From assembly GCA_046563655.1 (NCBI GenBank), contig JAJCTO010000017.1, positions 62,001 to 126,000 on the forward strand: a stretch of DNA of 64,000 nucleotides, written 5' to 3'. This document shows, piece by piece, positions 1-64,000 of this stretch. Under the pieces are notes generated by a model. It was not told where the DNA came from. It made no database searches and saw nothing but the letters and a program-made list of their open reading frames with translations. Position 1 is the first letter of the stretch. Each line of letters opens with the position of its first letter. The position numbers and the translations under genes are program-made. Source of the stretch: Yuukianura sp. NJ FZ-2021 (lineage: Eukaryota).

Positions 1-3000
1 AACACTTCAGATGGGCTTTCACAAGCATAATTTCGGTTTGCAGTTTTGACTCCTCAGATAGCCCAGAATGACTTTTTGGTGAGTTTTAAATGAAAAAAAT
101 GGATTTTACGGAGAAAAATTGAGCTTGGAACACTTCAGATCAGCTTTCAGAAGCATAATTTCGGTTTGCAATTTTGACTCCTCAGATAGCCCAGAATGAC
201 CTTTTGAAGAGTATTTAATGAAAAAAATGATTTTTTGGTGAAAAATTGAGTCTGGAACACTTAAGATGGGCTTTCACAAGCATAATTTCGGTTTGCAGTT
301 TTGACTCCTCAGATAGCCCAGAATGACTTTTTGGTGAGTTTTAAATAAAAAAAAATGGATTTCTCGAAGAAAATTGAGCTTGGAACACTTCAGATGGGCT
401 TTCACAAGCATAATTTCGGTTTGCAATTTTGACATCTCAGATAGCCCAGAATGACTTTTTGAAGAGTATTTAATGAAAAAAATGAATTTTTGGTGAAAAA
501 TTGAGCTTGGAACACTTCAGATGGGCTTTCAGAAGCATAATTTCGGTTTGCAATTTTGACTCCTCAGATAGCCCAGAATGACCTTTTGAAGAGTATTTAA
601 TGAAAAAAAAAATGATTTTTTGGTGAAAAATTGAGTCTGGAACACTTCAGATGAGCTTTCACAAGCATAATTTCGGTTTGCAATTTTGACTCCTCAGATA
701 GCCCAGAATGACTTTTTGGTGAGTTTTAAATGAAAAAAAAAATGGATTTTTCAGAGAAAAATTTAGCTTGGAACACTTCAGATTGGCTTTCACAAGCATA
801 ATTTCGGTTTGCAGTTTTGACTCCTCAGATAGCCCTGAATGACTTTTTGAAGAGTATTTAATGGAAAAAATGATTTTTTGGTGAAAAATTGAGCTTGGAA
901 CACTTCAGATGGGCTTTCAGAAGCATAATTTCGGTTTGCAATTTTGACTCCTCAGATAGCCCAGAATGACCTTTTGAAGAGTATTTAATGAAAAAAATGA
1001 TTTTTTGGTGAAAAATTGAGTCTGGAACACTTCAGATGGGCTTTCACAAGCATAATTTCGGTTTGCAATTTTGACTCCTCAGATAGCCCAGAATGACTTT
1101 TTGGTGAGTTTTAAATGAAAAAAATGGATTTTTCGGAGAAAAAGTGAGCGTGGAACACTTCAGATGGGCTTTCAGAAGCATAATTTCGGTTTGCAATTTT
1201 GACTCCTCAGATAGCCCAGAATGACTTTTTGGTGAGTTTTAAATGAAAAAAAATGGATTTTTCCGAGAAAAATTTAGCTTGGAACACTTCAGATGGGCTT
1301 TCAGAAGCATAATTTCGGTTTGCAATTTTGACTCCTCAGATAGCCCAGAATGACTTTTTGGTGAGTTTTAAATGAAAAAAATGGATTTTTCGGAGAAAAA
1401 GTGAGCGTGGAACACTTCAGATGGGCTTTCACAAGCATAATTTCGTTTTGCAATTTTGACATCTCAGATAGCCCAGAATGACTTTTTGAAGAGTATTTAA
1501 TGAAAAAAATGATTTTTTGGTGAAAAATTGAGTCTGGAACACTTCAGATGGGCTTTCACAAGCATAATTTCGGTTTGCAGTTTTGACTCCTCAGATAGCC
1601 CAGAATGACTTTTTGGTGAGTTTTAAATGAAAAAAATGGATTTTACGGAGAAAAATTGAGCTTGGAACACTTCAGATGGGCTTTCAGAAGCATAATTTCG
1701 GTTTGCAATTTTGACTCCTCAGATAGCCCAGAATGACCTTTTGAAGAGTATTTAATGAAAAAAATGATTTTTTGGTGAAAAATTGAGTCTGGAACACTTC
1801 AGATGGGCTTTCACAAGCATAATTTCGGTTTGCAGTTTTGACTCCTCAGATAGCCCAGAATGACTTTTTGAAGAGTATTTAATGAAAAAAATGATTTTTT
1901 GGTGAAAAATTGAGCTTGGAACACTTCAGATGGGCTTTCAGAAGCATAATTTCGGTTTGCAATTTTGACTCCTCAGATAGCCCAGAATGACCTTTTGAAG
2001 AGTATTTAATGAAAAAAAAAATGATTTTTTGGTGAAAAATTGAGTCTGGAACACTTCAGATGAGCTTTCACAAGCATAATTTCGGTTTGCAATTTTGACT
2101 CCTCAGATAGCCCAGAATGACTTTTTGGTGAGTTTTAAATGAAAAAAATGGATTTTTCAGAGAAAAAGTGAGCTTGAAACACTTCAGATGGGCTTTCACA
2201 AGCATAATTTCGGTTTGCAATTTTGACTCCTCAGATAGCCCAGAATGACTTTTTGAAGAGTATTTAATGAAAAAAATGATTTTTTGGTGAAAAATTGAGC
2301 TTGGAACACTTCAGATGGGCTTTCAGAAGCATAATTTCGGTTTGCAATTTTGACTCCTCAGATAGCCCAGAATGACCTTTTGAAGAGTATTTAATGAAAA
2401 AAAAATGATTTTTTGGTGAAAAATTGAGTCTGGAACACTTCAGATGGGCTTTCACAAGCATAATTTCGGTTTGCAGTTTTGACTCCTCAGATAGCCCAGA
2501 ATGACTTTTTGGTGAGTTTTAAATGAAAAAAAAATGGATTTTTCGGAGAAAAAGTGAGCGTGGAACACTTCAGATGGGCTTTCAGAAGCATAATTTCGGT
2601 TTGCAATTTTGACTCCTCAGATAGCCCAGAATGACTTTTTGGTGAGTTTTAAATGAAAAAAATGGATTTTTCGGAGAAAAATTTAGCTTGGAACACTTCA
2701 GATGGGCTTTCAGAAGCATAATTTCGGTTTGCAATTTTGACTCCTCAGATAGCCCAGAATGACTTTTTGGTGAGTTTTAAATGAAAAAAAATGGATTTTT
2801 CGGAGAAAAAGTGAGCGTGGAACACTTCAGATGGGCTTTCACAAGCATAATTTCGTTTTGCAATTTTGACATCTCAGATAGCCCAGAATTACTTTTTGAA
2901 GAGTATTTAATGAAAAAAATGATTTTTTGGTGAAAAATTGAGTCTGGAACACTTCAGATGGGCTTTCACAAGCATAATTTCGGTTTGCAGTTTTGACTCC

Positions 3001-5358
3001 TCAGATAGCCCAGAATGACTTTTTGGTGAGTTTTAAATGAAAAAAATGGATTTTACGGAGAAAAATTGAGCTTGGAACACTTCAGATGGGCTTTCAGAAG
3101 CATAATTTCGGTTTGCAATTTTGACTCCTCAGATAGCCCAGAATGACCTTTTGAAGAGTATTTAATGAAAAAAATGATTTTTTGGTGAAAAATTGAGTCT
3201 GGAACACTTAAGATGGGCTTTCACAAGCATAATTTCGGTTTGCAGTTTTGACTCCTCAGATAGCCCAGAATGACTTTTTGGTGAGTTTTAAATAAAAAAA
3301 AATGGATTTCTCGAAGAAAATTGAGCTTGGAACACTTCAGATGGGCTTTCACAAGCATAATTTCGGTTTGCAATTTTGACATCTCAGATAGCCCAGAATG
3401 ACTTTTTGAAGAGTATTTAATGAAAAAAATGATTTTTTGGTGAAAAATTGAGTCTGGAACACTTCAGATGAGCTTTCACAAGCATAATTTCGGTTTGCAA
3501 TTTTGACTCCTCAGATAGCCAGAATGACTTTTTGGTGAGTTTTAAATGAAAAAAAAAATGGATTTTTCAGAGAAAAAGTGAGCGTGGAACACTTCAGATG
3601 GGCCTTCACAAGCATAATTTCGGTTACAATTTTGACTCCTCAGATAGCCCAGAATGACTTTTTGAAGAGTATTTAATGAAAAAAAAATGATTTTTTGGTG
3701 AAAAATTGAGCTTGGAACACTTCAGATGGGCTTTCAGAAGCATAATTTCGGTTTGCAATTTTGACTCCTCAGATAGCCCAGAATGACCTTTTGAAGAGTA
3801 TTTAATGAAAAAAAATGATTTTTTGGTGAAAAATTGAGTCTGGAACACTTCAGATGGGCTTTCACAAGCATAATTTCGGTTTGCAGTTTTGACTCCTCAG
3901 ATAGCCCAGAATGACTTTTTGGTGAGTTTTAAATGAAAAAAATGGATTTTTCGGAGAAAAAGTGAGCGTGGAACACTTCAGATGGGCTTTCACAAGCATA
4001 ATTTCGTTTTGTAATTTTGACATCTCAGATAGCCCAGAATTACTTTCTGAAGAGTATTTAATGAAAAAAATGATTTTTTGGTGAAAAATTGAGTCTGGAA
4101 CACTTCAGATGGGCTTTCACAAGCATAATTTCGGTTTGCAATTTTGACTCCTCAGATAGCCCAGAATGACTTTTTGGTGAGTTTTAAATGAAAAAAATGG
4201 ATTTTTCGGAGAAAAAGTGAGCGTGGAACACTTCAGATGGGCTTTCAGAAGCATAATTTCGGTTTGCAATTTTGACTCCTCAGATAGCCCAGAATGACTT
4301 TTTGGTGAGTTTTAAATGAAAAAAAAAATGGATTTTTCAGAGAAAAATTTAGCTTGGAACACTTCAGATTGGCTTTCACAAGCATAATTTTGGTTTGCAA
4401 TTTTCACTCCTCAGATAGCCCTGAATGACTTTTTGGTGAGTTTTAAATGAAAAAAATGGATTTTACGGAGAAAAATTGAGCTTGGAACACTTCAGATGGG
4501 CTTTCAGAAGCATAACTTCGGTTTGCAATTTTGACTCCTCAGATAGCCCAGAATGACTTTTTGAAGAGTATTTAATGAAAAAAATGATTTTTTGGTGAAA
4601 AATTGAGTCTGGAACACTTCAGATGGGCTTTCACAAGCATAATTTCGGTTTGCAGTTTTGACTCCTCAGATAGCCCAGAATGACTTTTTGGTGAGTTTTA
4701 AATGAAAAAAAAATGGATTTTTCGGAGAAAAAGTGAGCGTGGAACACTTCAGATGGGCTTTCACAAGCATAATTTCGTTTTGCAATTTTGACATCTCAGA
4801 TAGCCCAGAATGACTTTTTGAAGAGTATTTAATGAAAAAAATGATTTTTTGGTGAAAAATTGAGCTTGGAACACTTCAGATGGGCCTTCACAAGCATAAT
4901 TTCGGTTACAATTTTGACTCCTCAGATAGCCTAGAATGACTTTTTGGTGAGTTTTAAATGAAAAAAATGGATTTTACGGAGAAAAATTGAGCTTGGAACA
5001 CTTCAGATGGGCTTTCAGAAGCATAATTTCGGTTTGCAATTTTGACTCCTCAGATAGCCCAGAATGACCTTTTGAAGAGTATTTAATGAAAAAAATGATT
5101 TTTTGGTGAAAAATTGAGTCTGGAACACTTCAGATGGGCTTTCACAAGCATAATTTCGGTTTGCAGTTTTGACTCCTCAGATAGCCCAGAATGACTTTTT
5201 GGTGAGTTTTAAATAAAAAAAATGGATTTCTCGAAGAAAATTGAGCTTGGAACACTTCAGATGGGGTTTCACAAGCATAATTTCGGTTTGCAGTTTTGAC
5301 TCCTCAGATAGCCCAGAATGACTTTTTGAAGAGTATTTAATGAAAAAAATGATTTTTT
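1..5358. repeat. 128-bp satellite DNA array (two monomer types, A and B)
   Basis: AACACTTCAGATGGGCTTTC recurs every ~128 bp (1, 129, ...). The shared core is followed by either GAAGAGTATTTAATGA7TGATTTTTTGGTG (type A) or GGTGAGTTTTAAATGA7TGGATTTTTCGGAG (type B). Confidence 0.98.
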
Positions 5359-5382
5359 TGGGTTTATTTTAGTTTCACAGTC

Positions 5383-5399
5383 ACCTGCCAAAGGCAGGT
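5383..5399 (-). other. 3' UTR stem-loop of CRE-A
   Basis: ACCTGCC-AAA-GGCAGGT perfect 7-bp stem. The same stem is present in CRE-B at 58504-58520. Confidence 0.75.
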
Positions 5400-5427
5400 T
5401 GAGAAAAGAAGTAGGATTTAAGTTAGA

Positions 5428-7038
5428 TTATAATATGAATAACTCGTAAAGATCTTTTCCTGAGGGTAAGGTTCCCAAGATTGAGCAGGAGTTTCCGCGT
5501 TGAACAGCTAGGCTTATTCGTTGTAGGAAGAAGGTCGTGGCTCGTTTATCTCCAGATGCTTCTGACAGCCGATGTCCGATTTGTTTTAGTAGACGAAGAC
5601 CTTCGGATCCGAATACACCTGATGTCTCGACGGCAATGATGGATACGACGAAGCGAGATTCTAGGTCACGATAGAGATGATGTTTGTGTGTCTCTGCTAA
5701 TTCGGCTGCATGACCATAGCGGGAAGACGATGTCGAAAGGTAGGAATTTGCATAAGTGTCACGGCAGGTAAAGTCCCAGCAGAGGCAGCGTCCTGAGCTC
5801 CAAGGAATGAGAGTAACACCATCTGGCCGTTTGCCATCGGATCTGCTGCAGCCGACAGGTTCTTTAATTGAAGGAAATCCAGCGGTTTGTAATGCTCTGA
5901 AGATTATGTCGTTGACTGAGTTGTGACGCGAGTGTCTTCCGGCGCTACGCTTACAGCTTAAACCGTGGAGACCGTTACTTGACACCGGAGCACCGCACGA
6001 GCAGATATGAGGTTGGCATATATCAGTTCCTAGGCGAAGAGCACAAGAAATCCTAAAAGATTCGTCCGAAAGTAGAGTTCCAAGTTGTCCGGAGGGAATT
6101 GCGTGTAACCAATCTCCAGAATGTGGTGCAGCGGCAGCCAGTAGTCTTGCTTTGTCGATAAGGGTTGAAGAGTTCTGAACTAGGGAAGAAGAAATTTGCT
6201 TAAAGACTTGAATTTCCCAGAGGTTTTGAGATTTTTTGTCCTGTGGAATAACGAAGCCCAATTGAGACCAGTTGAACAAAGCCAAATCCATTGAATTGTC
6301 GAAGGGTGACAGGGAAGACGGCAGAAATGTAGAAATTAGCTCCGCACAACTATGGACTGATGCCAAAAACGAAAATGTAGCGCAGTCCTTAGCGTGGCGA
6401 ACTCCTAATCCGCCCAAGTTCACCGGTAGACTTAACTGAGACCAAGCGTGTGAAGACAAAGTAGAATTGAGAATCGATTCCATCACTGCACGTAGTGCAC
6501 AGTCGTATTCATCGAGAAGGTCGGTTTCCAGAAACGAAGGAGCACATCTGAGAAAATATAGGAGGCTTGGGGTGGAAATTGAAGCTCGAAGCAGGTAGAA
6601 CGCAATGTGGGCAGGTATGTCCGACAACTTAGATGAGAGTGACTTGAAGTTCTCTGTTTTGCATTTGAGAATCCGACGAGACGATTCTTTGAAAAGAGGC
6701 GCTCCTAGAAGTTCAGCTTGATCATAATCAGGGAAGATGATGTCTGGAGAAACAGATTGGAATGATTGGACGATTGAGCGGGACTCAATTGCTTCTGCAC
6801 TTAGAATGAAGACTTCACATTTTCTTAGGTTAAGTTCTAGTCCAAACGAAGAGGCTTCTCTTTGGATGTATTTGAGATTTTCGAGAACGACATCCGGAGT
6901 ATCGGCAATCGTTGCGTCATCTAAATACCAGATGTTGACATCAGTGGATAATGAAGAGGCCAATTGGTGGATGGTTAAAGCGAAAAGAGCAGGACCAAGG
7001 GGATCCCCTGTTGCACTCCTAGTTTCGATTTGATGCAA
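5428..7038 (-). CDS. CRE-A ORF, C-terminal part: RT catalytic core, thumb, zinc knuckle and RLE endonuclease
   Basis: GDPLGP, WYLDD, GLELNLRKC, LPVNLGGLG, CSCG..HGLSC, RH, RPDG, WDFT, K..LY. Confidence 0.9.
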   Translation of the reverse strand: MHQIETRSATGDPLGPALFALTIHQLASSLSTDVNIWYLDDATIADTPDVVLENLKYIQREASSFGLELNLRKCEVFILSAEAIESRSIVQSFQSVSPDIIFPDYDQAELLGAPLFKESSRRILKCKTENFKSLSSKLSDIPAHIAFYLLRASISTPSLLYFLRCAPSFLETDLLDEYDCALRAVMESILNSTLSSHAWSQLSLPVNLGGLGVRHAKDCATFSFLASVHSCAELISTFLPSSLSPFDNSMDLALFNWSQLGFVIPQDKKSQNLWEIQVFKQISSSLVQNSSTLIDKARLLAAAAPHSGDWLHAIPSGQLGTLLSDESFRISCALRLGTDICQPHICSCGAPVSSNGLHGLSCKRSAGRHSRHNSVNDIIFRALQTAGFPSIKEPVGCSRSDGKRPDGVTLIPWSSGRCLCWDFTCRDTYANSYLSTSSSRYGHAAELAETHKHHLYRDLESRFVVSIIAVETSGVFGSEGLRLLKQIGHRLSEASGDKRATTFFLQRISLAVQRGNSCSILGTLPSGKDLYELFIL

Positions 7039-10000
7039 GCAGAGTCGTAGTAGAGATCTGAATCGTGCGAATAAGCTTCAGAGACGAATTTGTAGAAGTC
7101 TGGAAGTATGGTCTTCACAATGTCCAGCATACGGTCTCTTCTAATTAAGTTGAAGGCATTGCGAAAGTCCATCTTGAGTAGAACCTTGGCAGAACCATGG
7201 TTGGCATTACAGAAGATTCTGGCAGCGTGGGCGACGGCTTCAGCACCATTCTTGATTCCAACGCCAACTTGGATCGGGCTTAAGGTTGAAGTAATGACAT
7301 TCAACGAGTGAGATAGGATAAGTTTAGACACGAGGCGTCTCCAAGTAAGGCCGATTGCGATAGGACGAATGCCTCCATTCTTCTTTTGGATTGCTAATAG
7401 AGTTGCGCCAAAAAAAATTCGTCTCACTTCATCGGGAAGAGAACCATTTGTAATGAAGTTACACAATCCAGAAACTGATGCTAGAAGAGCTTCTCCTTCA
7501 TCGCCTGAGGACTTTGAAGTTAGTTCCTTTAGAATCTGTGGACGAAAAGAGTCCAGGCCTCCGGCGGATCCATTTGGGAATGACGAGATGGCTTTGATGA
7601 CGTGACAGTTTTCAAAGATAACCTCAGATCTCGGAGGTGCGGCAGGAAACGAGGTTGGTAGTGGATGATCGGGATGCAATTGGTGGAGAATGTTCAAAGT
7701 ATCAGAGTCTTTGGAGGCTATGCAATCTTCGGAGACCAGGATTCGAACTGCACCGCGTATATCCCCGTCGGCTAGTTTAGATTGAATGACCTTTGAGGAG
7801 TTACAGTGATGTGAGGACGGATGATGGCCACGAGAGAATTGCTTGAATTGATGATGGGAGATGTTTGCAGGCGCCTCAGAAGTGATACGGCTAGCGTTTG
7901 TCTTCACCCATTTGGTTAGATTTGTGACAGCATCGTCTTTTGACGGAATGGGAAAAACTTGGTAGGGGAAGTAGAATAACTTTGCCCAAGAATCTGTAGA
8001 GTTGTGCTCGATTGCTTGGTCGATGATGGTGGACAGGGCAGAGGCGGTCGTTCTTCTTGCTCCTTTTGGAATGTGTTTGAGTGTGGACGTAGATTTTCTT
8101 AAGTCAGCAAGCTTTAGCCCAAGAGAAGTTGTAGAGATATCTTCATTGGAAGGAGCGGACCAAGTGATGTCGAAGTAAGATTGTTGAGAATGTTTGCGTC
8201 CGCCGGCTCGTGTTTTGGTAATGTTTGGAAAAGCTTTTAATAGTTTCAATCCAATTGTCGCGTCGGCTAAAGGTTTGATCTTCACATCAGAGCAAAAAGA
8301 ATGGTATTTATCTTTTAGATCTTGTTTCTTGATCAAAGCTCCAGAAGCCTCCTGAATGTTGTTCTTGATCCAGTCGTCAGTTAGTTTAGAAATTTGTGAT
8401 TTTGTTAAACACTCGGATGAGAAGCTGGAATCTGCTTCATTGGTAGCACGAACTGGTGAAAAGTTGGAAGCGTCATCATTGGTAGCACGAACTGATGAAA
8501 AGTTGGGAGCAGCTTCATTGGTAGCACGAGCTGATGAAAAGTTGGAAGAGTCTTCGTTGGCAGCAGTATCTGATGAAAAGTTGGAAGCGTCTTCATTTGT
8601 AGCACGAACTGATGAAAAGTTGGAAGCAGCTTCGTTGGTAGCACGAACTGATGAAAGTTTGGAAGCATCTTCATTGGTAGCACGAGCTGATGAAAAGTTG
8701 GAAGCGGCTTCGTTGGCAGCAGTAACTGATGAAACGTTGGAAGCGTCTTCATTTGTAGCACGAACTGATGAAAAGTTGGAAGCAGCTTCGTTGGTAGCAC
8801 GAACTGATGAAAAGTTGGAAGCGTCTTCATTGATAGCAGGGACTGATGAAAAGTTGGGAGCGGCTTCATTGGTAACACGAACTGATGAAAAGTTGGAAGA
8901 GTCTTCGTTGGCAGCAGTATCTGATGAAAAGTTGGAAGCGTCTTCATTTGTAGCACGAACTGATGAAAAGTTGGAAGCAGCTTTGTTGGTGGCACGAACT
9001 GATGAAAGTTTGGAAGCATCTTCATTGGTAGCACGAGCTGATGAAAAGTTGGAAGCGGCTTCGTTGGCAGCAGTAACTGATGAAAAGTTGGAAGCGTCTT
9101 CATTTGTAGCACGAACTGATGAAAAGTTGGAAGCAGCTTCGTTGGTAGCACGAACTGATGAAAAGTTGGAAGCGTCTTCATTGATAGCAGGGACTGATGA
9201 AAAGTTGGGAGCGGCTTCATTGGTAACACGAACTGATGAAAAGTTGGAAGCGTCTTCATTGATAGCAGGGACTGATGAAAAGTTGGGAGCGGCTTCATTG
9301 GTAACACGAACTGATGAAAAGTTGGAAGAGTCTTCGTTGGCAGCAGTATCTGATGAAAAGTTGGAAGCGTCTTCATTTGTAGCACGAACTGATGAAAAGT
9401 TGGAAGCAGCTTTGTTGGTGGCACGAACTGATGAAAGTTTGGAAGCATCTTCATTGGTAGCACGAGCTGATGAAAAGTTGGAAGCGGCTTCGTTGGCAGC
9501 AGTAACTGATGAAAAGTTGGAAGCGTCTTCATTTGTAGCACGAACTGATGAAAAGTTGGAAGCAGCTTCGTTGGTAGCACGAACTGATGAAAAGTTGGAA
9601 GCGTCTTCATTGATAGCAGGGACTGATGAAAAGTTGGGAGCGGCTTCATTGGTAACACGAACTGATGAAAAGTCGGAAGAGGTTTTGCTGGCAGCAGGAA
9701 CTGATGAAAGTTTGGAAGCATCTTCATTGGTAGCACGAACTGATGAAAAGTGGGAAGCGTCTTTGTTGTTTGTTGAAGCAGAAGCACCGGAATCGAAGTG
9801 ATTTGATGTTGTAGAAGTTGCCATGGAAATTGATTTCATTTTACTTCGATTTCTTAATTTTCGCTGCATCGTAATTGTTGCTATGGAGATGAAGTGAAGG
9901 TTGAATGTAGTTGTTGAAAACTTTGTAACTGTTGAAGGAGCGAATGTGACTGGGGGTCCAAGTGACGAAACAGGTCCGCTAAGGCCGGATTGGTCACGTA

Positions 10001-10061
10001 ATTTTGTGAAACTTATCACAAGTTGACCAGCACAACTAGCTCTGCCAGATGATATGAGCAA
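6975..10061 (-). CDS. CRE-A ORF, N-terminal part: 13-aa repeat region, RFX-like winged helix, RT domains 0-4 (first ATG at 9869; frameshift at ~7005-7008)
   Basis: RT motifs SAGGLDSFRP, GIRPIAIG, QVGVG, DFRNAFN, GVQQG. One G is missing from CAG GGG GAT CCC (QGDP), shifting the frame into the next ORF. Confidence 0.88.
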   Translation of the reverse strand: MLISSGRASCAGQLVISFTKLRDQSGLSGPVSSLGPPVTFAPSTVTKFSTTTFNLHFISIATITMQRKLRNRSKMKSISMATSTTSNHFDSGASASTNNKDASHFSSVRATNEDASKLSSVPAASKTSSDFSSVRVTNEAAPNFSSVPAINEDASNFSSVRATNEAASNFSSVRATNEDASNFSSVTAANEAASNFSSARATNEDASKLSSVRATNKAASNFSSVRATNEDASNFSSDTAANEDSSNFSSVRVTNEAAPNFSSVPAINEDASNFSSVRVTNEAAPNFSSVPAINEDASNFSSVRATNEAASNFSSVRATNEDASNFSSVTAANEAASNFSSARATNEDASKLSSVRATNKAASNFSSVRATNEDASNFSSDTAANEDSSNFSSVRVTNEAAPNFSSVPAINEDASNFSSVRATNEAASNFSSVRATNEDASNVSSVTAANEAASNFSSARATNEDASKLSSVRATNEAASNFSSVRATNEDASNFSSDTAANEDSSNFSSARATNEAAPNFSSVRATNDDASNFSPVRATNEADSSFSSECLTKSQISKLTDDWIKNNIQEASGALIKKQDLKDKYHSFCSDVKIKPLADATIGLKLLKAFPNITKTRAGGRKHSQQSYFDITWSAPSNEDISTTSLGLKLADLRKSTSTLKHIPKGARRTTASALSTIIDQAIEHNSTDSWAKLFYFPYQVFPIPSKDDAVTNLTKWVKTNASRITSEAPANISHHQFKQFSRGHHPSSHHCNSSKVIQSKLADGDIRGAVRILVSEDCIASKDSDTLNILHQLHPDHPLPTSFPAAPPRSEVIFENCHVIKAISSFPNGSAGGLDSFRPQILKELTSKSSGDEGEALLASVSGLCNFITNGSLPDEVRRIFFGATLLAIQKKNGGIRPIAIGLTWRRLVSKLILSHSLNVITSTLSPIQVGVGIKNGAEAVAHAARIFCNANHGSAKVLLKMDFRNAFNLIRRDRMLDIVKTILPDFYKFVSEAYSHDSDLYYDSACIKSKLGVQQGIPLVLLFSL
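8160..8381 (-). other. RFX-type winged-helix DNA-binding domain within CRE-A ORF
   Basis: TDDWIKNNIQEASGALIKKQDLKDKYHSFCSDVKIKPLADATIGLKLLKAFPNITKTRAGGRKHSQQSYFDITW aligns without gaps to the RFX DBD pattern W-l--n-----G--l-r--l---Y---C------P-----fG------F-----rR-G-Rg-S---Y--i (alignment by eye). Confidence 0.75.
8415..9765 (-). repeat. In-frame 39-bp coding minisatellite (~34-35 copies of NFSSVRATNE[A/D]AS)
   Basis: CTGATGAAAAGTTGGAAGC recurs every 39 bp on the + strand. A 9-unit higher-order block occurs about three times. Confidence 0.97.
9817..9830 (-). promoter_or_regulatory. RFX X-box-like motif ATTTCCATGGCAAC
   Basis: Matches the X-box consensus RTHNYYWTRRNRAC at all 14 positions and contains an in-frame ATG (MATST). 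Confidence 0.55.
9877..9890 (-). promoter_or_regulatory. RFX X-box-like motif ATCTCCATAGCAAC
   Basis: Matches RTHNYYWTRRNRAC. It lies exactly 60 bp from the first motif and just upstream of the first ATG (9869). Confidence 0.55.
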
Positions 10062-10147
10062 AAGGAGGATAGTTCACTAAGTAAAGCCTAAAAAAACTGA
10101 AAAATGTGGAGCGAATTTTTCGTGACTTTCTAAATTTTTAATTTTTT

Positions 10148-10929
10148 TGATTTTTTGGTGAAAAATTGAGCTTGGAACACTTCAGATGGGCTTTCAGAAG
10201 CATAATTTCGGTTTGCAATTTTGACTCCTCAGATAGCCCAGAATGACTTTTTGAAGAGTATTTAATGAAAAAAATGATTTTTTGGTGAAAAATTGAGTCT
10301 GGAACACTTCAGATGGGCTTTCACAAGCATAATTTCGGTTTGCAGTTTTGACTCCTCAGATAGCCCAGAATGACTTTTTGGTGAGTTTTAAATGAAAAAA
10401 AAAATGGATTTTTCGGAGAAAAAGTGAGCGTGGAACACTTCAGATGGGCTTTCACAAGCATAATTTCGGTTTGCAGTTTTGACTCCTCAGATAGCCCAGA
10501 ATGACTTTTTGGTGAGTTTTAAATGAAAAAAATGGATTTTACGGAGAAAAATTGAGCTTGGAACACTTCAGATGGGCTTTCACAAGCATAATTTCGTTTT
10601 GCAATTTTGACAACTCAGATAGCCCAGAATTACTTTTTGAAGAGTATTTAATGAAAAAAAAAATGATTTTTTGGTGAAAAATTGAGTCTGGAACACTTCA
10701 GATGTACTTTCACAAGCATAATTTCGGTTTGCAGTTTTGACTCCTCAGATAGCCCAGAATGACTTTTTGGTGAGTTTTAAATGAAAAAAATGGATTTTAC
10801 GGAGAAAAATTGAGCTTGGAACACTTCAGATGGGCTTTCAGAAGCATAATTTCGGTTTGCAATTTTGACTCCTCAGATAGCCCAGAATGACCTTTTGAAG
10901 AGTATTTAATGAAAAAAATGATTTTTTGG
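10148..10929. repeat. 128-bp satellite array (continued)
   Basis: About 6 monomers, same orientation. Confidence 0.97.
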
Positions 10930-11134
10930 TGTAGAAAATGTTCATTCATTTTTACTATTACAAACAAAATCTATTGGTATTTAGTTCAAGTAACTTAGTT
11001 TGCCTTGAGAAAGACAAATGCCTCTTAAAGGTATTTGTCAAGTAATCATCTTTCAATTCTATAATTGAGAGCGATCAATAAACTTTTAGTCAGTCTGTAA
11101 AAAGATTGAGAACTTAAAAGTTCATTTCTGAACA
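10930..11134 (+). repeat. 5' LTR of Copia element
   Basis: TGTAGAAAATG...TTCTGAACA; contains AATAAA; 7 differences from the 3' LTR by manual count. Confidence 0.95.
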
Positions 11135-11148
11135 CGTTTTCAGCACGA
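11135..11148 (+). other. Primer binding site, probably for a tRNA-Ile half molecule
   Basis: CGTTTTCAGCACGA directly follows the LTR with no TGG. It resembles the complement of a tRNA-Ile anticodon arm (TCGTGCT[I]ATAACG). Confidence 0.55.
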
Positions 11149-11240
11149 GAAACAAGTGATCTTTTTCTTTAACAGAAAACAGATTGAAATCTAAAGGTTT
11201 TTGAGTAACACTTTTAACGAGTGAAAGTCAAAATTGTGAA

Positions 11241-13013
11241 ATGGCATCTAACTCTGGTTCATCGTCAAATATGACAATTTACCAAACACGAAAGTTTGAC
11301 ACAGCGTCAATCACCAAGTTGAATGGTGATAATTATCGGGTTTGGCGGATGAGGCTGACTAGTCTCTTTGAAACTCATAAAGTGATGGACATTGTGGATG
11401 GTTCCAAAGTGAGACCAACGACTTCCGGGGCTGAGCAAGAAAAATGGGACCTTGGAAACAACGAAGCAGTCACTACGATGCTTCTGAGCATGGCCGATAC
11501 AGAGGTAGACTCTGTTTCGGGCTGTAAAACGGCAGCTCAAATATGGACTAAATTATCATCAATCTACGAGAGCGTAAGTGGGGAATCTAAGCAAGCCCTC
11601 TGGCAGAAATATTACGGTGTTTCTACGGGCCCCGGGAAAAATGCTCTGAAAGCGATGATAGAGATCCAAAATTATGCATCCCAATTACGGTCAATTGGAG
11701 CGACGGTAGAAGAAGATTCTGAGGTGGCCCGAATCCTCTCGAGTCTTGTCGAAGACAAGTATCGCCATTTCCGCGAGGCATGGCGATCAGTGGACACTAA
11801 GAAGCAGACCACTGCTCTCCTCCTTTCTCGTCTAAAAACGCTAGAATTGGAGGAGGTGGAGACCAAAAATGCCAAAAAGGACTTGGGAGAAAGTTCAAAA
11901 GCTTTCACTGTCAATAAGCAGAGAAAGCAGATGAAATCCAAAGAAGAAATGGATGAGCTGAAAAAGCGTACTAAATGCCACGTTTGTAAGTCACTTGGGC
12001 ACTGGAAAAGTGAGTGCCCAGAAAAAGCAAAAACCCAGCGTCCGACTGATCCTGCCAAGAAAAATGGTGAAAGTCCAAAAGGAGCTTACATGGCCGGAGG
12101 GGGTTTTTTGGAAAACGACTGGATCAACGACTCAGGAGCGGATCGACATTATTGTGGTCGCCGTGAATGGTTTTTTGAATACGAAAAGTATTCAAAACCA
12201 AGACCTGTCACTATTGCCGATAATTCAACGATGGATGCTATTGGCGTGGGGAAAGTGAGAGTGAAAGCCCTGATCAAAAATCAGTGGCGGGAAATTGAAA
12301 TACACAATGTCGTGCATATTCCGGGTGGGGCAAACCTTCTGTCGGAAAACGTTCTTCTCCAGAAGGGATTTAAAGTGAGTAAATCTCACGGTAAAATTAC
12401 GTATTTTCGAGAAGGAGAGGAGGACATCCAGGCTGAACAGAAGGATGGAGTTCAAGTGATGTTGTTTAGACCTGTTCCAAACCAAGCCTTAGCCTGTGTA
12501 AAACAAGCTATTTGGCATAAGAGACTCGCCCATGTGAATTGCGAATTTTTGAAGAAAACCGCAGAAAAACAGGCAGTTTACGGTCTGGAAAATATGAAAT
12601 TAGAAAAAGTGGTGTGCGAATCTTGTCTTCTGGCGAAGTCAACCCAACAAAGCTACAAAACCACTGAAAAACAACGAGATTACGCTGTTGGTGAATGCCT
12701 ACACGCTGACCTTGCCCACGCCACTGCATTTTCACACAGAGGAAATAAGTACTTTCTCGTGGTGAAAGACGAAGGAAGCAGTTTCCGCCAGGTTTACCTT
12801 CAGAAAACGAAGGATCAAACCGTAAACAACATGAAAGACGCAATCAACTTCATTTCCAACCAAACCGGAAATTCGGTGAAAATTTTTCGATCCGATAATG
12901 GCTCAGAATTCTGCACAGGAGTTTTAAGGACTTTCTCTCAGAAAAAGGGATTCAGTTTGGGCTTAACGCTCCATACACAAGCCAAAGTAATGGGTTTGTT
13001 GAAAGGGAAGTGA
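11241..13013 (+). CDS. gag-pol: Copia Gag, protease and integrase N-terminal part (frameshift at ~12915-12925)
   Basis: KLNGDNYRVW, CCHC knuckle CHVCKSLGHWKSEC, protease WINDSGA, WHKRLAH..CESC, HADL, RSDNGSEF. Confidence 0.93.
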   Translation: MASNSGSSSNMTIYQTRKFDTASITKLNGDNYRVWRMRLTSLFETHKVMDIVDGSKVRPTTSGAEQEKWDLGNNEAVTTMLLSMADTEVDSVSGCKTAAQIWTKLSSIYESVSGESKQALWQKYYGVSTGPGKNALKAMIEIQNYASQLRSIGATVEEDSEVARILSSLVEDKYRHFREAWRSVDTKKQTTALLLSRLKTLELEEVETKNAKKDLGESSKAFTVNKQRKQMKSKEEMDELKKRTKCHVCKSLGHWKSECPEKAKTQRPTDPAKKNGESPKGAYMAGGGFLENDWINDSGADRHYCGRREWFFEYEKYSKPRPVTIADNSTMDAIGVGKVRVKALIKNQWREIEIHNVVHIPGGANLLSENVLLQKGFKVSKSHGKITYFREGEEDIQAEQKDGVQVMLFRPVPNQALACVKQAIWHKRLAHVNCEFLKKTAEKQAVYGLENMKLEKVVCESCLLAKSTQQSYKTTEKQRDYAVGECLHADLAHATAFSHRGNKYFLVVKDEGSSFRQVYLQKTKDQTVNNMKDAINFISNQTGNSVKIFRSDNGSEFCTGVLRTFSQKKGFSLGLTLHTQAKVMGLLKGK

Positions 13014-13255
13014 GAATTGAGCGAGAAGCGGCAAGAGCAATGCTAATTGAATCGGGATTGGGCGAGGAACACTGGGATGATGCGATTATTACAGCATGTT
13101 ATGTTTTGAATCGAACCTTATCCTCTAAAAATCGGGAGAAAACCCCGTTTGAATTAATTTTCAAGAAAAAGCCATCACTTCATCATGTTCGTGTTTTTGG
13201 GTCAAAAGCCTTTGCGCATGTCATGACTGGAGGGGAAGAAGAAGTGGGAAGCTAA
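13010..13255 (+). CDS. pol: Copia integrase C-terminal fragment (this frame extends upstream to ~12925: KGIQFGLNAPYTSQSNGFVER)
   Basis: ARAML, W.DA..TACYVLNR, TPFE, RVFGS. Confidence 0.85.
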   Translation: MRIEREAARAMLIESGLGEEHWDDAIITACYVLNRTLSSKNREKTPFELIFKKKPSLHHVRVFGSKAFAHVMTGGEEEVGS

Positions 13256-13259
13256 GTCG

Positions 13260-14447
13260 GTGGAGTGTATTTTGGTTGGGTTTAACGCCTCAAACAAAAA
13301 TTTCATCCCTTATGTACCAGCAGAAGGAAGGTACATCGAACAGGCGAAACACGTTCAATTCATTGAAACTATGGAAAAAGCTGTTCAAAAAGAAAGTGAA
13401 GCTGCGATTGAACAAAATGTAAAATCTTGTTCGACAAATGACGATGAAATGCAGTACTTAGATGAGGACAACTTAATTCCTTTTGGTTCACTTTCAATTG
13501 AAGAATTTCTTTCAAAAGAAGAGAATCCTTCTGAAAAAGGTTTAAGTCCCTCCCCCAAAAGGCCGAATCCAACAGTAAAAAGTGGAAACCAGAGCGATCA
13601 TGAGTCATCCCAGAGGAGTTGGGCAGAAGAAATTGAGGATGAGGAGGACGAAGGTCCAGTGGGACAGCGGAGATCCACAAGAATTAAAAAGCCTGTGGAG
13701 AGATTTCAAGCTGGATTCTCCGCCCTTTATGGAAATCGAATTTCGGAGCCTTCGAATTTTCAAGAAGCGATGAATTCTGACAATTCTGCCGAATGGACAG
13801 ACGCTATGGAGGCGGAGTTGCGCAGTCAACAGGAAAGTGAGACTTGGGTTCTTGTAAAAAGGCCCAACAAGACAAGAATACTTAAAAACCGATGGGTTTT
13901 TAAAGTAAAGAATAATCCGGACGGATCCTTGAATAAATTCAAAGCCCGGCTTGTGGTGAAAGGTTTTCACCAGATTCAAGGAGTGGACTATGAGGAGACA
14001 TTTGCGCCAGTATGCAGGTACGAGACCGTGAGAATCATGTTGAGTCTCGCAGCGGCGGAAGCGTGGGATGTTAAGCAACTTGACATCGCCACTGCTTTCC
14101 TCAACAGCCCGTTAAATGAAGAGTTATTCATGGAACAACCTCAGGGGTTTGAAATTGGTGACGGACTTGTTTGCAAATTACAACGCGGACTTTATGGGTT
14201 GAAGCAAGGCCCGCGTGCATGGAATGTGACCATCAATGCAAAATTGGTGGAAATGGGATTTCAAGCACTGGAAAGTGACCCGTGTGTGTACAAAAAGGAA
14301 AGGAAAAAGTCAGTGACCTTTATTGTACTGTTCGTTGATGATGGCCTAGTTCTTGGTGATTCATCAGAGGAAAATGAAGAAGAAGTGAAGGAGCTAGCAA
14401 AACATTCAAAGTCTCCATGCAGCCACTCGATAAATTTCTTGGAATAG
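13260..14447 (+). CDS. pol: Copia integrase tail, linker and reverse transcriptase
   Basis: EPSNFQEA, RWVFKVK, KARLVVKGF.Q, ETFAPV, LDIATAFL, LYGLKQ, FVDD. Confidence 0.92.
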   Translation: MECILVGFNASNKNFIPYVPAEGRYIEQAKHVQFIETMEKAVQKESEAAIEQNVKSCSTNDDEMQYLDEDNLIPFGSLSIEEFLSKEENPSEKGLSPSPKRPNPTVKSGNQSDHESSQRSWAEEIEDEEDEGPVGQRRSTRIKKPVERFQAGFSALYGNRISEPSNFQEAMNSDNSAEWTDAMEAELRSQQESETWVLVKRPNKTRILKNRWVFKVKNNPDGSLNKFKARLVVKGFHQIQGVDYEETFAPVCRYETVRIMLSLAAAEAWDVKQLDIATAFLNSPLNEELFMEQPQGFEIGDGLVCKLQRGLYGLKQGPRAWNVTINAKLVEMGFQALESDPCVYKKERKKSVTFIVLFVDDGLVLGDSSEENEEEVKELAKHSKSPCSHSINFLE

Positions 14448-15961
14448 AAATCAAAAAGAATGAAAAAGGAATTTTCATACACCAGCAAAAATACATCAAA
14501 GATACTCTTCTGCGATTTAAAATGTCAGAGTGCAAAACTGCTGACATTCCAATGAACCCAGGACTACAATTGGAAGCCAGTCGATCCGCTGACACCAATT
14601 ATGAATTTCGAGAGCTAATTGGGTCGCTTCTATTTTTGGCCCGATGTACTCGGCCTGACATCGCGTATCCAGTGCACTATTTGGCAAGATTTTTTTCAAA
14701 TTTCGAAAAGTCACATTTTGATGCAGCCAAGAAAATACTGCAGTACCTAAAAGGAACCATGGACCTTGGAATTCATTACGAAAGGTCAGAAGAAGGTCAA
14801 ATCATTTTTGGCTTTGTTGACGCCGATTATGGGTCCGACAAAAATTCGCGAAAATCGACGACCGGATGCTTGTTCACTGCCAATGGTTCGCCAATCGTTT
14901 GGATTAGCAAGCGTCAAACCTGTATTGCACTTTCAAGCACTGAAAGTGAATACATAGCCTTGGCCCACGCAGGGAAAGAAGCTATTTGGGTCACGCGGAT
15001 GTTTAGAGAATGTGGAATTACAGGAGCAATTGAAGATGGAATTTGTCTTAAGACAGATTCTCAGAGCGCGATAAAACTCGCGCGTTATCCTGAATACCAC
15101 GACAAAACTAAACATATCGACATCAGGCACCACTACATAAGATGGCTGGTGGAACGGAAACTCGTCAGTCTTGAACATCTTCCAGATCAAGCACAACCTG
15201 CTGATATCTTAACCAAATCAGTTCCAAAAGCAACTTTTGTCAAAAAGAGGTATCTGATGGGAATGGAGACTAATCCGAGTGAAAGTTCCAAGCGAAAAGC
15301 ACTGTCGAGTGTAGTAGTAGTTCCTAAAAGACCAAATGTGGCACTTAGCATTTTGAGTCTCATGCTCACTGTCTTAACGATAGGTGGAGCCACCGACGTC
15401 TACAAAACCGGTAGTCCGGTTTTATGGAGAAAAAGCCTTGATCCAGTGATCACAGGTTTCCAGGCGGTCACGATGAAAACTAAATTAATTTCTCCGTGTG
15501 ACCTAATGCCCTTAACGGGCATTGATCCACTCTTAGCCAATTTCATGAAAGAACGTTGTGAAAAGAGTTACGAAGAGATTTTTTTGAACAACCTTGAAAA
15601 GATCTGTCCCAGAAAGGCAGAAGTCGGCAAGAAAAACAAACGGGAAATTTTTTTGGCAATTGGCTTTGTCCTTATTGTGGCTTTAGCAAGCGTCGGCATT
15701 GGACTGGGCGGCTTTGCTGTTTCCAGGACTTATGAAATTGAAACAAAGGTCGACGAATTAAAGGAAGCCCTCAACGAGCTCGAAAGAAAAGTCTTTGTAA
15801 ATGAAAAAGAGATCGAAATCCTGCAAAAGGAAATTCGAAAACTGGCCTCAGAAGTTGACAAATTGGGAAACGATTTTTCACTGTTCCGAGAGGAGGTGGT
15901 GGAATTACAGTACATAATTTCTCACCTCATCAACAGATTTATGGAGGGAAACGGACCCTGA
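14417..15961 (+). CDS. pol: Copia RT C-terminus and RNase H fused in-frame to the N-terminal half of an env-like protein
   Basis: TRPDI, VDADY, SSTESEY, DSQSA, KHIDIR, ADILTK. With no stop, the frame continues into a hydrophobic signal-like segment, KKNKR followed by a hydrophobic peptide, and a heptad repeat. Confidence 0.9.
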   Translation: MQPLDKFLGIEIKKNEKGIFIHQQKYIKDTLLRFKMSECKTADIPMNPGLQLEASRSADTNYEFRELIGSLLFLARCTRPDIAYPVHYLARFFSNFEKSHFDAAKKILQYLKGTMDLGIHYERSEEGQIIFGFVDADYGSDKNSRKSTTGCLFTANGSPIVWISKRQTCIALSSTESEYIALAHAGKEAIWVTRMFRECGITGAIEDGICLKTDSQSAIKLARYPEYHDKTKHIDIRHHYIRWLVERKLVSLEHLPDQAQPADILTKSVPKATFVKKRYLMGMETNPSESSKRKALSSVVVVPKRPNVALSILSLMLTVLTIGGATDVYKTGSPVLWRKSLDPVITGFQAVTMKTKLISPCDLMPLTGIDPLLANFMKERCEKSYEEIFLNNLEKICPRKAEVGKKNKREIFLAIGFVLIVALASVGIGLGGFAVSRTYEIETKVDELKEALNELERKVFVNEKEIEILQKEIRKLASEVDKLGNDFSLFREEVVELQYIISHLINRFMEGNGP

Positions 15962-15977
15962 AAGAGACTGGCTCGGC

Positions 15978-16970
15978 TTGGCACAGAGGAAGCTTACCGC
16001 TGACCTCTTCGAATATCTCAACTTTACCCTGCCCTGTGGTGACGAGTGCCCAATCGAGTATGGGATTTGTCATCACTGTGAAATGAGTCATGCCAGGGAC
16101 GAGATTGTCATGGAATTCGCATTACCCTCTGTCAACAAAAGTCTCACACGCGTCGAAGCAGATCCGTTCACTCTGATGCTCAAAAACAAAACTCATACTT
16201 GTGAGTTGAAATACGCTGGACCAACGTTAGCCACAGTGTCAGTAGATGATGACTGTGTGTATGAAACCCACAAGGAGCGACCAAGGAGCAACCTGGAATT
16301 GGCTACACTTTCGAATTGCAAAAACAGTTCGTCGTTTAAAGCTGTAGACCATTACTTTAAACTGGATGGATGTCGTTTACCGGGAGACGGTGACACGAAA
16401 GAATTCATTCAAGTTAAGTTCAACGATAACGAATACTACATTTACTGCTCAGGAAGACAGTATTCCATAAAGAAGCGGAACATCGAGTGTCTTCCGAACG
16501 TATTCTCTCTGCCGTTGTCGCTGACGTTTCACCTGAATGATGTCGAATACAAGGGAAACGTTCTTCAAATGATTTTTAGGGAGCGGGAAGACCCTTTCCT
16601 AAAAGATCATATTAATTGGCATCTCAACCCCCACATTAATTGGAAAAATATATCTGGGGAGTTGGACGCATTTTGGAATGACAACAAGCGGAACATCGAG
16701 GAGGAATCTAAAACTGTAAAAGTTTTTGAATTCCATCGCCATGCTGCTGCTAACTGGACCTGGATACTTGGGGGGACAGTCACTGGAATTCTGCTTGGAA
16801 TTTTGACAGCAATTCTTGTGCGCAGGCGCTGCGCAAAGAAGAAGAGCGGGAAACGTGTAAAGGCTGATTCCAAAAAGGAGCGGGAGGAGATCCCTCTTCA
16901 AGAAGTGGAAAAACCAGCCGGAGATGAAGAGGATCACAGTGGAACTCACCACTGCATTATTATACAATAG
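15978..16970 (+). CDS. env: env-like glycoprotein, C-terminal half (Cys-rich ectodomain, TM anchor, basic cytoplasmic tail)
   Basis: Many Cys, N-glycosylation sequons (NFT, NKS, NKT, NSS, NIS, NWT), TM segment WILGGTVTGILLGILTAILV followed by RRRCAKKK; ends 18 bp before the 3' LTR. Confidence 0.8.
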   Translation: MAQRKLTADLFEYLNFTLPCGDECPIEYGICHHCEMSHARDEIVMEFALPSVNKSLTRVEADPFTLMLKNKTHTCELKYAGPTLATVSVDDDCVYETHKERPRSNLELATLSNCKNSSSFKAVDHYFKLDGCRLPGDGDTKEFIQVKFNDNEYYIYCSGRQYSIKKRNIECLPNVFSLPLSLTFHLNDVEYKGNVLQMIFREREDPFLKDHINWHLNPHINWKNISGELDAFWNDNKRNIEEESKTVKVFEFHRHAAANWTWILGGTVTGILLGILTAILVRRRCAKKKSGKRVKADSKKEREEIPLQEVEKPAGDEEDHSGTHHCIIIQ

Positions 16971-16988
16971 GATTTAGTTTGAAGGGGA

Positions 16989-17193
16989 TGTAGAAAATGT
17001 TCATTCATTTTTACTATTACAAACAAAATCTATTGGTATTTAGTTCAAGTAACTTAGTTTGCCTTGAAGAAGACAAATGCCTCTTAAAGGTATTTGTCAT
17101 GTAATCATCTTTCAATTCTATAATTGAGAGCGATGAATAAACATTTAGTTAGTCTGTAAAAAGATTGAGAACTGAAAAGTTCATTTCTGAACA
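16989..17193 (+). repeat. 3' LTR of Copia element (PPT GAAGGGGA at 16981-16988)
   Basis: Direct repeat of 10930-11134. Confidence 0.95.
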
Positions 17194-20100
17194 TTTGGTG
17201 AAAAATTGAGTCTGGAACACTTCAGATGGGCTTTCACAAGCATAATTTCGGTTTGCAGTTTTGACTCCTCAGATAGCCCAGAATGACTTTTTGGTGAGTT
17301 TTAAATAAAAAAAATGGATTTCTCGAAGAAAATTGAGCTTGGAACACTTCAGATGGGCTTTCACAAGCATAATTTCGTTTTGCAATTTTGACATCTCAGA
17401 TAGCCCAGAATGACTTTTTGAAGAGTATTTAATGAAAAAAATGATTTTTTGGTGAAAAATTGAGTCTGGAACACTTCAGATGGGCTTTCACAAGCATAAT
17501 TTCGTTTTGCAATTTTGACATCTCAGATAGCCCAGAATTACTTTTTGAAGAGTATTTAATGAAAAAAATGATTTTTTGGTGAAAAATTGAGCTTGGAACA
17601 CTTCAGATGGGCTTTCAGAAGCATAATTTCGGTTTGCAATTTTGACTCCTCAGATAGCCCAGAATGACCTTTTGAAGAGTATTTAATGAAAAAAAATGAT
17701 TTTTTGGTGAAAAATTGAGTCTGGAACACTTCAGATGGGCTTTCACAAGCATAATTTCGGTTTGCAGTTTTGACTCCTCAGATAGCCCAGAATGACTTTT
17801 TGGTGAGTTTTAAATGAAAAAAAAATGGATTTTTCGGAGAAAAAGTGAGCGTGGAACACTTCAGATGGGCTTTCACAAGCATAATTTCGTTTTGCAATTT
17901 TGACATCTCAGATAGCCCAGAATTACTTTTTGAAGAGTATTTAATGAAAAAAATGATTTTTTGGTGAAAAATTGAGTCTGGAACACTTCAGATGGGCTTT
18001 CACAAGCATAATTTCGGTTTGCAATTTTGACTCCTCAGATAGCCCAGAATGACTTTTTGGTGAGTTTTAAATGAAAAAAATGGATTTTTCGGAGAAAAAG
18101 TGAGCGTGGAACACCTCAGATGGGCTTTCAGAAGCATAATTTCGGTTTGCAATTTTGACTCCTCAGATAGCCCAGAATGACTTTTTGGTGAGTTTTAAAT
18201 GAAAAAAAAATGGATTTTTCGGAGAAAAAGTGAGCGTGGAACACCTCAGATGGGCTTTCACAAGCATAATTTCGGTTTGCAGTTTTGACTCCTCAGATAG
18301 CCCAGAATGACTTTTTGGTGAGTTTTAAATAAAAAAAATGGATTTCTCGAAGAAAATTGAGCTTGGAACACTTCAGATGGGCTTTCACAAGCATAATTTC
18401 GGTTTTGCAATTTTGACATCTCAGATAGCCCAGAATGACTTTTTGAAGAGTATTTAATGAAAAAAATGATTTTTTGGTGAAAAATTGAGTCTGGAACACT
18501 TCAGATGGGCTTTCACAAGCATAATTTCGGTTTGCAGTTTTGACTCCTCAGATAGCCCAGAATGACTTTTTGAAGAGTATTTAATGAAAAAAATGATTTT
18601 TTGGTGAAAAATTGAGCTTGGAACACTTCAGATGGGCTTTCAGAAGCATAATTTCGGTTTGCAATTTTGACTCCTCAGATAGCCCAGAATGACCTTTTGA
18701 AGAGTATTTAATGAAAAAAAAATGATTTTTTGGTGAAAAATTGAGTCTGGAACACTTCAGATGGGCTTTCACAAGCATAATTTCGGTTTGCAGTTTTGAC
18801 TCCTCAGATAGCCCAGAATGACTTTTTGGTGAGTTTTAAATGAAAAAAAATGGATTTTTCGGAGAAAATTGAGCTTGGTACACCTCAGATGGGCTTTCAG
18901 AAGTATAATTTTGGTTTTGCAATTTTGACATCTCAGATAGCCCAGAATTACTTTTTGAAGAGTATTTAATGAAAAAAATGATTTTTTGGTGAAAAATTGA
19001 GTCTGGAACACTTCAGATGGGCTTTCACAAGCATAATTTCGGTTTGCAGTTTTGACTCCTCAGATAGCCCAGAATGACTTTTTGGTGAGTTTTAAATGAA
19101 AAAAAATGGATTTTTCGGAGAAAAATTGAGTTTGGAACACCTCAGATGGGCTTTCAGAAGCATAATTTCGGTTTGCAATTTTGACTCCTCAGATAGCCCA
19201 GAATGACTTTTTGGTGAGTTTTAAATGAAAAAAATGGATTTTTCGGAGAAAAAGTGAGCGTGGAACACCTTCAGATGGTCTTTCACAAGCATAATTTCGG
19301 TTTGCAGTTTTGACTCCTCAGATAGCCCAGAATGACTTTTTGGTGAGTTTTAAATAAAAAAAATGGATTTCACGAAGAAAATTGAGCTTGGAACACTTCA
19401 GATGGGCTTTCACAAGCATAATTTCGGTTTGCAATTTTGACATCTCAGATAGCCCAGAATGACTTTTTGAAGAGTATTTAATGAAAAAAATGATTTTTTG
19501 GTGAAAAATTGAGTCTGGAACACTTCAGATGGGCTTTCACAAGCATAATTTCGGTTTGCAATTTTGACTCCTCAGATAGCCCAGAATGACTTTTTGAAGA
19601 GTATTTAATGAAAAAAATGATTTTTTGGTGAAAAATTGAGCTTGGAACACTTCAGATGGGCTTTCAGAAGCATAATTTCGGTTTGCAATTTTGACTCCTC
19701 AGATAGCCCAGAATGACCTTTTGAAGAGTATTTAATGAAAAAAATGATTTTTTGGTGAAAAATTGAGTCTGGAACACTTCAGATGGGCTTTCACAAGCAT
19801 AATTTCGGTTTGCAGTTTTGACTCCTCAGATAGCCCAGAATGACTTTTTGGTGAGTTTTAAATGAAAAAAATGGATTTTTCGGAGAAAAATTGAGCGTGG
19901 AACACTTCGGATGGGCTTTCACAAGCATAATTTCGGTTTTGCAATTTTGACATCTCAGATAGCCCAGAATGACTTTTTGAAGAGTATTTAATGAAAAAAA
20001 TGATTTTTTGGTGAAAAATTGAGTCTGGAACACTTCAGATGGGCTTTCACAAGCATAATTTCGGTTTGCAGTTTTGACTCCTCAGATAGCCCAGAATGAC

Positions 20101-23100
20101 TTTTTGGTGAGTTTTAAATGAAAAAAATGGATTTTTCGGAGAAAAATTGAGCGTGGAACACCTCAGATGGGCTTTCAGAAGCATAATTTCGGTTTGCAAT
20201 TTTGACTCCTCAGATAGCCCAGAATGACTTTTTGGTGAGTTTTAAATGAAAAAAATGGATTTTTCAGAGAAAAATTTAGCTTGGAACACTTCAGATTGGC
20301 TTTCACAAGCATAATTTTGGTTTGCAATTTTCACTCCTCAGATAGCCCTGAATGACTTTTTTGTGAGTTTTAAATGAAAAAAATGGATTTTTCGGAGAAA
20401 AATTGAGCTTGGAACACTTCAGATGGGCTTTCAGAAGCATAATTTCGGTTTGCAATTTTAACTCCTCAGATAGCCCAGAATGACTTTTTGAAGAGTATTT
20501 AATGAAAAAAATGATTTTTTTGGTGAAAAATTGAGTCTGGAACACTTCAGATGGGCTTTCACAAGCATAATTTCGGTTTGCAGTTTTGACTCCTCAGATA
20601 GCCCAGAATGACCTTTTGAAGAGTATTTAATGAAAAAAAATGATTTTTTGGTGAAAAATTGAGTCTGGAACACTTCAGATGGGCTTTCACAAGCATAATT
20701 TCGGTTTGCAATTTTGACTCCTCAGATAGCCCAGAATGACTTTTTGGTGAGTTTTAAATGAAAAAAAAATGGATTTTTCAGAGAAAAATTTAGCTTGGAA
20801 CACTTCAGATTGGCTTTCACAAGCATAATTTTGGTTTGCAATTTTCACTCCTCAGATAGCCCTGAATGACTTTTTGGTGAGTTTTAAATGAAAAAAATGG
20901 ATTTTTCGGAGAAAAATTGAGCTTGGAACACTTCAGATGGGCTTTCAGAAGCATAATTTCGGTTTGCAATTTTGACTCCTCAGATAGCCCAGAATGACTT
21001 TTTGAGGAGTATTTAATGAAAAAAATAATTTTTTTGGTGAAAAATTGAGTCTGGAACACTTCAGATGGGCTTTCACAAGCATAATTTCGGTTTGCAGTTT
21101 TGACTCCTCAGATAGCCCAGAATGACCTTTTGAAGAGTATTTAATGAAAAAAAATGATTTTTTGGTGAAAAATTGAGTCTGGAACACTTCAGATGGGCTT
21201 TCACAAGCATAATTTCGGTTTGCAATTTTGACTCCTCAGATAGCCCAGAATGACTTTTTGGTGAGTTTTAAATGAAAAAAATGGATTTTTCGGAGAAAAA
21301 GTGAGCGTGGAACACTTCAGATGGGCTTTCACAAGCATAATTTCGTTTTGCAATTTTGACATCTCAGATAGCCCAGAATGACTTTTTGAAGAGTATTTAA
21401 TGAAAAAAATGATTTTTTGGTGAAAAATTGAGTCTGGAACACTTCAGATGGGCTTTCACAAGCATAATTTCGGTTTGCAATTTTGACTCCTCAGATAGCC
21501 CAGAATGACTTTTTGGTGAGTTTTAAATGAAAAAAATGGATTTTTCGGAGAAAAAGTGAGCGTGGAACACTTCAGATGGGCTTTCAGAAGCATAATTTCG
21601 GTTTGCAATTTTGACTCCTCAGATAGCCCAGAATGACTTTTTGGTGAGTTTTAAATGAAAAAAAATGGATTTTTCGGAGAAAAATTTAGCTTGGAACACT
21701 TCAGATTGGCTTTCACAAGCATAATTTCGGTTTGCAATTTTGACTCCTCAGATAGCCCTGAATGACTTTTTTGTGAGTTTTAAATGAAAAAAAATGGATT
21801 TTTCGGAGAAAATTGAGCTTGGAACACTTCAGATGGGCTTTCAGAAGCATAATTTCGGTTTGCAATTTTGACTCCTCAGATAGCCCAGAATGACTTTTTG
21901 AGGAGTATTGAATGAAAAAAATGATTTTTTAGTGAAAAATTGAGTCTGGAACACTTCAGATGGGCTTTCACAAGCATAATTTCGGTTTGCAGTTTTGACT
22001 CCTCAGATAGCCCAGAATGACTTTTTGGTGAGTTTTAAATGAAAAAAATGGATTTTACGGAGAAAAATTGAGCTTGGAACACTTCAGATGGGCTTTCACA
22101 AGCATAATTTCGTTTTGCAATTTTGACAACTCAGATAGCCCAGAATTACTTTTTGAAGAGTATTTAATGAAAAAAATGATTTTTTGGTGAAAAATTGAGT
22201 CTGGAACACTTCAGATGGGCTTTCACAAGCATAATTTCGGTTTGCAATTTTGACTCCTCAGATAGCCCAGAATGACTTTTTGGTGAGTTTTAAATAAAAA
22301 AATGGATTTCACGAAGAAAATTGAGCTTGGAACACTTCAGATGGGCTTTCACAAGCATAATTTCGGTTTGCAATTTTGACATCTCAGATAGCCCAGAATG
22401 ACTTTTTGAAGAGTATTTAATGAAAAAAATGATTTTTTGGTGAAAAATTGAGCTTGGAACACTTCAGATGGGCTTTCAGAAGCATAATTTCGGTTTGCAA
22501 TTTTGACTCCTCAGATAGCCCAGAATGACCTTTTGAAGAGTATTTAATGAAGAAAATGATTTTTTGGTGAAAAATTGAGCTTGGAACACTTCAGATGGGC
22601 TTTCAGAAGCATAATTTCGGTTTGCAATTTTGACTCCTCAGATAGCCCAGAATGACCTTTTGAAGAGTATTTAATGAAAAAAATGATTTTTTGGTGAAAA
22701 ATTGAGTCTGGAACACTTCAGATGGGCTTTCACAAGCATTATTTTGGTTTGCAATTTTGACTCCTCAGATAGCCCAGAATGACTTTTTGGTGAGTTTTAA
22801 ATGAAAAAAATGGATTTTTCGGAGAAAAATTGAGCTTGGAACACTTCAGATTGGCTTTCACAAGCATAAATTCGGTTTGCAATTTTGACTCCTCAGATAG
22901 CCCAGAATGACTTTTTGGTGAGTTTTAAATGAAAAAAATTGGTTTTTCGGAGAAAAATTGAGCTTGGAACACTTCAGATTGGGCTTTCAGAAGCATAGTA
23001 TCGGTTTGAAATTTTCACTTCTCAGATAGCCCAGAATGACTTTTTTGTGAGTTTTAAATGAAAAAAATGGATTTTTCGGAGAAAAATTGAGCTTGGAACA

Positions 23101-26100
23101 CTTCAGATGGGCTTTCAGAAGCATAATTTCGGTTTGCAATTTTGACTCCTCAGATAGCCCAGAATGACATTTTTGGTGAGTTATAAATGAAAAAAATGGA
23201 TTTTTCGGAGAAAAATTGAGCTTGGAACACTTCAGATGGGCTTTCACAAGCATAATTTCGGTTTGCAATTTTGACATCTCAGATAGCCCAGAATGACTTT
23301 TTGAAGAGTATTTAATGAAAAAAAATGATTTTTTGGTGAAAAATTGAGTCTGGAACACTTCAGATGGGCTTTCACAAGCATAATTTCGGTTTGCAGTTTT
23401 GACTCCTCAGATAGCCCAGAATGACTTTTTGGTGAGTTTTAAATGAAAAAAATGGATTTTTCCGAGAAAAATTGAACGTGGAACACTTCAGATGGGCTTT
23501 CACAAGCATAATTTCGTTTTGCAATTTTGACATCTCAGATAGCCCAGAATGACTTTTTGAAGAGTATTTAATGAAAAAAATGATTTTTTGGTGAAAAATT
23601 GAGTCTGCAACACTTCAGATGGGCTTTCACAAGCATAATTTCGGTTTGCAATTTTGACTCCTCAGATAGCCCAGAATGACTTTTTGGTGAGTTTTAAATG
23701 AAAAAAATGGATTTTACGGAGCAAAATTGAGCTTGGAACACTTCAGATGGGCTTTCAGAAGCATAATTTCGGTTTGCAATTTTGACTCCTCAGATAGCCC
23801 AGAATGACTTTTTGGTGAGTTTTAAATGAAAAAAAAAATGGATTTTTCCGAGAAAAATTTAGCTTGGAACACTTCAGATTGGCTTTCACAAGCATAATTT
23901 TGGTTTGCAATTTTAACTCCTCAGATAGCCAAGAATGACCTTTTTGTGAGTTTTAAATGAAAAAAAAATGGATTTTTCGGAGAAAAATTGAGCTTGGAAC
24001 ACTTCAGATGGGCTTTCAGAAGCATAATTTCGGTTTGCAATTTTGACTCCTCAGATAGCCCAGAATGACTTTTTGAAGAGTATTTAATGAAAAAAATGAT
24101 TTTTTGGTGAAAAATTGAGTCTGGAACACTTCAGATGGGCTTTCACAAGCATTATTTCGGTTTGCAATTTTGACTCCTCAGATAGCCCAGAATGACTTTT
24201 TGGTGAGTTTTAAATGAAAAAAATGGATTTTTCGGGGAAAAATTGAGCTTGGAACACTTCAGATGGGCTTTCACAAGCATAATTTCGGTTTGCAATTTTG
24301 ACTCCTCAGATAGCCCAGAATTACTTTTTGAAGAGTATTTAATGAAAAAAATGATTTTTTGGTGAAAAATTGAGTCTGGAACACTTCAGATGGGCTTTCA
24401 CAAGCATAATTTCGGTTTGCAATTTTGACTCCTCAGATAGCCCAGAATGACTTTTTGGTGAGTTTTAAATGAAAAAAATGGATTTTACGGAGAAAAATTG
24501 AGCTTGGAACACTTCAGATGGGCTTTCACAAGCATAATTTCGGTTTGCAATTTTGACATCTCAGATAGCCCAGAATGACTTTTTGAAGAGTATTTAATGA
24601 AAAAAAAATGATTTTTTGGTGAAAAATTGAGTCTGGAACACTTCAGATGGGCTTTCACAAGCATAATTTCGGTTTGCAGTTTTGACTCCTCAGATAGCCC
24701 AGAATGACTTTTTGGTGAGTTTTAAATGAAAAAAATGGATTTTACGGAGAAAAATTGAGCTTGGAACACTTCAGATGGGCTTTCAGAAGCATAATTTCGG
24801 TTTGCAATTTTGACTCCTCAGATAGCCCAGAATGACCTTTTGAAGAGTATTTAATGAAAAAAATGATTTTTTGGTGAAAAATTGAGTCTGGAACACTTCA
24901 GATGGGCTTTCACAAGCATTAATTTCGGTTTGCAGTTTTGACTCCTCAGATAGCCCAGAATGACTTTTTGGTGAGTTATAAATGAGAAAAATGGATTTCT
25001 CGAAGAAAATTGAGCTTGGAACACTTCAGATGGGCTTTCACAAGCATAATTTCGGTTTTGCAATTTTGACATCTCAGATAGCCCAGAATGACTTTTTGAA
25101 GAGTATTTAATGAAAAAAATGATTTTTTGGTGAAAAATTGAACTTGGAACACTTCAGATGGGCTTTCAGAAGCATAATTTCGGTTTGCAATTTTGACTCC
25201 TCAGATAGCCCAGAATGACCTTTTGAAGAGTATTTAATGAAAAAAATGATTTTTTGGTGAAAAATTGAGCTTGGAACACTTCAGATGGGCTTTCACAAGC
25301 ATAATTTCGGTTTGCAGTTTTGACTCCTCAGATAGCCCAGAATGACTTTTTGGTGAGTTTTAAATGAAAAAAATGGATTTTACGGAGAAAAATTGAGCTT
25401 GGAACACTTCAGATGGGCTTTCAGAAGCATAATTTCGGTTTGCAATTTTGACTCCTCAGATAGCCCAGAATGACCTTTTGAAGAGTATTTAATGAAAAAA
25501 ATGATTTTTTGGTGAAAAATTGAGTCTGGAACACTTCAGATGGGCTTTCACAAGCATTATTTCGGTTTGCAATTTTGACTCCTCAGATAGCCCAGAATGA
25601 CTTTTTGGTGAGTTTTAAATGAAAAAAATGGATTTTTCGGGGAAAAATTGAGCTTGGAACACTTCAGATGGGCTTTCACAAGCATAATTTCGGTTTGCAA
25701 TTTTGACTCCTCAGATAGCCCAGAATGACTTTTTGAAGAGTATTTAATGAAAAAAATGATTTTTTGGTGAAAAATTGAGTCTGGAACACTTCAGATGGGC
25801 TTTCACAAGCATAATTTCGGTTTGCAGTTTTGACTCCTCAGATAGCCCAGAATGACTTTTTGGTGAGTTTTAAATGAAAAAATGGATTTTACGGAGAAAA
25901 ATTGAGCTTGGAACACTTCAGATGGGCTTTCACAAGCATAATTTCGTTTTGCAATTTTGACAACTCAGATAGCCCAGAATTACTTTTTGGAGAGTATTTA
26001 ATGAAAAAAAAAATGATTTTTCGGTGAAAAATTGAGTCTGGAACACTTCAGATGGGCTTTCACAAGCATAATTTCGGTTTGCAGTTTTGACTCCTCAGAT

Positions 26101-27125
26101 AGCCCAGAATGACTTTTTGGTGAGTTTTAAATGAAAAAAATGGATTTTACGGAGAAAAATTGAGCTTGGAACACTTCAGATGGGCTTTCAGAAGCATAAT
26201 TTCGGTTTGCAATTTTGACTCCTCAGATAGCCCAGAATGACCTTTTGAAGAGTATTTAATGAAAAAAATGATTTTTTGGTGAAAAATTGAGTCTGGAACA
26301 CTTCAGATGGGCTTTCACAAGCATAATTTCGGTTTGCAGTTTTGACTCCTCAGATAGCCCAGAATGACTTTTTGGTGAGTTTTAAATAAAAAAAATGGAT
26401 TTCTCGAAGAAAATTGAGCTTGGAACACTTCAGATGGGCTTTCACAAGCATAATTTCGTTTTGCAATTTTGACATCTCAGATAGCCCAGAATGACTTTTT
26501 GAAGAGTATTTAATGAAAAAAATGATTTTTTGGTGAAAAATTGAACTTGGAACACTTCAGATGGGCTTTCAGAAGCATAATTTCGGTTTGCAATGTTGAC
26601 TCCTCAGATAGCCCAGAATGACCTTTTGAAGAGTATTTAATGAAAAAAATGATTTTTTGGTGAAAAATTGAGCTTGGAACACTTCAGATTGGCTTTCACA
26701 AGCATAATTTGGGTTTGCAATTTTCACTCCTCAGATAGCCCTGAATGACTTTTTTGTGAGTTTTAAATGAAAAAAATGGATTTTTCGGAGAAAAATTGAG
26801 CTTGGAACACTTCAGATGGGCTTTCAGAAGCATAATTTCGGTTTGCAATTTTGACTCCTCAGATAGCCCAGAATGACCTTTTTGTGAGTTTTAAATGAAA
26901 AATGGATTTTTCGGAGAAAAATTGAGCTTGGAACACTTCAGATGGGCTTTCAGAAGCATAATTTCGGTTTGCAATTTTAACTCCTCAGATAGCCCAGAAT
27001 TACTTTTTGAAGAGTATTTAATGAAAAAAAATGATTTTTTGGTGAAAAATTGAGTCTGGAACACTTCAGATGGGCTTTCACAAGCATAATTTCGGTTTGC
27101 AGTTTTGACTCCTCAGATAGCCCAG
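17194..27125. repeat. 128-bp satellite array (continued)
   Basis: Uninterrupted monomers with local multi-monomer duplications. Confidence 0.98.
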
Positions 27126-27627
27126 TGTAGAATATAGCGCTAACCAACTACCCGTCGATTACGCCACATCAATTCTGTAATACAGTTCTGTAACTTGGCC
27201 GGCTCTCAAACGCTGCTTAATGGACTGATCGATTGGGCTGTGGTGTTGTTAGTTTTACTGGTTTATTAATACTCTTTACCAATTAAATCCAATTATTGAC
27301 AACTTAGAAACTTAAAACGAGATGTTGTCTCTTCAAAGTCTGAATCTTGTCTTTTTCTATACTTAAACTTATGGGAACACACAAAAAGGGAAGGGAGACC
27401 AAAAGGCAGAATAGCCGGAGGACAGACGCGGACGCTATCCCTCGCACCCTATCTCCACCCACTACTCAGAAACGCGACTTGTGGCGAAGCTATAACTTAT
27501 AAGGGGAACACAAAACACTTAAACCTATAAGTACACAAAGTCTCATGAAAAACTAGCCTTTCGTTTTTAAAGGGCGGGAGCTTAAACTTAAACATAAGAA
27601 AAATATAAATAACCCAATTATCCTACA
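27126..27627. mobile_element. Solo LTR (502 bp) of an unidentified LTR retrotransposon
   Basis: TGTAG...CTACA termini, 5-bp TSD CCCAG (27121-27125 and 27628-27632), no ORF, not similar to the other LTRs in the window. Confidence 0.85.
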
Positions 27628-30600
27628 CCCAGAATGACTTTTTGGTGAGTTTTAAATGAAAAAAATGGATTTTACGGAGAAAAATTGAGCTTGGAACACT
27701 TCAGATGGGCTTTCACAAGCATAATTTCGGTTTGCAATTTTGACAACTCAGATAGCCCAGAATGACTTTTTGAAGAGTATTTAATGAAAAAAATGATTTT
27801 TTGGTGAAAAATTGAGTCTGGAACACTTCAGATGGGCTTTCACAAGCATAATTTCGGTTTGCAATTTTGACTCCTCAGATAGCCCAGAATGACCTTTTGG
27901 TGAGTTTTAAATAAAAAAAAATGGATTTCTCGAAGAAAATTGAGCTTGGAACACTTCAGATGGGCTTTCAGAAGCATAATTTCGGTTTGCAATTTTGACT
28001 CCTCAGATAGCCCAGAATGACCTTTTGAAGAGTATTTAATGAAGAAAATGATTTTTTGGTGAAAAATTGAGCTTGGAACACTTCAGATGGGCTTTCAGAA
28101 GCATAATTTCGGTTTGCAATTTTGACTCCTCAGATAGCCCAGAATGACCTTTTGAAGAGTATTTAATGAAAAAAATGATTTTTTGGTGAAAAATTGAGTC
28201 TGGAACACTTCAGATGGGCTTTCACAAGCATTAATTTCGGTTTGCAATTTTGACTCCTCAGATAGCCCAGAATGACTTTTTGGTGAGTTTTAAATGAAAA
28301 AAATGGATTTTTCGGAGAAAAATTGAGCTTGGAACACTTCAGATGGGCTTTCACAAGCATAATTTCGGTTTGCAATTTTGACTCCTCAGATAGCCCAGAA
28401 TGACTTTTTGGTGAGTTGTAGATGAAAAAAATGGATTTTTCAGAGAAAAATTTAGCTTGGAACACTTCAGATTGGCTTTCACAAGCATAATTTGGGTTTG
28501 CAATTTTCACTTCTCAGATAGCCCTGAATGACTTTTTTGTGAGTTTTAAATGAAAAAAAAATGGATTTTTCGGAGAAAAATTGAGCTTGGAACACTTCAG
28601 ATGGGCTTTCAGAAGCATAATTTCGGTTTGCAATTTTGACTCCTCAGATAGCCCAGAATGACCTTTTTGTGAGTTTTAAATGAAAAAAAAATGGATTTTT
28701 CGGAGAAAAATTGACCTTGGAACACTTCAGATGGGCTTTCAGAAGCATAATTTCGGTTTGCAATTTTGACTCCTCAGATAGCCCAGAATGACTTTTTGAA
28801 GAGTATTTAATGAAAAAAATGATTTTTTGGTGAAAAATTGAGTCTGGAACACTTCAGATGGGCTTTCACAAGCATAATTTCGGTTTGCAGTTTTGACTCC
28901 TCAGATAGCCCAGAATGACTTTTTGGTGAGTTTTAAATGAAAAAAATAGATTTTACGGAGAAAAATTGAGCTTGGAACACTTCAGATGGGCTTTCACAAG
29001 CATAATTTCGTTTTGCAATTTTGACAACTCAGATAGCCCAGAATTACTTTTTGAAGAGTATTTAATGAAAAAAATGATTTTTTGGTGAAAAATTGAGTCT
29101 GGAACACTTCAGATGGGCTTTCACAAGCATAATTTCGGTTTGCAATTTTGACTCCTCAGATAGCCCAGAATGACTTTTTGGTGAGTTTTAAATAAAAAAA
29201 AAATGGATTTCTCGAAGAAAATTGAGCTTGGAACACTTCAGATGGGCTTTCACAAGCATAATTTCGTTTTGCAATTTTGACATCTCAGATAGCCCAGAAT
29301 GACTTTTTGAAGAGTATTTAATGAAAAAAATGATTTTTTGGTGAAAAATTGAGTCTGGAACACTTCAGATGGGCTTTCAGAAGCATAATTTCGGTTTGCA
29401 ATTTTGACTCCTCAGATAGCCCAGAATGACCTTTTGGTGAGTTTTAAATTAAAAAAAATGGATTTTTCGGAGAAAAATTGAGCTTGGAACACTTCAGATG
29501 GGCTTTCACAAGCATAATTTCGGTTTGCAATTTTGACATCTCAGATAGCCCAGAATGACTTTTTGAAGAGTATTTAATGAAAAAAATGATTTTTTGGTGA
29601 AAAATTGAGTCTGGAACACTTCAGATGGGCTTTCACAAGCATAATTTCGGTTTGCAGTTTTGACTCCTCAGATAGCCCAGAATGACTTTTTGGTGAGTTT
29701 TAAATGAAAAAAAAATGGATTTTTCGGAGAAAAATTGAGCTTGGGACACTTCAGATGGGCTTTCACAAGCATAATTTCGGTTTGCAATTTTGACATCTCA
29801 GATAGCCCAGAATGACTTTTTGAAGAGTATTTAATGAAAAAAATAATTTTTTGGTGAAAAATTGAGCTTGGAACACTTCAGATGGGCTTTCAGAAGCATA
29901 ATTTCGGTTTGCAATTTTGACTCCTCAGATAGCCCAGAATGACTTTTTTGTGAGTTTTAAATGAAAAAAAATGGATTTCGCGAGGAAAATTGAGCTTGGA
30001 ACACTTCAGATGGGCTTTCACAAGCATAATTTCGGTTTGCAATTTTGACATCTCAGATAGCCCAGAATGACTTTTTGAAGAGTATTTAATGAAAAAAATG
30101 ATTTTTTGGTGAAAAATTGAGTCTGGAACACTTCAGATGGGCTTTCACAAGCATAATTTCGGTTTGCAATTTTGACTCCTCAGATAGCCCAGAATGACTT
30201 TTTGGTGAGTTTTAAATGAAAAAAAAATGGATTTTTCGGAGAAAAAGTGGAACACTTCAGATGGGCTTTCACAAGCATAATTTCGGTTTGCAATTTTGAC
30301 ATCTCAGATAGCCCAGAATGACTTTTTGAAGAGTATTTAATGAAAAAAATGATTTTTTGGTGAAAAATTGAGTCTGCAACACTTCAGATGGGCTTTCACA
30401 AGCATAATTTCGGTTTGCAGTTTTGACTCCTCAGATAGCCCAGAATGACTTTTTGGTGAGTTTTAAATGAAAAAAATGGATTTTACGGAGCAAAATTGAG
30501 CTTGGAACACTTCAGATGGGCTTTCAGAAGCATAATTTCGGTTTGCAATTTTGACTCCTCAGATAGCCCAGAATGACCTTTTGGTGAGTTTTAAATAAAA

Positions 30601-33600
30601 AAAAATGGATTTCTCGAAGAAAATTGAGCTTGGAACACTTCAGATGGGCTTTCAGAAGCATAATTTCGGTTTGCAATTTTGACTCCTCAGATAGCCCAGA
30701 ATGACCTTTTGAAGAGTATTTAATGAAAAAAATGATTTTTTGGTGAAAAATTGAGCTTGGAACACTTCAGATGGGCTTTCAGAAGCATAATTTCGGTTTG
30801 CAATTTTGACTCCTCAGATAGCCCAGAATGACCTTTTGAAGAGTATTTAATGAAAAAAATGATTTTTTGGTGAAAAATTGAGCTTGGAACACTTCAGATG
30901 GGCTTTCAGAAGCATAATTTCGGTTTGCAATTTTGACTCCTCAGATAGCCCAGAATGACCTTTTGAAGAGTATTTAATGAAAAAAATGATTTTTTGGTGA
31001 AAAATTGAGTCTGGAACACTTCAGATGGGCTTTCACAAGCATTATTTCGGTTTGCAATTTTGACTCCTCAGATAGCCCAGAATGACTTTTTGGTGAGTTT
31101 TAAATGAAAAAAATGGATTTTTCCGAGAAAAATTTAGCTTGGAACACTTCAGATTGGCTTTCACAAGCATAATTTCGGTTTGCAATTTTGACTCCTCAGA
31201 TAGCCCTGAATGACTTTTTTGTGAGTTTTAAATGAAAAAAAAATGGATTTTTCGGAGAAAAATTGAGCTTGGAACACTTCAGATGGGCTTTCAGAAGCAT
31301 AACTTCGGTTTGCAATTTTGACTCCTCAGATAGCCCAGAATGACCTTTTTGTGAGTTTTAAATGAAAAAAAAAATGGATTTTTCGGAGAAAAATTGAGCT
31401 TGGAACACTTCAGATGGGCTTTCAGAAGCATAATTTCGGTTTGCAATTTTGACTCCTCAGATAGCCCAGAATGACTTTTTGAAGAGTATTTAATGAAAAA
31501 AATGATTTTTTGGTGAAAAATTGAGTCTGGAACACTTCAGATGGGCTTTCACAAGCATAATTTCGGTTTGCAATTTTGACTCCTCAGATAGCCCAGAATG
31601 ACTTTTTGGTGAGTTTTAAATGAAAAAAATAGATTTTACGGAGAAAAATTGAGCTTGGAACACTTCAGATGGGCTTTCACAAGCATAATTTCGGTTTGCA
31701 ATTTTGACTCCTCAGATAGCCCAGAATGACTTTTTGGTGAGTTTTAAATGAGAAAAATGGATTTCTCGAAGAAAATTGAGCTTGGAACACTTCAGATGGG
31801 CTTTCACAAGCATAATTTCGTTTTGCAATTTTGACATCTCAGATAGCCCAGAATGACTTTTTGAAGAGTATTTAATGAAAAAAATGATTTTTTGGTGAAA
31901 AATTGAGCTTGGAACACTTCAGATGGGCTTTCAGAAGCATAATTTCGGTTTGCAATTTTGACTCCTCAGATAGCCCAGAATGACCTTTTTGTGAGTTTTA
32001 AATGAAAAAAAAATGGATTTTTCGGAGAAAAATTGAGCTTGGAACACTTCAGATGGGCTTTCACAAGCATAATTTCGGTTTGCAATTTTGACTCCTCAGA
32101 TAGCCCAGAATGACTTTTTGAAGAGTATTTAATGAAAAAAAATGATTTTTTGGTGAAAAATTGAGTCTGGAACACTTCAGATGGGCTTTCACAAGCATAA
32201 TTTCGGTTTGCAGTTTTGACTCCTCAGATAGCCCAGAATGACTTTTTGGTGAGTTTTAAATGAAAAAAAATGGATTTTTCGGAGAAAAAGTGAACGTGGA
32301 ACACTTCAGATGGGCTTTCACAAGCATAATTTCGTTTTGCAATTTTGACATCTCAGATAGCCCAGAATGACTTTTTGAAGAGTATTTAATGAAAAAAATG
32401 ATTTTTTGGTGAAAAATTGAGTCTGCAACACTTCAGATGGGCTTTCACAAGCATAATTTCGGTTTGCAATTTTGACTCCTCAGATAGCCCAGAATGACTT
32501 TTTGGTGAGTTTTAAATGAAAAAAATGGATTTTACGGAGCAAAATTGAGCTTGGAACACTTCAGATGGGCTTTCAGAAGCATAATTTCGGTTTGCAATTT
32601 TGACTCCTCAGATAGCCCAGAATGACTTTTTGGTGAGTTTTAAATGAAAAAAAAATGGATTTTTCAGAGAAAAATTGAGCTTGGAACACTTCAGATGGGC
32701 TTTCAGAAGCATAATTTCGGTTTGCAATTTTGACTCCTCAGATAGCCCAGAATGACCTTTTTGTGAGTTATAAATGAAAAAGAGTGGATTTTTCGGAGAA
32801 AAATTGAGCTTGGAACACTTCAGATGGGCTTTCAGAAGCATAATTTCGGTTTGCAATTTTGACTCCTCAGATAGCCCAGAATGACTTTTTGGTGAGTTTT
32901 AAATGAAAAAGAATGGATTTTTCAGAGAAAAATTTAGCTTGGAACACTTCAGATGGGCTTTCACAAGCATAATTTCGGTTTGCAATTTTGACTCCTCAGA
33001 TAGCCCAGAATGACTTTTTTGTGAGTTTTAAATGAAAAAAAAATGGATTTTTCGGAGAAAAATTGAGCTTGGAACACTTCAGATGGGCTTTCAGAAGCAT
33101 AATTTCGGTTTGCAATTTTGACTCCTCAGATAGCCCAGAATGACTTTTTGAAGAGTATTTAATGAAAAAAATGATTTTTTGGTGAAAAATTGAGTCTGGA
33201 ACACTTCAGATGGGCTTTCACAAGCATAATTTCGGTTTGCAATTTTGACTCCTCAGATAGCCCAGAATGACTTTTTGGTGAGTTTTAAATGAAAAAAATG
33301 GATTTTACGGAGAAAAATTGAGCTTGGAACACTTCAGATGGGCTTTCAGAAGCATAATTTCGGTTTGCAATTTTGACTCCTCAGATAGCCCAGAATGACC
33401 TTTTGAAGAGTATTTAATGAAAAAAATGATTTTTTGGTGAAAAATTGAGTCTGGAACACTTCAGATGGGCTTTCACAAGCATAATTTCGGTTTGCAATTT
33501 TGACTCCTCAGATAGCCCAGAATGACTTTTTGGTGAGTTTTAAATGAAAAAAATGGATTTTTCGGAGAAAAATTGAGCTTGGAACACTTCAGATGGGCTT

Positions 33601-36600
33601 TCACAAGCATAATTTCGGTTTGCAATTTTGACTCCTCAGATAGCCCAGAATTACTTTTTGAAGAGTATTAATGAAAAAAAATGATTTTTTGGTGAAAAAT
33701 TGAGTCTGGAACACTTCAGATGGGCTTTCACAAGCATAATTTCGGTTTGCAATTTTGACTCCTCAGATAGCCCAGAATGACTTTTTGGTGAGTTTTAAAT
33801 GAAAAAAATGGATTTTACGGAGAAAAATTGAGCTTGGAACACTTCAGATGGGCTTTCACAAGCATAATTTCGTTTTGCAATTTTGACAACTTAGATAGCC
33901 CAGAATTACTTTTTGAAGAGTATTTAATGAAAAAAAAATGATTTTTTGGTGAAAAATTGAGTCTGGAACACTTCAGATGGGCTTTCACAAGCATAATTTC
34001 GGTTTGCAGTTTTGACTCCTCAGATAGCCCAGAATGACTTTTTGGTGAGTTTTAAATGAAAAAAATGGATTTTACGGAGAAAAATTGAGCTTGGAACACT
34101 TCAGATGGGCTTTCAGAAGCATAATTTCGGTTTGCAATTTTGACTCCTCAGATAGCCCAGAATGACCTTTTGAAGAGTATTTAATGAAAAAAATGATTTT
34201 TTGGTGAAAAATTGAGTCTGGAACACTTCAGATGGGCTTTCACAAGCATAATTTCGGTTTGCAGTTTTGACTCCTCAGATAGCCCAGAATGACTTTTTGG
34301 TGAGTTTTAAATAAAAAAAAATGGATTTCTCGAAGAAAATTGAGCTTGGAACACTTCAGATGGGCTTTCACAAGCATAATTTCGTTTTGCAATTTTGACA
34401 TCTCAGATAGCCCAGAATGACTTTTTGAAGAGTATTTAATGAAAAAAATGATTTTTTGGTGAAAAATTGAGCTTGGAACACTTCAGATGGGCTTTCAGAA
34501 GCATAATTTCGGTTTGCAATTTTGACTCCTCAGATAGCCCAGAATGACCTTTTGAAGAGTATTTAATGAAAAAAATGATTTTTTGGTGAAAAATTGAGCT
34601 TGGAACACTTCAGATGGGCTTTCAGAAGCATAATTTCGGTTTGCAATTTTGACTCCTCAGATAGCCCAGAATGACCTTTTGAAGAGTATTTAATGAAAAA
34701 AATGATTTTTTGGTGAAAAATTGAGTCTGGAACACTTCAGATGGGCTTTCACAAGCATAATTTCGGTTTGCAATTTTGACTCCTCAGATAGCCCAGAATG
34801 ACTTTTTGGTGAGTTTTAAATGAAAAAAATGGATTTTTCGGAGAAAAATTGAGCTTGGAACACTTCAGATGGGCTTTCACAAGCATAATTTCGGTTTGCA
34901 ATTTTGACTCCTCAGATAGCCCAGAATGACTTTTTGGTGAGTTTTAAATGAAAAAAAAATGGATTTTTCAGAGAAAAATTTAGCTTGGAACACTTCAGAT
35001 TGGCTTTCACAAGCATAATTTGGGTTTGCAATTTTCACTCCTCAGATAGCCCTGAATGACTTTTTTGTGAGTTTTAAATGAAAAAAAAAATGGATTTTTC
35101 GGAGAAAAATTGAGCTTGGAACACTTCAGATGGGCTTTCAGAAGCATAATTTCGGTTTGCAATTTTGACTCCTCAGATAGCCCAGAATGACCTTTTTGTG
35201 AGTTTTAAATGAAAAAAATGGATTTTTCGGAGAAAAATTGAGCTTGGAACACTTCAGATGGGCTTTCACAAGCATAATTTCGTTTTGCAATTTTGACATC
35301 TCAGATAGCCCAGAATGACATTTTGAAGAGTATTTAATGAAAAAAAATGATTTTTTGGTGAAAAATTGAGTCTGGAACACTTCAGATGGGCTTTTACAAG
35401 CATAATTTCGGTTTGCAGTTTTGACTCCTCAGATAGCCCAGAATGACTTTTTGGTGAGTTTTAAATGAAAAAAAAATGGATTTTTCGGAGAAAAAGTGAA
35501 CGTGGAACACTTCAGATGGGCTTTCACAAGCATAATTTCGTTTTGCAATTTTGACATCTCAGATAGCTCAGAATTACTTTTTGAAGAGTATTTAATGAAA
35601 AAAATGATTTTTTGGTGAAAAATTGAGTCTGGAACACTTCAGATGGGCTTTCACAAGCATAATTTCGGTTTGCAATTTTGACTCCTCAGATAGCCCAGAA
35701 TGACTTTTTGGTGAGTTTTAAATGAAAAAAATGGATTTTACGGAGCAAAATTGAGCTTGGAACACTTCAGATGGGCTTTCAGAAGCATAATTTCGGTTTG
35801 CAATTTTGACTCCTCAGATAGCCCAGAATGACTTTTTGGTGAGTTTTAAATGAAAAAAATGGATTTTTCCGAGAAAAATTTAGCTTGGAACACTTCAGAT
35901 TGGCTTTCACAAGCATAATTTCGGTTTGCAATTTTGACTCCTCAGATAGCCCTGAATGACTTTTTTGTGAGTTTTAAATGAAAAAAAAATGGATTTTTCG
36001 GAGAAAAATTGAGCTTGGAACACTTCAGATGGGCTTTCAGAAGCATAACTTCGGTTTGCAATTTTGACTCCTCAGATAGCCCAGAATGACTTTTTGAAGA
36101 GTATTTAATGAAAAAAATGATTTTTTGGTGAAAAATTGAGTCTGGAACACTTCAGATGGGCTTTCACAAGCATAATTTCGGTTTGCAGTTTTGACTCCTC
36201 AGATAGCCCAGAATGACTTTTGGTGAGTTTTAAATGAAAAAAATGGATTTTACGGAGAAAAATTGAGCTTGGAACACTTCAGATGGGCTTTCAGAAGCAT
36301 AATTTCGGTTTGCAATTTTGACTCCTCAGATAGCCCAGAATGACCTTTTGAAGAGTATTTAATGAAAAAAATGATTTTTTGGTGAAAAATTGAGTCTGGA
36401 ACACTTCAGATGGGCTTTCACAAGCATAATTTCGGTTTGCAGTTTTGACTCCTCAGATAGCCCAGAATGACTTTTTGGTGAGTTTTAAATGAAAAAAATG
36501 GATTTTTCGGAGAAAAAGTGAGCGTGGAACACTTCAGATGGGCTTTCACAAGCATAATTTCGTTTTGCAATTTTGACATCTCAGATAGCTCAGAATTACT

Positions 36601-39600
36601 TTTTGAAGAGTATTTAATGAAAAAAATGATTTTTTGGTGAAAAATTGAGTCTGGAACACTTCAGATGGGCTTTCACAAGCATAATTTCGGTTTGCAATTT
36701 TGACTCCTCAGATAGCCCAGAATGACTTTTTGGTGAGTTTTAAATGAAAAAAATGGATTTTACGGAGAAAAATTGAGCTTGGAACACTTCAGATGGGCTT
36801 TCAGAAGCATAATTTCGGTTTGCAATTTTGACTCCTCAGATAGCCCAGAATGACTTTTTGGTGAGTTTTAAATGAAAAAAAAAATGGATTTTTCAGAGAA
36901 AAATTTAGCTTGGAACACTTCAGATTGGCTTTCACAAGCATAATTTTGGTTTGCAATTTTCACTCCTCAGATAGCCCTGAATGACTTTTTTGTGAGTTTT
37001 AAATGAAAAAAAATGGATTTTTCGGATAAAAATTGAGCTTGGAACACTTCAGATGGGCTTTCAGAAGCATAATTTCGGTTTGCAATTTTGACTCCTCAGA
37101 TAGCCCAGAATGACTTTTTGGTGAGTTTTAAATGAAAAAAATGGATTTTTCGGAGAAAAATTTAGCTTGGAACACTTCAGATTGGCTTTCACAAGCATAA
37201 TTTTGGTTTGCAATTTTCACTCCTCAGATAGCCCAGAATGACTTTTTTGTGAGTTTTAAATGAAAAAAATGGATTTTTCGGATAAAAATTGAGCTTGGAA
37301 CACTTCAGATGGGCTTTCAGAAGCATAATTTCGGTTTGCAATTTTGACTCCTCAGATAGCCCAGAATGACTTTTTTGTGAGTTTTAAATGAAAAAAAATG
37401 GATTTTTCGGAGAAAAATTGAGCTTGGAACACTTCAGATGGGCTTTCACAAGCATAATTTCGTTTTGCAATTTTGACATCTCAGATAGCCCAGAATGACT
37501 TTTTGAAAAGTATTTAATGAAAAAAATGATTTTTTTGGTGAAAAATTGAGTCTGGAACACTTCAGATGGGCTTTCACAAGCATAATTTCGGTTTGCAGTT
37601 TTGACTCCTCAGATAGCCCAGAATGACTTTTTGGTGAGTTTTAAATGAAAAAAAAATGGATTTTTCGGAGAAAAAGTGAGCGTGGAACACTTCAGATGGG
37701 CTTTCACAAGCATAATTTCGTTTTGCAATTTTGACATCTCAGATAGCTCAGAATTACTTTTTGAAGAGTATTTAATGAAAAAAATGATTTTTTGGTGAAA
37801 AATTGAGTCTGGAACACTTCAGATGGGCTTTCACAAGCATAATTTCGGTTTGCAGTTTTGACTCCTCAGATAGCCCAGAATGACTTTTTGGTGAGTTTTA
37901 AATGAAAAAAATGGATTTTACGGAGAAAAATTGAGCTTGGAACACTTCATATGGGCTTTCAGAAGCATAATTTCGGTTTGCAATTTTGACTCCTCAGATA
38001 GCCCAGAATGACTTTTTGGTGAGTTTTAAATGAAAAAAAAATGGATTTTTCAGAGAAAAATTTAGCTTGGAACACTTCAGATTGGCTTTCACAAGCATAA
38101 TTTTGGTTTGCAATTTTGACTCCTCAGATAGCCCTGAATGACTTTTTTGTGAGTTTTAAATGAAAAAAAATGGATTTTTCGGAGAAAATTGAGCTTGGAA
38201 CACTTCAGATGGGCTTTCAGAAGCATAATTTCGGTTTGCAATTTTGACTCCTCAGATAGCCCAGAATGACTTTTTGAAGAGTATTTAATGAAAAAAATGA
38301 TTTTTTGGTGAAAAATTGAGTCTGGAACACTTCAGATGGGCTTTCACAAGCATAATTTCGGTTTGCAGTTTTGACTCCTCAGATAGCCCAGAATGACTTT
38401 TTGGTGAGTTTTAAATGAAAAAAATGGATTTTACGGAGAAAAATTGAGCTTGGAACACTTCAGACGGGCTTTCAGAAGCATAATTTCGGTTTGCAATTTT
38501 GACTCCTCAGATAGCCCAGAATGACCTTTTGAAGAGTATTTAATGAAAAAAATGATTTTTTGGTGAAAAATTGAGTCTGGAACACTTCAGATGGGCTTTC
38601 ACAAGCATTATTTCGGTTTGCAATTTTGACTCCTCAGATAGCCCAGAATGACTTTTTGGTGAGTTTTAAATGAAAAAAATGGATTTTTCGGAGAAAAATT
38701 GAGCTTGGAACACTTCAGATGGGCTTTCACAAGCATAATTTCGGTTTGCAATTTTCACTCCTCAGATAGCCCAGAATGACTTTTTGGTGAGTTCTAAATG
38801 AAAAAAAAATGGATTTTTCAGAGAAAAATTTAGCTTGGAACACTTCAGATTGGCTTTCACAAGCATAATTTGGGTTTGCAATTTTCACTCCTCAGATAGC
38901 CCTGACTGACTTTTTGTGAGTTTTAAATGAAAAAATGGATTTTTCGGAGAAAAATTGAGCTTGGAACACTTCAGATGGGCTTTCAGAAGCATAATTTCGG
39001 TTTGCAATTTTGACTCCTCAGATAGTCCAGAATGACCTTTTCGTGAGTTTTAAATGAAAAAAAATGGATTTTTCGGAGAAAAATTGAGCTTGGAACACTT
39101 CAGATGGGCTTTCACAAGCATAATTTCGTTTTGCAATTTTGACATCTCAGATAGCCCAGAATGACTTTTTGAAGAGTATTTAATGAAAAAAAATGATTTT
39201 TTGGTGAAAAATTGAGTCTGGAACACTTCAGATGGGCTTTCACAAGCATAATTTCGGTTTGCAGTTTTGACTCCTCAGATAGCCCAGAATGACTTTTTGG
39301 TGAGTTTTAAATGAAAAAAATGGATTTTACGGAGAAAAATTGAGCTTGGAACACTTCAGATGGGCTTTCAGAAGCATAATTTCGGTTTGCAGTTTTGACT
39401 CCTCAGATAGCCCAGAATGACTTTTTGGTGAGTTTTAAATGAAAAACAATGGATTTTTCGGAGAAAAATTTAGCTTGGAACACTTCAGATGGGCTTTCAG
39501 AAGCATAATTTCGGTTTGCAATTTTGACTCCTCAGATAGCCCAGAATGACCTTTTTGTGAGTTTTAAATGAAAAAAAAATGGATTTTTCGGAGAAAAATT

Positions 39601-40602
39601 GAGCTTGGAACACTTCAGATGGGCTTTCACAAGCATAATTTCGTTTTGCAATTTTGACATCTCAGATAGCCCAGAATGACTTTTTGAAGAGTATTTAATG
39701 AAAAAAATGATTTTTTGGTGAAAAATTGAGTCTGGAACACTTCAGATGGGCTTTCACAAGCATAATTTCGGTTTGCAGTTTTGACTCCTCAGATAGCCCA
39801 GAATGACTTTTTGGTGAGTTTTAAATGAAAAAAATGGATTTTACGGAGAAAAATTGAGCTTGGAACACTTCAGATGGGCTTTCAGAAGCATAATTTCGGT
39901 TTGCAATTTTGACTCCTCAGATAGCCCAGAATGACTTTTTGGTGAGTTTTAAATGAAAAAAAAATGGATTTTTCAGAAAAAATTTAGCTTGGAACACTTC
40001 AGATTGGCTTTCACAAGCATAATTTTGGTTTGCAATTTTCACTCCTCAGATAGCCCTGAATGACTTTTTTGTGAGTTTTAAATGAAAAAAAAATGGATTT
40101 TTCGGAGAAAAATTGAGCTTGGAACACTTCAGATGGGCTTTCAGAAGCATAATTTCGGTTTGCAATTTTGACTCCTCAGATAGCCCAGAATGACCTTTTT
40201 GTGAGTTTTAAATGAAAAAAAAAATGGATTTTTCGGAGAAAAATTGAGCTTGGAACACTTCAGATGGGTCTTTCACAAGCATAATTTCGTTTTGCAATTT
40301 TGACATCTCAGATAGCCCAGAATGACTTTTTGAAGAGTATTTAATGAAAAAAATGATTTTTTGGTGAAAAATTGAGTCTGGAACACTTCAGATGGGCTTT
40401 CACAAGCATAATTTCGGTTTGCAGTTTTGACTCCTCAGATAGCCCAGAATGACTTTTTGGTAAGTTTTAAATGAAAAAAAAAATGGATTTTTCGGAGAAA
40501 AAGTGAGCGTGGAACACTTCAGATGGGCTTTCACAAGCATAATTTCGTTTTGCAATTTTGACATCTCAGATAGCCCAGAATTCCTTTTTGAAGAGTATTT
40601 AA
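27628..40602. repeat. 128-bp satellite array (continued)
   Basis: About 101 monomers, same orientation. Confidence 0.98.
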
Positions 40603-41679
40603 CCTCTTGAGTACCGGTTTCAATTTTAGTGTTGCTCTTTTTGTTCAACTTTTTTCTAAAATGGTATCCATGGAGAGGTGCAATAATAGATTTTTAGGAT
40701 CACGCCAATTTCCACCACTTAAAAATTCGCAAAATTCTCCTGAGACCAAGTTATTTTTTTAAAATTATTTAGACGAAAAAAATCATAAATTACTAGAATT
40801 TATTCGTAAACTAAAAACTGAATGATATGGAATGTATAGAAATAAAATTATTAAAAGCCAGTGCCCACATGGATGTCTCTTAGAGTCCGGAGCACACGTG
40901 TGCACGAACCAAAAACCCGACCCAACGGGAGCGAACCGAACCGAAACGATCCAATCGAACCGGATTGGTTCGGTTCGCTAGTGTTTTTTTGGATCGGTTC
41001 GCATCGCGGTTCGGCTTTCCGTTTTTGTTGGGTCGGTTCGGTTGGCTCGGCGAACCACGTAAGTTCGGCTTTCCGTTTTTGTTGGGTCGGTTCGGCTGGC
41101 TCGGCGAACCACGTAAAGCGTGATTCTTTCAGTTCGGCGAACGAACCGCATGTCAGGTTTGCAGTCGTTCAATTCCGGAACAAAACGGAACCGATACGAA
41201 TGCCATAAATTACAATAAATATATAAATATATAATAAATATATAATAAACAATAATAAAATATCGTGGCATAATAAATAATCAGAACCGTACCGTTTCGT
41301 GGAAATGAAACATTATCGTAATGCACAAACAAGTTAATTACTATAATTAACGTTTTTGCTTGTAATACTTGTTAGTGTATCAAAATACCGTTTCATTTCG
41401 ATGAAACGGTACATTTTTGTGAATACGTTACTTACTGAAGGTTATTTGTAATTGCGTTCACTCACTTGATAGTGTATCAAAATACCGTTTCATTTCGATG
41501 AAACGGTACGGTTCTAATGATGATTTATTATGTCGTGATATTTTATTCATATTTTTATTGTAACTCAAATAACATAACATTGCGTTTTGTTCCGGCATTA
41601 ACGGCTGCGAACCTGACACGAAGCTTTTTTTTTCGCACAAACACGGCACAGTGTCTCCCTCCTTCTCAGAGAAAATGTT

Positions 41680-42400
41680 ACCGGTTTCTGTACCCTGTAT
41701 CATATTTCGATAATTTTGATTAGTTTTTATCGATTTCGTTACCCTGTGAGATATTTCGATAATTTTTATTAGTTTTTACTGATTTCGTTATCTTTTCTTA
41801 ACTTCCGATAATTCGTAATAATTTTTACCGGTTTCTGTACCCTGTATCATATTTCGATAATTTTGATTAGTTTTTATCGATTTCGTTACCCTGTGAGATA
41901 TTTCGATAATTTTTATTAGTTTTTACTGATTTCGTTATCTTTTCTTAACTTCCGATAATTCGTAATAATTTTTACCGGTTTCTGTACCCTGTATCATATT
42001 TCGATAATTTTGATTAGTTTTTATCGATTTCGTTACCCTGTGAGATATTTCGATAATTTTTATTAGTTTTTACTGATTTCGTTATCTTTTCTTAACTTCC
42101 GATAATTCGTAATAATTTTTACCGGTTTCTGTACCCTGTATCATAGTTCGATAATTTTAATTAGGTTTTCCCGATTTCGTTACCCTCTAAAATATTTCGA
42201 ATATTTTAATTTGTTTTAACCGATCTCGTTACCCTCTGCTAAAATCCGATAATTCTTATTAGTTTCCACCGGGTTTTGTACCATGTATCATAATTCCGAT
42301 AATTACTTTCACGTTTACCGGTTTCTGAACCGGGTGTCATATTTTTGCAAAGTATTACCGGGTTGTGTTCCCGGCGTTGGTCCGATAATTCCCATTAGTT
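41680..42400. repeat. 49-bp minisatellite with 147-bp (3x49) higher-order unit inside piggyBac copy 1
   Basis: CCGGTTTCTGTACC at 41681, 41828, 41975, 42122; CGATAATT every 49 bp. Confidence 0.93.
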
Positions 42401-42424
42401 TTTACGTGGTTTATGTATCTGAGC

Positions 42425-43614
42425 TCACCTTTCAATTAGCATGCCATCGTTGGTAAAGGTTTCGACGTAGCCCTTCTTGAGCTTTTTGGTCATTAGCTTT
42501 TTGACGTCACCAGAACGTTTCTTTTGAATTGTCCCCAGGTAGTATGTTTTCCGAGCGGCGAGATACTTTACCAAACCAGGAGAAGAGAACCAGTTATCGG
42601 CGATAATCGTGTGACCCTTCTCAAAGTATCCGTTTTCCAATAGGCTGACTATGGTTGACCCGCCAATGCCGAACGCAGATGTCACTGGGTTTCGCGGAAA
42701 CCCCTTTCCTTGATAAGGGATAAGACCGATGACTGCTTTGGTTTCGCAGTCCACCAAAACAAAAAACTTTACACCAAATCGTGCTCGTTTTGTTGGAATA
42801 TATTGCTTTATGGACAGGCGCCCCTTGAAAGGCATCAAAGACTCGTCGATACAGAGAAATTCTGACGGCTTCACAAACCTTCTAAATCGAGATAGGAAGT
42901 GGTCCAGGACAGATCCCAGTTTGACAAATCTGTTCGTGTTGTTTGGTAAAATTGTCCTCTGATTGACAAAATGAAGACTTCTGAGGATATCTAGATATCG
43001 AGATCTGGACATTGTTTTGCCAAAAATGGGTGTAGCCAAAAGTTCGTCTCGCTTCCAGTAGTCTTTTAGATCTGCCTTTTTTACAATTCCCATCAAAGAC
43101 GATAAGGCCATGAATTTCCAGGTTACGGTGAGTATAAGTTACGGTGAAAAGTCCCAAGATTTTTCTGGAATGGTTCCACTTTCGGATCAAAGGTCAATCC
43201 ATTTTGCCAATTCGAGATAGTGACTCTCTGCCGCCGAAGAGGTGGTGGTCTTCGAAGTGGTAGCACTGGTTTACGCTTCCTGATTCTTGTAATTGGCGAT
43301 AACCCATCCACAAGATCTTGTGGATTTTGTGAATCGTCTTCGTTTTCCAGTTCAACGTTAGAATCATTTGGTGAGTCAATCTCTTCATAAATGTCGCCGG
43401 AAGACTGTTCGTCGTCTGCGGAAGAACTTTCAGTGTCCGAATCTTCAGTGTCACTTGTGTCCTCGTTGCCTGAGTTGTCCGACATGGGATTGAGTATATC
43501 CTCTCCGTCTTCATTATCTAATAAAAACATATTGTCATAATTTTCGGGAAAGAATTCGTACTTACATAGTATTCTTGAATAACTCACCAGAATCCATTTT
43601 GAAAAATCGTTCAA
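42425..43614 (-). pseudogene. piggyBac transposase fragments, copy 1 (acidic N-terminus 43123-43614; core 42425-43111)
   Basis: MSRSRY..I..SLHF, IDESLM.FKGR, KQYIPTK..RFGVKFF, ADNWFSS, GTIQ. The third catalytic Asp is absent and the frame ends at an AG|GTGAG donor-like site. Confidence 0.88.
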
Positions 43615-43765
43615 ATCCTTTGGACACAGATTATCACTCCTCGATTACTTTTGATTACATAAAAATGTGAGGCAATATGCTTATTCTAGTTCTTCTTTAG
43701 TTAAGAATGTTTTCAGGAATTCAAAACTGGAGAAAAAAGAAACTCCCGCAAAAGCAAAGCCAAAA

Positions 43766-43947
43766 GCCGATATTTCGGTCGATGGTCTCCTGAGCTTTTT
43801 TTCAAAAGCCGATATTTCGGCTCTTGGGCTCAGGAGACTGCAAAACTTTGCCGAAATATCGGCTTTTGGTCTAGTGAGCAAAAATAAACAAACCGAAATA
43901 TCGGTTCTCGGGCTACCAAGGGAAACAAACAAAGCCGATATTTCGGC
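43766..43947. repeat. Five subterminal quasi-palindromes GCCGA(TATT/AATA)TCGGC at 42-bp spacing
   Basis: Starts at 43766, 43808, 43850, 43892, 43934. Confidence 0.9.
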
Positions 43948-43964
43948 TTTCGGTACTCAAGAGG

Positions 43965-45513
43965 TTAATGAAAAAAATGATTTTTTGGTGAAAAATTGAG
44001 TCTGGAACACTTCAGATGGGCTTTCACAAGCATAATTTCGGTTTGCAGTTTTGACTCCTCAGATAGCCCAGAATGACTTTTTGGTGAGTTTTAAATGAAA
44101 AAAATGGATTTTACGGAGAAAAATTGAGCTTGGAACACTTCAGATGGGCTTTCAGAAGCATAATTTCGGTTTGCAATTTTGACTCCTCAGATAGCCCAGA
44201 ATGACTTTTTGGTGAGTTTTAAATGAAAAAAATGGATTTTTCAGAGAAAAATTTAGCTTGGAACACTTCAGATTGGCTTTCACAAGCATAATTTTGGTTT
44301 GCAATTTTCACTCCTCAGATAGCCCTGAATGACTTTTTTGTGAGTTTTAAATGAAAAAAAAATGGATTTTTCGGAGAAAAATTGAGCTTGGAACACTTCA
44401 CATGGGCTTTCAGAAGCATAATTTCGGTTTGCAATTTTGACTCCTCAGATAGCCCAGAATGACCTTTTTGTGAGTTTTAAATGAAAAAAAAATGGATTTT
44501 TCGGAGAAACATTGAGCTTGGAACACTTCAGATGGGCTTTCACAAGCATAATTTCGTTTTGCAATTTTGACATCTCAGATAGCCCAGAATGACTTTTTGA
44601 AGAGTATTTAATGAAAAAAATGATTTTTTGGTGAAAAATTGAGTCTGGAACACTTCAGATGGGCTTTCACAAGCATAATTTCGGTTTGCAGTTTTGACTC
44701 CTCAGATAGCCCAGAATGACTTTTTGGTGAGTTTTAAATGAAAAAAATGGATTTTACGGAGAAAAATTGAGCTTGGAACACTTCAGATGGGCTTTCAGAA
44801 GCATAATTTCGGTTTGCAATTTTGACTCCTCAGATAGCCCAGAATGACTTTTTGGTGAGTTTGAAATGAAAAAAAAATGGATTTTTCAGAAAAAAATTTA
44901 GCTTGGAACACTTCAGATTGGCTTTCACAAGCATAATTTTGGTTTGCAATTTTCACTCCTCAGATAGCCCTGAATGACTTTTTTGTGAGTTTTAAATGAA
45001 AAAAATGGATTTTTCGGAGAAAAATTGAGCTTGGAACACTTCAGATGGGCTTTCAGAAGCATAATTTCGGTTTGCAATTTTGACTCCTCAGATAGCCCAG
45101 AATGACCTTTTTGTGAGTTTTAAATGAAAAAAAAATGGATTTTTCGGAGAAAAATTGAGCTTGGAACACTTCAGATGGGTCTTTCACAAGCATAATTTCG
45201 TTTTGCAATTTTGACATCTCAGATAGCCCAGAATGACTTTTTGAAGAGTATTTAATGAAAAAAATGATTTTTTGGTGAAAAATTGAGTCTGGAACACTTC
45301 AGATGGGCTTTCACAAGCATAATTTCGGTTTGCAGTTTTGACTCCTCAGATAGCCCAGAATGACTTTTTGGTAAGTTTTAAATGAAAAAAAAAATGGATT
45401 TTTCGGAGAAAAAGTGAGCGTGGAACACTTCAGATGGGCTTTCACAAGCATAATTTCGTTTTGCAATTTTGACATCTCAGATAGCCCAGAATTACTTTTT
45501 GAAGAGTATTTAA
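43965..45513. repeat. 128-bp satellite (12 monomers) between the piggyBac copies
   Basis: Same monomer and orientation. Confidence 0.97.
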
Positions 45514-46493
45514 CCTCTTGAGTACCGGTTTCAATTTTAGTGTTGCTCTTTTTGTTCAACTTTTTCTAAAATGGTATCCATGGAGAGGTGCAATAATAGA
45601 TTTTTAGGATCACGCCAATTTCCACCACTTAAAAATTCGCAAAATTCTCCTGAGACCAAGTTATTTTTTTAAAATTATTTAGACGAAAAAAATCATAAAT
45701 TACTAGAATTTATTCGTAAACTAAAAACTGAATGATATGGAATGTATAGAAATAAAATTATTAAAAGCCAGTGCCCACATGGATGTCTCTTAGAGTCCGG
45801 AGCACACGTGTGCACGAACCAAAAACCCGACCCAACGGGAGCGAACCGAACCGAAACGATCCAATCGAACCGGATTGGTTCGGTTCGCTAGTGTTTTTTG
45901 GATCGGTTCGCATCGCGGTTCGGCTTTCCGTTTTTGTTGGGTCGGTTCGGTTGGCTCGGCGAACCACGTAAGTTCGGCTTTCCGTTTTTGTTGGGTCGGT
46001 TCGGCTGGCTCGGCGAACCACGTAAAGCGTGATTCTTTCAGTTCGGCGAACGAACCGCATGTCAGGTTTGCAGTCGTTCAATTCCGGAACAAAACGGAAC
46101 CGATACGAATGCCATAAATTACAATAAATATATAAATATATAATAAATATATAATAAACAATAATAAAATATCGTGGCATAATAAATAATCAGAACCGTA
46201 CCGTTTCGTGGAAATGAAACATTATCGTAATGCACAAACAAGTTAATTACTATAATTAACGTTTTTGCTTGTAATACTTGTTAGTGTATCAAAATACCGT
46301 TTCATTTCGATGAAACGGTACGGTTCTAATGATGATTTATTATGTCGTGATATTTTATTCATATTTTTATTGTAACTCAAATAACATAACATTCCGTTTT
46401 GTTCCGGCATTGAACGGCTGCGAACCTGACACGAAGCTTTTTTTTTCGCACAAACACGGCACAGTGTCTCCCTCCCTTCTCAGAGAAAATGTT

Positions 46494-47210
46494 ACCGGTT
46501 TCTGTACCCTGTATCATATTTCGATAATTTTGATTAGTTTTTATCGATTTCGTTACCCTGTGAGATATTTCGATAATTTTTATTAGTTTTTACTGATTTC
46601 GTTATCTTTTCTTAACTTCCGATAATTCGTAATAATTTTTACCGGTTTCTGTACCCTGTATCATATTTCGATAATTTTGATTAGTTTTTATCGATTTCGT
46701 TACCCTGTGAGATATTTCGATAATTTTTATTAGTTTTTACTGATTTCGTTATCTTTTCTTAACTTCCGATAATTCGTAATAATTTTTACCGGTTTCTGTA
46801 CCCTGTATCATATTTCGATAATTTTGATTAGTTTTTATCGATTTCGTTACCCTGTGAGATATTTCGATAATTTTTATTAGTTTTTACTGATTTCGTTATC
46901 TTTTCTTAACTTCCGATAATTCGTAATAATTTTTACCGGTTTCTGTACCCTGTATCATAGTTCGATAATTTTAATTAGGTTTTCCCGATTTCGTTACCCT
47001 CTAAAATATTTCGAATATTTTAATTTGTTTTAACCGATCTCGTTACCCTCTGCTAAAATCCGATAATTCTTATTAGTTTCCACCGGGTTTTGTACCATGT
47101 ATCATAATTCCGATAATTACTTTCACGTTTACCGGTTTCTGAACCGGGTGTCATATTTTGCAAAGTATTACCGGGTTGTGTTCCCGGCGTTGGTCCGATA
47201 ATTCCCATTA
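46494..47210. repeat. 49/147-bp minisatellite inside piggyBac copy 2
   Basis: Same array as 41680-42400. Confidence 0.9.
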
Positions 47211-47237
47211 GTTTTTACGTGGTTTATGTATCTGAGC

Positions 47238-48427
47238 TCACCTTTCAATTAGCATGCCATCGTTGGTAAAGGTTTCGACGTAGCCCTTCTTGAGCTTTTT
47301 GGTCATTAGCTTTTTGACGTCACCAGAACGTTTCTTTTGAATTGTCCCCAGGTAGTATGTTTTCCGAGCGGCGAGATACTTTACCAAACCAGGAGAAGAG
47401 AACCAGTTATCGGCGATAATCGTGTGACCCTTCTCAAAGTATCCGTTTTCCAATAGGCTGACTATGGTTGACCCGCCAATGCCGAACGCAGATGTCACTG
47501 GGTTTCGCGGAAACCCCTTTCCTTGATAAGGGATAAGACCGATGACTGCTTTGGTTTCGCAGTCCACCAAAACAAAAAACTTTACACCAAATCGTGCTCG
47601 TTTTGTTGGAATATATTGCTTTATGGACAGGCGCCCCTTGAAAGGCATCAAAGACTCGTCGATAGAGAGAAATTCTGACGGCTTCACAAACCTTCTAAAT
47701 CGAGATAGGAAGTGGTCCAGGACAGATCCCAGTTTGACAAATCTGTTCGTGTTGTTTGGTAAAATTGTCCTCTGATTGACAAAATGAAGACTTCTGAGGA
47801 TATCTAGATATCGAGATCTGGACATTGTTTTGCCAAAAATGGGTGTAGCCAAAAGTTCGTCTCGCTTCCAGTAGTCTTTTAGATCTGCCTTTTTTACAAT
47901 TCCCATCAAAGACGATAAGGCCATGAATTTCCAGGTTACGGTGAGTATAAGTTACGGTGAAAAGTCCCAAGATTTTTCTGGAATGGTTCCACTTTCGGAT
48001 CAAAGGTCAATCCATTTTGCCAATTCGAGATAGTGACTCTCTGCCGCCGAAGAGGTGGTGGTCTTCGAAGTGGTAGCACTGGTTTACGCTTCCTGATTCT
48101 TGTAATTGGCGATAACCCATCCACAAGATCTTGTGGATTTTGTGAATCGTCTTCGTTTTCCAGTTCAACGTTAGAATCATTTGGTGAGTCAATCTCTTCA
48201 TAAATGTCGCCGGAAGACTGTTCGTCGTCTGCGGAAGAACTTTCAGTGTCCGAATCTTCAGTGTCACTTGTGTCCTCGTTGCCTGAGTTGTCCGACATGG
48301 GATTGAGTATATCCTCTCCGTCTTCATTATCTAATAAAAACATATTGTCATAATTTTCGGGAAAGAATTCGTACTTACATAGTATTCTTGAATAACTCAC
48401 CAGAATCCATTTTGAAAAATCGTTCAA
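47238..48427 (-). pseudogene. piggyBac transposase fragments, copy 2
   Basis: Same two ORFs as copy 1, with one substitution (FLCID to FLSID). Confidence 0.88.
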
Positions 48428-48777
48428 ATCCTTTGGACACAGATTATCACTCCTCGATTACTTTTGATTACATAAAAATGTGAGGCAATATGCTTATTCT
48501 AGTGCTTCTTTAGTTAAGAATGTTTTCAGGAATTCAAAACTGGAGAAAAAAGAAACTCCCGCAAAAGCAAAGCCAAAAGCCGATATTTCGGTCGTTGGTC
48601 TCCTGAGCTTTTTTTCAAAAGCCGATATTTCGGCTCTTGGGCTCAGGAGACTGCAAAACTTTGCCGAAATATCGGCTTTTGGTCTAGTGAGCAAAAATAA
48701 ACAAACCGAAATATCGGTTCTCGGGCTACCAAGGGAAACAAACAAAGCCGATATTTCGGCTTTCGGTACTCAAGAGG

Positions 48778-49598
48778 TTAATGAAAAAAATGATTTTTTG
48801 GTGAAAAATTGAGTCTGGAACACTTCAGATGGGCTTTCACAAGCATAATTTCGGTTTGCAGTTTTGACTCCTCAGATAGCCCAGAATGACTTTTTGGTGA
48901 GTTTTAAATGAAAAAAATGGATTTTACGGAGAAAAATTGAGCTTGGAACACTTCAGATGGGCTTTCAGAAGCATAATTTCGGTTTGCAATTTTGACTCCT
49001 CAGATAGCCCAAAATGACTTTTTGGTGAGTTTTAAATGAAAAAAAAATGGATTTTTCAGAGAAAAATTTAGCTTGGAACACTTCAGATTGGCTTTCACAA
49101 GCATAATTTTGGTTTGCAATTTTCACTCCTCAGATAGCCCTGAATGACTTTTTTGTGAGTTTTAAATGAAAAAAATGGATTTTTCGGAGAAAAATTGAGC
49201 TTGGAACACTTCACATGGGCTTTCAGAAGCATAATTTCGGTTTGCAATTTTGACTCCTCAGATAGCCCAGAATGACCTTTTTGTGAGTTTTAAATGAAAA
49301 AAAAATGGATTTTTCGGAGAAAAATTGAGCTTGGAACACTTCAGATGGGCTTTCACAAGCATAATTTCGTTTTGCAATTTTGACATCTCAGATAGCCCAG
49401 AATGACTTTTTGAAGAGTATTTAATGAAAAAAATGATTTTTTGGTGAAAAATTGAGTCTGGAACACTTCAGATGGGCTTTCACAAGCATAATTTCGGTGT
49501 GCAGTTTTGACTCCTCAGATAGCCCAGAATGACTTTTTGGTGAGTTTTAAATAAAAAAAAATGGATTTCTCGAAGAAAATTGAGCTTGGAACACTTCA
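48778..49598. repeat. 128-bp satellite, terminal segment
   Basis: Ends mid-monomer at GGAACACTTCA. Confidence 0.96.
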
Positions 49599-51397
49599 TG
49601 GTTGAGTCACATCTCCGTTCTTTGGAAAGTTTGGGTGTGACAGTGGAGCAGATGGTCATTTTTCTTTACCCGATGGTCGAATCAAGCTTACCCGAAGACA
49701 TCCTCGTGGCATGGCAGAGAAGCACGAATTTTGGCAAAGACGGTAGTACCGAAAATCCACCGAAGTCGGAGCTTGATTTTCTTCTGGACTTCCTCAAAGT
49801 GGAAGTTGAAAATGAGGAGCAGAGAAAACTGGCTAAAACGGGATTCCAAGGTGCAACTGAAAAACGATCCCAGCGAAAGAAAGAAGCAGATGAGGAAGAT
49901 ACCCCCACTGCTGCTGGTTTGTTTAGTGGGTCAAATTCGTGCATTTTCTGTGACAAGGGGCATAACAGTCAAGACTGTTTTAAAGCCATGAAGATGAGCA
50001 TTGAAGACAAAAGGAAGAGGCTGAAGTTAAAGGGTGCATGTTTCATATGTCTCAGAACTGGTCATCTTTCAGCGAAATGTCATTCAAAAGTGAAGCGTTC
50101 ATCATGTGGTAAACGACATTGGGCAGTGATGTGTTATGGAGGGGAGAAGGCAACGGAGATGGCAACGGAAGTGAAACAGAATGCCGAAAGTACACCCAGT
50201 ACACAAACAAATTTGAGCTGTTCCAGTGAAGTCATTCTTCGTACTTTCATTCTTAAAGTCAAGAATCCTGCCAACAAGAAATGGAAGAAAGTTAGAGTCC
50301 TGTTGGACTGTGGCTCTCAAAAGTCTTACATTTTGAAGCGAACAGCTGAGGAACTTGGTTTGATTTCACTGAAAAGCCTCAAAGTTAACCATGTCGTGTT
50401 TGGTGGTGGTAAAATTAGAGATGTGGCTCACGAGTTGTATTCAGTTATTTTGGAAAACTTATCTTGTTCTTTTTCCAGTGAACTTTTGGTGATGGATCAT
50501 GAACAGATTTGTGGTGTAGTTCCCCGACTGACTCAAGGATTTTGGAAATCACAGTTGAAGAAAAGGGGAATTCGAATCAACGATTCAGAAGAGTGCAATC
50601 CATCCCAAATTGAAGTTCTCATTGGTGCAGATGTCTTAGGAAGTCTCTTGACCGGGAACATAGTGCAACTGTCGACAGGACTGACCGCCACTGAGACACG
50701 GTTTGGATGGTGCTTAATGGGACAGGAGAGACAAATTGAAATTTCCGAAGAGCAGATTGGTATGACAGTGCTGACAATGACTGTTTCAAGTTCGTCTGTC
50801 ACTGAATTGTGGAAATTAGAAACTCTCGGTATTCGTGATCCCATTGAAGTCAAGACACAAGAAGAACGAGCAAGTTTGGCTTATGATCATTTCTTACAAA
50901 CTGTGAAGAAGAATGAAGACGGGCGCTACTCTGTCTGCCTACCATGGGTGGATAGAGAGATGGCGATTCCAACAAATCGACTGGTAGCAGAAAAACGTTT
51001 GGAGTCGACCACCCAAAAATTGAAAGCTTTGAACAAGTTTGAAGATTATGATTCCATTTTCAAAGCATGGGAGACGGAAGGAATCATTTCAAGAATTGCC
51101 TCAGAAGAAGCTGACGATGAGAAGAGGAAGTGTCACTACTTACCGCATCGAGCAGTTCTAAAAGAGGAGAGCAAAACGACACCCATCCGACCGGTATTCG
51201 ATGCGTCATGCAAAGTCGGAAGAGCTCCATCCTTGAACGAATGTTTGGAGAAGGGCCCGAACTTACTAGAAGTGATCCCTTCATTACTCATGAGATTTCG
51301 CATGAAGAAGATCGGGGTCATCGCCGACATTCGTAAGGCTTTCCTTATGATTGAAATCCAAAAGGAAGAACGTGATTGTGTTCGTTTTTTGTGGTGA
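49599..51397 (+). pseudogene. gag-pol: BEL/Pao Gag C-terminus, protease, RT N-terminus
   Basis: CIFCDKGHNSQDC, CFICLRTGHLSAKC, LLDCGSQKSYI, LIGAD, GRYSVCLPW, YLPHRAV, RPVFDAS, ADIRKAFL. Confidence 0.9.
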
Positions 51398-53096
51398 GCA
51401 CAATCGTGTGGTTTTTGGGATGAATTGCTCGCCGTTTCTTCTAGGAGCAGTCATCAGTCATCATTTACACCAAAAGGAAAAGGAATTTCCTGAAATTGTC
51501 AAATTGTTGCGAAATTGTCTTTATGTGGATAACTGTGTCCTTTCCTTGGATTCTTTCAGTGATCTAGTGAAGTTCAAACAAATCTCTACACGGCTGTTAG
51601 ACGAAGCAAAAATGGACCTACGCCAATGGGAGAACACTGGTGACGACACGGAAGATAAAGTGACTAATGTCCTTGGGTTGAAGTGGAACAAGTGTCAGGA
51701 CTCGTTGTTTTGTGCTCCACTGACTGGTGATTTGCCAGAGAAGATAACGAAGAGAGTTATTTTGTCCAAACTACAGCAGATCTATGACCCGTTAGGTTTT
51801 TTGAGTCCAGTGTTACTTCCGCCGAAACTTCTTTTACAGAAGTCATGGGTAGAGAATCGGCAGTGGGAAGATGAGATCACTGGAGAAATGAAGCATGAGT
51901 TTGTTAATTGGTGGACTAATGTACTTCCTTTATTGACACTTTTCAGAATTCCGCGGAAGTGTACTGGAGCGGCTGAGAACAATGGGCAATTTCAACTCCA
52001 TGTATTTTCGGACGCCAGTAAAGTCGCTTACAGTGCAGTGGTTTTTCTGAGAGTGAAGACGGACTCAGAAGTGTCAGTTCAGCTGATTCAATCAAAATCT
52101 CGTGTGGCACCTCTCAAGAAGTCAACTATCCCTCGACTAGAACTGCTAGGATGTTCGATTGCGGCTCGGCTCCTCTCAACTGTCACAAAGGCTCTGGAAC
52201 TGGAAAAAGTGCCAGTGACTTTCTGGAGTGACTCCACCACAGCCCTATCTTGGATTCGGCGTAGTGACGAATGGGGAACGTTTGTCGGCAATCGAGTTAA
52301 TGAGATAGTGAGATTGACGGACGGTGGGAGATGGAGACATGTTCCTGGCCACGTAAATCCTGCCGACCTTCCCTCAAGAGGAATCGATCCAGAAAAATAC
52401 CTGGAGTTGAAATGGTGGGAGGGACCATCATGGTTGAAATTAGATGAAGCTGAATGGCCGAATTCGGAACCGAACGCAAATGAAGAAGAGATCGGGCGTG
52501 AACGGAAGAAGAGTGTTGTGACAGCATTGAACTGTAACTTGCCTACTCCTTTGTGGTACGTTCGAAAGAATTCATACATTGGTAGTCTTCGTATTTTGGC
52601 TTTCGTCCTTCGGTTCATTGGCAAAACGAGGAAGACTTCCAGTGATGGAGGAACGACACTGACAACTTCTGAAATTTGCAATGCTGAACTCAAGATTTGG
52701 AAGTTAGTGCAAGTGGAAGTATTTCCGGCTGAGACGACAGTACTAAGTGGAGTGAGAGTGGGAAAGTGTCTTGACGGACTCTTCCGAGTGACAACTAAAA
52801 TTACACGACGTCAAGACAATGAGGAATTCAAAATTCCAATTGTTGTTCCCAGCAATCACCCACTTGTGGACTTGTTGATTCGTGATGAGCATATATTTAA
52901 CTGTCATGCTGGTGCTCAATTTGTTCTTTGCTCACTGCGAGAAAGATTTTGGATCCTGAAGGGTAGACTGGCTGTGAAGAAACAGCTCAAGAAGTTACGT
53001 GCCAGAGATTTACAGCTAAAATTTCAACAGTTCCCTGTGCAATACTGCCAGAAGACCGTGTCAAAGATGTGGGGGCCTTTGAGGTCACAGGGGTAG
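51351..53096 (+). pseudogene. pol: BEL/Pao RT core, RNase H, integrase zinc-finger region
   Basis: RVVFG..SPFLL, YVDN, YDPLG, FSDAS, PRLELLG, WSDS, NPADLPSRG, WWEGP; deletion after RFLW. Confidence 0.9.
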
Positions 53097-54107
53097 ATTT
53101 GGCCGGCCCTTTAGTACTCCAGTGCAAGAAGAAAGTGTGGATAGTGATCTACACTTGTGCCGTATTCCGAGCGGTTCATTTGGAATTAGTAGAATCGCTT
53201 TCAACTGATGATTTTCTTTTGTCATTCGTCAGGTTTTCAAAACGGAAGAGGAGGCCAGCCGTTGTCTAGGTTAGGTTGACCTGACAACGGAACCAATTTC
53301 CATGGAGCCGACAACCTCTTCAAAACGGTCAACTGGAGAGAAGTTGAGAAAAGAACGAAGCACATGAGAATCCTTTGGAAGTTCAACCCTCCTGCTGCAC
53401 CGTGGTGGGGAGGTTGGTGGGAGCGGCTGATTCGGACGCTCAAGGATCTCTTGAAAAGGATGTTGGGATTTGGAAAATTGTCGTACGTTCAACTGGAAAC
53501 TTGTCTTTGTGAAGTTGAAGCGACAATGAACAACCGACCTCTGACCTACGTCACAGAAGATCCCGAAGATCTCGTTCCACTGACACCAGCGATGTTTTTG
53601 CACAATTTACCAAACAGTGATGTGCCAGAATCAAAGTTCGTGAAAGTGGACACCTTGGGAAACAGAAAGAAACGACTCGACGTTATGCTGCAGGAGCTGA
53701 GGGAACGATTTCGTAAAGAATACCTCAGTCTACTGATCCAGAAGAAGGCAAAAGGAACAGTTCGTGAGTTTCGAGTCGGAGATTGTGTTCTGATCGGACA
53801 CGAAAATCAGAAGAGGATCCTTTGGCCCATGGGTCGTATCGTGGAATTGATGCCTGGACATGATGGAGTACATCGAGTCGCTAAACTGAAGTGCGAGAAC
53901 GGATTCCTGGTGAGGCCGCTGCAGCGTCTATATCCACTGGAGTTTCCACTAGAAGATCCTGGAGTTGATGTATTCGAGAAAAAAGTCAAGATGAAGCCTC
54001 CAGTGAAGACATCTACACCGATTTTGGAAGCAGAAACTGACGGTGTGGTGAAAGAGACACGATCCGGTAGACAGGTTCGAAAGCCAGTACGTTTCGGCGA
54101 AGTTTAG
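53069..54107 (+). pseudogene. pol: BEL/Pao integrase core and C-terminal domain (interrupted at ~53265-53280)
   Basis: GVDLAGP, RAVHLELV, DNGTNF, PWWGGWWER, NNRPL, LTPAMFL, WPMGRI, RPLQRLYPLE. Confidence 0.9.
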
Positions 54108-54210
54108 GCATGATTTTGATTTTAAATTTTGATTGTTAATACTAGAGTTAATGTGCTTGGCTATGTTTGGTTTCTTTTGTTAAGGTCTCACAAAAGAAAG
54201 GTGGGAGTTG

Positions 54211-54587
54211 TGTTAAAATACGTTAAAATTATTTAAGTTATGTTATTAATTTTTCGACTAATTTTTAGAACATTTTTGAGAACTCTGTAAGTTTCGTTTG
54301 ATTTGAGATATTGGCGGTTCATTCAAAGTTGGCATTTTTCAACCGTTACTTTTTTGGGTATTTTTAGAGATGGTAAAAAAAAAAACAAGAAGAGGAGTTG
54401 GTTTTTTCCCTGAGAATTGTTACTTGTTTTAATTGGTAAAATAAATTGGTTAAATTTGAACATATTCAATACCACTGACTTGATTAGGGCCATTCTGATA
54501 GCTTTTTCAAGTTAGTAAAAGTCAAACGTTAGGTTCCGACATAAACGAAAAGTGACCTTTGACCGAGGAGGACCTAGGCATTTTACA
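54211..54587 (+). repeat. 3' LTR of BEL/Pao element
   Basis: Follows the purine tract; TGTTAAAA...TTTTACA termini; contains AATAAA; abuts the 510-bp repeat. The start could be 54209. Confidence 0.75.
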
Positions 54588-57500
54588 CCGCTCATACCAA
54601 AATTCTTGGTATTCATCAAATAACGGTCCACTTCGTCGTAGTGCATAACTGACTAAATCACACGTTGAAAAACATGTTGTCAGCCTCCATCCTTGAGCTT
54701 AAACTAGAAGTGCCGGTGAAGTGTCAAGCATGCCTTCACTTCACATGCAAACCATGCGTTCTCACTTTGACACCATGAATCATATAACTCACACGTCGAT
54801 GGAACTTCAGGGAAAAACCGACTATTACATTTTCTAAATCAAAATTGAACATTCAGCATTTTTGGCCGTTTCTGGATACAATTTTTGGAAAATACTTTTT
54901 TATATTTCCTACCGACTTGCACATTAAATAGATCATGTCTGAAAACTTCTGCATAACAATAGTCCAAAATTGTATTTTAGCACAGCTCCACCATACAACA
55001 AGTGCATAAGTCTAACAACGATTTAGGTTTAACTTAGGGTTGAAACTATACAACAAGGTGTTAAACGTTCTGAAAAATGGAATTTATGCCTTGTTACCGC
55101 TCATACCAAAATTCTTGGTATTCATCAAATAACGGTCCACTACGTCGTAGTGCATAACTGACTAAATCACACGTTGAAAAACATGTTGTCAGCGTCCATC
55201 CTCGAGCTCAAGCTAGAAGTGCCGGTGAAGTGTCCAGCTTGCCTTTATGTCCAGATGCAAACCATGAGTTCTCACTTTGACACCATGAATCATGATAACT
55301 GACACGTCGATGGAACTTCAGGGAAAAACCGACTATTACATTTTTTAAATCAAAATTGAACATTCAGCATTTTTGGCCATTTTTGGATAAAATTTTTGGA
55401 AAATACTTTTTTATATTTCCTACCGACTAGCACATTAAATACATCATGTCTGAAAACTTCTGCCCAACAATAGTCTGAAATTGTTATTTAGCACAGCATC
55501 ACCATACCACAAGTGCATAAGTCTAACTACGATTTAGGTTTAACTTACGGTTGAAACTATACAAGGTGTTAAACGTTCTGAAAAATGGAATTTATGCCTT
55601 GTTACCGCTCATACCAAAATTCTTGGTATTCATCAAATAACGGTCCACTTCGTCGTAGTGCATAACTGACTAAATCACACGTTGAAAAACATGTTGTCAG
55701 CCTCCATCCTTGAGCTTAAACTAGAAGTGCCGGTGAAGTGTCAAGCATGCCTTCACTTCACATGCAAACCATGCGTTCTCACTTTGACACCATGAATCAT
55801 ATAACTCACACGTCGATGGAACTTCAGGGAAAAACCGACTATTACATTTTCTAAATCAAAATTGAACATTCAGCATTTTTGGCCGTTTCTGGATACAATT
55901 TTTGGAAAATACTTTTTTATATTTCCTACCGACTAGCACATTAAATAGATCATGTCTGAAAACTTCTGCATAACAATAGTCCAAAATTTTTTTTTAGCAC
56001 AGCATCACCATACCACAAGTGCATAAGTCTAACTACGATTTAGGTTTAACTTACGGTTGAAACTACACAACAAGGTGTTAAACGTTCTGAAAAATGGAAT
56101 TTATGCCTTGTTACCGCTCATACCAAAATTCTTGGTATTCATCAAATAACGGTCCACTTCGTCGTAGTGCATAACTGACTAAATCACACGTTGAAAAACA
56201 TGTTGTCAGCCTCCATCCTTGAGCTTAAACTAGAAGTGCCGGTGAAGTGTCAAGCATGCCTTCACTTCACATGCAAACCATGCGTTCTCACTTTGACACC
56301 ATGAATCATGATAACTCACACGTCGATGGAACTTCAGGGAAAAACCGACTATTACATTTTTTAAATCAAAATTGAACATTCAGCATTTTTGGCCATTTTT
56401 GGATAAAATTTTTGGAAAATACTTTTTTATATTTCCTACCGACTAGCACATTAAATACATCATGTCTGAAAACTTCTGCCCAACAATAGTCTGAAATTGT
56501 TATTTAGCACAGCATCACCATACCACAAGTGCATAAGTCTAACTACGATTTAGGTTTAACTTACGGTTGAAACTATACAACAAGGTGTTAAACGTTCTGA
56601 AAAATGGAATTTATGCCTTGTTACCGCTCATACCAAAATTCTTGGTATTCATCAAATAACGGTCCACTTCGTCGTAGTGCATAACTGACTAAATCACACG
56701 TTGAAAAACATGTTGTCAGCCTCCATCCTTGAGCTTAAACTAGAAGTGCCGGTGAAGTGTCAAGCATGCCTTCACTTCACATGCAAACCATGAGTTCTCA
56801 CTTTGACACCATGAATCATGAGAACTCACACGTCGATGGAACTTCAGGGAAAAACCAACTATTACATTTTCTAAATCAAAATTGAACATTCAGCATTTTT
56901 GGCCATTTCTGAATAGAAATTTTGGAAAATACTTTTTTATATTTCCTACCGACTAGCACATTAAATACATCATGTCTGAAAACTTCTGCACAACAATAGT
57001 CTGAAATTGTTATTTAGCACAGCATCACCATACCACAAGTGCATAAGTCTAACTACGATTTAGGTTTAACTTAGGGTTGAAACTATACAACAAGGTGTTA
57101 AACGTTCTGAAAAATGGAATTTATGCCTTGTTACCGCTCATACCAAAATTCTTGGTATTCATCAAATAACGGTCCACTACGTCGTAGTGCATAACTGACT
57201 AAATCACACGTTGAAAAACATGTTGTCAGCGTCCATCCTCGAGCTCAAGCTAGAAGTGCCGGTGAAGTGTCCAGCTTGCCTTTATGTCCAGATGCAAACC
57301 ATGAGTTCTCACTTTGACACCATGAATCATGATAACTGACACGTCGATGGAACTTCAGGGAAAAACCGACTATTACATTTTTTAAATCAAAATTGAACAT
57401 TCAGCATTTTTGGCCATTTTTGGATAAAATTTTTGGAAAATACTTTTTTTATATTTCCTACCGACTAGCACATTAAATACATCATGTCTGAAAACTTCTG

Positions 57501-58462
57501 CCCAACAATAGTCTGAAATTGTTATTTAGCACAGCATCACCATACCACAAGTGCATAAGTCTAACTACGATTTAGGTTTAACTTACGGTTGAAACTACAC
57601 AACAAGGTGTTAAACGTTCTGAAAAATGGAATTTATGCCTTGTTACCGCTCATACCAAAATTCTTGGTATTCATCAAATAACGGTCCACTTCGTCGTAGT
57701 GCATAACTGACTAAATCACACGTTGAAAAACATGTTGTCAGCCTCCATCCTTGAGCTTAAACTAGAAGTGCCGGTGAAGTGTCAAGCATGCCTTCACTTC
57801 ACATGCAAACCATGCGTTCTCACTTTGACACCATGAATCATGATAACTCACACGTCGATGGAACTTCAGGGAAAAACCGACTATTACATTTTTTAAATCA
57901 AAATTGAACATTCAGCATTTTTGGCCATTTTTGGATAAAATTTTTGGAAAATACTTTTTTATATTTCCTACCGACTAGCACATTAAATACATCATGTCTG
58001 AAAACTTCTGCCCAACAATAGTCTGAAATTGTTATTTAGCACAGCATCACCATACCACAAGTGCATAAGTCTAACTACGATTTAGGTTTAACTTACGGTT
58101 GAAACTATACAACAAGGTGTTAAACGTTCTGAAAAATGGAATTTATGCCTTGTTACCGCTCATACCAAAATTCTTGGTATTCATCAAATAACGGTCCACT
58201 TCGTCGTAGTGCATAACTGACTAAATCACACGTTGAAAAACATGTTGTCAGCCTCCATCCTTGAGCTTAAACTAGAAGTGCCGGTGAAGTGTCAAGCATG
58301 CCTTCACTTCACATGCAAACCATGAGTTCTCACTTTGACACCATGAATCATGAGAACTCACACGTCGGTGGAACTTCAGGGAAAAACCAACTATTACATT
58401 TTCTAAATCAAAATTGAACATTCAGCATTTTTGGCCATTTCTGAATAGAAATTTTGGAAAAT
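54588..58462. repeat. ~510-bp tandem repeat array
   Basis: CCGCTCATACCAAAATTC at 54588, 55097, 55605, 56114, 56624, 57134, ~57645, ~58156. Confidence 0.97.
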
Positions 58463-60461
58463 TATTTTTATTGTCGCGAACTGTGATGAAAGATACAACT
58501 TACACCTGCCATTGGCAGGTTGAGAGATTTAAGAAGGACGTTAATGATTAAAGCATGTAGATTTCGTAGAGTTCTTTTCCGGGTGGTATGGTTCCCAATA
58601 TAGAAGTACTGTTTCCTCGCTGAATGGCGAGACTGATGCGTTGAAATAGGAAGGAACTTGCTCGATTGTCACCAGTGGCTTCTGAGAGGCGATGTCCAAT
58701 TGAATTGAGTAGACGTAAGCCTTCTTCTCCGTAAACTCCAGTTGTCTCCACTGCGATGATGGAAACGAAAAATCGACAATCAAGGTCACGGTAGATGTCA
58801 TGTTTTTGGATTTCAGCTAAGGCGGCAGGATGACCACGGCATGAAGATGATGTTGGTAGGTAAGATGCGGCAAATGTATCACGACAGGTGAAATCCCACG
58901 CAAGGCATCGACCGGACTTCCAAGGGACTAGAGTAACGCCATCCGGTCTCTTGCCGTCAGTTCTGGAACAACCGGAGGGTTCCTTGATGCAAGGGATGCC
59001 TGCTGTCCGAAGAGATCTGGAGATAATGTCGTTCACTGAAGCATGTCTTGCTTGTCTTCCTGCGCTTCTGGTGCAGCTTAATCCATGCAAACCATCACTC
59101 GAAACTGAAACTCCGCAAGGGCAGCGATGTTGTTGACAAATTTCAGTTCCTAAGCGGACAGCACAGGATATTCGGAAGTGTTCGTCGGCTAGGAGCGTTC
59201 CCAGTGGGGGGATGGAATAGCATGTAGCCAATCACCAGAGTGAGGGGCACAAACAGCGAGCAGACGGGCCTTGTCAGTCAGATTGGAGGAGTTTTGGACC
59301 AATTGAGAGTAAATTTGATTGAAAAGCTGCATTTCCCATCGTTTTTGAATTTTGCCGTCTATTGGTGTTTCGAACCCCATTTCGGACCAATTGAGAGAAG
59401 CGATATCCATGGAGGCGTCAAAAGGTGACAGATGAGATGGTAGAAAGGTAGAGATTAATTCGGCACAACTATTGACTGAGGCCAAAAACGAAAAAGTAGC
59501 ACTGTCAACTGCATGGCGAATACCTAAACCCCCTTGATTCACCGGCAATGAAGACTGGGACCAGGCTTCTTCAGTCAAATTTGAATTGAGGATTGATTCC
59601 AATACGTTGCGTAAAGATGAGTCATATGTTGAAAGAAGGTCAGTTTCCAGGAATGATGGAGAGCATCTGAGGAAATATAATAGTCTTGGAGTGGATACTG
59701 ATGCCCGAAGTAGGAAGAACGCTATATGGGCAGGAAGAGACGACAGTTTTGAGGATAGTGACTTGAAATCTTCTGTCTTCGATTTGAGAATACGTCGTGA
59801 AGAATCTCTGAAAAGAGGGGCACCCAAGAGTTCCGCTTGCTCCTTATCAGGAAACATAAAGTCAGGATAAATTGAGTGGAAGGCGTCGGAGATCAAAGTT
59901 TTTTCTGTCGTATCAGCAGATAGAATAATTACTTCACATTTCTTCATGTTTAGATGTAATCCAAATGAAGAGGCATTAGATTGGATCATTTTGAGATTTT
60001 CCAGTACAATGTCAGGAGAGTCAGCGATAGTTGCGTCATCTAAGTACCATGAATTCAATTCTGTAGTTAAAGATGAGGCTAGTGGATGAACGGTTAAGGC
60101 GAAAAGCGCAGGTCCCAGTGGGTCACCTTGTTGGATGCCTAACTTTGATTTGATACAGTTGGAATGGTGGAACAGGTCTGTTTCGATGGAATAAGCTTGA
60201 GAGACGAAATTAAAGAAATCCGGGAGATGGTATTTGACAGTTTTCAGCATCTGGTCCCTTCGGATGAGATTGAAGGCATTTCGAAAATCCATCTTCACGA
60301 GGAGTGATTGGCGTTGCAGTAGATTCTGGCGGCATGGGCGACAGCTTCAGCTCCGTTCTTGACGCCGACACCTACTTGAATTGGACTCAACACGGACGTG
60401 ATAACGTTCATCGAGCGAGCAAGGATTAGTTTTGAAACAAGACGTCTCCATGTGAGGCCGA
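58463..60461 (-). mobile_element. CRE-clade RLE non-LTR retrotransposon, 5'-truncated (CRE-B)
   Basis: 8-bp TSD TGGAAAAT (58455-58462 and 60462-60469); truncated at IGLTWRR inside the RT; AATAAA at the 3' end; protein collinear with CRE-A. Confidence 0.93.
58548..60461 (-). pseudogene. CRE-B RT and RLE in three frameshifted pieces (60295-60461, 59189-60298, 58548-59231)
   Basis: QVGVG, DFRNAFN, QQGDPLGP, WYLDD, CPCG..HGLSC, RH, RPDG, WDFT. Confidence 0.9.
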
Positions 60462-63400
60462 TGGAAAATACTTTTTTATATTTCCTACCGACTAGCACAT
60501 TAAATACATCATGTCTGAAAACTTCTGCACAACAATAGTCTGAAATTGTTATTTAGCACAGCATCACCATACCACAAGTGCATAAGTCTAACTACGATTT
60601 AGGTTTAACTTAGGGTTGAAACTATACAACAAGGTGTTAAACGTTCTGAAAAATGGAATTTATGCCTTGTTACCGCTCATACCAAAATTCTTGGTATTCA
60701 TCAAATAACGGTCCACTACGTCGTAGTGCATAACTGACTAAATCACACGTTGAAAAACATGTTGTCAGCGTCCATCCTCGAGCTCAAGCTAGAAGTGCCG
60801 GTGAAGTGTCCAGCTTGCCTTTATGTCAGATGCAAACCATGAGTTCTCACTTTGACACCATGAATCATGATAACTCACACGTCGATGGAACTTCAGGGAA
60901 AAACCGACTATTACATTTTTTAAATCAAAATTGAACATTCAGCATTTTTGGCCATTTTTGGATAAAATTTTTGGAAAATACTTTTTTATATTTCCTACCG
61001 ACTAGCACATTAAATACATCATGTCTGAAAACTTCTGCCCAACAATAGTCTGAAATTGTTATTTAGCACAGCATCACCATACCACAAGTGCATAAGTCTA
61101 ACTACGATTTAGGTTTAACTTACGGTTGAAACTACACAACAAGGTGTTAAACGTTCTGAAAAATGGAATTTATGCCTTGTTACCGCTCATACCAAAATTC
61201 TTGGTATTCATCAAATAACGGTCCACTTCGTCGTAGTGCATAACTGACTAAATCACACGTTGAAAAACATGTTGTCAGCCTCCATCCTTGAGCTTAAACT
61301 AGAAGTGCCGGTGAAGTGTCAAGAATGCCTTCACTTCACATGCAAACCATGCGTTCTCACTTTGACACCATGAATCATGATAACTCACACGTCGATGGAA
61401 CTTCAGGGAAAAACCGACTATTACATTTTTTAAATCAAAATTGAACATTCAGCATTTTTGGCCATTTTTGGATAAAATTTTTGGAAAATACTTTTTTATA
61501 TTTCCTACCGACTAGCACATTAAATACATCATGTCTGAAAACTTCTGCCCAACAATAGTCTGAAATTGTTATTTAGCACAGCATCACCATACCACAAGTG
61601 CATAAGTCTAACTACGATTTAGGTTTAACTTACGGTTGAAACTATACAACAAGGTGTTAAACGTTCTGAAAAATGGAATTTATGCCTTGTTACCGCTCAT
61701 ACCAAAATTCTTGGTATTCATCAAATAACGGTCCACTTCGTCGTAGTGCATAACTGACTAAATCACACGTTGAAAAACATGTTGTCAGCCTCCATCCTTG
61801 AGCTTAAACTAGAAGTGCCGGTGAAGTGTCAAGCATGCCTTCACTTCACATGCAAACCATGAGTTCTCACTTTGACACCATGAATCATGAGAACTCACAC
61901 GTCGATGGAACTTCAGGGAAAAACCGACTATTACATTTTTTAAATCAAAATTGAACATTCAGCATTTTTGGCCATTTTTGGATAAAATTTTTGGAAAATA
62001 CTTTTTTATATTTCCTACCGACTAGCACATTAAATACATCATGTCTGAAAACTTCTGCCCAACAATAGTCTGAAATTGTTATTTAGCACAGCATCACCAT
62101 ACCACAAGTGCATAAGTCTAACTACGATTTAGGTTTAACTTAGGGTTGAAACTATACAACAAGGTGTTAAACGTTCTGAAAAATGGAATTTATGCCTTGT
62201 TACCGCTCATACCAAAATTCTTGGTATTCATCAAATAACGGTCCACTTCGTCGTAGTGCATAACTGACTAAATCACACGTTGAAAAACATGTTGTCAGCC
62301 TCCATCCTTGAGCTTAAACTAGAAGTGCCGGTGAAGTGTCAAGCATGCCTTCACTTCACATGCAAACCATGCGTTCTCACTTTGACACCATGAATCATGA
62401 TAACTCACACGTCGATGGAACTTCAGGGAAAAACCGACTATTACATTTTCTAAATCAAAATTGAACATTCAGCATTTTTGGCCATTTTTGGATAAAATTT
62501 TTGGAAAATACTTTTTTATATTTCCTACCGACTAGCACATTAAATACATCATGTCTGAAAACTTCTGCCCAACAATAGTCTGAAATTGTTATTTAGCACA
62601 GCATCACCATACCACAAGTGCATAAGTCTAACTACGATTTAGGTTTAACTTACGGTTGAAACTATACAACAAGGTGTTAAACGTTCTGAAAAATGGAATT
62701 TATGCCTTGTTACCGCTCATACCAAAATTCTTGGTATTCATCAAATAACGGTCCACTTCGTCGTAGTGCATAACTGACTAAATCACACGTTGAAAAACAT
62801 GTTGTCAGCCTCCATCCTTGAGCTTAAACTAGAAGTGCCGGTGAAGTGTCAAGCATGCCTTCACTTCACATGCAAACCATGAGTTCTCACTTTGACACCA
62901 TGAATCATGAGAACTCACACGTCGATGGAACTTCAGGGAAAAACCGACTATTACATTTTCTAAATCAAAATTGAACATTCAGCATTTTTGGCCATTTCTG
63001 AATAGAAATTTTTGGAAAATACTTTTTTATATTTCCTACCGACTAGCACATTAAATACATCATGTCTGAAAACTTCTGCCCAACAATAGTCTGAAATTGT
63101 TATTTAGCACAGCATCACCATACCACAAGTGCATAAGTCTAACTACGATTTAGGTTTAACTTACGGTTGAAACAATACAACAAGGTGTTAAACGTTCTGA
63201 AAAATGGAATTTATGCCTTGTTACCGCTCATACCAAAATTCTTGGTATTCATCAAATAACGGTCCACTTCGTCGTAGTGCATAACTGACTAAATCACACG
63301 TTGAAAAACATGTTGTCAGCCTCCATCCTTGAGCTTAAACTAGAAGTGCCGGTGAAGTGTCAAGCATGCCTTCACTTCACATGCAAACCATGAGTTCTCA

Positions 63401-64000
63401 CTTTGACACCATGAATCATGAGAACTCACACGTCGATGGAACTTCAGGGAAAAACCGACTATTACATTTTCTAAATCAAAATTGAACATTCAGCATTTTT
63501 GGCCATTTCTGAATAGAAATTTTGGAAAATACTTTTTTATATTTCCTACCGACTAGCACATTAAATACATCATGTCTGAAAACTTCTGCCCAACAATAGT
63601 CTGGAAATTGTTATTTAGCACAGCATCACCATACCACAAGTGCATAAGTCTAACTACGATTTAGGTTTAACTTAGGGTTGAAACTATACAACAAGGTGTT
63701 AAACGTTCTGAAAAATGGAATTTATGCCTTGTTACCGCTCATACCAAAATTCTTGGTATTCATCAAATAACGGTCCACTTCGTCGTAGTGCATAACTGAC
63801 TAAATCACACGTTGAAAAACATGTTGTCAGCCTCCATCCTTGAGCTTAAACTAGAAGTGCCGGTGAAGTGTCAAGCATGCCTTCACTTCACATGCAAACC
63901 ATGAGTTCTCACTTTGACACCATGAATCATGATAACTCACACGTCGATGGAACTTCAGGGAAAAACCGACTATTACATTTTCTAAATCAAAATTGAACAT
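60462..64000. repeat. ~510-bp tandem repeat array (continued to window end)
   Basis: About 7 further monomers, in phase with the left part. Confidence 0.97.

Follow-up and report, generated by a model that had tools for sequence, protein, structure and literature searches.

An apparently undescribed retrotransposon design from Yuukianura sp. with an RFX-type winged helix in the DNA-binding slot of an R2-like protein

The locus described here raises the question of which module occupies the DNA-binding slot of a LINE with a restriction-like endonuclease (RLE), and to what it binds. Site-specific retrotransposition is studied in RLE LINEs such as R2 as the model case, and efforts are under way to engineer these elements for inserting transgenes; where they insert depends on an N-terminal DNA-binding slot. 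In the window, the whole stretch of 64,000 nucleotides of Yuukianura sp. contig JAJCTO010000017.1 that was analysed, an initial annotation had placed a CRE-clade retrotransposon with an RFX-type winged helix, or a D5/P4-primase-like domain, where zinc fingers or Myb domains would be expected.

The domain at 8163-8381 is a true RFX-type winged helix. Pfam PF02257, with a curated cut-off of 27 bits, matches a 107-residue segment on the minus strand with 45.3 bits (E 1.4e-11, profile positions 4-76 of 79, ORF residues 565-637) and the whole ORF piece with 40 bits, bearing out the initial annotation, which had placed the domain at 8160-8381. A phmmer search of PDB sequences aligns the segment without gaps with RFX5 (8zjr_M, E 7.8e-8) and with the RFX1 DNA-binding domain (DBD; 1dp7_P, E 0.0029). 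The AF2 model of the segment (pLDDT 77.4) has the topology H1-b1-H2-H3-b2-wing(W1)-b3, with RFX5 (E 7.2e-6, TM 0.87) and RFX1 (E 4.5e-5, TM 0.89, rmsd 1.3 Å) the only two Foldseek matches at E <= 0.001, and the next match at E 0.23; the proposed comparison with the RFX1 DBD therefore came out in favour of the domain call. The peptide quoted in the annotation lies in a minus-strand ORF stretch open from 10073 to 6975. Pfam at E up to 10 finds no zinc finger or Myb domain in the ORF, its matches being limited to RFX_DNA_binding, RVT_1, and, spuriously, IL11 in the repeat region, in agreement with the claim that this copy has no N-terminal C2H2 finger.

Six residues, W17, K32, Y39, G57, F64, and R71, are invariant across nine element sequences and correspond to W4, R19, Y26, G44, F51, and R58 of RFX1 (1dp7), whilst G73, R75, S78, and Y82 of the element domain correspond to RFX1 G60, R62, S65, and Y69. 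The wing differs at RFX1 K66, Y67, and H68, which are Q, Q, and S in the element, and with several wing positions differing from RFX1 the sequence read may not be the X-box. According to the available part of PMC2533330, RFX domains have nine DNA-contact residues and place wing W1 into the major groove of DNA, with helix H3 contacting the minor groove. The cellular look-alikes nearest to the element domain are mostly of the RFX5/RFX7 type, with RFX5_N in 12 of 41 scanned proteins and BCD_RFX in 1 of 41; a tree of RFX domains only (117 domains, 78 columns) branches without resolution. The D5/P4-primase-like candidate found no support, with Pox_D5 absent from the Pfam result and the sole primase-type chain in the fold search at E 0.82.

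Table 1. Coordinates of the element, its parts, and its surroundings in the window.
Feature	Position	Strand	Basis or remark
Non-LTR (RLE-type) retrotransposon, full-length, ~4.79 kb	5360..10147	-	interrupts 128-bp satellite; junctions read
Single ORF, ATG 9869-9867 to TAA 5430-5428	5428..9869	-	one letter missing in G-run at 7004/7005
In-frame tandem array of a 39-bp unit (34.6 copies)	8416..9763	-	encodes NEDASNFSSVRAT-like repeats (~450 residues) ahead of RFX
RFX-type winged-helix DNA-binding domain	8163..8381	-	Pfam PF02257, PDB phmmer, AF2 model and Foldseek
Tether and conserved N-terminal extension, TLKHIPKGAR at 8055-8084	7392..8162	-	region common to siblings without RFX
Reverse transcriptase core, YLDD at 6916-6927	6784..7391	-	Pfam RVT_1 in both ORF pieces
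Cys/His motif CQPHICSCG...H...C, precedes endonuclease	5992..6018	-	C798, H810, C814 identical across 45 relatives
Restriction-like endonuclease core KRPDG ... WDFT ... K	5671..5832	-	motifs read; C-terminus of P0004 model resembles R2Bm
3'UTR stem-loop/palindrome ACCTGCC-TTT-GGCAGGT	5383..5399	-	sequence reading and RNA fold
Target-site duplication AAAAAATCA, upstream copy	10148..10156	-	junction reading
Target-site duplication AAAAAATCA, downstream copy	5350..5358	-	extra A at 5359 is tail or part of duplication
128-bp satellite, target array	1..5357	.	TRF; also 10149-10926, 17200-40602, 43967-45513, 48780-49598
Second copy, sister subfamily, 5'-truncated, without RFX part	58470..60461	-	~73% amino-acid identity; in 510-bp satellite

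The ORF that carries the domain (Table 1) also encodes the reverse transcriptase (RT), CCHC motif, and RLE, as the initial annotation's retrotransposon reading implied, in the order start, 13-residue repeat (x34.6), RFX, N-terminal extension, RT, CCHC, RLE. Only the start codon at 9869-9867 and the 39-bp (13-residue) array lie 5' of RFX. RFX and the N-terminal half of the RT share one unbroken reading frame, with a frameshift at 7004/7005 the only ORF defect of the window copy; contigs of three public runs (X1, X2, X3) have one letter more at this point and no frameshift, and contigs of three public runs span 7655-8400 without a break. These contigs are short, and the full-length insertion was examined in a single case (n=1). 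Six public runs are listed for this sequence, none of them recorded as RNA. TRF arrays at 1-5357 and 10149-10926 flank the element, which has no LTRs and whose 9-bp duplication lies at a precise break in a satellite monomer; satellite without the insertion reads ...CACC-AAAAAATC(C)A-TTTTTTTCATT. Where run contigs end loosely at the 3' junction, they read either as satellite without an insertion or as a variant 3' tail from 5373. An Rfam search of 5200-10400 returned no family at E up to 1, HDV-like ribozyme included. The element at 5360-10147 appears young and essentially intact, and we infer that its family is active.

The annotation's placement of RFX just upstream of the RT holds roughly, with ~258 residues, among them the conserved N-terminal extension, separating the end of RFX from the start of Pfam RVT_1 (residue 895). 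The fold of these regions was assessed through a model of relative P0004, the closest among the matches listed (55% identity, 858 kept alignment columns), with a mean pLDDT of 92.3 and a pTM of 0.86. R2 proteins take all of the first seven places among the Foldseek matches of this model (E 5e-23 to 5.5e-19), with model residues 188-980 aligning in VIA to R2Bm 305-1107 (Z 16.7-18.6, ~700 residues aligned), whilst model residues 1-79 align to RFX5 (Z 12.6, rmsd 1.4 Å) and to the RFX1 DBD (Z 12.4, 76 of 76 residues, rmsd 1.3 Å). The model is helical over residues 98-250, a stretch that aligns with the regions preceding the RT in R2 and L1 ORF2p. The layout of the protein is of the R2-like RLE type, comprising a DNA-binding slot, N-terminal extension, RT with a YxDD motif, linker, CCHC motif, and C-terminal RLE of the PD-(D/E)xK type.

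Fusions of RFX to this RT type occur in 10 of the 120 relatives listed, Folsomia candida being the source of three, and also in 2 of 80 metagenome loci, with fusions from independent sources sharing 34-47% identity and keeping the RFX core residues. In an RT tree built with FastTree only, and subject to composition and long-branch warnings, 11 of 11 RFX rows fall inside one 18-row clade (support 99), and the RFX label needs 4 changes compared with a shuffled mean of 9.6 (0 of 500 shuffles equally low). The seven rows of this clade without detectable RFX comprise five that have or may have C2H2-like N-termini and two that are N-terminally truncated. Its recurrence within one well-supported RT clade shows that the fusion is no one-off chimera, one of the outcomes that the initial annotation had named as refuting it. 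Siblings carry a C2H2-like, CxxC-HxHG, PHD, OTU, or UCH module before the conserved TLK(H/R)xPKGAR extension, and RFX does stand in place of the zinc-finger/Myb slot. Mean pairwise identity among six RFX elements is 0.33 for RFX, 0.21 for the tether, and 0.48 for the RT, RFX evolving faster than the RT or RLE and showing the lowest conservation of any folded part. The protein-search matches include tardigrade proteins, and several relatives end in (TA)n, (TAA)n, or A-runs. Word-based searches for longer proteins with this RFX type returned none, or a single yeast RFX protein, and an ESM Atlas search gave no usable match.

This RFX-bearing R2-like design is real and apparently undescribed, and recurs in springtails and environmental sequences. 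The annotation's suggestion of novelty stands as far as the literature is concerned: no published description of RFX in RLE LINEs was found, nor a name for the lineage in published sources, and the RT+RLE inventory of Fell et al., mentioned in the available part of PMC13580325, may list such elements. It does not extend to public protein databases, where the architecture is already visible via automatic annotation, a Folsomia entry being auto-named 'RFX-type winged-helix domain-containing protein'.

On balance, we consider it probable that this is a young RLE element with an R2-like protein, whose RFX domain in the DNA-binding slot binds the target and positions the endonuclease. The element would most likely copy itself by target-primed reverse transcription, in which the target is nicked and cDNA is then primed on the element's own 3'UTR RNA. 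Tethered by a short flexible linker in the slot that in R2 and the sibling lineages holds zinc fingers with or without Myb, the RFX domain could contact duplex target DNA through its wing, and such binding would place the endonuclease. We infer both the partner of the domain, the target rather than the element's own nucleic acid or chromatin, and the sequence that it reads. Against this explanation, the X-box is absent from the satellites, the 128-bp satellite hosts other transposable elements, the insertion of the truncated sister copy is in another satellite, RFX evolves faster than the RT or RLE, and seven rows of the RFX clade lack a detectable RFX.

The canonical X-box has the consensus GTNRCC N0-3 RGYAAC. 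A scan with this consensus gave no match in the 128-bp or 510-bp satellite, and the only near-X-box matches in the 64 kb are three sites, at 8712, 9063, and 9492 (GTTGGCAGCAGTAAC, 10 of 11 specified positions), all within the element's own 39-bp array. Each of the two window copies also has, after its stop codon, a palindrome with X-box geometry, 7-bp arms and a 3-nt spacer, with its arms conserved and its loop changed in the second copy (58504-58520), and as RNA the 3'UTR stem folds with a z of -4.1 (0 of 200 shuffles fold equally well). RFX might on these grounds bind the element's own nucleic acid, either the sites in the array, as promoter autoregulation, or the 3'UTR palindrome as DNA, RNA stem, or cDNA. 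We consider this improbable: all three sites come from the same repeat unit, with 0.83 expected in shuffles, and are hence at chance level, and the palindrome fits the X-box half-sites at only 4 of 6 positions in each and is absent from the 3' ends of 30 metagenome relatives, none of them known to carry RFX. Metagenome locus L034 has a different 7-bp stem at its 3' end. Moreover, according to the available part of PMC5678591, R2 uses its N-terminal extension and RT, and not the DNA-binding slot, to hold the template RNA.

RFX, often together with PHD, could instead be a chromatin tether that docks the RNP on nucleosomes or heterochromatin, with integration regional and not site-specific. In 5 of the 10 RFX proteins (P0005, P0006, P0007, P0014, P0021), RFX is immediately preceded by a PHD finger, P0021 having a SAP domain besides; the best structural match of the domain is RFX5 from a nucleosome-bound complex, per the PDB entry title; and both window copies sit in satellite arrays. 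However, the window element, P0010, and P0024 have RFX without PHD, and the 128-bp satellite also hosts Copia, two piggyBac-like copies, and one Bel/Pao element, making location uninformative on specificity. The precise monomer break with its duplication fits placement of the endonuclease by a DNA-bound module, and we judge the tether an unlikely account. TRF found no tandem repeats in the flanks of the RFX-bearing metagenome loci L002 and L010. A third alternative, in which RFX is a passenger without function or a host RFX gene was joined to a LINE through an error of annotation or assembly, would suit the frameshift of the window copy and the low conservation of the domain, but is largely refuted and very improbable given the frame shared with the RT, the run contigs that lack the frameshift and cross the region continuously, and the recurrence of the fusion in independent sources with its core residues kept.

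Target binding with placement of the endonuclease remains the reading that we prefer. A bolder form of it, which we offer tentatively and hold to be rather doubtful, is that RFX elements are naturally re-targeted site-specific R2-like retrotransposons, in which the winged helix reads a short palindrome (here A7-TCA-T7 in the 128-bp satellite), the fast-evolving wing sets the address, and RFX was captured once from an RFX5/7-like host factor. If RFX is indeed the address reader, it would be a third class of LINE targeting module beside zinc fingers and Myb. A clade with an RFX winged helix swapped in, often beside PHD, shows that the slot is modular in nature. The RFX domain is compact, its structure is known, and its DNA specificity could be measured and set against insertion sites. 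The element is also a rare case of an RFX-family transcription-factor DNA-binding domain inside a retroelement, and bears on the movement of such domains between hosts and transposons.

Compared with RFX1-8, the X-box-binding transcription factors, the element domain belongs to the same family and fold and keeps the W, Y, G, F, and wing R-x-G-x-R, but it is fused to a retrotransposon enzyme, with RFX5_N and the B/C/D and dimerisation domains all missing. The CRE clade, to which the initial annotation had assigned the element, comprises CRE1, CRE2, SLACS, and CZAR, with trypanosomatid members inserting in spliced-leader RNA genes. This target is not matched by the window insertions, which lie in 128-bp and 510-bp satellites, although a satellite target is weak evidence on CRE because the spliced-leader trait is not universal among elements filed there; protein searches returned no named CRE element. 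CRE, NeSL/Utopia, HERO, and R4/Dong, compared by published descriptions, share the RT-CCHC-RLE layout of the window element, and no report of RFX in them was found in the literature. Other RLE LINE clades are described with zinc fingers as their N-terminal modules, alone or with Myb (PMC5678591, PMC7650587, available parts), and the repeats into which most RLE LINEs insert include rRNA genes and microsatellites (PMC4640811, available part).

BLAG, a non-site-specific R2-like element of Blattella germanica, is like the window element in being an arthropod RLE LINE outside R2 proper and without Myb, and in having a lineage-specific region between its N-terminal module and RT. In contrast, BLAG elements have a 'Blag' motif together with CCHH fingers, one or two in number, and no RFX is reported for them; a tardigrade relative is also noted (PMC7650587, available part). 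By eye, the 'Blag' motif is unlike the TLKHxPKGAR extension.

The closest likeness in design is to R2 (R2Bm, R2Tg, and Platysternon megacephalum R2, with solved TPRT complexes), which has the same single-ORF layout of slot, extension, RT, linker, Cys/His motif, and RLE, agrees in fold from the RT to the C-terminus (P0004 model), and likewise inserts in tandemly repeated DNA with a short duplication. Identity with the R2 proteins, the only relatives of solved structure, is nevertheless only 15-18%, with a phmmer E of ~1e-8 confined to the RT. Membership of the R2 clade proper was rejected on this identity, the satellite target, and the lack of zinc fingers and Myb; in the available part of a 2017 study of RLE LINEs (PMC5678591), a ZF/Myb/-1 region is said to be present in all early-branching LINEs, and the slot of RLE LINEs is described as zinc fingers plus Myb. 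R2 holds zinc fingers and Myb in its slot and inserts in 28S rDNA, whereas the window element, with neither module, holds an RFX winged helix and inserts in a satellite.

The peptide on which the initial annotation had based an RFX-type winged-helix domain belongs to a minus-strand frame that stays open between 10073 and 6975, and the excised 107-residue segment matches Pfam RFX_DNA_binding (PF02257) at 45.3 bits (E = 1.4e-11; curated cut-off 27). Searching PDB sequences with phmmer gave ungapped alignments of the segment to RFX5 (E = 7.8e-8) and the RFX1 DNA-binding domain (E = 0.0029). An AlphaFold2 model of the domain (mean pLDDT 77.4, eight relatives in the alignment) has the order H1-b1-H2-H3-b2-wing-b3, with Foldseek against the PDB returning only RFX5 (8zjr_M) and the RFX1 domain (1dp7_P) at E ≤ 0.001 (TM 0.87 and 0.89, rmsd 1.3 Å) and a third match at E = 0.23. 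The Pfam score, these alignments and the restriction of strong fold matches to RFX5 and RFX1 identify the domain as RFX proper rather than a generic winged helix or the D5/primase-type domain offered as an alternative.

The element breaks a satellite monomer precisely, with the upstream flank (in element sense) ending in ...CACC-AAAAAATCA and the element's 3′ end, ...AAAATAAACCC, followed by A-AAAAAATCA-TTTTTTTCATT, so that AAAAAATCA forms a 9-bp duplication. Its ORF encodes, in order, the 39-bp repeats, RFX, an extension with TLKHIPKGAR (the PKGAR motif), RVT_1 with YLDD, a Cys/His motif and a KRPDG...WDFT...K endonuclease core. Translated, the repeat array gives the retrotransposon protein an N-terminal stretch of ~450 residues in 13-mers rich in Ser, Asn and Asp; it may be a disordered region, or the units may be promoter monomers. 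A Pfam scan of the ORF detected no zinc finger, Myb or PHD domain in the window copy, in keeping with the annotated absence of an N-terminal C2H2 finger. One letter missing from a G-run at 7004/7005 splits the window ORF; at full depth, contigs of three public sequencing runs (X1 and X2 from one sample, X3 from another study and under another organism label) have one letter more at this place. As the ORF is continuous in these contigs, the break is either specific to this copy or introduced by the assembly.

Features of the retrotransposon and its surroundings (window coordinates)
Feature	Position	Strand	Remarks
Element	10147 to 5360	-	interrupts 127/128-bp satellite, arrays 1-5357 and 10149-10926 (TRF)
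ORF	start 9869, TAA 5430-5428	-	frame reading
39-bp tandem unit	8416-9763	-	34.6 in-frame copies (TRF)
RFX_DNA_binding domain	8163-8381	-	Pfam, residues 565-637 of open frame
Stem-loop ACCTGCC-TTT-GGCAGGT	5383-5399	-	7-bp arms, in 72-nt 3′UTR
Second copy, sister subfamily	58470-60461	-	5′-truncated, ~73% amino-acid identity, in different ~510-bp satellite
Palindrome of second copy	58504-58520		
Ty1/copia element	11205-16970	+	gag, integrase, RVT_2; in or beside 128-bp satellite
Bel/Pao element	49544-54107	+	Peptidase_A17, DUF5641; in or beside 128-bp satellite
128-bp satellite	1-5357, 10149-10926, 17200-40602, 43967-45513, 48780-49598		255/258-bp higher-order period
Second satellite	54587-58469, 60462-64000		period ~510 bp, units 95-99% identical, hosts truncated LINE copy
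Two copies of ~3.3-kb unit	40602-43967, 45513-48780		satellite between; piggyBac-type transposase ORF (DDE_Tnp_1_7, E 1e-50); internal 54-bp and 49/147-bp repeats

The RNA fold of the 3′UTR stem-loop has a z-score of -4.1, with none of 200 shuffles folding equally well. The palindrome ACCTGCC-NNN-GGCAGGT is kept in both subfamilies with its loop changed, and is probably an RNA handle for the RT. Its geometry resembles that of the X-box, the DNA site of RFX transcription factors.

Linkage of RFX to an RT, proposed from this single locus, recurs in relatives from other sources. A search with residues 545-1032 of the open frame gave 142 relatives, and among the 120 listed, PF02257 and PF00078 occur together in nine (precomputed Pfam), with an HMM built from element RFX domains finding RFX in ten (P0004, P0005, P0006, P0007, P0008, P0010, P0014, P0015, P0021 and P0024) and in 2/80 metagenome loci (L002 and L010). 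A Pfam scan of 30 relatives shows the architectures PHD-RFX-RT (P0005, P0006, P0007, P0014), SAP-PHD-RFX-RT (P0021) and RFX-RT (P0004, P0010, P0024), with siblings lacking RFX carrying C2H2-like, OTU, UCH or PHD-only N-termini; in many metagenome relatives a CxxC...HxHG...C motif precedes the PKGAR extension. Folsomia candida is the only organism named for the RFX-bearing relatives listed (three clusters, one auto-named ‘RFX-type winged-helix domain-containing protein’), and P0024, from Folsomia, has N-terminal tandem 22-residue repeats before RFX, like the window element; P0014 has Pro-rich repeats. Four more short element-type ORFs occur among the representatives (P0148, P0150, P0156, P0167). 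Asteraceae (Tanacetum, Helianthus, Mikania, Tagetes, Smallanthus) and Apium hold numerous RT relatives at 26-36% identity (P0076-P0123), suggesting that these plants harbour a lineage of RLE-type LINEs.

A FastTree phylogeny of 78 rows comprised the window protein (break read as X) and the 77 members of P0004-P0100 that reach 750 residues, shorter proteins and P0101-P0123 being left out; it used only the part of the alignment from PKGAR onwards. All 11 RFX rows fall inside one 18-row clade (local support 99, with composition and long-branch warnings), and the RFX label requires 4 changes on the tree, compared with 9.6 on average after shuffling (0/500 shuffles as low). Seven rows within this clade lack a detectable RFX, the non-RFX rows being P0016, a five-row group (P0009, P0011, P0012, P0013, P0028) of which P0009, P0011 and P0012 match a C2H2-like pattern, and the N-terminally truncated P0017 and P0018.

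Mean pairwise identity among six RFX elements is 0.33 for RFX, 0.21 for the tether, 0.44 for the extension, 0.48 for the RT and 0.56 for CCHC+RLE. Six residues are invariant in nine element RFX domains, matching W4, R19 (here K), Y26, G44, F51 and R58 of RFX1, and the wing R-x-G-x-R with the subsequent S and Y is kept, whereas the RFX1 wing residues K66, Y67 and H68 align with Q, Q and S. According to PMC2533330, RFX proteins insert wing W1 into the major groove and H3 into the minor one, and nine contact residues are nearly invariant across RFX1-7. Among 1.84 billion representatives scanned, the nearest cellular RFX domains are mostly of RFX5/RFX7 type, with RFX5_N in 12 and BCD_RFX in 1 of 41 proteins examined for domains; a tree of the RFX domain only gave no resolved grouping. 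Proteins P0124-P0131 (~870-1090 residues) have four or five RFX DNA-binding domains in tandem, an architecture not known to have been described.

On the best-supported reading, RFX would bind target DNA in place of the zinc finger/Myb region and would thereby set the endonuclease in position for target-primed reverse transcription. The grounds for this are its position, the domain swapping among siblings, the length of time over which it has been retained and what is known of the biochemistry of both parts. A simple X-box target is counted against by a scan of the 64-kb window with an X-box consensus, in which the X-box was absent from both satellites and only three near-matches occurred (0.83 in shuffles), all copies of one unit in the element's own repeat array. 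The satellite location is itself uninformative, as a Copia element, two piggyBac-like copies and a Bel/Pao element share the 128-bp satellite. Both insertion sites are A-run/T-run (A7-TCA-T7 for the element, an A/T-rich site duplicated over ~18 bp for the truncated copy), a pattern that at n = 2 is only a lead. The 3′ ends of several metagenome relatives (L028, L048, L051, L001) lead straight into (TA)n, (TAA)n or A-runs, which is consistent with either targeting of microsatellites or non-templated tails. Rich in TEs, the region forms a heterochromatin-like block, and the 128-bp satellite is very abundant, its summed contig depth in X1 being roughly a thousand times the element's.

The view that this architecture was undescribed fits full-text literature searches, which found no published description of an RFX/winged-helix domain inside a retrotransposon, though an inventory of RT+RLE elements, mostly arthropod, by Fell et al., mentioned in a 2026 review (PMC13580325), may include such elements. 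In public databases, the RFX-RT fusion is already visible through automatic annotation. For specialists in transposons and genome engineering, an RFX-bearing R2-like element is clearly of interest.

The closest of the relatives listed, P0004 (988 residues), shows 55% identity with the window protein across the 858 alignment columns that were kept, and its model (mean pLDDT 92.3, pTM 0.86, 44 relatives in the alignment) has R2 retrotransposon proteins as its best seven Foldseek matches (E = 5e-23 to 5.5e-19), followed by LINE-1 ORF2p and Prp8. In VIA-align 2, R2 entries match the model from RT through linker and endonuclease (Z 16.6-18.6, 699-750 aligned residues), with residues 188-980 corresponding to R2Bm 305-1107 and 120-984 to 270-1169 of the R2Tg entry 9nl3_A, and residues 1-79 matching RFX5 (Z 12.6) and the RFX1 domain (Z 12.4). 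Sequence identity to R2 is only 15-18%, and the element is therefore not R2 proper. With pLDDT below 50 at residues 82-87, a flexible link appears to tether the RFX module of the P0004 model in the position occupied in R2 by the zinc finger and Myb.

Follow-up and report, generated by a model that had tools for sequence, protein, structure and literature searches.

Two 14-bp motifs that resemble the X-box, the site bound by RFX transcription factors, lie on either side of the first start codon of a retrotransposon that itself encodes an RFX-type domain, and the question raised by this locus is whether they are working RFX sites or an incidental product of the sequence in which they lie. The preliminary description took them for consensus X-boxes cognate to the element's own protein, and suggested an internal promoter driven by host RFX, feedback by the element's protein, or both. 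The window is the whole 64-kb stretch of DNA that was analysed.

Architecture of the element and its insertion site

The following features of the window bear on the question:

5363..10148, minus strand: whole R2-like non-LTR retrotransposon of ~4.8 kb, inserted in a 128-bp satellite
9870..10148, minus strand: 5' leader, in which translation keeps the frame of the open reading frame (ORF) open over the 68 codons that precede the first ATG
9877..9890, minus strand: box 1, ATCTCCATAGCAAC, fitting RTHNYYWTRRNRAC; in frame Ile-Ser-Ile-Ala-Thr
9817..9830, minus strand: box 2, ATTTCCATGGCAAC, fitting RTHNYYWTRRNRAC; in frame Ile-Ser-Met-Ala-Thr, containing the ATG of M16
6975..9869, minus strand: first ORF segment, 964 aa, with a short N-terminus, 13-aa tandem repeats, the RFX domain and the N-terminal half of the reverse transcriptase (RT)
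8416..9763, minus strand: array of 34.6 copies of a 39-nt (13-aa) tandem repeat, within the ORF between its start and the RFX domain
8163..8381, minus strand: RFX-type winged-helix DNA-binding domain, aa 497-569, by Pfam, PDB sequence matches and model fold
5428..6983, minus strand: second ORF segment, in another frame, with the remaining RT (YLDD), linker, CCHC knuckle and restriction-like endonuclease, by three-frame reading
about 5953-6003, minus strand: CCHC knuckle, in the second ORF segment
about 5626-5928, minus strand: restriction-like endonuclease, in the second ORF segment
5383..5399, minus strand: 3'-UTR hairpin ACCUGCC-UUU-GGCAGGU, found also in the second copy (58504-58520) with the loop AAU
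58503..60462, minus strand: second, related copy, 5'-truncated, with 70% nucleotide identity over 1,980 bp, in a different satellite

The 128-bp satellite arrays stop at 5357 and restart at 10149, and a direct repeat of satellite sequence, about 10-12 bp long and reading CCAAAAAA(A)TC, flanks the element at 10160-10149 and 5362-5351, as read at the junctions. One frameshift, near 6985, divides the ORF in the window copy, and the first segment closes at a stop after it. In its plan the element agrees with R2 and the other non-LTR retrotransposons that have a restriction-like endonuclease (R2, R4/Dong, HERO, NeSL and CRE clades): common to both is an N-terminal DNA-binding module followed, in a single long ORF, by RT, linker, CCHC knuckle and a C-terminal PD..D-type endonuclease, and so are location in tandem-repeat DNA, a hairpin in a short 3' UTR, and the existence of 5'-truncated copies. 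A family profile aligns over its positions 247-931 with the R2 protein 9nl3_A (E=3.3e-29), across RT, linker, CCHC and endonuclease and including the RH and PD..D motifs; the family profile was required, the single protein P0002 giving no match in the PDB. Residues C161, C163, H173, C177, R186, H187, D237, K267 and E286 are invariant in the second ORF segment. The 3'-UTR hairpin folds with z = -3.92 in the first copy and -1.90 in the second.

The element differs from R2 in lying outside rDNA, in its two insertions at unrelated satellite sites, and in its N-terminal module, where an RFX winged helix, accompanied in relatives by PHD and/or SAP, stands in place of a zinc finger/Myb. A further difference is that no HDV-like ribozyme was detected, because Rfam families searched over 5200-10400 gave no match at E<=1. 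Both insertions in the window (n=2) are at A/T-rich sites with no evident sequence in common. The second copy is uninformative on the boxes, since it lacks the 5' region. Parts of the leader between 9992 and 10135 have little or no read cover in X1 and X5. Close relatives of the element were sought in viral contigs, and none was found there.

The RFX domain

The preliminary description recognised the element correctly as an RFX-domain retrotransposon: the ORF that contains the RT also matches Pfam PF02257 with 40.1 bits against a cut-off of 27 (E=5.6e-10), aa 497-569 covering profile positions 4-76 of 79, and phmmer matches RFX5 (E=7.8e-8) and RFX1 (E=0.003). An AlphaFold model of the domain (pLDDT 84.5) was matched by Foldseek to 8zjr_M (E=1.1e-5, TM 0.80/0.88) and 1dp7_P (E=1.8e-5, TM 0.76/0.89) with an rmsd of 1.4-1.5 A, the next match having E=0.19. 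By profile and by predicted fold, the encoded domain is a true winged helix of the RFX type, and it shares the fold of the human RFX1 (1dp7) and RFX5 (8zjr) DNA-binding domains at 23-28% identity. Alignment with these two proteins shows R, GGR, S and Y kept, SKY replaced by SQQ in the wing and FGK by IGL in helix 3; the wing reads TRAGGRKHSQQSYFDI in the element, RRLGTRGNSKYHYYGL in RFX1 and RRLGGRGQSKYCYSGI in RFX5. The RFX residues that contact DNA are reportedly those described by Gajiwala et al. in 2000. An RFX dimerisation domain was sought in the ORF by Pfam and none was found, the other matches being RVT_1 and a sub-threshold IL11.

Among 62 protein matches of relatives, precomputed annotation places PF02257 in four, PHD in five and C2H2 in two, and a custom HMM identified the RFX domain in 7 of 56 loci. 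The N-terminal domain is the DNA-binding module in LINEs with restriction-like endonucleases, according to an excerpt of PMC5678591. A search of literature other than Repbase reports and subscription journals gave no description of a non-LTR retrotransposon with an RFX domain.

Composition, chance expectation and conservation of the two boxes

The two 14-mers are where the preliminary description had placed them, exactly 60 bp apart and both reading the same way along the minus strand, and it was also accurate in setting box 1 upstream of the first ATG (9869), from which it stops 7 nt short, and the in-frame ATG of MATST (M16) inside box 2. Both are at the ORF start, about 260-330 nt inside the element. 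As coding sequence they repeat one codon string in frame, ATY-TCC-ATR-GCA-ACN (Ile-Ser-Ile/Met-Ala-Thr), at a distance of 20 codons, and the two nucleotide differences between them are both at third codon positions (ATC/ATT and ATA/ATG). The likeness is confined to the 14-mer, flanking positions being identical in only 20 of 60 cases, and an origin of the boxes in a larger local duplication is rejected. A local alignment as good as that between the boxes arose in 232 of 2000 shuffles; a 12-of-14 likeness is not rare by itself.

The term consensus X-box holds for one definition of the motif and fails for another. Both boxes fit RTHNYYWTRRNRAC, a degenerate nematode X-box string in IUPAC code that was used in the preliminary description; the nematode RFX factor with an X-box as its site is DAF-19. 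The general X-box is given in an excerpt of PMC10530576 as two inverted half-sites, GTNRCC N0-3 RGYAAC, and in that form it has no match on either strand of the 64-kb window. Each box is composed of one canonical RFX half-site (GTTGCC or GTTGCT on the plus strand, GTTGCT being that of box 1) beside a weak partner with 2-3 mismatches; compared with the RFX X-box, a perfect monomer half-site GTTRCY is present and a second good half-site is absent. The 5' 385 nt contain two GTTRCY half-sites. Box 2 differs from the ideal palindrome GTTGCCATGGCAAC at two positions.

The number of matches is not enriched, and only their clustering is unusual. The boxes are the only two exact matches to RTHNYYWTRRNRAC on both strands of the 64-kb window, as the preliminary description had surmised, and shuffled windows contain 4.98 +/- 2.19 (two or more in 94 of 100 shuffles), so that matches of the quality on which the preliminary description relied are expected by chance about five times per 64 kb. 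By exact calculation under a first-order Markov model, the element should contain 0.23 matches and a whole window 0.02 pairs of matches on one strand within 100 bp of each other, and the expectation of a second same-strand match within 100 bp is about 0.005.

Family contigs vary at no fewer than 38 positions between 9785 and 9994 among the variants listed, contig depth not being equal to copy number. The 28 bp of the boxes contain five of these and the remaining 182 bp contain 33, which is 0.18 variable positions per bp in both, and the proposal that the boxes are cognate, selected sites thus finds no preferential conservation in its favour. Among the variants listed, box 1 varies at 9881 and 9884, and box 2 at 9818, 9819 and 9821; insertions at box 2 occur after 9815, 9818 and 9822 in the numbering used. 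Two diverged variants, record 25 of X5 and record 10 of X2, cover the two boxes (17-18 substitutions and 5-6 gaps in ~190 bp), and each has lost both half-sites through changes at 9881 and at 9818/9819/9821 together with insertions; the ATTTCC-ATG of box 2 has no change in either among the variants listed. X1 variants b and c retain the half-site of box 1, variant b having a single change, at 9884, with which the consensus is still fitted. The deepest X1 contig over both boxes (depth 455.5) is window-like with both intact, which suggests that the youngest subfamily keeps them. The first ATG is copy-specific: positions 9867-9869 are altered in variant contigs, and the change A>G at 9868 accounts for a depth of 481.8 of 937.3 in X1 and 1180.6 of 1180.6 in X5. 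Because the first ATG is lost in many variants, the ATG of box 2 is likely to be the main start.

No exact match to RTHNYYWTRRNRAC occurs upstream of the RFX domain in any of the seven RFX-bearing relatives (6,305 nt), where matches with at most one mismatch number 11 against 10.3 expected, and where the density of half-sites is 1.27 per kb, the figure for all loci being 1.66 per kb. The core TCCATRGCAAC is matched at 10 or more of 11 positions in one of these seven loci, which 29 of 300 shuffles equalled and which is not significant. The closest relative, L001 (47% amino acid identity), has GCA-ACA (Ala-Thr) in the same frame and a perfect GGCAAC half-site that stops 7 nt before its first ATG, at the offset of box 1, and its second ATG sits in ACCATGGCAAA. 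A further relative, L003, has ATGGCG at its second ATG and CATAGCAAC 58 nt before its first. The peptides around the second Met in the element and its relatives are SISMA, SLTMA and LSTMA. Since the boxes are not preserved in related copies, they more probably arose from coding and start-codon sequence than as a promoter switch. These results largely agree with what the preliminary description had named as grounds for refuting its proposal.

Explanations of the motif pair

The explanation modestly favoured here is that the boxes arose incidentally as a coding or start-context motif, with the RFX domain as an integration targeting module. The boxes occupy the 5' end, translated or at least translatable, of an R2-like element with an N-terminal RFX winged helix, and box 2 carries a Met-Ala start that is retained in relatives and in diverged family variants. 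Their X-box appearance would be a by-product of a CCATGG start context and of Ala-Thr codons (GCA-ACN) in one young subfamily, and the RFX domain would hold target DNA or chromatin during target-primed reverse transcription, by analogy with the zinc finger/Myb of R2. Several observations point the other way: the pair is statistically unusual and is a striking coincidence in an element with an RFX domain, box 2 is only two mismatches from a palindrome, the intact version is the deepest in X1, and both the GGCAAC of L001, with its identical 7-nt offset, and the CATAGCAAC of L003 precede a first ATG. The intact version in X1 and the GGCAAC of L001 also lend some weight to the rather unlikely alternative that the boxes are working RFX sites of the youngest subfamily. 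They would then belong to an internal promoter or enhancer to which host RFX in the germ line or in ciliated cells, the element's own domain in a feedback, or both would bind. A same-strand pair 60 bp apart (~0.02 expected per window), a perfect GTTGCY half-site in each box and the modelled RFX fold of the element's domain are consistent with it. LINEs such as human L1 have internal 5'-UTR promoters with sites for host transcription factors, and in those promoters, as in the model put forward in the preliminary description, the sites are downstream of the element's 5' end, the sites here being candidates. Against binding by RFX stand the loss of both half-sites in the two spanning variants listed, the lack of an exact upstream X-box in all seven RFX-bearing relatives, the failure to fit the general consensus as excerpted, the diverged wing of a protein in which Pfam finds no dimerisation domain, and the position of the boxes, which are at or after the ATG instead of preceding a mapped start. 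Classically, R2-type elements share the transcript of their target and are not self-promoted (see the abstract of PMC3774820). The boxes are probably not a selected RFX-binding promoter element, and the predicted sites presumably remain unbound.

The remaining explanations assign the 14-mers to RNA or to integration. It is quite improbable that they act in RNA, either by providing the context of the start codon or as a near-palindrome (CCAUGG) through which the element RNA would pair or dimerise: the Met-Ala ATG of box 2 is in a CCATGG/ACCATGG context that is kept in L001 and in the diverged variants, and is the likely main start, but folding of the 5' 359 nt is no better than that of shuffles (z = -0.11), Rfam gives no match, and box 1 has ATA and not ATG, no variant at 9882 being among those listed. 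It is still less probable that they are DNA sites used by the element's own RFX domain in integration, either for recognition of its own 5' end or for homing into resident copies. Boxes and domain do share one element, and the N-terminal domain of R2-type elements binds DNA at the integration site (in the excerpt of PMC5678591), but neither of the two window insertions is in or beside another copy, and they are in two different satellites. No GTTRCY lies in the ~260 bp that flank the first insertion site on each side, and at the second copy there is one on each side, about 200-350 bp away. Recognition by the RFX domain of an X-box in the satellite target of the first copy was likewise considered and rejected, the best IUPAC matches there carrying two mismatches and no half-site being near.

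A broader scenario can be drawn: an R2-like lineage may have acquired an RFX winged helix, often accompanied by PHD or SAP, in exchange for its zinc finger/Myb, and its youngest subfamily may then have evolved a phased pair of half-sites at the ORF start, through which host RFX or the element's own protein switches it on or throttles it. This scenario is unlikely as a whole. If the boxes were functional, the element would be a rare retrotransposon with both a captured transcription-factor DNA-binding domain and its own target sites, and would offer a testable route to germ-line or cell-type-specific activation.

By analogy with R2, the RFX domain most likely acts in targeting. The data support a widespread R2-like clade that uses RFX, with PHD or SAP, instead of a zinc finger/Myb, and such RFX-type modules bear on the evolution of site choice and on R2-based gene-insertion tools. 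Soil metagenome contigs contain members of this RFX/PHD/SAP clade, as do records of springtails, moths, beetles and sponges.

Element anatomy and RFX domain

The element and its surroundings comprise the following features.

1-5357, 10149-10926, 17200-40602 and further stretches: tandem-repeat arrays of a 128-bp satellite
5363-10148, minus strand: the element, a single insertion in the satellite, junctions read
8416-9763, minus strand: 39-nt tandem repeat (34.6 copies, 13 aa, NFSSVRATNEDAS-like), between start and RFX domain
58503-60462, minus strand: second related copy, 5'-truncated, 70% nucleotide identity over 1,980 bp
5383-5399 and 58504-58520, minus strand: 3'-UTR hairpin ACCUGCC-NNN-GGCAGGU, loops UUU and AAU
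11241-16970, plus strand: copia-type LTR element (gag, integrase, RVT_2)
49598-54107, plus strand: BEL/Pao-type element (Peptidase_A17, DUF5641)
42425-43111 and 47238-47924, minus strand: two piggyBac-like transposase ORFs (DDE_Tnp_1_7) of equal length

The ORF of the element leads from a short N-terminus through the 39-nt repeats and the RFX domain to the reverse transcriptase. After one frameshift near 6985, reading goes on in another frame as far as the stop at 5428 and takes in YLDD, a CCHC knuckle and an RH...PD...D endonuclease. A profile of 25 family members aligned with the R2 protein 9nl3_A over reverse transcriptase, linker, knuckle and endonuclease (E=3.3e-29), which places the element among the R2-like non-LTR retrotransposons that have a restriction-like endonuclease. 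At both junctions it is bordered by a repeat of ~10-12 bp of satellite sequence. The second copy is placed in another, longer-period tandem repeat (flanks 58100-58500 and 60463-64000), not in the 128-bp satellite, so the family is not bound to one satellite site. The 3'-UTR hairpin is common to both copies despite only 70% overall identity (folding z = -3.92 at 5383-5399 and -1.90 at 58504-58520), which makes it a candidate for what the reverse transcriptase recognises.

The 39-nt repeat also gives rise, as by-products, to the ORFs at 8356-9801 (+) and 8405-9727 (-). The closest relative, metagenome locus L001, also has N-terminal tandem repeats (~700-1200), of different sequence (SEIQDSAL-like). 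The copia, BEL/Pao and piggyBac elements are neighbours in a satellite-rich region, the piggyBac-like pair belonging to a segment of ~4.9 kb that is duplicated (41009/45918 and 41678/46492 being its repeats).

The RFX-like domain proposed in the preliminary description is genuine: residues 497-569 of the ORF match PF02257 in Pfam (40.1 bits, cut-off 27), phmmer matched RFX5 (8zjr_M, E=7.8e-8) and RFX1 (1dp7_P, E=0.003), and an AlphaFold model built from 8 family sequences (pLDDT 84.5) resembles both structures (TM 0.76-0.89, rmsd 1.4-1.5 A), the next match having E=0.19. Whereas cellular RFX proteins have SKY in the wing and FGK in helix 3, the window's sub-lineage has SQQ and IGL. Among 62 protein relatives, precomputed domains include PF02257 in four, PHD in five and C2H2 in two, and several relatives join PHD or SAP with RFX. 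An HMM made from the family found RFX in 7 of 56 metagenome loci. About ten loci with near-identical matches (L036, L038-L045, L053; 40-41% to the query, residues 126-465) belong to one large-contig assembly deposited with the metagenomes, and in this multi-copy relative the family HMM detected no RFX domain. No description of an RFX domain in a non-LTR retrotransposon was found in the literature covered, which excluded Repbase and subscription journals. That R2-like elements carry an RFX(+PHD/SAP) module is a sounder result than the idea that the boxes below are RFX sites, and a moderately novel one.

Position and match quality of the two boxes

Box 1, 9890..9877, minus strand: ATCTCCATAGCAAC
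Box 2, 9830..9817, minus strand: ATTTCCATGGCAAC

Both 14-mers lie where they were originally described, in the same orientation and at a spacing of exactly 60 bp, and a scan of both strands of the whole window confirmed them as the only exact matches to the degenerate nematode X-box RTHNYYWTRRNRAC. Their reported relation to the start codons also stands: the first ATG (9869) of the 964-codon ORF begins 7 nt past the end of box 1, and the in-frame ATG of M16 (MATST) falls inside box 2. Their designation as consensus X-boxes holds for RTHNYYWTRRNRAC but not for the general X-box, GTNRCC N0-3 RGYAAC (PMC10530576), which has no match across the window. Each box has one perfect half-site (GTTGCC, GTTGCT) and a weak partner; box 2 differs from the ideal palindrome at two positions, and palindrome matches with up to three mismatches number 2 in the window versus 2.44 expected. 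Box quality is thus below what "consensus" suggests. The resemblance between the boxes is confined to the 14-mer (flanks 20/60 identical), and their alignment was equalled by 232 of 2000 shuffles.

Chance controls gave a divided answer. The number of RTHNYYWTRRNRAC matches is not beyond chance (2 versus 4.98 +/- 2.19 in shuffles). Under a first-order Markov model, 0.23 matches are expected within the element, and for a further one on the same strand less than 100 bp away the expectation is 0.005; per window, 0.02 pairs of this kind are expected. Clustering, unlike count, exceeds chance. This clustering favours functional RFX-type sites, a reading that nevertheless appears unlikely in view of the family comparisons.

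Variation among family copies and relatives

Family contigs of four sequencing runs (three from one sample, one, X2, with a second organism label) were placed on 9740-10250; the run with the best coverage of the family may be from the same source as the window. Contig depths do not equal copy numbers. The deepest X1 contig over both boxes (455.5) is the window-like version. Between 9785 and 9994 at least 38 positions vary, and of the 38 listed, 5 are among the 28 box positions (9818, 9819, 9821, 9881, 9884) and 33 among the remaining 182; in this set the proposed preferential conservation of the 14-mers did not emerge, variation being 0.18 per bp in boxes and flanks alike. Two variants among those listed, X5 record 25 and X2 record 10, extend across both boxes (17-18 substitutions and 5-6 gaps in ~190 bp), and both argue against functional RFX sites by altering the canonical half-sites of box 1 (9881) and box 2 (9818/9819/9821 plus insertions). 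None of their listed changes alters ATTTCC-ATG. Two other X1 variants retain box 1, one with a still consensus-compatible change at 9884, and the first ATG (9867-9869) is gone from both; 9868 A>G accounts for 481.8 of a total depth of 937.3 in X1, and for the entire 1180.6 in X5.

X2 depth over ~9812-9865 is 480-780, versus 17-50 on both sides; the X2 genome thus seems to have high-copy versions elsewhere of a ~50-nt stretch lying between the boxes. An X1 contig (depth 313.3) fuses 9900 to 10051, a family variant without 150 bp of 5' leader in which box 1 lies nearer the element's 5' end.

Also against functional sites, the sequence that precedes the RFX domain in the seven RFX-bearing loci (6,305 nt) contains no exact RTHNYYWTRRNRAC match, and 11 at up to one mismatch versus 10.3 expected. 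Half-site density is 1.27 per kb in these loci versus 1.66 per kb in all loci, and TCCATRGCAAC, the core common to the boxes, is matched at 10 or more of 11 positions in one of the seven (equalled in 29 of 300 shuffles). Echoes that favour such sites occur in L001 (47% amino acid identity), where GGCAAC ends 7 nt ahead of the first ATG, and in L003, another relative, with CATAGCAAC 58 nt upstream of the first ATG; ACCATGGCAAA is present at the second ATG of L001. Overall, the tests run lend no support to the proposal that the boxes are cognate sites and form an RFX-driven promoter.

Start-codon context and insertion sites

The ORF frame has no stop in the 68 codons that precede the first ATG (9870-10073 (-)), nor in the 88 of L001 and the 29 of L003, and in this family the first ATG is a putative translation start. 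In frame, the boxes encode ISIAT and ISMAT, 20 codons apart. I-A-T-I-T-M of the window corresponds to P-A-T-F-I-M of L001, so GCA-ACA (Ala-Thr) is retained in frame, and Ala follows the second Met in the window, L001 and L003 (SISMA, SLTMA, LSTMA). These shared codons indicate, at the level of sequence, that the recurring feature is a CCATGG/ACCATGG start context with Ala-Thr codons, not an RFX half-site pair. The boxes would then, somewhat probably, be an incidental coding or start-context motif of a single subfamily, and the RFX domain would act in integration; that they have an RNA or translation role is improbable.

It is very improbable that the boxes are self-recognition sites during integration. 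The ~260 bp to each side of the point where the first copy inserted contain no GTTRCY half-site, and the satellite's best X-box-like strings differ from the degenerate consensus by two mismatches. The two insertions occupy unrelated A/T-rich sites in two satellites.
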